A stretch of DNA of 27,535 nucleotides from a virus (taxonomy: Duplodnaviria > Caudoviricetes), in IMG/VR virus record IMGVR_UViG_3300033076_000337, positions 1-27,535 of that record; one strand, written 5' to 3'. The notes beneath the pieces were generated by a model, which saw only the letters and a list, made by a program, of their open reading frames with translations, did no database searches and had not been told where the DNA came from. Both the position numbers and the translations under genes were made by a program. Positions 1-27,535 of the stretch are shown piece by piece (the first letter of the stretch is position 1; the number at the start of each line of letters is the position of its first letter).

Positions 1-68
1 TCGCCCCATGACACAAACCTAAACGCATGACTGTAACCTTCTTTGAATAACTTGTGTCGGTTATCCAA
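1..68 (-). CDS. possible 5' end of a gene running off the left edge (TTG start, MDNRHKLFKEGYSHAFRFVSWG...)
   Basis: Open frame from TTG at 68 to the window edge, overlapping the HNH gene stop like other coupled genes here. Only 22 codons are visible. Confidence 0.3.
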   Translation of the reverse strand, partial: MDNRHKLFKEGYSHAFRFVSWG

Positions 69-546
69 CTTCACCAGTTTCATCTTTGATTTCATTTTGC
101 TTCTTACTACCTAGGTAGTCCTTATTCTTCATAGTCTTAATTCTATGGCATCTGCAACATCTAGTAACAATGTTTTCCTTAGAGTCTGCACCGCCATCGC
201 TTTTTAAATGTTGATGGTCGCCTTCAAGTGTGGCCCGCATACATGCAAGTTTATGAAACTCATCTTCGATGTCATCGAACGCAGGATCTTTGCGAGGATC
301 ATATCCGCAGTCTTCGCAAACCCAATCACGATAGAATGTATGAGGACGATCCGCCTTGCCTAATCCACCGTATTCGGTAAGCATCAATTGATGATCACGG
401 CAGTAGCTATCACTACCTGGCCCTTCAAAGATAGTTAAAGATTCACAGCAGTCTGCCAGCTTACAAATAGGTTTATACTTGTATTGCTCATGAAGAACAC
501 CGCCACTCTTCAACTTATCTTTGTCGGGGTTACGTAGTTTAGCCAT
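61..546 (-). CDS. HNH endonuclease-family protein with extra Cys/His zinc-binding motifs
   Basis: CEDC ... DH-x5-GG-x5-N-x4-CCRCH-x2-KT is an HNH signature. Start placed at ATG 546 (TAATG overlap with the upstream stop). Confidence 0.75.
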   Translation of the reverse strand: MAKLRNPDKDKLKSGGVLHEQYKYKPICKLADCCESLTIFEGPGSDSYCRDHQLMLTEYGGLGKADRPHTFYRDWVCEDCGYDPRKDPAFDDIEDEFHKLACMRATLEGDHQHLKSDGGADSKENIVTRCCRCHRIKTMKNKDYLGSKKQNEIKDETGEVG

Positions 547-1700
547 TACCACAGATCCTTTTTAGCAGGAACAAACGAGCTATCAAAAGTAGGCAACTTG
601 AGTTTAGTTGACTTCTTAAGTTGTGCAAGCAAGAACGGACCACCACAGCTAAATTCCTTAGAGAACCCGCGAATTTTAATGTCGCCAGTCTTAGGATCAA
701 TGTCCCCGTCAGGATTAGACTTGATGTACCAGTTTTCGTATGCTTGTGATACCTTGTCCCAGAATGCTCCTTTTGCGTTCCAATCACACTCGAAATAATC
801 CTTACAGAATTGAGTAAACTCAATAATGTAGTCGTCGTCTACTGTGATGCCTTGTGTGTGGCAATGGTCAAAGAACTCAAACAGTTGCCTTGCTTCCTTA
901 GCATCCACAGCACGTTCTTGACCTGTAAGTGCTTTCATAGCAATCCAATAGTCACAGAACATGCGAGTAACTTCTACATGCTTGAGAGTCTTGTCGCTCT
1001 TGCTACAAATAGTATCTGCCAGCAAAGTAAACGCACCATCTTCTTCATGGTCGCCAAACTTCTTGTCAGTTGCAAACAAGCCAGCACGTTCGAAATGAGC
1101 TTGCTTTTCTGCGGCCTGCACCCAGATAGGGTCATCTGCGCCGTCAATAAGCACGCCACAAATCATTTGTCGCCACAAGTCAATAAAGTCCAACATGCTC
1201 TTCGCTTCGCCGTTAAGCAAAATGAAGTTACGACGGATTTCTGCTTTTTGTTTAACACTATAAACAACAACAGGAACCATCAACTCTGCAACTCGTTGCC
1301 CGAAAACTTTTGTTGCTAGGATGTACAAACTGATAGCAGTATGTTGCCCGTCCCATGCAATATAATAACCGGGCTTCTCTGGATCTTCATATACTTGAAT
1401 GGCCATAACCATGGTTTCCTTAAACGAGTTAAGGATATTCAAGATGTGCAAAAAGTTCACAGCTCGTTGCATTGTGGTGTCGATAAGGATCTTATCCATG
1501 GGCACCATAATAGCCTTACACAATGCCATGTCTTCAAACTTGGCCCACTTCTTAAAGCGGCGTTTAAATTCACTAACCATTGCAGTAAGTGCAAACTCGT
1601 TAGAGCCTTGCAGACTTTCTTGCAGACGTTCTCGCAAAGACACAAAGTGACTTTCACTGTGTCGATATTCTGCGTTTGCTTTTGTTGCGTACTCGCTCAT
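546..1700 (-). CDS. ParB/Srx-like (DGQH-motif) N-terminal domain protein, 384 aa
   Basis: 'ILIDTTMQR' and 'YYIAWDGQHT' resemble the ParB-N/DGQHR core. SD AAGGA upstream. Confidence 0.6.
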   Translation of the reverse strand: MSEYATKANAEYRHSESHFVSLRERLQESLQGSNEFALTAMVSEFKRRFKKWAKFEDMALCKAIMVPMDKILIDTTMQRAVNFLHILNILNSFKETMVMAIQVYEDPEKPGYYIAWDGQHTAISLYILATKVFGQRVAELMVPVVVYSVKQKAEIRRNFILLNGEAKSMLDFIDLWRQMICGVLIDGADDPIWVQAAEKQAHFERAGLFATDKKFGDHEEDGAFTLLADTICSKSDKTLKHVEVTRMFCDYWIAMKALTGQERAVDAKEARQLFEFFDHCHTQGITVDDDYIIEFTQFCKDYFECDWNAKGAFWDKVSQAYENWYIKSNPDGDIDPKTGDIKIRGFSKEFSCGGPFLLAQLKKSTKLKLPTFDSSFVPAKKDLW

Positions 1701-1709
1701 AATATTCCT

Positions 1710-2222
1710 TTAACCCAACATCAATGTAACCAATTTCTTTTCAGCAGGCAGTTTGTCATCTGCGTCTTCTGCTTCTGCGGCATCTTCTTCCGCAATAGCA
1801 TCAGCAAGAGTTTGCCAGCCTTTTTGATATGCGTTAACATACCAAACACCATCCTTCATGATGTAGTAATACTCACACCAAGGATACTTGTCAAACATTT
1901 CCTTGTCGCTGAAGCATACTTTAAACTCAGTGCCTTCTTCCTCGCGGTCACGCCCGTAGAACGAACACATGTCACCATACTTGTCACTATGTGACTTATA
2001 TTCAGGTGTACCGTATTTGTTAGGATTGTCAAACGGGTGCTTCTCGCCCAAGTCCTTGCCTAACGAGCTAAGGTCACCCAAGGCCACAAGCATATTAGCC
2101 TTAGGCGAATCATAATGCTCAAGCAGGATTCGACCATTGTGGTCCAGATAACCATCCCAATGGCAGTAAACAGTTTTAGCCTTGTCGCCGTGCATGACGC
2201 CGATAACAGAACGTGTGCCCAT
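1710..2222 (-). CDS. conserved phage hypothetical protein (MGTRS...YCHWDGY type)
   Basis: 170-aa ORF with SD AAGGA. The YCHWDGY motif is one I recognise from phage hypothetical proteins. Acidic C-terminus. Confidence 0.8.
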   Translation of the reverse strand: MGTRSVIGVMHGDKAKTVYCHWDGYLDHNGRILLEHYDSPKANMLVALGDLSSLGKDLGEKHPFDNPNKYGTPEYKSHSDKYGDMCSFYGRDREEEGTEFKVCFSDKEMFDKYPWCEYYYIMKDGVWYVNAYQKGWQTLADAIAEEDAAEAEDADDKLPAEKKLVTLMLG

Positions 2223-2247
2223 GTGTATTCCTTAAATGAAAGATTGT

Positions 2248-2451
2248 TTATGCAATGAAGTCGTAGGCAAATTCGTCGCCAACTTTGCTGGGCTTAACTT
2301 TGAAGTCGTAGTCCTTGCAAAGCATAGAAAACACGCGACGAGCTTCGCTTTCGCGGGCAGTAACAAAAAGGGTACCATAAGCAAAGTATGCTTGGTTATC
2401 TGTTTTAAGAACTTTGGCAACCTTGTCAAGAACAACAGCTTCGAAACCCAT
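2248..2451 (-). CDS. small hypothetical early protein (67 aa, MGFEAVVLDK...)
   Basis: AAGGAG SD precedes ATG 2451, just downstream of a consensus promoter. The ORF-track start at 2553 would run through that promoter. Confidence 0.75.
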   Translation of the reverse strand: MGFEAVVLDKVAKVLKTDNQAYFAYGTLFVTARESEARRVFSMLCKDYDFKVKPSKVGDEFAYDFIA

Positions 2452-2481
2452 TTTGAACTCCTTTTGCGTTACAATACAAGT

Positions 2482-2510
2482 ATTATACAATAAATTGGAT
2501 TTATTGTCAA
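2482..2510 (-). promoter_or_regulatory. perfect sigma70 promoter TTGACA-17-TATAAT with an internal 9-bp inverted repeat
   Basis: Minus strand TTGACA ataaatccaatttattg TATAAT. ACAATAAAT-N3-ATTTATTGT palindrome at 2487-2507. Confidence 0.9.
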
Positions 2511-2641
2511 ACTTTGGATACTTCTTGCAGAACTTGTTGCGAAAACACAACACCGCCGTATGCTTGTTGATACGTGTCTGCCAATGCTTGGATGTAGAAT
2601 GTGTAAACTTTGCCCGTTTTCGTAATCAGCGTATACTGCAT
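2507..2641 (-). CDS. 44-aa small protein not in the ORF track (MQYTLITKTGKVYTFYIQALADTYQQAYGGVVFSQQVLQEVSKV)
   Basis: ATG at 2641 with AGGA SD, directly downstream of the 2672-2700 promoter. TGA overlaps the -35 of the next promoter. Confidence 0.75.
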   Translation of the reverse strand: MQYTLITKTGKVYTFYIQALADTYQQAYGGVVFSQQVLQEVSKV

Positions 2642-2671
2642 TCCGTGTCCTATCTTGCTTGCGATAGAACA

Positions 2672-2700
2672 ATTATACAATAAATTGGATTTCGAGTCAA
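2672..2700 (-). promoter_or_regulatory. sigma70 promoter TTGACT-17-TATAAT
   Basis: Minus strand TTGACT cgaaatccaatttattg TATAAT, intergenic. Confidence 0.85.
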
Positions 2701-2723
2701 CCGAAAAAAGTAGTACTAGAGTA

Positions 2724-3128
2724 TTACACTATATACACTTGTTCTAAATATACTCGTAATAGATTATCTGGCATGGCATTTTCATTCTTCCATGCAAGTC
2801 TGCTTTTCATACTGGTAAACCAATTCATACTAACTTGATGTACGGAATCTAATTTACGATTATAAAAGTAATCATTAACCCAACCTTCGCCGGGTCTAAT
2901 TACTTCGGGCAGTTCTTCTCGCTTTAGATTATATTCATTATAAAGAATATCGGTACTATTAGTGCCCACACTTGCACCACAAAACTTACCGATTAATGCA
3001 AGACAAGTTCTCGGAGTCATTACAATGTCGTGCCACACTATCCAATTATCATTTACTCTGGCAGGACGTTTAGATAATGAGCTGATTAATTTTGCTTGAT
3101 TAAATTCATCAATATGTGGCGCTGTCAT
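2724..3128 (-). CDS. hypothetical protein, 134 aa
   Basis: Fills the gap and overlaps the upstream gene end by 20 nt. Looks more AT-rich than its neighbours. No motif recognised. Confidence 0.7.
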   Translation of the reverse strand: MTAPHIDEFNQAKLISSLSKRPARVNDNWIVWHDIVMTPRTCLALIGKFCGASVGTNSTDILYNEYNLKREELPEVIRPGEGWVNDYFYNRKLDSVHQVSMNWFTSMKSRLAWKNENAMPDNLLRVYLEQVYIV

Positions 3129-3777
3129 CTTTAACTTTCCAATCCATGTCAGGTTGATTTAGATAATATTCTACTTCTTCCCGGGGCATAGAATAACCAT
3201 AAATGTTGTATTTGATAAATCGTGTAAGGAATCCATCAGGTGCATAATGTGTGCAACGCAACCTATTATTAATTATGTCTTCTAATGCTCCATCGGCAAA
3301 TGTAAATGTACCTTGTCCGTCAGTGGCAACCTTGCAAACACTAAAATCAAAATCGTCAAATACACTTTCCAATGTAGGATAGAATTTCTTGCGAATTAAT
3401 TGTACTTTGTATTCGCTGATTTTTTGCTCAATGGCATGACTGTTTAATGCTACTTTGAGTTTGTCGATAATGCTAGTGCCTGCATCAAATATATCTGTGA
3501 ACGTACCTTTGTCTCTGTCCCAACTCATGCTGACATTAATAGTAGTGGCATTGTCGGTTACATACGGACTAGATACTCGCATGGCACCGACGCGATTAGA
3601 TGCTTCACTCCATTTACCCACGTCAGTATACCATACGTCAATATCGTTAATGGGACTGCCAAGAAATAAACAACGTGCGGCACCACCTGCAATCCACGCA
3701 CCCCATCCGATGCCAACTGCGTTTAACAACTTTGGTGGTAGGTGTTTTGTTTTGTCTTCAATATAGATAGTTTGCAT
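3109..3777 (-). CDS. nucleotidyltransferase (Pol-beta superfamily; CCA-adding/poly(A) polymerase head-like)
   Basis: 'WIAGGAAR...INDIDVW' and 'FDDFDFSVC' match the GG-x-x-R / DxD / DFT-like motifs. Confidence 0.75.
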   Translation of the reverse strand: MQTIYIEDKTKHLPPKLLNAVGIGWGAWIAGGAARCLFLGSPINDIDVWYTDVGKWSEASNRVGAMRVSSPYVTDNATTINVSMSWDRDKGTFTDIFDAGTSIIDKLKVALNSHAIEQKISEYKVQLIRKKFYPTLESVFDDFDFSVCKVATDGQGTFTFADGALEDIINNRLRCTHYAPDGFLTRFIKYNIYGYSMPREEVEYYLNQPDMDWKVKDDSATY

Positions 3778-3783
3778 AATGCA

Positions 3784-3812
3784 AGTATAGCATTATACAT
3801 CATTCGAGTCAA
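3784..3812 (-). promoter_or_regulatory. sigma70 promoter TTGACT-17-TATACT, probably giving a leaderless mRNA
   Basis: The -10 box ends 6 nt before ATG 3777 and no SD is present. Confidence 0.7.
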
Positions 3813-4152
3813 GTGTAACGCCAACCGTTTGGCCCAGGTGCTCAATGTCGCCGCCATTCAATTTAAGCATAAAGGCATCTTGTTCGCTGAATACCCAAAT
3901 GGCACTACCAGTTATGTAATATGGAAAGGTCATTGCTCTTTCCAAAATAATTAGGTGTTTGTTTTTGATTCTATGTTCTTTGTCTAACTGTATTTTGTAG
4001 CTAGTGAACATTGGTTGGAGCAAAGTAAACCCTTGTTTGGTTAGGCGTGTGCCGTGTCCATTGTTATAGTTGTAAAATACAACCCACGGATTTACTTTGT
4101 CTAATTTGTGGAACTTTTTAATCTCTTCAGTGATGACTTCACTTAGATTCAT
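3793..4152 (-). CDS. phage hypothetical protein, 119 aa
   Basis: Overlaps the upstream gene stop and fits the operon packing. Confidence 0.75.
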   Translation of the reverse strand: MNLSEVITEEIKKFHKLDKVNPWVVFYNYNNGHGTRLTKQGFTLLQPMFTSYKIQLDKEHRIKNKHLIILERAMTFPYYITGSAIWVFSEQDAFMLKLNGGDIEHLGQTVGVTLDSNDV

Positions 4153-4435
4153 CTGATAGCGGCTTACCTTGTGTTAGCTCAAACACTTGGAATTTATCAG
4201 TTTTAAACAGTTTGTTCAGTCTCTCTGCTAAGTTAAATGCATGTCCGCTATTACTAAAGCTGACTTTCTTATACTTAGGCCCAGGGTAGTTTACAAGACT
4301 GTTTAGTGTGCGAAGATTGATTGGACTGCCGTCATAGAATACAGCAAAGATGGCATCTGCTTCTAGGATTTGTTCGCTCTTGTATGTCTTTGGGTTAGTG
4401 TAATCTAACAGTATCTGTGGTTTAGGTCTCGCCAT
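4139..4435 (-). CDS. conserved phage hypothetical protein (MARPKP...YPGPKYKKVSFSNSGHA), 98 aa
   Basis: GAGG SD upstream. Basic protein of a type I recognise from large phage genomes. Confidence 0.8.
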   Translation of the reverse strand: MARPKPQILLDYTNPKTYKSEQILEADAIFAVFYDGSPINLRTLNSLVNYPGPKYKKVSFSNSGHAFNLAERLNKLFKTDKFQVFELTQGKPLSDESK

Positions 4436-4451
4436 CTCAACTTCCTCTTCT

Positions 4452-4467
4452 ATGGATATTTATCCAT
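4452..4467 (-). promoter_or_regulatory. TAAATA late-promoter-like box inside the palindrome ATGGATA-N2-TATCCAT
   Basis: Intergenic. TAAATA (4457-4462) resembles the T4 late -10 element TATAAATA. Confidence 0.5.
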
Positions 4468-4492
4468 TAAAGTAAGTTTTATTGGCTTTAGA

Positions 4493-4696
4493 TTACTTAA
4501 AAGAACCGCCGTCTGTAACTTGTGCTCTAGTAACTACTGGGGGTTTTTCTATTGCTTTTACGCTTAGATTAGTAATTACTGCAAGTAAAGATACAGCATC
4601 GGCGGTGGAAAGACGTATTTCTTTGCTATGTGTGCGTGTGGCAGTCTCGACTATGTCGCTGAGCTTTTTCACTACAGCAAAGTTAATCTCTTTCAT
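4493..4696 (-). CDS. small hypothetical protein, 67 aa
   Basis: Overlaps the upstream stop and fills the gap. Confidence 0.7.
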   Translation of the reverse strand: MKEINFAVVKKLSDIVETATRTHSKEIRLSTADAVSLLAVITNLSVKAIEKPPVVTRAQVTDGGSFK

Positions 4697-5150
4697 TTTT
4701 CTTGCGTTGGATAGCTACCATCATATCTTCCTGTGTCTTAAAAGGACCAATGTAGCTATAACCTTTCAGGGTATTTAGCCTAGGGCAGAAACTGGTAGTC
4801 CAACCATTAGGGAAATGAATGCCATAGTAGCCTGCGGCATGATAGCTTTTAGACTTTTCTGTTTTAGTGAAGATAGGTAAACCGTCTTCTTCACGTTTGT
4901 TGTATAGCTCAGGCCATGCAGTAGGATAGTCTAGAACAAAGTCATTGCTATTCTTAATGCTAACTTCCTGAGCACTGGCGCCTAGACTAATTTCTAGTTC
5001 GTCTTCTAGGATCTTAACGTCAGTGTAACGTTTAAGTCCACCTTTAAAGCTCAGTGTAAAAACATTGTCACCATTGTGAATAGTGCCAATCTTCTGCCCG
5101 CTTTCTTCTAAGATCCAAAACTTACCGGGCATTATAGTTTTAGCTAACAT
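4683..5150 (-). CDS. conserved phage hypothetical protein (...KSYHAAGYY...FCPR...YIGPFKT)
   Basis: ATG at 5150 lies 1 nt after the rnh stop. Alternative start at 5165. Confidence 0.75.
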   Translation of the reverse strand: MLAKTIMPGKFWILEESGQKIGTIHNGDNVFTLSFKGGLKRYTDVKILEDELEISLGASAQEVSIKNSNDFVLDYPTAWPELYNKREEDGLPIFTKTEKSKSYHAAGYYGIHFPNGWTTSFCPRLNTLKGYSYIGPFKTQEDMMVAIQRKKNERD

Positions 5151-5151
5151 A

Positions 5152-6132
5152 TTAGTACTTTGCATTCAAATAACTCACATGGTCGTCTGGCCGTTTGGCA
5201 ATTTCTTGTAAGTCCCATTTACCACAGAAGCGCAAAAACTCTACACCGACCTGCTTCTTAGGTTCCTTTTGCAGATTATCTGCAATAGTCGTATCCAACG
5301 CAAGTTTAATGTCGTCGGGTTGTTGTGTCAAGTCAATGATATGTTTATTTTCTTCATATTTGTCTCTAACACGATGCTCATTTCCTTCATGGTCGGTCCA
5401 ACGCTGAAGCATGAGATTGTTCCAAGAATATCCTTTTTCGTTGCGATCCGCAAACGCTTCTAGTAGGCCTACTTTGTTCTTAGTGCCTTTGGTACGCACG
5501 CCGGGAAAGGCACTGAACACATTGTCTGATGTGTCGCCGCGCATACATTTCTCAAACAGCAACCATTGTGGATCGGGCACAGTCTTGGGCTCCTTGGTCT
5601 TCTTGTCAATGACTGGCTTACCCTTGTCATCGAAGATACCATTAATAGTAATTGTCTCTTTGGTAATACCGTTGTACTGCTTTACGTTTGGCGACAGCAA
5701 TTGGTAAAAGTCACTGTCGCTAGAAACGATTACGTGCTCAGACTCTGGATGTGTTTGGATCCAACGTGCAATAAAGTCGTCTGCTTCGCAACGTTCATGT
5801 CGTAGTGTAGTGCAATTGGTCTTGTTAGTAAGGAACTCTTTGAAGTAGTCAAATGCTTCCCAGAACATCTTATCTTCTTCTGCTTCCTTCTCTGTCAAGG
5901 CTGCACGAGCAGCCGCACGATTGGCCTTGTAAGCAGGGTAAACGTCCTTGCGCCAGCTACGACCTTCGAAACAGAAGATAACGTGCTTGCCCTGGAAGTC
6001 GCGCCACACCTTATTAATACTATTAAACATGATGTGGTAAGCCATGCCTACCTTAGTTTCTGCATCATCACCACGAACAACGTGACGAGCACGGAAGAAC
6101 ATATTGCTAGCGTCTACTAGAATGTAACTCAT
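5152..6132 (-). CDS. rnh: T4 RNase H-like 5'-3' exonuclease / flap nuclease
   Basis: 'ILVDASN', 'WRKDVYPAYKANR', 'EADDFIA', 'SSDSDFYQL', 'GDTSDNV' are the FEN/5'-nuclease acidic motifs. Confidence 0.92.
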   Translation of the reverse strand: MSYILVDASNMFFRARHVVRGDDAETKVGMAYHIMFNSINKVWRDFQGKHVIFCFEGRSWRKDVYPAYKANRAAARAALTEKEAEEDKMFWEAFDYFKEFLTNKTNCTTLRHERCEADDFIARWIQTHPESEHVIVSSDSDFYQLLSPNVKQYNGITKETITINGIFDDKGKPVIDKKTKEPKTVPDPQWLLFEKCMRGDTSDNVFSAFPGVRTKGTKNKVGLLEAFADRNEKGYSWNNLMLQRWTDHEGNEHRVRDKYEENKHIIDLTQQPDDIKLALDTTIADNLQKEPKKQVGVEFLRFCGKWDLQEIAKRPDDHVSYLNAKY

Positions 6133-6134
6133 TT

Positions 6135-6461
6135 TTAACCTTTACGTTTTTGCAGAACATCTGCGTCAGCTATAAACTTTTCTTCTTCAATTGTACTACG
6201 TGCAATGCTATTACACAAGTCGTTGAACCATTGATCAACAATTGCATCTGCATTAGCACCTTGATAGCCTGCACGGCTTAACATAGTAACAAAGTGATCA
6301 TTCCAATCTAGTTCAAAGTATCCTTGATTGGGACTCTCTGGATCGACATCCACTTTAACTACTTTAACCCAAGGTTCACCGTTTAGTGTAGCTTGGTCTT
6401 TTTCGCTTTTGGTTTCTTCTTTCTTCTTAAAGAAACGCTTAATCTTGTCAACAAATGCCAT
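6135..6461 (-). CDS. conserved phage hypothetical protein (GYFELDWND...IVDQWF), 108 aa
   Basis: AAGGAGG SD before ATG 6461, with a promoter immediately upstream. Confidence 0.8.
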   Translation of the reverse strand: MAFVDKIKRFFKKKEETKSEKDQATLNGEPWVKVVKVDVDPESPNQGYFELDWNDHFVTMLSRAGYQGANADAIVDQWFNDLCNSIARSTIEEEKFIADADVLQKRKG

Positions 6462-6690
6462 TTTTAATTCCTCCTTGTAATTGTAACATAAGGAACTCAT
6501 TTTTGTCAAGATACTTATATTCGGTTACTGTTGGGTCATACCTAAGTATGTAAGAACCTTCTGCAACAGTTTGAAACCATAACCATTTATTGGTTTTGGC
6601 ACAACGTTTTGGAATCAGTGCAAATGTATAAGTCCAAACGGCTTGTTTCCAAAATGGATCTGGCATATCTGGTCCTTGCTCTACGTTCAT
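6448..6690 (-). CDS. hypothetical protein, 80 aa
   Basis: ATGA overlap with the upstream stop at 6687-6690. Confidence 0.7.
   Translation of the reverse strand: MNVEQGPDMPDPFWKQAVWTYTFALIPKRCAKTNKWLWFQTVAEGSYILRYDPTVTEYKYLDKNEFLMLQLQGGIKNGIC
6480..6509 (-). promoter_or_regulatory. sigma70 promoter TTGACA-18-TACAAT with extended -10 (TGn), inside the upstream CDS
   Basis: Minus strand TTGACA aaaatgagttccttatgt TACAAT, followed by AAGGAGG. Confidence 0.65.
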
Positions 6691-6893
6691 TGTAAGCCCC
6701 ATTTAATTTTAAGCCACACACGTTCGTGAATGTAATAATCAATGCTTAGTAAAATGTGCAATGCAGTTGCAAAGCCAGTGGCACTAGCAATGTCTCCAGT
6801 AAACAGATACGTCCATAAGATAGTAAACAACCATGCAGTAATACGATAAGTGATCATTCTGACCACTGTGCGCTTATGTGTTTCTTGGATCAT
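6687..6893 (-). CDS. DUF2061-like small membrane protein
   Basis: 'ETHKRTVVRMITYR...YYIHERVWLKIKWG' fits the DUF2061 pattern, with two hydrophobic segments. ATGA overlap with queE. Confidence 0.7.
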   Translation of the reverse strand: MIQETHKRTVVRMITYRITAWLFTILWTYLFTGDIASATGFATALHILLSIDYYIHERVWLKIKWGLQ

Positions 6894-7747
6894 TTGCCCC
6901 ATCCATTTCCCCAAAGGTCGACATGTAGACGTGGACTATAGTTGTAGCCTTTGCTACATGCCCAGTCAGCAACTCTAACTCTATTCTGCTCGTAAGGAGC
7001 AACAACACCACCTTGTGGCATTACATACACAGGACCAGCAAAGCCCACAGCGCGATATTGTGCAACAGCACGATCTACTTCTGCAAAGTGTTCTTCTGTT
7101 TCTACAACAAACTTCAAGTAAGTAAAGCCGTAGTCTTGGTATGTACGCACAATCTCTGGACGGATAGCTTCATCCCATGCTTCACCGCTGGCGCTTAGTT
7201 TAGGACTAACACTAAATGTAATTTCGTTACCAGCAATGTCGCCCCAGTCTAACAAGTAGTCGATAAACTTTCCTTGTAGTTGTTGAGTACCGTTTGTTTC
7301 AAAAGTTAAGTTACGTAGATCTGCCATGCGTGGATGCGACAGCAATTCTTCATATGCACGTTGCCAACCTAGCAATGGTTCACCGCCAGTAATAACTAGA
7401 TGTACGTCATTGCCATTGTCTTGTACCCACTTGTTGTTGGGTGTTAGTGCCAACAGCTTGTCTACTAACTCTTCTGTAGTGTATGTTGGGCTAAGTTCCT
7501 TAAATGCAGGATGCCAACTTGCATAACTGTCGCAACCAGTATTAACTAGAGGCAGTTCTTCAAACGTGTTGTACATGTGTACAATCTGTGCAACGTCATC
7601 TGCTTCTGTACTCTTCTCGCCGGGCTTGCAACCAAATCCAGCACAAGTAAAGTTACAGCCGAATGTACGTAAGAATACACTAGGCACACCAACAAAGCGT
7701 CCTTCGCCTTGCAAACTATAAAATTTCTCAGATACCTTGATCTTCAT
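6890..7747 (-). CDS. queE: 7-carboxy-7-deazaguanine synthase (radical SAM)
   Basis: 'EKFYSLQGEG...G.PSVFLRTFGCNFTC', 'GCDS', 'VITGGEP', 'ETNG', 'SVSPK', 'PRLHVDLWG'. Confidence 0.92.
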   Translation of the reverse strand: MKIKVSEKFYSLQGEGRFVGVPSVFLRTFGCNFTCAGFGCKPGEKSTEADDVAQIVHMYNTFEELPLVNTGCDSYASWHPAFKELSPTYTTEELVDKLLALTPNNKWVQDNGNDVHLVITGGEPLLGWQRAYEELLSHPRMADLRNLTFETNGTQQLQGKFIDYLLDWGDIAGNEITFSVSPKLSASGEAWDEAIRPEIVRTYQDYGFTYLKFVVETEEHFAEVDRAVAQYRAVGFAGPVYVMPQGGVVAPYEQNRVRVADWACSKGYNYSPRLHVDLWGNGWGK

Positions 7748-8135
7748 ATTCTTTCCACTTCCATCCTAATTGTTTTAAATCGTTTTCAATCTCTTCTGTA
7801 ACTGTGCCTTCGCTAACACTAGGTCTTGCATTAGGGTCACGAGCTTGCTCGTCTAAGTCATCATCCCCACGCATACCACTACAGTAAAAATCCATGTAAT
7901 CTTCATTGCGGGCACCTAGGCCAGCAACAAAGCCGCCTGCCCAACGCCATGAACACGACCATTCATTGTCGCCTTTGAGCACAGGCAGGAATTCGGTTTC
8001 CTTGTACCATATGATGTTACACAAGGCCGCATAGAGGTTTTGTGCATATCCGTAGTCTTGCCTAATCTTGCTAATTATAGCAGGGCAAACAATAATGTCG
8101 TCACTGAGACTTACAGTTTCTTTGAGGTCGTCCAT
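7728..8135 (-). CDS. conserved phage hypothetical protein (YAQNLYAALCN...WSCSWR...DYMDFYCSG)
   Basis: 135-aa ORF with its own promoter, overlapping the queE start. Confidence 0.8.
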   Translation of the reverse strand: MDDLKETVSLSDDIIVCPAIISKIRQDYGYAQNLYAALCNIIWYKETEFLPVLKGDNEWSCSWRWAGGFVAGLGARNEDYMDFYCSGMRGDDDLDEQARDPNARPSVSEGTVTEEIENDLKQLGWKWKEYEDQGI

Positions 8136-8140
8136 AGCGT

Positions 8141-8169
8141 ATTATACTTTGTTTTGCGTGATACGTCAA
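8141..8169 (-). promoter_or_regulatory. sigma70 promoter TTGACG-17-TATAAT, probably giving a leaderless mRNA
   Basis: The -10 box ends 5 nt before ATG 8135 and no SD is present. Confidence 0.75.
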
Positions 8170-8741
8170 GGCCACATTTTCCTACATGCATCAATAATTT
8201 GTTGATTACGGATAAACGCTCTATCAACTAAACCAATTTGCTTGTCAAACCATTCGGCAGTAACACTGGCACTAGTCGGATTGGGAATACTAATTTTGGC
8301 TGTACTGTCTGGACCTTCACGCACAATACCAATATTATGTTTGTGCAGTAGCTTAACCATTTTGTCATTGTAACTGAGACAATGCATGTACACCCAATTG
8401 TATTTTCTATTTTGGCACCAACGCAATGCAAACAGTAACAAGTCACTGCCGGCACCTTTACGTTGGTAACGCTTATCGATACTTAACCCTAGCTCTGCTT
8501 CATTGGCATTGTTAATAGCAATGTGGCAAATACCCACTATGTTACCAGACAAGTCTTTAACAGCAATAATAGTATCAACGTCTGCCGCGGCCCATTCGTC
8601 TATTAACTTGTCTATGATTTCCTTAGGAGCACAATAGCCAAACCTACACAATAGACTTTCGTCATCTAGGTTCTTTAAGTGCTCGCGATAGATTTCCCAC
8701 TTGTCGGTGTTAAGGACAAATGGGTGTGTAATATTAGACAT
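8166..8741 (-). CDS. GNAT-family N-acetyltransferase
   Basis: 'AELGLSIDKRYQRKGAGSDLL' is acetyl-CoA motif A (QxxGxG); 'CLSYNDKM' is motif B. Confidence 0.85.
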   Translation of the reverse strand: MSNITHPFVLNTDKWEIYREHLKNLDDESLLCRFGYCAPKEIIDKLIDEWAAADVDTIIAVKDLSGNIVGICHIAINNANEAELGLSIDKRYQRKGAGSDLLLFALRWCQNRKYNWVYMHCLSYNDKMVKLLHKHNIGIVREGPDSTAKISIPNPTSASVTAEWFDKQIGLVDRAFIRNQQIIDACRKMWP

Positions 8742-8961
8742 TAGACAGGAAGTTAGCCACAGACTTCATTTCTTCTGGGTTAAGAAAAAATTCGTAAGTG
8801 CTATCATTGATTAGTTCTCCCTTGGTGTTAAACTCTTCTCTAACGAAGTAAACAGCCTTAAGGTCGGTTGGTCGCAATATATCATTGATCTTAACTGTCA
8901 TTTTAAAACTAGGAGTGTCTGTGATAACTGCTTCACGGGTGTTTAAATTAAATGTACTCAT
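8734..8961 (-). CDS. hypothetical protein, 75 aa
   Basis: ATG 8961 lies 1 nt after the HIT stop. Confidence 0.7.
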   Translation of the reverse strand: MSTFNLNTREAVITDTPSFKMTVKINDILRPTDLKAVYFVREEFNTKGELINDSTYEFFLNPEEMKSVANFLSNV

Positions 8962-8962
8962 G

Positions 8963-9352
8963 TTACGCTTTCTTATAATTGGCTTTGCCAGGAATAACTC
9001 CGCGGACTCCGCCAGTTGGATCTTCGCAATCACCGTGATAGCGAGGAATTAAATGTACATGCGGCCAGTCAACAGTCTGTCCTGCCGCCTTACCATAGTT
9101 TAGGCCAATGTTAAAGCCGTCCCATTCGCCGCCCTTAACCATTTCTCTTCCATGGTTTACTGCATCTTCAAATGCATCGTTTAATACTCTTGTGTTGTTG
9201 TACTTAGGTACAAATAGCAAATGGCCATAGCTAACTGGATACTTGTCTCTATAAACTGCCACGTGGAAATCTTCCCATACTAGGTCAGTCCACGGTGCAG
9301 TACTATCTTCTTTGTCGTCAGGTATACCTGGAAAAATCTTCTCGTCACGCAT
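8963..9352 (-). CDS. HIT-family nucleotide hydrolase
   Basis: 'DKYPVSYGHLLFVPK', 'GFNIGLNYGKAAGQTV.WPHVHLIPR'. The first triad His is replaced by Trp. Confidence 0.9.
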   Translation of the reverse strand: MRDEKIFPGIPDDKEDSTAPWTDLVWEDFHVAVYRDKYPVSYGHLLFVPKYNNTRVLNDAFEDAVNHGREMVKGGEWDGFNIGLNYGKAAGQTVDWPHVHLIPRYHGDCEDPTGGVRGVIPGKANYKKA

Positions 9353-9527
9353 TTTTAATCTCACTGAATCTCGCCAAGAACGCATCAATCAAACATTCAT
9401 ACATTTGTTCTGTACGTTCATTTGAATACGTTACCCATACACCTGCATCGTTCTGATATACCATTTCAACCTTAAAGGTTTGAAAGTTGTTACCTTGCCA
9501 TCTGCTTCCTGGATCTACTCTATTCAT
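9345..9527 (-). CDS. small hypothetical protein, 60 aa
   Basis: ATG 9527 follows the PRTase stop. The ORF-track start at 9641 overlaps the PRTase. Confidence 0.65.
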   Translation of the reverse strand: MNRVDPGSRWQGNNFQTFKVEMVYQNDAGVWVTYSNERTEQMYECLIDAFLARFSEIKNA

Positions 9528-9546
9528 CGTTCTACCATATTTTAAA

Positions 9547-10044
9547 TCATTCCCACCAGTTCTCCCAGGGGAATACAATCCATTTGTCGTCTTCTGCTTT
9601 GTTAATATAACTAGCAGAATAGTCGACTCGTTTAAATTCACTAGCTTCGTTGTTAATTAAAACAGCAAAGCGAACATTCTCATGCCATACTTCGTTCCAT
9701 GCGACATCGTGTGGAAAGCAACCACTGGGCCAGTCTTGCTTGATCCAGTTTAGTGTTGCACCACTGTCGTTAATATCATCGACAATGAGAATGTTTTTAC
9801 CTGCTAACGCATCTTCGGCCATCCACAAATTGCTTTCTGGACCAAGCTCACTGCCATCACGCAAACTAACGTTTAGTGTATGCAATGGAATTTGCATCCA
9901 ATGACTTAGCATAGTTGCAGGAATAAGTCCGCCCCTAGTAAGTCCAACAATATAGTCTGGTCGCCAGCGAGTCATTGTAATCTGTCTTGCAAGATTTGCA
10001 ACATAACTCTTTAGCGTTTTATCGTCTACATACACCTTGTTCAT
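9547..10044 (-). CDS. type I phosphoribosyltransferase (purine/Gpt-like)
   Basis: 'IVGLTRGG', PRPP-binding loop 'ILIVDDINDSGATL', C-terminal 'WIVFPWE'. ATGA overlap. Confidence 0.9.
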   Translation of the reverse strand: MNKVYVDDKTLKSYVANLARQITMTRWRPDYIVGLTRGGLIPATMLSHWMQIPLHTLNVSLRDGSELGPESNLWMAEDALAGKNILIVDDINDSGATLNWIKQDWPSGCFPHDVAWNEVWHENVRFAVLINNEASEFKRVDYSASYINKAEDDKWIVFPWENWWE

Positions 10045-10505
10045 TTGCTTAGTCCTCTTAGCATCCATTCGGCCAACATGTCACGAATTTCAGGATATTT
10101 TTCCATTAGGTCGTCATTGGTTGACATAGTCATAAACGCACGTTTAATCATATGTACGTCATTTACAAACTCATCCCAATCAATAGTGTGTTCTATAGTT
10201 TTAAAGATAACCTTTTCATTGTCTGCTTCAATTGATAGCTTAGGCTGTGATAACGTAAACGTACCATTCCAGTTACTGTTAGTACCAATAGTATAAGCAG
10301 AAGTAGCAGTAGTGGATGATCCTACTGCACCTGCGGTCAGCGTAGTGTATTGAGAATTCCAAGTTGAAGCCGAAGTTGACGCCATAGTAGTTGTTAAACT
10401 AGATTGTAAAGTGTCAATCTCTTGTTGACTCAAACTGATAGTAATGCTATCATCCACCGTCCAGTTATCTACATACTGTGGTGTAGCTGGAAATTTCTTC
10501 TTCAT
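10041..10505 (-). CDS. hypothetical protein with a Thr/Ser-rich low-complexity middle, 154 aa
   Basis: Starts 1 nt after the folE stop and is coupled to the PRTase. Confidence 0.75.
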   Translation of the reverse strand: MKKKFPATPQYVDNWTVDDSITISLSQQEIDTLQSSLTTTMASTSASTWNSQYTTLTAGAVGSSTTATSAYTIGTNSNWNGTFTLSQPKLSIEADNEKVIFKTIEHTIDWDEFVNDVHMIKRAFMTMSTNDDLMEKYPEIRDMLAEWMLRGLSK

Positions 10506-10506
10506 G

Positions 10507-11187
10507 TTATCTCTTGCAGTTGTTTACAATGTTCATGAATTCATTGCGTACAGCAGGTTCATGTTTAAAGCAACCACCTAATTTACTTGTAACAGTACTA
10601 GATCCTGTGTCTTCTACACCACGCGATTTAACGCAATAGTGTTGGGCATCAATCACAACAGCAATGTCATCTGTTTCGAGAATGTATTGCAATGCGTGAT
10701 AGATTTGTTCTGTTAGACGTTCTTGAATCTGCGGACGCTTGCTAAAGTATTCAACCACACGATTGATTTTACTTAGGCCTAAAACCTTTTGCTTGGGAAT
10801 ATAAGCAACAGTGGCCAAGCCATCAATAACAACAAAGTGATGTTCACAATTACTTTGGACATTGACGTTACGTTCAATAACCATTTCGTCGTATTTCATT
10901 TTGTTATCTACAGTTGTACACTTAGGAAATGCTTCGTAGTCTAGACCCCAAAAGATTTCGTTGACATACATTTTTGCCACACGCTTGGGTGTTTCAATAA
11001 GACTGTCATCGGCGAGGTCTAAACCCAATACCTGCATGATGTGGGTAAAGCTCTTTTCAATCTCGTCGATTTTATCTTTACGATCCATATTGTGCTGGAA
11101 CGTAGGAGTTTCCACGCCCATTGCTACTAGATGCTCATGTACACGTTGACCCAATTCTGGGTCGGTTTTTGTCTTGTTATATGACAT
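10507..11187 (-). CDS. folE: GTP cyclohydrolase I
   Basis: 'ETPKRVAKMY', 'SNCEHH', 'GLSKINR', 'RPQIQERLT', 'HYCVKSRG'. Confidence 0.97.
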   Translation of the reverse strand: MSYNKTKTDPELGQRVHEHLVAMGVETPTFQHNMDRKDKIDEIEKSFTHIMQVLGLDLADDSLIETPKRVAKMYVNEIFWGLDYEAFPKCTTVDNKMKYDEMVIERNVNVQSNCEHHFVVIDGLATVAYIPKQKVLGLSKINRVVEYFSKRPQIQERLTEQIYHALQYILETDDIAVVIDAQHYCVKSRGVEDTGSSTVTSKLGGCFKHEPAVRNEFMNIVNNCKR

Positions 11188-11228
11188 ATTGATATCCTTC
11201 CTTACACGGATGTTAAATTTGAATTGTA

Positions 11229-11248
11229 GTGCTACCGTTGTGTAGCAC
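11229..11248 (-). other. stem-loop in the folE leader (GTGCTAC-N6-GTAGCAC)
   Basis: Perfect 7-bp inverted repeat in the 63-nt intergenic gap. No U-tract. Confidence 0.55.
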
Positions 11249-11250
11249 AG

Positions 11251-11721
11251 TTATTTAACATTGTTCTTTAAATTTTCAGCTTCAGCTACACGCTTACGTA
11301 GACTGCTGGAGCTAAAGCTATGATCTCTACCATTAAACACTAGCTCAATACCACGTTGCTCACATTCCATACGGCCTGTAAAGTTTTTGTCGCGATACTC
11401 TACTCCCAGTATTCTAACATCAATAGGAAGTATGAGCAAGAGGTCAACCAAGTCTTGTTCGGTATTATACACAACAATTTCGTCCACATAGCGAACAGCG
11501 GCCAATTGGATTTGCCGTTCGACTATGCTTTGAATTGGTGCGTTCTTTTCTGGACGATCCCATTGTGCATTGTTTTGCAATCCAGCAATGAGATAGTCAC
11601 AGTGATTTTTGGCTTCGGCTAGCATTGCTATATGGCCAGCATGTAGCATATCAAATTGGCTAAAGGTAATTCCTATCTTTAAGCCTTTGTCTTTGAGTTC
11701 TCTAACCTTGCTAAAAATCAT
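11251..11721 (-). CDS. cytidylyltransferase-like (TagD/RfaE-II HxGH family) nucleotidyltransferase
   Basis: 'FSQFDMLHAGH', 'SIVER', 'YVDEI', 'RDHSFSSSSLR'. Confidence 0.9.
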   Translation of the reverse strand: MIFSKVRELKDKGLKIGITFSQFDMLHAGHIAMLAEAKNHCDYLIAGLQNNAQWDRPEKNAPIQSIVERQIQLAAVRYVDEIVVYNTEQDLVDLLLILPIDVRILGVEYRDKNFTGRMECEQRGIELVFNGRDHSFSSSSLRKRVAEAENLKNNVK

Positions 11722-12797
11722 TTAATGTTCCTTAGAATACCATCTGCACTAAAGAAGTTGTGTTTAACAAGATCCTTAGTTTGCACAATAGTTTCAAAGT
11801 GACCTTGATTCTTAAGAGCAGTCATAGTTGTACGAATGTAATCAACCATTCTATCCTTGTAATTCAAGTAACTGTCAAAACTTTCTGTCCATCGCGAATC
11901 GTACTTAAAGTCTGGCGGATACATTTCTGTATAGCTTAACCTATTGGGCATCATAGGAAATGAATTAACACACAATGCTTCATAGCAACTAATACCTAAA
12001 GTCTCCTGCAAGTTAGCACTAAACACAATCCTACTACGACCTAATAGTTCGTGGTATTCATGTTTTGTTAGTTGTTGCTCTTGTGCTACTACCCAATTGT
12101 ATTCAGGCATAGCGGCGGCAAGATCCTTAAAGATATCTAATTGCTTTTCAGGAGCAATACGATGTGGGAATAGGATAATGTCTTCTTTAGGCAAGTCTTT
12201 AAACGGTGCTAAAGTCTCGTCTAAGTATTCCATCGGCCAGCCACTGCGTACAATCTTACCTGTTTGCAATTGTTCTTTGATCCACCACTCTGCACCGTCT
12301 GCAAAAACTTCTGCAAACATTTTGATATGGAAGTCGGTGGCAAAGTAGTTATGGTCAACAGCACTAAAGAAACTAATCTCTGCGTGTCTAACCCATTTAG
12401 CATCGCCTATCAGTCTGCCCAAGAAGTCTTGCGGGTCATAACTGCCAGCATGCCATAAAGCATGAATAGTTACAGGAATCTGTAACAGTTCGCTCATGTA
12501 CTTTAGGTTAATGATACCTGGGTGCCAAGCATCAGTAAACAAAAAGTGATCACCGGGACGAACGGCTCCGTCACAAAATAAACGGCCCATTTGCTCAACT
12601 TGTACAGACTTATATATGTTAGTCCCACCAAAATTAAGAAAAGCGCCTGGAGTGGTAGCACTAGGGATATCCGTAGGGCCGTCAATAATTTGAACATTGT
12701 GTCCTGCCTTTCGTAGTAGTTCAGGTACATGAGTCTTCCATTGACCCGTGTACCTTGTTTCTACGCTTTCTAAATCAACTAGAAAGACGTTCGACAT
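11718..12797 (-). CDS. GT-B glycosyltransferase (GT4-like)
   Basis: 'FPHRIAPEKQ' and 'SANLQETLGISCYEA' (E-x7-E donor-binding motif). TAATG coupling at 12797. Confidence 0.85.
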   Translation of the reverse strand: MSNVFLVDLESVETRYTGQWKTHVPELLRKAGHNVQIIDGPTDIPSATTPGAFLNFGGTNIYKSVQVEQMGRLFCDGAVRPGDHFLFTDAWHPGIINLKYMSELLQIPVTIHALWHAGSYDPQDFLGRLIGDAKWVRHAEISFFSAVDHNYFATDFHIKMFAEVFADGAEWWIKEQLQTGKIVRSGWPMEYLDETLAPFKDLPKEDIILFPHRIAPEKQLDIFKDLAAAMPEYNWVVAQEQQLTKHEYHELLGRSRIVFSANLQETLGISCYEALCVNSFPMMPNRLSYTEMYPPDFKYDSRWTESFDSYLNYKDRMVDYIRTTMTALKNQGHFETIVQTKDLVKHNFFSADGILRNIK

Positions 12798-13087
12798 TAT
12801 TGCTTCCACGCACTTTTATACACACCAACGTGGATCTTCAGCTTCTTAGGACTGCGATCCTCTGTTAGTTGAATTACTGCATCAAATGTTACAGAATTCT
12901 CTTTGTATTGTTCCTCTGGAAGGTCATACCCATAAATGAGACGATCCTTCTGCAAGTCACGCAAGTATGCGTGGAACAAGTCTGCTACTAGGTAACCACT
13001 ACCTTCGTACATAACACCATCATATGGCTCGGCAATTTTAAGTAGGTCATACTTAATATTGTCCATGCTAATCATGGGTCTAATCAT
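12797..13087 (-). CDS. hypothetical protein, about 96 aa
   Basis: ATG 13087 follows the upstream stop at 13092. Exact start uncertain. Confidence 0.65.
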   Translation of the reverse strand: MIRPMISMDNIKYDLLKIAEPYDGVMYEGSGYLVADLFHAYLRDLQKDRLIYGYDLPEEQYKENSVTFDAVIQLTEDRSPKKLKIHVGVYKSAWKQ

Positions 13088-13091
13088 TGGC

Positions 13092-13457
13092 TTAGTATTC
13101 GATGTATGCGCCATTTTCGTCGTCCTCGGAAATATCGATCCGGACACTACGTCCTGGATACTTAGATGAGATTTGATTGTATAAGTCTTCTGACATCATT
13201 TCACAACTCTTAAAGTCTAGTTGTAAAACGCCGTCTTTATATAAGTTCTCTAACCAGCGTTTAAACTGGATGAACTCAATGTCCCTGTCGTCGTGTGTTA
13301 CACTGATCCATACCTTAAAGTGGAAAATGTGACGATGTGGGTAGCCTAAAAAGCTAACATCATATTCGTCGCCAGTTGCCAACTTAGGGTCAGTTAGTGC
13401 GGCCGGGTATTTGTGAATACCTTCTTTTTGAAATTTAACGTAAATCCATTTTTGCAT
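13092..13457 (-). CDS. dpdL: QueD-paralog T-fold protein, DpdL-like (candidate CDG decarboxylase)
   Basis: His ligands 'EGIH...LGYPHRHIF'. LxxxHRHxF replaces the QueD CxxxHGH motif (the DpdL signature as I recall it). Also 'SCE' and 'EDDENGA'. Located in a dpdA/folE/queE context. Confidence 0.7.
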   Translation of the reverse strand: MQKWIYVKFQKEGIHKYPAALTDPKLATGDEYDVSFLGYPHRHIFHFKVWISVTHDDRDIEFIQFKRWLENLYKDGVLQLDFKSCEMMSEDLYNQISSKYPGRSVRIDISEDDENGAYIEY

Positions 13458-13459
13458 GG

Positions 13460-13978
13460 TTACTCCTTAATAGGCGTGTCGCCAATATAGTCTTTCCAGT
13501 CAGTGTATACTTCTCTGGATTTCAATGTGTCAAGCGGATGGCACCAGACTCCTGGGTTACTGTGTCCCCAAGTAGTGTCATCGATCTTCAACGTTGCATT
13601 GTAGTTGTACAACTTAATGTACGGCAACTTAACACTAATCATAGGAATGAATGTAAAGAATTCATTCCATCCTTCTTCGTGAATGTCGTTAGCAAATTCA
13701 ACACCAAAGTCTAATGTAACCCAATACCCTTGTTTTAGTAATGGTGTAATCATAGCGTCCCACTTGCGCCAATCTTCTTGGCTCTTAGGTTGGAAACTTT
13801 GACTGGTACCAAAGTACAAATGTCTTAGGTTATTATCAGTGGCGTGTTTGATAATTTCTTCTACTGGACGGACTCCAACAACAAACAAAGTCTTTTCATT
13901 CTTCATTGCTGTGTTCTCGACTTCCGTGCCGACGAAGTAAATTACTTGCTGTCGTCCTTGTGTATCAAGTTCTAGCAT
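13460..13978 (-). CDS. conserved phage hypothetical protein (GTEVE...KIDD...SNPGVWCH), 172 aa
   Basis: Tightly packed between the dehydrogenase and the DpdL-like gene. No family recognised. Confidence 0.8.
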   Translation of the reverse strand: MLELDTQGRQQVIYFVGTEVENTAMKNEKTLFVVGVRPVEEIIKHATDNNLRHLYFGTSQSFQPKSQEDWRKWDAMITPLLKQGYWVTLDFGVEFANDIHEEGWNEFFTFIPMISVKLPYIKLYNYNATLKIDDTTWGHSNPGVWCHPLDTLKSREVYTDWKDYIGDTPIKE

Positions 13979-14873
13979 TGTCGTTCCATTTAATGTACCC
14001 CCTGGAATATCCAGCAGGTCTGTTTAATCCGTCAGTAAAAGCCTGTTGCCACTCTGTATCTCTATTATACTCCTTGGACCAGAATCTGTCAACATTAATG
14101 TCTCCATTAGTTATCCAGTATTCAGCATCCTTCATACACTGATAAAATTTATCAGTACGTGGACTAGGAAATATAACAGTACATGCCTTCCAAAGAAGTT
14201 TTGCAAAGTTGGTCTGCACTTCTTTTTCTACACCCATAACAACTAAGGCTTCGTTGTTTAACATGTCTTTGTTAAAAACATCGTTGTTAGGACTCAAATC
14301 AATTACAACATCAAATGTGCCTTCGTATTGTGGTTTTAGTACACTACCCCAAAGTTCTTTGTTACTGTGTCCATATACAGTAATATCAAAATCAATGTGA
14401 TTGAGTAAGATAGTATTATAAGCCACCCATGCTAGAAACCCGCTACCTAGAATTAAGAGTCTTCGTCCCGGGCCGCTTCGTTCGGCAATTTCTCGAATGG
14501 GTTGTTGTACCACGTTAATGCCGCAAGCCACTGGCTCCAAAATATATCTTGGTAAAGGCTCTGGAACCTTAACATACTCTCTAGTACGAACATTGTATTC
14601 GTCTGCGTATCCTGGTTCTCCTCTTGTTGCGACATAGTCACCTACCTTTACATCAGTTACATCTTGGCCTAGTAGGATTACTTGACCCAAACCTTCATGC
14701 CCTTGCATGTTCAATGGTAAAGGTCCAAAGTTACCCTGCATCATATCAATGTCACTCCGGCAAACGCCGGTCATAACACTACGTACACGGATATCGGTTG
14801 GACCTAAATCAGCAACAACAAATTCAGTTTCAATAAATTCGCCGTTGCCTGTAGTTGCTAACACTCTATTCAT
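13965..14873 (-). CDS. Zn-dependent medium-chain dehydrogenase/reductase (sugar-alcohol dehydrogenase-like)
   Basis: 'GVCRSD', 'GHEGLG', 'VKVGDYV', 'LEPVAC', Rossmann-like 'ILGSGFLA'. No structural-Zn Cys4 lobe. ATGA overlap. Confidence 0.88.
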   Translation of the reverse strand: MNRVLATTGNGEFIETEFVVADLGPTDIRVRSVMTGVCRSDIDMMQGNFGPLPLNMQGHEGLGQVILLGQDVTDVKVGDYVATRGEPGYADEYNVRTREYVKVPEPLPRYILEPVACGINVVQQPIREIAERSGPGRRLLILGSGFLAWVAYNTILLNHIDFDITVYGHSNKELWGSVLKPQYEGTFDVVIDLSPNNDVFNKDMLNNEALVVMGVEKEVQTNFAKLLWKACTVIFPSPRTDKFYQCMKDAEYWITNGDINVDRFWSKEYNRDTEWQQAFTDGLNRPAGYSRGYIKWNDNART

Positions 14874-15748
14874 AATGCTAATTGTTCGTGGATCCAAATG
14901 TCTTGTGCCAGTTGATTCTGCCAAAACTCTTTATTGTCTTTATTCTTTAGTGCATGTTGGATCATAGCTTTGTAAGCACTTTCTGGGCACAGGCCTAGCT
15001 CGTGTTTGACTGCACTATTTTTCATTCCAAAGCTAATGTAAACATCATCAGCTTTATCGTCTTTCCAGTTTGCACTAATGGTCCACTTAGTATCGCCGTT
15101 GACGAATTCCATTTTACAGAAGTCGTCTACATCATACACACCTTGTTTGTTTACAGTACCATACTCAGTATCTGTAATTGTATTTAGGTCATGATTCTGT
15201 AAAGCCTGAAGTTGTATTCTATTGCCTTTAGTGTAATCTGTCAAGGCCACGTAGTAGCTTAACAAGTGAGGAACCAAGTCCCTACTAACACCACCATATG
15301 CCAAGGCCCTGTTAGTGAACCAACTACCTGGGTTAGGTACTCGGTTCTTACTGTTCCAAATAACATGTACAGTTGAACTTTGGTCAGCAAGGCGTTTGAA
15401 GTCCTGCAAAGTATCACGGTACTGGTTATTCTTTACCATCATGAATTTAGTATTTGGAAAGTCTTCTACTAAACGCTTCCAAGACATTGCATCTTTGACT
15501 CCTGGCTTTTCAACAAATATAATGCCAGCAAAGTTAGCCACTTCCCTAGCAATTTTTTCGTGTGTAAAGTTTGGAGTGCAAATGTTAACAGTATCAAAAT
15601 AGCCATGTGTAGTGATGGCATCTTGTACAGTTTCAAAATCGGCATCGCGATTTGGGTCAACTGTGACGACAGTATGACCCAATTGTTCTAATACTGGGCG
15701 ATAGACTGCGTTGCCAAAGCCCATGCCCACTATTAAACTAATTGTCAC
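14870..15748 (-). CDS. Gfo/Idh/MocA-family NAD(P)-dependent oxidoreductase
   Basis: 'IVGMGFG', 'ICTPNFTH', 'IFVEKP', 'GGVSRDLVPH'. GTGA overlap with the dpdA stop. Confidence 0.9.
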   Translation of the reverse strand: MTISLIVGMGFGNAVYRPVLEQLGHTVVTVDPNRDADFETVQDAITTHGYFDTVNICTPNFTHEKIAREVANFAGIIFVEKPGVKDAMSWKRLVEDFPNTKFMMVKNNQYRDTLQDFKRLADQSSTVHVIWNSKNRVPNPGSWFTNRALAYGGVSRDLVPHLLSYYVALTDYTKGNRIQLQALQNHDLNTITDTEYGTVNKQGVYDVDDFCKMEFVNGDTKWTISANWKDDKADDVYISFGMKNSAVKHELGLCPESAYKAMIQHALKNKDNKEFWQNQLAQDIWIHEQLAL

Positions 15749-17274
15749 AGAAGTCCTTCTAACAATTGTTCGCCCTGCTCAACTGTTTCAGGATCATCAA
15801 ACATGTTACTGTCATTGTCCTTACCAGCATCGTCAACTTCGAACAAGCTATTAAATCCTGCAACTGTACTCTTAAGAGTCTTAGCGCCGTTAAAGTTTGC
15901 CAACAAGTCTTGTGCTTTGTCTAACTCTGTATATGGAGTTTGACTTGTAAACACACGATTAACAAGTTCGTTCATGTAAACTACATTACGTGGAACCCAT
16001 TCGCTTAACTCGTCTGCACCTTTTTTAACTTTGTGCCAAGCTGATGGATCTGGTTGATGCATTGCACAAGCCGCATCGTTTAATGCGTTTGCACGTTGTA
16101 CACTTTCAATGTGCTGATACACATTGTGACCCATCATTAAGAAGTAGCTGAAGCTATCCCAAGAAGTCTTGCCTTCTTTGCCTAACTTGTTCAGCATACC
16201 TGGCGCATACCAACACAAGTCACCCATAGTCATTCTTTCGCCTACTGGACTGTTCCATGGCCAAGCAATCTTACTACCGCTCAATTTCTTATTATCGATA
16301 GCCTTAGTCATCAAATAGCTAAAGCGATCATTTTGATGAACGTGTTGTGTATATACTTGTCCATATGCTGTGGCTAGGAATGGGCTAGCACAGTCAAACG
16401 TAACCTTCATATTAGGGTTAACGTGTTGGCGAATATTACGTTGAACGGCCGTTAATAAGCAGGCAAGTTCAAGTTTGCTAGTACCCAAGAAGTGAATAAC
16501 ATCACGACCAGGCTCTAACAGTTTCTCGTCACGTAGTTTAATTAAGCGGCGCAACATGAGGTCTACGTCCTTCATGTTGTTACCTCCCATAGCCCAACCT
16601 TCGAATGGATAGTGCTTAACTGCTTCGTACCAAATCTCTGCGTCAACGTTATTGCCGCCTTGCAGAACGTTCAAGAACTTAGTCTTACCTTGACGATGCT
16701 TTAAGAAGAAGTCGTTGTTAAACAATGTTCCCTTCAAGCAATCGTTAAAGTCTTTGAGTCCTGTACGAGGTTGGTTAATAGGATTACTTGCCCATGTAGG
16801 TAAGTCAAGTACCATGCTATAATCAGCAGTAAACTCTAACCAGTTAAGGATAGCCATACGTGTTTTATCTGCTTCTCCGACGTAGCCAGCGTCGCCTTGC
16901 TTTTCCCAGAAGTGCTTCCAGTCAAAGTTAATAACACCTTTACCAATTTGGAACCCGCCAGAGTCTCCAAGGATAAACGTGTTAGGCTTGTCACGTTGTT
17001 GTACCATGCTTTCCTGCACCCAAGACTTTTTCAGGTCTAATTGTGCGTGTCCTGCTGAGTACAATGCGTGACTATAATGAAAGTATGCTTTTTCCTTATT
17101 AAGGAAGTTCATACCTTCAATACCATTCTCAAACTCAGCAGGAATACGGCTAGCTTCAATATACTCGCCTTCCTGTTGTTTTGAGATAAAGGTATTGTAG
17201 AATCCGCTAATACTAGGCAAGAATATTGCATAGTCTTTATTGCGCGGATCTAAGTCCACTGTTGTTTTACTCAT
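15745..17274 (-). CDS. dpdA: DpdA/TGT-family 7-deazaguanine DNA transglycosylase
   Basis: TGT-barrel motifs 'GDSGGFQ', 'MVLDLP', 'LNVLQG', 'IHFLG', 'TFDCASP', 'HN'. Lacks the tRNA-TGT CxCxxC zinc site. Adjacent to the clamp, polymerase and folE/queE. Subclass not determined. Confidence 0.85.
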   Translation of the reverse strand: MSKTTVDLDPRNKDYAIFLPSISGFYNTFISKQQEGEYIEASRIPAEFENGIEGMNFLNKEKAYFHYSHALYSAGHAQLDLKKSWVQESMVQQRDKPNTFILGDSGGFQIGKGVINFDWKHFWEKQGDAGYVGEADKTRMAILNWLEFTADYSMVLDLPTWASNPINQPRTGLKDFNDCLKGTLFNNDFFLKHRQGKTKFLNVLQGGNNVDAEIWYEAVKHYPFEGWAMGGNNMKDVDLMLRRLIKLRDEKLLEPGRDVIHFLGTSKLELACLLTAVQRNIRQHVNPNMKVTFDCASPFLATAYGQVYTQHVHQNDRFSYLMTKAIDNKKLSGSKIAWPWNSPVGERMTMGDLCWYAPGMLNKLGKEGKTSWDSFSYFLMMGHNVYQHIESVQRANALNDAACAMHQPDPSAWHKVKKGADELSEWVPRNVVYMNELVNRVFTSQTPYTELDKAQDLLANFNGAKTLKSTVAGFNSLFEVDDAGKDNDSNMFDDPETVEQGEQLLEGLL

Positions 17275-17496
17275 TTATCGTCTTTCGTCATCTTCCCAAT
17301 GATCAAGGCTTTCTCGATCATGTTCATGCTGTAGTCTTTGCAACCTAGCAATCTCGTCTCTAAGCATTAGCTTTTGTTTCTTCATGTCATGTAACTTTGT
17401 TTCTTGTACATGAGGATGATTTCTTTCCATGTCTGCAATTTGTTTGTCTAACAAATGATGAGATTCTGTCAGATGTTTGATGCGGTTTTCGTACAT
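17275..17496 (-). CDS. DUF465/YdcH-like small coiled-coil protein
   Basis: 'H..LDKQI...MKKQKLMLRDEI' pattern. GGAG SD. Confidence 0.7.
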   Translation of the reverse strand: MYENRIKHLTESHHLLDKQIADMERNHPHVQETKLHDMKKQKLMLRDEIARLQRLQHEHDRESLDHWEDDERR

Positions 17497-17508
17497 GGAA
17501 ATCTCCTA

Positions 17509-18249
17509 TTAACGAGTCATTGCAGGCAGAATGTAATTGTACAAACCGATGCCGCTGTCAACGCTAATCATACAAGCGCCCTGATTGCTGAAGTTAACAG
17601 CACAAATACCACCCATGCCCAACTTGAGAATGTTCAAGAATTGGTTAAGTGGGAAACTCAAGTCACCTTTGATGTTGCCACCAACGTTGTTAGCGAATGT
17701 ACGCTTACCAAAGTGGCTACCACCGTTTGCGCTACCAAGTTCAAACACTAAGTTGCCATTGTCTGTGCGTACAGTAAATGTTGGCTCAATGCTAGAGTAA
17801 ATGCTAGCGGCCTGTGCTAAGTCTTGTACCTTTGCCTTAGTCGGTTCAAATGTAACGTCCCATGTGGCGCCTTTGAACTTAACTGTTTGGATCTGTGTAT
17901 CGATTACTTCTTTGCTCATCAAACGATACTTGTCCGAGTTACCATCTGGATCTTTGAACACTAGTGTTTCTGGCAAGTCAACGCCGTTGCGGTTAGTCTT
18001 AACTACATCAACTGTTGTGCCGTCTTTGGCATACAGGTTACAAACACCGTTCAAGAAACCCAAGTTACCCATACCAAATTCGCCGACAAAGTCGCCTTCT
18101 GGTTTGTGTAGTTTGGCATTCAAGATAACTGTCTTGTCCTGATCAATTGCCGCAATCTGAGTTTCCTCTGCGGTCCCTGTTACCTTGAGACTGTCAATAA
18201 TGCCAAGTCCGCTGGTATGTCTTACGATATCTAATACGATGTCTTTCAT
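17509..18249 (-). CDS. DNA sliding clamp (gp45/PCNA-like)
   Basis: 246 aa, directly downstream of the B-family polymerase. Beta-rich two-domain pattern ending 'YNYILPA'. AAGGAG SD. Called from size, position and general resemblance. Confidence 0.7.
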   Translation of the reverse strand: MKDIVLDIVRHTSGLGIIDSLKVTGTAEETQIAAIDQDKTVILNAKLHKPEGDFVGEFGMGNLGFLNGVCNLYAKDGTTVDVVKTNRNGVDLPETLVFKDPDGNSDKYRLMSKEVIDTQIQTVKFKGATWDVTFEPTKAKVQDLAQAASIYSSIEPTFTVRTDNGNLVFELGSANGGSHFGKRTFANNVGGNIKGDLSFPLNQFLNILKLGMGGICAVNFSNQGACMISVDSGIGLYNYILPAMTR

Positions 18250-18269
18250 CTGTGTATCTCCTTTGTGTG

Positions 18270-18298
18270 AGTATATAGGTTTATTTAGGTCGTGTCAA
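18270..18298 (-). promoter_or_regulatory. sigma70 promoter TTGACA-17-TATACT with an embedded TAAATA late-like box
   Basis: Minus strand TTGACA cgacctaaataaaccta TATACT, in the polymerase-clamp gap. Confidence 0.8.
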
Positions 18299-18301
18299 CA
18301 A

Positions 18302-20947
18302 TTATTCAAATAATAGGTTGAACGTGTTTTTCATTTTAGTTGACTGCAAGTCCCAGTTTAGAACACCGAGCAAGTTGTCAATCTTGTTATCAATAATAGT
18401 CTCTTCCATGGCCTCTTCGTCAAACGGAAGTTCTTTGAACCATTGTGGCAACCTTTGTTCATCTGTTGGATAAGCTAGGCTGGTCATGTTCAATGGATTG
18501 CTCTTTAGTTTGCAAACAACAACTTTCATACCGTCAACTGCGTCCATACTAAATTGGTCTCCATGCATCTTTTTAATGCGGTTCCAATTGATAGCCGCCA
18601 TTGCATGTCCAATTCCACATTTACCTGTTTTATTGAATACTGCGGTATGTTGTGTTAAGTTGTTTACACGCTTTGGAGTTCCTTTTTCCCAGGCAGGTTT
18701 GGCCTTAAAGTCTTTTCTAAATTCAAGAATCTTGTCTAGAATCTCTTGACGTTCTACACCAGTTAGTAACATCAATAAAATCTCTTCAAGAAACTTTTGC
18801 ATGAATTCAGGAGTGTCTGCTCTCTTAAGGTCCAAGCCCATGGCTTTTACTTCGCCTGGTTCACCATCCAAATCTTTACGCTTGCCTTCCTTATCATAGA
18901 TAAGAACAGCATAACGCTTTTTGGTAATGAACAAGCCTTTACTAGCAACAACTTCTCGACCAGCTTTAATTGGTGCCGCATATACGCTAGGAACATTAAA
19001 TGCCTTATTCATAAATGCTGGAAAGGTATCATTAACTTCGTTACTTACAGTATCGTACAGTTCAACAATCTTTTCCTTGCTCCAATCAATCTCGCCACGA
19101 CTTACTTCGCCTTTGAATACAGGCCACGCACTAAAGTATACCGAGTCAGTATCACCGTAGATAATAGTTTCACCTACGTGATTGTACTCGCCTGTAAACA
19201 TAGCATTAACCTGTGCGGCCATGTGTCTAGCAATACAACGACCTGTTAGTGTAGTTGATTGTCCTAAGCGTTGGTCGAAGAACCTACTACCTGCGTTCAA
19301 CAAAGCGCCGTATGCAGAGTTCAAGTTAATCTTCTTAACTAATTGTCGCTTGTCCCAGAACTCAAATTCTTTTTCGTTGTCGATACAACTCTTTGCTTTC
19401 TTTTGTAGTTCCTTACGTTCACTGTACCAACGTTCAAGCAAGCCTGGAATAACACCCTTCTCGGTAAAGTTAAAGATTGTACCATTGGCACTGATCATTA
19501 AGTTTTGTCCGCTGAGGAAAATCATTTCAAATGCTTGTTTTCCACTGACCTGTTCACTACGTCCGTTCTCCCAGTCAATAATAACATCAGTGCCAATGTC
19601 CTGATTCATTACTGCTTCGTATTCCATCGTAGCAAAACGTCCGTCCCAACAATCAGCAAAGCTCTTGCCAGCAGCCATACCATCGCGAATCATCTTCTTG
19701 GTCATGTCCAAACGAAGTTGTCCCACGATAGTTTCTGGACTCATGTTAAGCGCACGAATAACAGACGGATACAGACTGTTCAAGTCCATACTGCCAATCC
19801 ATTCGTGTATACCCTTTTTAGGATACGCAACATAAGCACCTGCGGCCTGTGTTTCAGCATGGTCTCTTGTTCTGTCAGGGACAATTAGTCCACGATTGTG
19901 TGCTTCTCTAATAACAGCTTGGTCAGTAACTGCAACAGCACCCATTGTTGTTTGGAACAATACACAGTTAGCATGTGCCAAAACGTTTACTAAGTCAATG
20001 TACTGTAGTTTCTTGTCCAGCTTGACCAACAGCATAACGTCTTGTCTGTTATAAGCAATAAACTTTTCAAAGTCATTGTTGTATAACTGATCCAACGTGC
20101 CTTCATAGTGAACTTTAGTTTCGCCTAGCTCATATTCTCCAACATAGTCAAGTCGATATGTGTGAAGTTCATGATATGTGTACTTGCGATACAGTTCAAG
20201 ATAGTCAAGGTGTACACGACCTATCAAGTCATAGGTAACAGCAGTCTTACCATACTTTTCAAATTCACGTGCCTTAGGCTTTTGTCCCCACAAGCAGAAA
20301 CGCTTGCAATGGTCTTGGCCCATTACTCGTGCAATACGATTAAAGGTATATGGAATGTCGAAGCCTTCACTGTTCCATCCGCTTAAGACATCTGCATCGT
20401 CCACCAACTGAATGAACATGTCTAACATTTCTTCTTCAGTGCTACACAATACAGTATTCTCAAACCTGTTACAGATTTCTTCTGCTTGCTCAGTTGTAAG
20501 CCTGTCCGGCTTCAAGCATACAGTAATAAGTCTTTCCAACCAACTCAAGTACAATGTAATACTGGTAATGTTGTTGAATGGATCGCTAGGGTCCGCAAAA
20601 CCTTTCTCCTTGTCGAAGTTAACTTCAATGTCGAAGAAACAAACGTTTAGTTCAGGAGTATCGCCGTTGGGATACTCGTCTTCTAAACAACGGAACACTG
20701 GCTTGATATCACTTTCGTATAGCTTCTTGCCGCTGTAGATACGCTTTTCTTTTTCAAACGCCTTGTGATTGTTGACAGCAACTTTGCTCAGTGGCTGTCC
20801 GTAAATGCTTTTGTACTTGCCCTTGGCGTCAGGGTAATAAAACACATACTTGGCAGGAATGTCCTTGAACTTCCTTTGACCGTTGACACGCTCAACAACT
20901 TGAATTAAGTCTTTTTGTTTATTGTAGAATGCGTCTACGTAACTCAT
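18302..20947 (-). CDS. family B DNA polymerase (T4 gp43-like), 881 aa
   Basis: Exonuclease motifs 'FFDIE', 'WNSEGFDIPY', 'YNRQDV'. Polymerase motifs 'DLNSLYPS', 'KKINLNSAYG', 'YGDTDS', 'KKRY'. Confidence 0.98.
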   Translation of the reverse strand: MSYVDAFYNKQKDLIQVVERVNGQRKFKDIPAKYVFYYPDAKGKYKSIYGQPLSKVAVNNHKAFEKEKRIYSGKKLYESDIKPVFRCLEDEYPNGDTPELNVCFFDIEVNFDKEKGFADPSDPFNNITSITLYLSWLERLITVCLKPDRLTTEQAEEICNRFENTVLCSTEEEMLDMFIQLVDDADVLSGWNSEGFDIPYTFNRIARVMGQDHCKRFCLWGQKPKAREFEKYGKTAVTYDLIGRVHLDYLELYRKYTYHELHTYRLDYVGEYELGETKVHYEGTLDQLYNNDFEKFIAYNRQDVMLLVKLDKKLQYIDLVNVLAHANCVLFQTTMGAVAVTDQAVIREAHNRGLIVPDRTRDHAETQAAGAYVAYPKKGIHEWIGSMDLNSLYPSVIRALNMSPETIVGQLRLDMTKKMIRDGMAAGKSFADCWDGRFATMEYEAVMNQDIGTDVIIDWENGRSEQVSGKQAFEMIFLSGQNLMISANGTIFNFTEKGVIPGLLERWYSERKELQKKAKSCIDNEKEFEFWDKRQLVKKINLNSAYGALLNAGSRFFDQRLGQSTTLTGRCIARHMAAQVNAMFTGEYNHVGETIIYGDTDSVYFSAWPVFKGEVSRGEIDWSKEKIVELYDTVSNEVNDTFPAFMNKAFNVPSVYAAPIKAGREVVASKGLFITKKRYAVLIYDKEGKRKDLDGEPGEVKAMGLDLKRADTPEFMQKFLEEILLMLLTGVERQEILDKILEFRKDFKAKPAWEKGTPKRVNNLTQHTAVFNKTGKCGIGHAMAAINWNRIKKMHGDQFSMDAVDGMKVVVCKLKSNPLNMTSLAYPTDEQRLPQWFKELPFDEEAMEETIIDNKIDNLLGVLNWDLQSTKMKNTFNLLFE

Positions 20948-21246
20948 TTAATGATCATCCTAATTAGTCCGATTGAATCAATAGTTGTAAGTAGCAAGTA
21001 GTTTGCTAACATACCGAAACTACCACGTGTCCAAGCCGCCCACGCATACAACGCACAACCACAGATCCATATAGGATACAGTATTATAAGCGGTGGGTTA
21101 GGTACTGTCAACATCATTACAATGCTATTACCAATACTAATGGTCCAGGCCAGAACTTCGATGTAGAATCGAAATGGCCACTCTTGATAGTCTTCTTTGA
21201 TCCACTCCCATGTAGGAGCGAACCAAGATTTAAGTTTATTGATCAA
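20944..21246 (-). CDS. small multi-pass membrane protein, 100 aa
   Basis: About three hydrophobic segments. Overlaps the genes on both sides by 4 nt (TTG start). Confidence 0.75.
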   Translation of the reverse strand: MINKLKSWFAPTWEWIKEDYQEWPFRFYIEVLAWTISIGNSIVMMLTVPNPPLIILYPIWICGCALYAWAAWTRGSFGMLANYLLLTTIDSIGLIRMIIK

Positions 21247-21503
21247 AGGGTAAAGCCCGAAGCTTCAAGCACTTCTTCGACTTCGCTGAATGCTTCTTGT
21301 TCGTCTTTGAGTGCGTTTTTGTGTGCGATTTTTAAAGCCTTGTTAAGAACAGCGGGCTTCATATCCATTTCTTCAGCAATGGATTTAACTGTGTCCTTGA
21401 GTCCTTCGCGAAGGTCTTCCATCTCGCGCATTACACGCATACCTTCGTTGAATAGTTTTTTGAGTTTTGCAATATCTTCTGAATTGAATGAACGTCCTGG
21501 CAT
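21243..21503 (-). CDS. T4 DsbA-like double-stranded DNA-binding protein
   Basis: Helical 86-aa protein, 'LKDTVKSIAEEMDMKPAVLNKALKIAHK'. AGGAGG SD. Confidence 0.7.
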   Translation of the reverse strand: MPGRSFNSEDIAKLKKLFNEGMRVMREMEDLREGLKDTVKSIAEEMDMKPAVLNKALKIAHKNALKDEQEAFSEVEEVLEASGFTL

Positions 21504-21530
21504 AGTGCCTCCTAAAAAATGTTATGTTGC

Positions 21531-21560
21531 ATTATAATTTAGTAAGCCTATGCCAGTCAA
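21531..21560 (-). promoter_or_regulatory. sigma70 promoter TTGACT-18-TATAAT for the replication operon
   Basis: Intergenic, upstream of the AGGAGG SD and ATG 21503. Confidence 0.75.
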
Positions 21561-21581
21561 GTCACATCTTAGATATTGGTG

Positions 21582-21629
21582 TTATTTCTTTGGGTGCTTG
21601 CCACCGCAAACTGGGCATTCTTCGTGCAT
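21582..21629 (-). CDS. 15-aa micro-ORF MHEECPVCGGKHPKK (CxxC)
   Basis: ATG 1 nt after the lysozyme stop, GGAG 6 nt upstream, TAA at 21582-21584. Confidence 0.5.
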   Translation of the reverse strand: MHEECPVCGGKHPKK

Positions 21630-21630
21630 A

Positions 21631-22170
21631 TTATTCTCCATCTGGATGCTCAAACAAGTCAGCTTCTGCTACTCTACGTTTGGTTAAACCTGGAAGTTCT
21701 TTACCGCCTGCTTTGTTCCAACGCATGAACTGCTCGCGGCATCCTGCAAAGTTACCAGCATTTACTGTTTTAAGTAATGTGCTAGCACGTAAGTTGCCCA
21801 CACCTGCATTGTACGCAAAGCTAACCAATGCGTCAAACATGTTTTGAGTAACGTGTGGATTTGTTACTAGTTTGTCTACGTTGTGTGCAAACTCTGCTAC
21901 CTCAGTTTCGAATAGCTCATTAGCATCAGCCAACGAACATTCGTCGCCGTCTACTACTGGGGTATCGTCTGCCCAACGTGTATTGCCCCAACCAATTGTA
22001 GGAACGTTGGCGCTACAACGATAGCTGTAGACTGTTTGTTCTGTATTGATTAGGTTTGTTACTGGTTTTGGTTTAATCTTGCCTAGTGCGGCAGATCCTG
22101 GAATTGAGCTGTAGCATCCTTCGAAGTGCTTGATCAAGTCCATACCATTTTGACCTATTGTTCTAGCCAT
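21631..22170 (-). CDS. GH24 phage lysozyme / endolysin
   Basis: 'LIKHFEG...YRCSANVPTIGWG', 'FDALVSFAYNAG', 'STLLK', 'RWNKAGG..LPGLTKRR..E'. Confidence 0.93.
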   Translation of the reverse strand: MARTIGQNGMDLIKHFEGCYSSIPGSAALGKIKPKPVTNLINTEQTVYSYRCSANVPTIGWGNTRWADDTPVVDGDECSLADANELFETEVAEFAHNVDKLVTNPHVTQNMFDALVSFAYNAGVGNLRASTLLKTVNAGNFAGCREQFMRWNKAGGKELPGLTKRRVAEADLFEHPDGE

Positions 22171-22194
22171 AATGTGTGCTCCTGTATATCCATA

Positions 22195-22200
22195 TATTTA
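22195..22200 (-). promoter_or_regulatory. TAAATA late-promoter-like box upstream of the lysozyme
   Basis: Resembles the T4 late TATAAATA element and is followed by an AGGAG SD. It overlaps a stop codon, so it could be chance. Confidence 0.45.
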
Positions 22201-23376
22201 CCAAATATACGGAAACAGTTGCTCACTTTTAGTATGTCTAATTGCGTCCAGGTCTTTCAAGTACTTACGAGTAGATTCAATGTCATTGCTTTGATTTTTA
22301 AGCAAATTGTCCACTAAATCAGGCATTTCAGAAGTTAAATTATGCTCTTTTAACCACTGTCTGTGAAAGCGGGTCATACGGCTTGCTTCTTCCCTATGTT
22401 CAGCAGGCAGTAAATCAGCTTTTAAGTTTTCAGGGAAACTGATAACGTTGTATTGATAGTTGTGTATACCCGTAGCTGTGTATATTGCACGTTCAATCTT
22501 GTCTAAGTCCAAGATGTTTAGTATGCTAATGCTAGGGGTAATTTTAATATCAATGTGCGGGCACTGGTTTTTAACCTTTATTAGGTTCTCCAGTGTTTGT
22601 TTCCAACTTGCACCCCAGCGAATGTAGTCAAATCTATCCCATACGTTGTCAACGCTGACCAGCATACTGATATGGCTAAAATTGTTCCATAAGTCTAGTA
22701 CGTTTTTCTTCTTGTACTCTAAATTACTAAGGTTAGTAATGTACGAAATGTTAACTTGCTTTTTCTGTTCAGCAAAGTATTCTAGAATTTCGTAGTGTTG
22801 ATCTGTTACTAACGGTTCCCCGCCTGCAAAGGTGACGTTTTCTACATCGTCTAAATGTTCAGTTGTTAATTGTTCCATGATATCCAAGCTCAGTGTTCTG
22901 TCGTGCCCGCTGTCTCTGCCTAGCTTAATCCAATCAGTGTGCCACCGGCTACTAAATGTTGGACCACAGCTAACACAAGCTAGGTTACAAACGTTGCTAA
23001 ATCTAATGTCCAGGTATTTAAGTTTAAAATCACTAAAGTCAGTGGGATGATACTTAAAGCTATTAATACGCATACTGTCCATGCCCACAGCTTCTTGTTC
23101 GTAGCACTTATAGCAGGTACTTACAGGTTCCCCTGCCAGCATCTTACGTTTGATTTCCTTGTATTCATCGCCGTTAACGATGTCGATGATTTTAGTTTTG
23201 TTTAAGTTGCCAATTGGCCGCATAGGATCGCTCAGACAGCAAGGGAAAGCCTTGCCATCCGGCCATGCATGTACATGTACCCATGGTAAAGTACAGATGC
23301 TTTTATTGATAGTAGGATCTAAGGATCTCGTACCACTCGGGGAATGTTTGTTTAAAGCTCTGTTTACGATATTCAT
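22198..23376 (-). CDS. radical SAM protein with N-terminal twitch/SPASM-like domain
   Basis: 'CTLPW...PCC...CYKC', 'CNLACVSC', 'GGEP'. Start uncertain (23376 or 23388). Confidence 0.9.
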   Translation of the reverse strand: MNIVNRALNKHSPSGTRSLDPTINKSICTLPWVHVHAWPDGKAFPCCLSDPMRPIGNLNKTKIIDIVNGDEYKEIKRKMLAGEPVSTCYKCYEQEAVGMDSMRINSFKYHPTDFSDFKLKYLDIRFSNVCNLACVSCGPTFSSRWHTDWIKLGRDSGHDRTLSLDIMEQLTTEHLDDVENVTFAGGEPLVTDQHYEILEYFAEQKKQVNISYITNLSNLEYKKKNVLDLWNNFSHISMLVSVDNVWDRFDYIRWGASWKQTLENLIKVKNQCPHIDIKITPSISILNILDLDKIERAIYTATGIHNYQYNVISFPENLKADLLPAEHREEASRMTRFHRQWLKEHNLTSEMPDLVDNLLKNQSNDIESTRKYLKDLDAIRHTKSEQLFPYIW

Positions 23377-24493
23377 CTTGTTCTTCATTGCGCTTCATGA
23401 ACAAGCGCATCTTCTCTGGGTCTGGACTACTAGACATAAAGTTAAGTATTGGCAGTATCTCTGGTTGATACTCTTGCAATGGCGATAACTTCTTTACCAA
23501 AATCTCTTTGATGCCTGGATCAAGTGCCGCAATGCTTTGATCATATGGTGCATGTAGTAAGTTATACCAAACACTGGTGCCAATGTTCTTTACTATCTCG
23601 TTGGTAATTTCGTCTAAGTAGAATATGTTGTAGTTACTTATAGTTGCGTTAGTGCTTAATCTGATCCAACTGTGTTCTTTGAACTGCAAAACGTGTTCAC
23701 GTACCTTATCCCATTTGCTAGGATAACGTTGGTAGTGATGACGTTCGCCGATATCGTCCACACTAACTTGAACATCTACTAATTTGAACTGCTTCCATAG
23801 TTCAATCTGTTCTGCGTTGGGCATGATACTGCCATTTGTGTTATAATGAATAGTTTGATTCTTACTATAACCCCGCTCAACGCTGTGCTGTAGTATAGTC
23901 CACATGTTATCAATTAATAGTGGCTCGCCACCATACATGTCCATATGCTCAATGTTAGGCAATGCTTGCTCTAAATTGTTCCAAATGTTTTGATCTGGCT
24001 TCCAAGCATCACGCATGGCCTTAAAGGGCTTGTGAAATTCTATTTTACTTTCAGTGGGCTTACGCAGGTCGTGCCATTCGTCGATCCATTGGCTACTATT
24101 CCATGGATTACAGATGCGACATTTCAAGTTGCACAAGTTGCCCATCTTTAAGTCTACAATCTTAATAACGTGTTCGCCTGTTGCGATAGACTTAGAGCCG
24201 TTTAAGTACTCTTTACTGTCTCGCATACGCTTACTGTTTTGGCCAGCACGTTCTTCATCCCAACAACGCTTGCAGTTAGGGTGCTTAAATCCAATGTTCA
24301 AGTCTCTACGTAGCTTGTCCATCCATGGACTATCAAAGGCTTCCTGCATACTGTCTTGGCTAGGCCGATATGACGATCCGTCTTCCTTGCGTATAGCAAG
24401 TTCACTCATACAACAAGTCTTATAGTGCCCATCTGGTGTGGTACTAATTGCGGCATGAGGATGTATGCAGAATGTTTGCTTGTTAATATACAT
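23303..24493 (-). CDS. radical SAM protein with N-terminal twitch/SPASM-like domain
   Basis: 'FCIHP...TCC...CKRC', 'CNLKCRIC', 'GGEP'. Start 24493 or 24496. Confidence 0.9.
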   Translation of the reverse strand: MYINKQTFCIHPHAAISTTPDGHYKTCCMSELAIRKEDGSSYRPSQDSMQEAFDSPWMDKLRRDLNIGFKHPNCKRCWDEERAGQNSKRMRDSKEYLNGSKSIATGEHVIKIVDLKMGNLCNLKCRICNPWNSSQWIDEWHDLRKPTESKIEFHKPFKAMRDAWKPDQNIWNNLEQALPNIEHMDMYGGEPLLIDNMWTILQHSVERGYSKNQTIHYNTNGSIMPNAEQIELWKQFKLVDVQVSVDDIGERHHYQRYPSKWDKVREHVLQFKEHSWIRLSTNATISNYNIFYLDEITNEIVKNIGTSVWYNLLHAPYDQSIAALDPGIKEILVKKLSPLQEYQPEILPILNFMSSSPDPEKMRLFMKRNEEQDEYRKQSFKQTFPEWYEILRSYYQ

Positions 24494-25697
24494 CATACCA
24501 TTCCTTAAACCATGGATGCAAGTTCAATAAGTTTTGTTTACGGTTTGCATCCATAAACTTCATACGCTTGATAAAGTCTTGTTTGTCTTTTTCGTCTGGC
24601 TCTGGCAAGAACGCAACCTTTTCTAATGTCTTAACTAGGTTAGATAGTGCGTAGTGATTACTATAACGTTGATTAATATGCTCTACACCTTGTAGGGCTA
24701 GTCTCATTCTGTTGCTACCAGGAACAACTTCTGGACGCATACATGTAGGATGATCCACATTGATAACAAAGATGTTAAAGTCTAGTTCGCCTACTAGGAT
24801 ATCAGCAGTACCTTTAATACTAGGTAGTGTAAGATTGCTTAGTGTAGTGTGTATGCAGGTCTTGTTATTAGGACGCTGGCTGGACCAGTACTTTAGTTCT
24901 TTAAGGTTACTGTAAATCTTGTCCCATTTAGCAGGCCAGCGGACATACTCGTAGTATTCTTCTACACCGTCAATGCTGGCGTTTAGGTTAACTTCTTTAA
25001 AGTGACTCCACTTTTCGTACCACTTGCTACCAATGGTAGTAATGTTGCTATTGTACTCTAAGGAAATGTTCTTGGCAAAGTTTAGTTCAATTAGTAAATC
25101 TAAGAACTCTTCTTGCTCGTCCATGATTAATGGCTCACCACCAATGATGTAAACGCTTTTTAAATCATGTCCTTGTTCACGGACAACATCAAACAATCTG
25201 CTACTCTTAACCCAGCTGGTCTTTTCTAGAAAGTCCATGTCGATTACAGTATATGCGTTGGCAGGATCTTTGTTTACTTCCTGTGCTAACAAGCTACTAC
25301 TATATGGATGACACATACGGCAAGCAAGGTTACATTTATTACCAAAGTCTAGCTCCAGTCGTTCTAATTTAACTGTGGCATCACCCTGCTTAATGTTCTT
25401 GTACGTGTCGGGGAACCTGTATGTGTTATTGATTTGTCTATAACTCTCGGCACCAATGTCTTCTAGTTTCCAGCATCGTTCACATTGTACTGGCTTATGG
25501 CCAGCAAGCATTATGTCCCTTACTTTTTGTATAGCAACACCTTGTTGCCATTGTAAGTTAGGACGTTGTGTTACTGGGCCTGGCCAGCCTTCACCACTGA
25601 GACCGCCATTGATTGCATTACAACATAGGCGTTGGTGCCCGCTTTGACCAATGCTTAGTGTGTTAAAGGGTAATACGCATAGTGTATCATTTGACAT
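24483..25697 (-). CDS. radical SAM protein with N-terminal twitch/SPASM-like domain
   Basis: 'LCVLPF...LCC...CERC', 'CNLACRMC', 'GGEP'. Confidence 0.9.
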   Translation of the reverse strand: MSNDTLCVLPFNTLSIGQSGHQRLCCNAINGGLSGEGWPGPVTQRPNLQWQQGVAIQKVRDIMLAGHKPVQCERCWKLEDIGAESYRQINNTYRFPDTYKNIKQGDATVKLERLELDFGNKCNLACRMCHPYSSSLLAQEVNKDPANAYTVIDMDFLEKTSWVKSSRLFDVVREQGHDLKSVYIIGGEPLIMDEQEEFLDLLIELNFAKNISLEYNSNITTIGSKWYEKWSHFKEVNLNASIDGVEEYYEYVRWPAKWDKIYSNLKELKYWSSQRPNNKTCIHTTLSNLTLPSIKGTADILVGELDFNIFVINVDHPTCMRPEVVPGSNRMRLALQGVEHINQRYSNHYALSNLVKTLEKVAFLPEPDEKDKQDFIKRMKFMDANRKQNLLNLHPWFKEWYDVY

Positions 25698-27033
25698 ATT
25701 TCATGCAATCTTTCAAAAAGTTTTCGTATTCTGGAAATGTTTTAATAAAGTCAGTGCCACGCCTGCGGTCGTGTTCCATAAAGAATCTGTAGAAGTCTGC
25801 TTTAGCATTGATTTCTCGTACAAGAGACAATGTGTGCTTCTTGAAATGTGTACGCACACGTTCCATGCGCTCTACTTCTACTTCACTGAATCCTTTATTT
25901 AGATGTTGTTTCATAAATGCAATATCTGCATCTATGTACTTTACAAAGTCCGGTGGCAATATGCTAATGCTCCAGTGGTCGGGTTCTTTCAAGTGAGGAG
26001 TAATGAACTCAACTCTATTACCATACAGTTGACGCCACTCTAATATCTTTTGCAGTAGTTGATTAAAGCTGGGCAGTACCATGTTATTGTATGTTACCAT
26101 AATTTCAACGCTGGCATTGATATCTTTAAAGTTATCCATGATAGTTTTAAAGTTCTGTTCCCATACTGCACAGTCTAATCCAGAACGAATATACTCAGCA
26201 GGCTTACCCCATGTGTCAATGCTAACGTGCATACGATAGTTCTTGATTGCTTTCTTTGTAAGCAATGTACGCACACGTTCGCTTAGACGTTCTATCAGTG
26301 CAGGCTTAACTCCTAAGTTACTGTTAATCAACAAGGTAAGATGTGGAGCAGGTTCTGCTTCTAGCTTATCAAGTAGTTGCCATGTATTTTGATTAAGCAT
26401 AGGCTCACCACCAGTAATACGTAGCGTTTGTAAATCTTTAACTAGACTAGGCCACCATGCCCAAAAGGCTTTTACGTAAGGATTACTTTCGTCATCACTT
26501 TCGTAGTATTCCCTGTCTTTAATAAAATCTATACTGTACTGTTTGGTCAGCACAGGAAATGGACCATTTGCTTTAATGTCGTTGATCCAACTGTTACTGA
26601 CTGTAGGTGTGCAATACCCGCACATAAAGTTACACACGTTGCCAAAGTTAACTTCAATGAACTTAGGATTAAAGTCTGCACCGGGATCTAAGTTTTTGAC
26701 AACTTCATATACATCCATGTCATTGGCGCTGTTGATAACTCGGTCACTGATGTGTCCGTTGTCTTCTACTTGCCAACAAAAGTTACACTCGCCTGGTCTC
26801 TTACCATCCAGCATTTCTGCTCTGCGTTCTTTTTTGTGCGCTGTGTTATGTAAGCCTGCAGGTGTGCGCTTGATATCTTTTATATCAATCTTATGCGGAT
26901 GCGGATGATAGCAACTATGGTTATCGCCCGTTTGCAAATACAATGTTTGCTGTGTCCACTTGAGTAAACAAAAGCCCTGTCCTACTTGGTCTAGTTTATC
27001 TCGTACGGATTTTAATCTGTCTAAATCAGCCAT
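25687..27033 (-). CDS. radical SAM protein with variant N-terminal twitch-like domain, 448 aa
   Basis: 'FCLLKW...HSCYHP...CNFC', 'CNFMCGYC', 'TGGEP'. Start reassigned to ATG 27033 (8-nt overlap with the upstream stop). Confidence 0.9.
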   Translation of the reverse strand: MADLDRLKSVRDKLDQVGQGFCLLKWTQQTLYLQTGDNHSCYHPHPHKIDIKDIKRTPAGLHNTAHKKERRAEMLDGKRPGECNFCWQVEDNGHISDRVINSANDMDVYEVVKNLDPGADFNPKFIEVNFGNVCNFMCGYCTPTVSNSWINDIKANGPFPVLTKQYSIDFIKDREYYESDDESNPYVKAFWAWWPSLVKDLQTLRITGGEPMLNQNTWQLLDKLEAEPAPHLTLLINSNLGVKPALIERLSERVRTLLTKKAIKNYRMHVSIDTWGKPAEYIRSGLDCAVWEQNFKTIMDNFKDINASVEIMVTYNNMVLPSFNQLLQKILEWRQLYGNRVEFITPHLKEPDHWSISILPPDFVKYIDADIAFMKQHLNKGFSEVEVERMERVRTHFKKHTLSLVREINAKADFYRFFMEHDRRRGTDFIKTFPEYENFLKDCMKYVK

Positions 27034-27535
27034 TTGTTTGTGTCTTGTGATGTTGGCTTCCCAACTCACCGTTGTCCAGTTTGTTCCATTCTTTGCCACA
27101 GCAGGTACTACATTGTCTGCTACGCATATTGTGGCCTTTGTAAATGCTACGTGGCAGGAACCTATCAAAGAACTGCCCTTTGAGAATTTGTGGCAATGTG
27201 TTCTTATGCAAACTTAGTGTATCCATGCCGCCTGCTAGCTCGATCATTTGAATACTTGCATCATCACTAATGTTCTTGAACGCCGCACCTTGTTTAGCAA
27301 CTTCCCACGGACGGTCGTCACTGATATGACGCCACGGCTCACCACCGATAAAGCAACATGGGAATACATGGCCGCTGGCACTAACAAATATTTCATTGAG
27401 TTGGTTGTTGCCACCCTTTTCGTGATGCTGTGCCCTGCAACTAACTTCGATGTCATTGTGCTTGAACTTGACCCATTCGTTTTTCTCGTTGTCCCATTCT
27501 CTGTGCTCAAGGCTAATCTGTTGCATCTTATCAAA
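27026..27535 (-). CDS. 3' part of a radical SAM/SPASM-like protein truncated by the window edge
   Basis: 'SC...EIFVSASGHVFPCCF...QCSTCCG' is a C-terminal twitch/SPASM Cys pattern. The frame stays open to the edge; the radical-SAM core itself is not visible. Confidence 0.7.
   Translation of the reverse strand, partial: FDKMQQISLEHREWDNEKNEWVKFKHNDIEVSCRAQHHEKGGNNQLNEIFVSASGHVFPCCFIGGEPWRHISDDRPWEVAKQGAAFKNISDDASIQMIELAGGMDTLSLHKNTLPQILKGQFFDRFLPRSIYKGHNMRSRQCSTCCGKEWNKLDNGELGSQHHKTQTNG

Follow-up and report, generated by a model that had tools for sequence, protein, structure and literature searches.

In the Cellulophaga phage phiST, a DpdL/DpdA3 system yields 2'-deoxy-7-deazaguanosine, dDG (Cui et al. 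2023, PMC10516641). The window analysed here, a stretch of 27,535 nucleotides from IMG/VR virus record IMGVR_UViG_3300033076_000337, resembles phiST in encoding FolE, QueE, a protein with the DpdL motif and a DpdA, with QueC and QueF not found. It differs in that phiST has no glycosyltransferase (GT) of the window's family and a DpdA3 barely similar to the window DpdA (hhalign 14.6%, E 0.002). PMC10516641 lists PA5oct and ACP17 homologues of the window DpdL and a PA5oct homologue of the window DpdA; its main text has no word beginning 'glycosyl', nor does 'glycosyltransferase' occur in its supplement. The GT gene sits between the two listed genes in PA5oct and ACP17.

According to the accessible text of PMC12191111 and PMC7824862, Wroclawvirus phages (PA5oct, Paride and MIJ3) have restriction-resistant DNA. 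They share with the window homologues of dpdA, the GT, dpdL, queE, a Gfo/Idh/MocA oxidoreductase (Gfo), a Zn-MDR dehydrogenase (MDR) and a 172-residue protein. In the PA5oct/Paride group, however, some 25 kb separate the Gfo-MDR-172-aa genes from dpdA-GT-dpdL. PA5oct DNA resists five enzymes, which the accessible part of PMC12191111 interprets as modified G; the PA5oct and Paride papers make no mention of 'deaza'.

Phage GTs acting on cytosine in DNA depend on adjacent sugar enzymes, as far as the accessible text of 10.1101/2023.12.21.572611 goes. These enzymes (T4 alpha/beta-GT and 5hmC GTs) are comparable in their GT-B fold and in having an epimerase and a cytidylyltransferase next door, but they need a hydroxylated pyrimidine, whereas the window GT is partnered with a guanine transglycosylase, and among the matches to its fold T4 alpha-GT ranks in the middle. 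HuiG of the huimycin pathway likewise places a sugar on a 7-deazapurine; going by the accessible descriptions, however, huimycin is a secreted, preQ0-derived small molecule whose clusters lack dpdA. Our literature search found no glycosylated 7-deazaguanine in DNA; a ribosylated 7-deazaguanine has reportedly been described in a phage, and the best 30 of 167 matches did not contain such a report.

Layout of the locus

All named genes of region 6890..17274 are located on the minus strand, behind a family-B polymerase and a clamp-like gene (Table 1). Shared orientation and order are as given in the original prediction, which had placed the set directly behind polymerase and clamp, but a DUF465 gene intervenes between clamp and dpdA. 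The claimed overlaps, GTGA between dpdA and Gfo (15748-15745) and ATGA between Gfo and MDR (14873-14870), are real. PRTase, HIT and GNAT genes, proposed as locus members, are present with Pfam matches above cut-off but are variable neighbours across relatives. Between folE and queE, several small genes of unknown function are interspersed. No tRNA genes were found in the window, and promoters and terminators occur in it at the frequency expected by chance (36 vs 38.3 and 10 vs 11.2, respectively).

Table 1. Genes of the locus and its replication neighbours, with the basis of each assignment
Feature	Coordinates	Strand	Basis
Family-B DNA polymerase; C-terminal NTFNLLFE	18302..20947	-	Pfam DNA_pol_B E 1e-40; phrog_262
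Likely sliding clamp	17509..18249	-	phrog_223 processivity factor E 6e-4; 34% to same-place PA5oct gene
DUF465 protein, variable neighbour, patchy among relatives	17275..17496	-	Pfam E 1.9e-12
DpdA-type guanine transglycosylase, PA5oct 'DpdA3' group, 509 aa	15745..17274	-	Fold and PA5oct homology
Gfo/Idh/MocA oxidoreductase, optional; EKP, DxxxH kept	14870..15748	-	Pfam E 1.5e-4, below cut-off
Zn-MDR dehydrogenase, optional, Gfo-paired; GVCRSD, GHE, EPVAC kept	13965..14873	-	ADH_N E 2.8e-11
Conserved 172-aa protein, no family, core in this phage group	13460..13978	-	57/58 and 52/52 loci
DpdL, proposed CDG decarboxylase	13092..13457	-	Motif LGYPHRHIF
Small unknown protein, subgroup-specific; true start probably further in	12797..13147	-	43/58 dpdA loci, 3/52 GT loci; no family from Atlas
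Retaining-type GT-B glycosyltransferase, core dpdA partner	11718..12797	-	Predicted fold, motifs, linkage
Short cytidylyl/adenylyltransferase, TagD/HldE-like, loosely linked	11251..11721	-	Pfam E 5.8e-10; TIGR02199 below cut-off
FolE, GTP cyclohydrolase I	10507..11187	-	NCBIfam above cut-off
Purine-type phosphoribosyltransferase, frequent, not core	9547..10068	-	Pfam E 2e-15, above cut-off; 30/58 loci
HIT protein, variable neighbour, patchy	8963..9388	-	Pfam E 7e-9, above cut-off
GNAT acetyltransferase, rare neighbour	8166..8741	-	Pfam E 1e-10, above cut-off; 3-locus cluster that includes the window
QueE-like CDG synthase	6890..7747	-	phrog_2076 E 2e-51; NCBIfam QueE models below cut-off

The transglycosylase and its base

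The 509-residue dpdA product gave no match in any sequence library searched, and its proposed identity was borne out by fold instead. Using an AlphaFold model (pLDDT 88), all 49 of 49 Foldseek rows were TGTs (best E 1.9e-8). Structure comparison (VIA) returned members of the TGT superfamily as the top five matches, the first unrelated match scoring 11.4; aTGT aligned with Z 17.7 (rmsd 5.0, 298 aligned) and DpdA 7ui4 with Z 15.2 (rmsd 4.6, 303 aligned). D104-SGG-Q, D157 and D294 (motifs DSGGxQ, LDxP and FD) are invariant across 53 sequences, and we take the three aspartates to correspond to TGT D102, D156 and D280. Identity to PA5oct QCG76197, which appears as DpdA3 in DS1 of PMC10516641, is 37% over the full length. 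An FNSLF motif is located near the C-terminus of DpdA. The general form F-x-x-[LF]-F occurs at 63 of 70 polymerase ends and in 45 of 72 DpdA tails, as against 0/72 GTs and 0.6% of control windows. Gene position, this tail motif and the restriction resistance of PA5oct point indirectly to base exchange on DNA as the predicted activity of DpdA. In a search for Dpd island genes (DpdB, DpdC, restriction), no PADLOC Dpd model matched with E below 0.001 among 15 window and 20 bacterial-cassette proteins, a part of each locus.

The gene originally read as a QueD paralog is dpdL. Its 121-residue product lacks the catalytic Cys of CxxxHGH, has no PTPS match and carries in that place LGYPHRHIF, which conforms to LxxxHRHxF, the motif given for DpdL in PMC10516641. 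It is 58%, 54% and 31% identical to the DpdL proteins of PA5oct, ACP17 and phiST. No QueD is therefore encoded within the window, while the PTPS/QueD family is encoded elsewhere in three of four partial relatives and in PA5oct. CDG is made by FolE, QueD and QueE, with QueD in this case coming from elsewhere in the genome or from the host; the QueE-like protein shows 32% identity to PA5oct QCG76203. By sequence, DpdL points to 7-deazaguanine (DG) as the base presumably inserted. Counting against the reading we favour below, no reconstitution of DpdL or DpdA3 activity has been reported. In E. coli, ACP17 dpdA and dpdL by themselves yielded no product.

The top fold matches of DpdA are tRNA TGTs, and YhhQ, which a gene of the bacterial cassettes described below resembles, is a queuosine-precursor transporter (accessible part of PMC5372724). 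Both would fit a transglycosylase that targets tRNA and a GT that makes a glycosylated queuosine-like tRNA base. We consider this extremely unlikely, as dpdA lies behind polymerase and clamp and has the tail motif in common with the polymerase, QueF was found in 0/5 genomes (four partial relatives and PA5oct) and QueC gave short partial matches alone in 2/5 and no full-length match (incomplete contigs among them). In addition, PA5oct DNA behaves as G-modified in the accessible text, and 5/5 tested genomes with a bacterial dpdA-GT locus retain a separate ordinary tRNA TGT.

A glycosyltransferase tied to dpdA

ATG 12797, within a TAATG overlap, is the most probable start of the GT. Its predicted model (pLDDT 87) matches GT4/GT5-like folds, with 6kih as the best match (Z 23.6, rmsd 3.2, 317 aligned) and BshA at Z 22.2. 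HAG, R-x4-K and E-x7-E are kept (H115-A116, R212/K217, E264/E272), which we take to be the motifs of retaining, GT4-like GT-B enzymes; as modelled, the protein is a retaining-type GT-B. T4 alpha-glucosyltransferase ranks 39th among the fold matches (Z 16.9, rmsd 4.7, 301 aligned). Two properties argue against sugar transfer to DNA: the enzymes with the closest folds work on small molecules or lipids, and the GT carries a net charge of -13 (family median -10), although DpdA is acidic as well. Together with the close match to pterin glucosyltransferases (5zer, Z 19.8), the lack of a polymerase-like tail motif and the action of HuiG on a free deazapurine (accessible text of 10.64898/2026.04.15.718813), this is consistent with DNA that carries plain dDG as in phiST and a GT whose substrate is a free pathway intermediate (pterin, CDG or DG), which would thereby be stored, detoxified or channelled. 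Such a role is nevertheless unlikely in our estimation, since bacterial cassettes retain the GT, dpdA and a transporter-like gene mostly without base-synthesis genes, while GT subtype and sugar enzymes differ among closely related phages, as would be expected of an exposed mark under pressure from nucleases.

Linkage of the GT to dpdA was found in both directions. In IMG/VR, the GT is present in 58/58 dpdA loci with at least 5 kb of downstream flank, and dpdA, dpdL and the 172-aa gene in 52/52 GT loci with at least 7 kb of upstream flank, both sets consisting of best-scoring, related matches (78 loci form about 29 clusters at 90%). The same GT family adjoins dpdA and/or dpdL in the cultured phages PA5oct, Paride, ACP17, X1, BCSR5, Phosso and BUCT-ZZ01, which hold differing DpdA subfamilies, and PhiXhv-12 has a distant member flanked by Gat-QueC, PIG-L and a different Gfo. 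The same slot can be filled by a GT subtype of 22% identity, with GalE nearby in 7/8 representatives vs 4/64. BUCT-ZZ01 carries the other GT subtype, and ACP17 has the GT without Gfo-MDR. Further, dpdA and the same GT occur in 15 alphaproteobacterial loci, 14 of them with a Vut_1/YhhQ-like transporter gene whose matches are weak (1/3 above the Pfam cut-off, 0 above the NCBIfam cut-off). As dpdL is absent from 10 of the 15, the base there may differ. The GT is a core part of the dpdA module. The coupling of dpdA and GT holds across unrelated carriers, but the Gfo-MDR pair is optional (19/58 dpdA loci, 18/52 GT loci). DpdL systems can dispense with the GT, given that phiST DNA carries plain dDG and that five DpdL phages have no GT (phiST, RHph_I1_18, Ahp1, Bakedbeans and D479).

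The linkage bears on two further alternatives. In jumbo phages there are GT/nucleotidyltransferase clusters with a predicted role in surface polysaccharides (accessible part of PMC7824862), and the cytidylyltransferase is TagD/HldE-like with copies elsewhere, so that GT and sugar enzymes could have virion proteins or the host surface as their targets and be present by linkage. This is quite improbable, because the GT family occurs as a single copy per genome, always at the dpdA locus (5/5 records), the linkage persists across unrelated phage groups and bacteria, and the GT has no hydrophobic segment. We give even less credence to a GT that works separately from deazaguanine, on a second base or on the DNA backbone. 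The glycosylated phage bases found in the accessible literature are all pyrimidines, and contigs of close relatives are 52-66% complete; however, thymidylate-synthase-family genes number 0 in four partial relatives and one in PA5oct, and the constant neighbours of the GT are deazaguanine genes. A Tet_JBP search gave matches in 0/5 genomes, a result that carries no weight because the control was silent too.

The predicted modification and its sugar enzymes

Coupling of dpdA and GT both ways and in unrelated carriers makes a glycosylated deazaguanine a sound prediction, and the GT staying beside dpdA in numerous phages as well as in small cassettes of bacteria suggests that the DNA likely bears a sugar-decorated purine. 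On balance, we favour the view that the locus is a replication-linked modification module of a PA5oct-like jumbo phage, predicted to place glycosylated 7-deazaguanine in DNA. The original prediction is thus partly supported: its central idea stands, its three-gene donor pathway is weaker, and DpdL had been missed. DpdA, DpdL and the GT are established here by identity and fold, as are their fixed linkage and the short tail motif common to DpdA and polymerase. CDG would be supplied by FolE, QueD (from elsewhere or the host) and QueE and decarboxylated to DG by DpdL. DpdA, on the sliding clamp, may then swap DG into newly made DNA, and the GT would move a sugar from an NDP-sugar onto the deazaguanine before or after insertion. 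Because DG has no hydroxyl, the sugar would be linked to N2, C7/C8 or a group made by the 172-aa protein. The absent hydroxyl itself counts against a glycosylated DG. The sugar would differ with the optional genes present (Gfo and MDR in this locus; GalE, UDP-glucose dehydrogenase or a PIG-L deacetylase in others). The modification likely serves as a shield against host nucleases. More doubtful is a broader family of glycosylated purines in which the deazaguanine inserted by DpdA would be decorated by the GT-B and the mark varied by interchangeable sugar enzymes (Gfo-MDR epimerising the donor to a rare sugar), with bacterial mobile elements carrying a three-gene, base-importing version.

If correct, a glycosylated 7-deazaguanine would represent a new class of DNA hypermodification beside the sugar-bearing pyrimidines of the accessible phage literature and would require of the GT a new chemistry, as the base lacks a hydroxyl. 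It would also name the G modification of PA5oct and Paride, which are under study for therapy, and may account for the productless ACP17 experiment. The whole gene set is present in cultured phages, as PA5oct and Paride encode dpdA, GT, dpdL and the Gfo-MDR-172-aa trio, and the three-gene bacterial cassette is a minimal system for reconstitution.

The window Gfo contains GxGxxG, EKP and DxxxH (Pfam 22.9 bits vs cut-off 24) and has 1817 homologues; in 79/80 loci each, dpdA is the nearest recognised family upstream and MDR the next recognised gene after it. In the MDR, ADH_N scores above cut-off and C, GHE and EP are conserved (GroES-like domain, Zn ligands). All observed carriers of the pair bear dpdA/GT; the pair is missing from the bacterial dpdA-GT cassettes, and a two-pattern scan of limited reach found no Gfo relatives in GTDB genomes. 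Gfo presence switches 11 times on the DpdA tree, 13 times on the GT tree and 12 times on the clamp tree (72 rows). As these counts are similar, there is no sign that Gfo follows the GT, and the trees do not show Gfo-MDR as a dedicated GT donor pathway. The cytidylyltransferase is found in 33/58 dpdA loci and has copies elsewhere; its presence in 3/52 GT loci rules it out as core, and it comes immediately after the GT in 2/35 loci with both. Together, these results weaken the proposal that Gfo, MDR and cytidylyltransferase jointly build the GT donor. We tentatively suggest that Gfo and MDR might carry out an oxidise-then-reduce epimerisation. The E. coli proteins YcjS and YcjQ presumably bear the same Gfo and MDR family labels. 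They are two sugar dehydrogenases working via 3-keto-glucosides (accessible text of PMC11543891) and are likened here by function only, but their pathway is catabolic and requires the isomerase YcjR.

The 172-aa gene comes immediately before dpdA2 in ACP17 and after Gfo-MDR in PA5oct. Its product has no family in library searches (Atlas scores at most 0.87), and a 'stripped-down QueE' is not supported (hhalign vs QueE 0.2-0.6%). A resemblance to small genes before the GT in X1 and BCSR5 is a lead only (54%).

Module identity and base chemistry

The flagged block is a real, conserved and testable form of phage deazaguanine modification that differs from the known ones. Every long gene of the 27.5 kb window lies on the minus strand. 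Besides the flagged block, family libraries recognised four twitch-domain radical SAM genes and an endolysin there, together with a family-B polymerase, a likely clamp and an exonuclease. The gene set, gene order and GTGA and ATGA overlaps of the original prediction were all found as described. Synteny and protein identities of 34-57% link the window with two jumbo phages of the Wroclawvirus group, PA5oct and Paride. Deazaguanine insertion into DNA is itself already known, and has been predicted for PA5oct (PMC7824862; PMC13282480).

The 509-aa dpdA product had no match in the family libraries or to any solved-structure sequence. Its structure model (pLDDT 88) returned TGT in all 49 Foldseek matches listed, and a search of 48,161 chains placed archaeal TGT, QTRT2, bacterial TGT, DpdA and Cap10 in the five highest ranks. 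Alignment with the DpdA structure gave a Z of 15.2 (rmsd 4.6, 303 residues aligned), while unrelated barrels reached at most 11.4. Three aspartates of TGT-like motifs are invariant across 53 sequences, comprising the query and 52 of the 120 matches listed. The protein is 37% identical to PA5oct QCG76197, classed as DpdA3 by Cui et al. (PMC10516641, supplement sheet DS1).

The 121-aa gene had been labelled a QueD paralog; it carries instead LGYPHRHIF, which fits the DpdL signature (PMC10516641), and shares 58%, 54% and 31% identity with the PA5oct, ACP17 and phiST proteins. In phiST, dDG replaces all dG, and neither DpdL nor DpdA3 is reported to have been reconstituted. A PTPS/QueD-family gene lies elsewhere in three of four partial relatives and in two copies in PA5oct. 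Among these five, QueF was found in none and QueC never at full length, with short partial matches in two.

Features in the window and in compared loci
Feature	Record	Coordinates	Observation
Unknown 384-aa ORF	Window	546-1700	Weak PADLOC DpdB match (E 0.034), probably chance
DpdA, near tail	Window	about 15835-15855	GFNSLFE
Polymerase C-terminus	Window	18302-18325	NTFNLLFE
Radical SAM genes	Window	22198-27168	Four in tandem, all above NF033640 cut-off; a fifth, SPASM-like ORF upstream
Genes after second GT subtype	Loci L031/L032	14851-16756	Radical SAM genes instead of GalE
Gat-QueC cluster	Xanthomonas phage PhiXhv-12 (L084)	6669-10755	Gat-QueC (annotated aminotransferase), then PIG-L, distant GT, Gfo
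Genes before GT	X1/BCSR5 (L083; L086)	7335-8947; 7137-8975	PAPS-reductase-like and deacetylase-like genes, plus a small one with weak similarity to the 172-aa protein
DpdL fusion	Vibrio phage Bakedbeans (L090)	6212-7363	383-aa protein with DpdL domain at its end
Cassettes of dpdA, YhhQ-like gene and GT (some with dpdL)	Alphaproteobacterial loci L269-271, L274, L275, L277, L278, L280-286, L288

Coupling of the glycosyltransferase to dpdA

Gene neighbourhoods identify the glycosyltransferase (GT) as a core member of the module, and its linkage to dpdA recurs across phage genomes. From 78 DpdA-anchored IMG/VR loci (best 80 of 101 stretches), 58 had at least 5 kb downstream; all contained the GT, 57 dpdL, 57 the 172-aa gene and 50 folE. 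Conversely, 80 loci were collected by GT alignment (best 80 of at least 434), and all 52 with at least 7 kb upstream contained dpdA, dpdL and the 172-aa gene. Both sets are made up of phages related to one another, forming about 29 and 70 clusters, respectively, at 90%, so unrelated carriers weigh more.

The GT family occurs in 22 cultured-phage records, and gene neighbourhoods were examined in seven of these. It is flanked by dpdA and dpdL in PA5oct, Paride and ACP17 (in ACP17 the enzyme is a DpdA2, and the 172-aa gene is there too), adjoins dpdA in X1 and BCSR5, and sits between dpdL and folE in Phosso, with dpdA far off. BUCT-ZZ01, retrieved via dpdL, has it downstream of dpdL. In PhiXhv-12 it stands amid Gat-QueC, PIG-L and another Gfo, possibly a second route to glycosylated deazaguanine. 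The GT is not universal: it was missing from six of ten records searched, namely five DpdL phages (phiST among them) and Vibrio phage 2.275.O.

A GTDB genome scan yielded 30 GT loci. In 15 of them, from 14 genomes of Alphaproteobacteria, a DpdA-family gene lies nearby; the others are mostly phage-like or short contigs of assembled bins. These 15 lack the clamp and folE as well as Gfo, MDR and the cytidylyltransferase, dpdL is present in five, and 14 share a further small gene family weakly resembling Vut_1/YhhQ (Pfam matches in 3/3 tested, one above cut-off; NCBIfam in 3/4, below cut-off). YhhQ is described as transporting preQ0 (PMC5372724). This common set, in which the GT accompanies a putative importer and an inserter of the base, provides our strongest argument that the GT acts in deazaguanine service. 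Integrases or resolvases lie near several cassettes, and an ordinary TGT separate from the cassette dpdA was present in all five cassette genomes tested. A large gene adjoining dpdA in several cassettes had no Pfam, NCBIfam or PADLOC match.

Proposed route and link to replication

The polymerase and DpdA tails share the pattern F-x-x-[LF]-F, which, by analogy with T4-type motifs, would be clamp-binding. Picked post hoc after both tails had been inspected, it occurs in the final 16 residues of 63/70 polymerases and the final 70 residues of 45/72 DpdAs, compared with 0/72 GTs and 0.6% of control windows (n=20,000). Separately, a T4-like S/T-L-D/E-x-F/L-F stretch ends the ACP17, X1 and BUCT-ZZ01 DpdAs and a second BUCT GT.

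The GT model (pLDDT 87) adopts a retaining-type GT-B fold (best Z 23.6) with the customary donor-site motifs conserved. T4 alpha-GT ranks only 39th among the 50 fold matches listed, and the modelled fold does not name the acceptor. The most likely route, which we hold with reasonable though far from full confidence, would convert GTP to CDG and then DG, which clamp-bound DpdA would insert into DNA for the GT to glycosylate. DG has no hydroxyl to act as glycosyl acceptor. HuiG is a described precedent for a GT glycosylating a 7-deazapurine (10.64898/2026.04.15.718813). Plain dDG would account for the restriction resistance reported for PA5oct DNA as well as a glycosylated base would. Glycosylated deazaguanine in DNA appeared in none of the literature matches listed, whose coverage is mostly outside subscription journals; 10.64898/2026.05.19.726188 is about dPreQ0.

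Sugar genes around the module

The original prediction also joined Gfo and MDR to dpdA and GT. Of the 80 Gfo loci, 79 have dpdA as the closest family recognised upstream and 79 have MDR as the next one recognised, the remaining contig ending at that point. Where 5 kb downstream was available, 50/51 contain the GT; the exception, L234, has dpdA-GT elsewhere on its contig. Gfo, MDR and the 172-aa gene are adjacent in 11/11 Wroclawvirus records; in PA5oct this trio lies some 25 kb away from dpdA-GT-dpdL. Gfo and MDR each occur in only 19/58 DpdA-anchored and 18/52 GT-anchored loci. Gfo was not found in ACP17, X1, Phosso, BCSR5, BUCT-ZZ01 or phiST, and in 2/15 partial contigs that had none locally. 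FastTree phylogenies of 72 representatives show local Gfo presence changing 11 (DpdA), 13 (GT) and 12 (clamp) times. Judged from these surveys and counts, the pair therefore goes with carriers of the dpdA-GT system, yet is optional and does not follow the GT.

The cytidylyltransferase, proposed to act in the GT donor pathway, occurs in 33/58 DpdA-anchored loci and 3/52 GT-anchored loci, and family libraries recognised no kinase in the window of the kind partnering it in cytosine-GT systems. Other carriers have GalE, UDP-glucose dehydrogenase or PIG-L deacetylase nearby. Certain cytosine GTs are described as depending on a partner epimerase, or on a cytidylyltransferase and kinase (10.1101/2023.12.21.572611). 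By this analogy, the varied genes near the present GT look like exchangeable sugar tailoring. GalE accompanies the second GT subtype in 7/8 representatives versus 4/64 otherwise, the cases not being independent.

Follow-up and report, generated by a model that had tools for sequence, protein, structure and literature searches.

Proteins that work on the gp45 sliding clamp of phages T4 and RB69, among them the gp43 polymerase with its C-terminal tail, gp33, gp55 and T4 ligase with an internal loop, dock through a short hydrophobic or aromatic motif carried on a flexible linker. In T4 such a motif is copied between the polymerase end and a second protein, as seen in EKASLDFLFG and EPEGLDFLFD (PMC6212786, PMC7892883), and the ligase's copy of the gp43 tail, which is internal, binds gp45 with a Kd of 10.7 μM (PMC6212786). 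The nearest precedent for a clamp-bound phage DNA-modifying enzyme is the T4 alpha-glucosyltransferase, proposed to sit on gp45 during replication; its binding to gp45 was not reproduced in a 2025 preprint (10.64898/2025.12.06.692756). The phage transglycosylases of the DpdA type replace guanine in DNA by deazaguanines. Full replacement of G has been reported for phiST, CP220 and immuto_2-6A, those DpdA1 and DpdA2 enzymes that have been tested modify DNA on expression in E. coli, none of the DpdA3 enzymes has worked there, and all such DNA modifications are viewed as post-replicative (Cui 2023, PMC10516641). The word "clamp" has 0 occurrences in the main text of that paper, and our literature search found no report of a clamp-docking tail on DpdA. 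The locus described here bears on how these enzymes attain high G substitution and find phage DNA.

The window analysed here is a genome fragment of 27,535 nucleotides from a large, uncultured phage. Its minus strand encodes a 509-aa protein (15745..17274) that we assign, from its structural model and homology, as a long-form DpdA3 of the PA5oct type, a TGT-fold guanine transglycosylase whose predicted reaction is the exchange of guanine in DNA for a 7-deazaguanine. The protein has no match in Pfam, PHROGs, NCBIfam or PDB-sequence searches. In a Foldseek search of its model, however, the best 50 rows are all TGT (best E 4.9e-8, TM 0.40/0.53), and it shares 37.6% identity over 96% with QCG76197.1 of PA5oct, entered as DpdA3 in Cui 2023 DS1 (PMC10516641). 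Residues D104, D157 and D294 are invariant in 109/109 relatives, as is the DSGGxQ motif of DNA/tRNA transglycosylases among the same representatives. We take these aspartates to be the counterparts, through the familiar TGT motifs, of the active-site residues Asp95, Asp130 and Asp256 of bacterial DpdA. The CxCxxC zinc site that is a feature of tRNA TGTs occurs in 0/109 relatives; it was not seen in the phiST DpdA3 either, so the site is not required for DpdA3.

The chemically studied phiST DpdA3 differs from the window protein, the long form, whose activity is predicted. The phiST protein is short (259 aa), has no tail and is faintly similar; hhalign against the founding phiST CGPG_00065 gave a probability of 7% (E 0.005, 91 columns). 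A match in CPt10 (258 aa) is tail-less as well, though phiST is fully G-substituted. The tail as the cause of complete G replacement across DpdA3 is thus ruled out, and full substitution in phiST is left unexplained by a clamp tail. The phiST polymerase appears Pol III alpha-like by reading of its ORFs. It is noted that many distant relatives of the 509-aa protein are short and lack the tail; viral, phage and genome searches aimed at whether their genomes carry a clamp yielded mostly members of the main family or no match.

The neighbouring genes, all on the minus strand, suggest which base is made. The window holds FolE, a GTP cyclohydrolase I (10507..11187; PF01227, E 1.7e-62), a QueE-like radical SAM enzyme (6890..7747; phrog_2076, E 2.4e-51, under the NCBIfam QueE cut-offs) and DpdL, the proposed CDG decarboxylase, of 121 aa (13092..13457), which is 58% identical to PA5oct QCG76199.1, listed as DpdL, and carries the LxxxHRHxF signature. 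With a QueD-like gene in G001, a 97% relative, the set for the DpdA3 plus DpdL (dDG) pathway is complete; no QueC was found among the window genes scanned. The base made would be plain 7-deazaguanine (dDG).

The order on the minus strand is polymerase, clamp, a DUF465 gene and dpdA. The polymerase is an 881-aa family B enzyme (18302..20947; PF00136, E 1e-40; phrog_262, E 5e-197), the clamp is a 246-aa protein (17509..18249), and the DUF465 gene encodes 73 aa (17275..17496; PF04325, E 1.9e-12). PA5oct shares the order polymerase, clamp, small gene, dpdA, with DpdL, QueE and a glycosyltransferase close by. The DUF465 gene is optional, and in many relatives the clamp gene directly adjoins dpdA. 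Upstream of the clamp gene lies a sigma70-like promoter, TTGACA-17-TATACT (18270..18298, minus strand; 11/12 consensus), in which a CTAAATA is embedded. The loose promoter pattern recurs in 64/66 relatives and [CT]TAAATA in 45/66, as raw counts without shuffle control, and no terminator-like site was found on the minus strand from this promoter to the end of dpdA. The promoter scan gave a total of 18 matches, not above shuffles (21.1). The sequence-only reading had placed the clamp between polymerase and dpdA, with a promoter common to the clamp gene and dpdA; the order stands, with the DUF465 gene also intervening, and the promoter is a consensus match only. Where dpdA has been relocated, it is still among replisome genes: in both Phosso and L222 its neighbours are primase and helicase.

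Sequence searches of the 246-aa protein (Pfam, PHROGs, NCBIfam, PDB profiles) gave just a weak processivity-factor match (E 6e-4). Its model (pLDDT 92) has a PCNA match in Foldseek (E 4.9e-12), and Foldseek and structural comparison both find the two-domain clamp fold. In the latter (VIA), archaeal PCNA aligns with a Z of 18.8 (rmsd 3.0, 222 aligned) and T4 gp45 (6drt) with a Z of 16.4 (rmsd 3.4, 214 aligned), so the window clamp resembles PCNA no less than it does gp45, a difference from the T4 system. A gp44-type clamp loader is encoded in the 97%-identical G001 (phrog_168, E 5.5e-78), outside the window.

The polymerase ends in FNLLFE (aa 876-881; 18305..18322, minus strand), the counterpart by position of the T4 gp43 clamp-binding tail, and the DpdA contains FNSLFE (aa 474-479; 15838..15855, minus strand), the predicted clamp-binding motif; both peptides were confirmed at these positions, the former directly before the stop. 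The C-terminal tail around the motif (aa 465-509; 15748..15882, minus strand) is modelled with low confidence and consists of a linker, the motif, an acidic stretch and a last helix. The pLDDT is <50 at residues 465-489 and about 57-61 at 491-509, with a whole-model mean of 89. As had been claimed from the letters, the motif sits at the start of an acidic, probably disordered tail; it is outside the folded core rather than buried in the barrel, and the single-chain model leaves it undocked.

A 5/6 match to FNLLFE is expected by chance 0.0025 times per 509-aa protein and 0.046 times over the 44 window genes scanned. With a profile built from 66 polymerase tails only, the polymerase ranks 1 and the DpdA motif 2 among 9,014 window positions. 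By this profile the motif is the top-scoring 8-mer of the entire DpdA in 45/66 representatives, and in four large genomes it ranks 4/74,638, 1/82,755, 3/72,507 and 15/102,072 positions. The pattern hydrophobic-x-x-[LIMF]-F is found in 80/109 DpdA tails, compared with a mean of 8.9 and a maximum of 18 for shuffled tails, which shows that the motif is conserved in orthologous DpdA. Position 0 is F in 64/66 representatives and position -1 is [LIMV] in 61/66, with variable flanks; F478 is the sole column conserved at >=90% beyond P447 in a 77-sequence alignment, and L505 of the tail reaches >=90% in a 65-sequence alignment. The Paride homologue carries NSFNSLFD in its tail. In 7/109 proteins, from at least 3 parts of the tree, the chain ends <=4 residues from the motif; the tree is a FastTree without printed support and is used descriptively. 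The motif thus persists in chains that have lost the remaining tail, and switches between internal and terminal positions. A further 17/109 tails have [LIM]F alone, 6 others are degenerate, and one clade of 6 representatives has lost the motif, 4 of which show the clamp and the polymerase motif in the same locus.

The spacing hydrophobic-x-x-L-F differs from the LDFLF of the T4 clients, and the client here is a predicted base-exchange enzyme. DNMT1 and UNG2 are base-modifying or base-editing PIP-box clients of PCNA, with a short motif of hydrophobic-x-x-aromatic spacing. The tether to a ring of PCNA fold would be alike, whereas those enzymes belong to cellular hosts and perform other chemistry, and Q at -7 is rare here (10/66 DpdA tails).

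The likeness extends to the polymerase of the same genome. The polymerase tail keeps hydrophobic-x-x-[LIM]-F in 65/66 relatives, and the two ends deviate in parallel in Vibrio phage 2.275.O (terminal NNDLFGW and NTDLFDW) and in L221 (terminal KAKSLFEF and KAMKLFNY); both motifs have FF in L302 and V/I-x-D in the L030 clade. By clade permutation, the co-variation of the DpdA motif with its own polymerase tail has a z of 3.5 (p 0.002), as against z 1.4 at most among 27 off-register controls. Without L159, the motif of which was placed by hand, p is 0.019; without L159 and the L030 clade, the two most divergent, it is 0.097 (rounded, 0.10), and with 9 coarse clades it is 0.04-0.09. Ranked by likeness to the polymerase tail of the same genome, DpdA is second in 2/4 genomes and does not reach the top 7 in the remaining 2. 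Phosso, where dpdA is ~175 kb from the clamp gene, is a poor match (terminal VEGLF versus FNDLFTF). Atu_ph07 and RaK2 have similar polymerase tails and the same clamp family, yet no tblastn match to the DpdA.

In a complex model of three clamp chains with DpdA aa 463-494, the peptide, which is the part scored, reached 0.40 versus 0.01 for the best control. The mark is reached by 116/157 solved pairs and 2/215 mismatched pairs; at <=0.60 it is reached by just 18/157 solved pairs and by both mismatches. The partner pLDDT is 46-49 and the runs share at least 69% of contacts. The pass could stem from resemblance to solved PCNA-peptide complexes, and the model lends weak support to the binding that the sequence-only reading had proposed. 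We regard docking of the DpdA tail on the phage clamp as likely; the long DpdA3 would be a newly recognised client of clamp tethering, a mechanism already known.

We consider it fairly probable that the flexible tail docks on the phage's PCNA-like clamp and that the enzyme swaps G on clamp-loaded phage DNA at or behind the fork. The F-x-x-L-F tail would bind the clamp as the polymerase tail is predicted to do, the three pockets of the presumed trimeric ring being shared or alternately used by polymerase and DpdA. The docked enzyme would exchange guanine for a 7-deazaguanine in clamp-loaded DNA, presumably at the fork or just behind it. The tether is probably an efficiency or targeting aid rather than a requirement, because one clade has lost the motif. 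Modification at the fork and targeting to phage DNA only, both conjectured earlier, are weakened as general rules because the motif-less clade keeps clamp and polymerase tail and because phiST is fully substituted and tail-less. Of that earlier interpretation, the protein identities, the disordered position, the conservation and the likeness to the cognate polymerase tail have held, and the binding is weakly modelled. A further proposal for large phages of the PA5oct and Paride kind, to which we give slightly less than even weight, is that DpdA is a dedicated replisome client, its tail co-evolving with that of the polymerase and its exchange fork-coupled, with the phage clamp directing it to phage DNA; in the replication region, a conserved clamp tail would then be found on no protein besides the polymerase and DpdA. 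If true, the long DpdA3 would be fully active in a foreign host only together with the clamp and loader of its own phage. It would also provide a clear example of sliding-clamp tethering for a phage DNA-modifying enzyme, the T4 alpha-glucosyltransferase case now being disputed. The clamp tail makes the idea cheaply testable in the cultured phages PA5oct, Paride and Vibrio 2.275.O.

The motif may be a real binding site for a partner other than the phage clamp, such as the DpdA core, a second subunit, the clamp loader or the beta clamp of the host. Short hydrophobic motifs tend to bind promiscuously, the complex model scores weakly with a partner pLDDT <50, and a clade that retains the clamp has lost the motif. 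RNase H and ligase are clients or proposed clients of the clamp in T4; here the window RNase H has a low motif score, and neither RNase H termini nor the three ligases examined show a convincing copy. However, the single-chain model does not place the motif on the core, and the motif tracks the polymerase tail of the same genome and shifts between internal and terminal sites. The beta-clamp consensus begins Q-L, a start that the motif lacks. We regard a partner other than the phage clamp as unlikely.

It is more doubtful still that the tail binds the clamp and the enzyme performs no base exchange in DNA; it would then produce the modified nucleoside or nucleotide close to the polymerase, or do no more than clear leftover G after insertion of a modified dNTP. 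The three aspartates and DSGGxQ of DNA/tRNA transglycosylases are invariant, the DpdA1 and DpdA2 enzymes tested modify DNA in E. coli, and a clamp tether fits an enzyme working on duplex DNA.

Clamp binding with no link to the fork, on leftover or nick-loaded clamps that late in infection would aid processivity, with no preference for new DNA, seems to us improbable in a further degree. T4 gp45 also acts off forks, in late transcription (PMC7892883), the CTAAATA of the clamp promoter is T4-late-like, and the post-replicative view of Cui 2023 (PMC10516641) would agree with it; against it, dpdA stays among replisome genes even after relocation.

Chance likeness, arising from an acidic tail with a patch of phenylalanines, is very improbable: loose [FY]xx[LIM]F does have 7 occurrences in the window proteome and, per genome, is found within the final 45 residues of 6-9 proteins, and a third window match, GTFTDIFD in a 222-aa nucleotidyltransferase, was rejected as unconserved, being missing from its 66% homologue, but the excess over shuffled tails and the retention of the motif where the remaining tail is lost strongly disfavour it. 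The family to which the 509-aa protein belongs is large, its patterns being matched by an estimated ~4,500 stored viral stretches.

Within this minus-strand large-phage block of 27.5 kb, the family B polymerase (20947-18302, minus strand) ends in KNTFNLLFE, and the 509-aa DpdA ORF (17274-15745, minus strand) carries AGFNSLFE at residues 472-479, followed by 30 further residues that are mostly acidic. The sequence-only reading placed both peptides exactly; a five-of-six match between them has an expectation of 0.0025 per 509 residues. The same reading put the clamp gene, a 246-aa ORF, between polymerase and dpdA, which is correct, but a 73-aa DUF465 gene that it did not mention also lies there. 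It further proposed a promoter shared by clamp and dpdA. A TTGACA-17-TATACT element does precede the 246-aa gene, in the intergenic gap, but as a consensus match only, in a scan whose total match count was not above that of shuffles; no minus-strand terminator-like site was found from this element to the end of dpdA. The clamp gene's own sigma70-like promoter, at 18270-18298 in the window, recurs in 64 of 66 relatives, and a T4-late-like [CT]TAAATA is nested within it in 45 of the 66, so that it may serve as both an early and a late promoter. In six related loci (L016, L017, L019, L020, L045 and L056) TTG is the start codon of the clamp gene.

Family libraries gave no name for DpdA or the clamp protein. 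Modeled with AlphaFold2, the 509-aa protein has a pLDDT of 89, and the best 50 Foldseek rows obtained with this model are all tRNA-guanine transglycosylases. DSGGxQ together with D104, D157, H261 and D294 is invariant in 109/109 representatives, and the CxCxxC zinc motif occurs in none of the 109. Among cultured phages, the protein's closest relatives are in the PA5oct/Paride group (37.6% over 96%), followed in the list by those of Sinorhizobium phage Phosso and Vibrio phage 2.275.O; Cui et al. 2023 (PMC10516641, supplement DS1) list the PA5oct match, QCG76197.1, as DpdA3. Since the phiST protein that founded DpdA3 has half the length of the window protein and resembles it only faintly, the latter is assigned to a long, PA5oct-type form. 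The model of the 246-aa protein (pLDDT 92) has the sliding clamp fold, with E 4.9e-12 against PCNA and Z scores of 18.8 for archaeal PCNA and 16.4 for T4 gp45, and a gp44-type clamp loader is encoded in the genome of a close relative (G001). At the clamp position in PA5oct, EST35_0314 (L339:5912-6658) was annotated as a 'structural protein' from mass spectrometry, and the Paride gene at the same place matches the clamp; either the annotation is wrong or the clamp is packaged.

Conservation of the motif among DpdA relatives, which the sequence-only reading had left to be checked, was found. Of 159 loci, 135 had a complete DpdA and polymerase C-terminus, giving 66 at 90% identity. In these the last F of the DpdA motif is kept in 64 and the preceding [LIMV] in 61, while the full [FY]xx[LIM]F is present in 38 DpdA and 57 polymerase sequences. 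With a profile built from polymerase tails only, each genome's own left out, the motif is the top-scoring 8-mer anywhere in DpdA in 45/66. In a wider set (193 sequences, 109 representatives), hydrophobic-x-x-[LIMF]-F occurs in 80 of 109 tails, versus a mean of 8.9 and a maximum of 18 for shuffled tails; 17 keep [LIM]F alone and 12 neither pattern. DpdA ends no more than 4 residues past the motif in 7/109, in at least 3 parts of the tree, and in one clade it ends with a glycine-rich linker and NNFSSLFE. Many distant relatives end in xxLF or xxLFxF, and many shorter ones are tail-less. In four large genomes the DpdA motif ranks 4/74,638, 1/82,755, 3/72,507 and 15/102,072 among positions, based on crude ORF calls and a profile containing their own or near-identical polymerases; scored by likeness to the genome's own polymerase tail, it is second in two and lower than seventh in the remaining two. 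The polymerase tail does not depend on DpdA: Atu_ph07 and RaK2 carry a similar one alongside this clamp family, but gave no tblastn match to DpdA. A second conserved DpdA element is the last amphipathic helix past the acidic stretch (residues 495-509, window 15748-15790), with L505 kept at 90% or more in a 65-sequence alignment; this helix is absent in the clade ending at the motif.

Where the polymerase tail departs from consensus, that of DpdA often does too, as in the terminal pair NNDLFGW/NTDLFDW of Vibrio 2.275.O and the pair V-x-D-[IL]-F/[VI]-D-D-L-F of the clade of locus L030. The co-variation asked for by the sequence-only reading was detected by permutation over 16 clades (z 3.5, p 0.002), with none of 27 off-register control windows above z 1.4, but the signal comes from few events. 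The p value becomes 0.019 without L159, whose motif was placed by hand, and 0.097 when the L030 clade is dropped as well; a division into 9 clades gives 0.04-0.09. L221 (KAKSLFEF/KAMKLFNY, both terminal) and L302 (FF in both), which came to light later and lie outside the test, agree by eye; the Phosso tails agree poorly. Since the clades are not fully independent, the co-variation is supportive, not conclusive.

DpdA residues 465-489 are modeled at pLDDT <50, which places the motif outside the predicted barrel. Docking of this tail on the clamp, as proposed earlier, was modeled with three clamp copies and residues 463-494, scoring 0.40 versus 0.01 for the best control; the runs share at least 69% of contacts, but the partner pLDDT is 46-49 and the result is rated weak support. 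The mark applied was reached by 116/157 solved and 2/215 mismatched pairs, and at 0.60 or below by only 18/157 solved pairs but both mismatches. The output is a score and not a defined interface, and a pass can arise from likeness to solved clamp-peptide complexes. We consider it likely that the DpdA tail binds the clamp. F474, L477 and F478 would most likely insert into the hydrophobic pocket of each clamp subunit, in the manner of the T4 ligase loop and polymerase tail on gp45 (PMC6212786, PMC7892883). The flexible linker would give the barrel access to duplex DNA exiting the ring, where guanine could be exchanged for deazaguanine via a covalent intermediate, as proposed for bacterial DpdA (PMC10164549). 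The expected loading of phage clamps mainly on replicating phage DNA would bias modification to phage DNA. This full reading, clamp-docked base exchange on phage DNA, appears reasonably likely; fork timing and phage-only targeting are its least supported steps.

Several observations count against this reading. Six representatives (L233, L256, L307, L321, L322 and L334) form a motif-less clade in which the distance between the DpdA and clamp genes is 3-5 kb longer, and four of them have the clamp and the polymerase motif upstream; this clade is a natural control for tail function. The phiST protein (from a phage fully substituted with plain 7-deazaguanine, dDG) and the CPt10 match are short and tail-less, so the tail is not the cause of complete DpdA3 substitution. 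No convincing motif copy was found in RNase H or ligase. A 2025 preprint (10.64898/2025.12.06.692756) did not reproduce the closest precedent, T4 alpha-glucosyltransferase on gp45, either in vitro or in vivo. Enzyme class, clamp and tethering mechanism are all individually known; the pairing of DpdA with a clamp tether appears undescribed in print. None of the full-text matches listed, a set that excludes subscription papers, connects a DpdA with a sliding clamp, and the word clamp occurs 0 times in the body text of Cui et al. 2023, whose supplement may bear on the point. PMC7824862 notes the deazaguanine system of PA5oct without a clamp link.

FolE and QueE are present in the window, a 121-aa gene product has 58% identity to PA5oct DpdL, and G001, which encodes a DpdA 97% identical to that of the window, has a QueD-like gene. 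Together these genes suggest plain 7-deazaguanine, the base of phiST. PA5oct DNA is resistant to five restriction enzymes in a pattern interpreted as modified G (PMC12191111). A 363-aa GT-B-like glycosyltransferase (11718-12809), 44% to the gene directly 3' of dpdA in PA5oct, and a 172-aa protein that belongs to no known family (13460-13978) recur in about 205 and 237 of the loci compared, respectively, redundancy included, and may add further modification, e.g. a sugar. Directly after dpdA are Gfo/Idh/MocA-like oxidoreductase and zinc alcohol-dehydrogenase-like genes (13965-15748), and further past it cytidylyltransferase-like, phosphoribosyltransferase and HIT genes. Where dpdA lies away from polymerase and clamp, it directly precedes primase and helicase (L158:8992-13193, L222:4320-8010). 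Upstream of the genes for lysozyme and polymerase, at 22198-27526, four radical SAM genes lie in tandem with a SPASM-like fragment.
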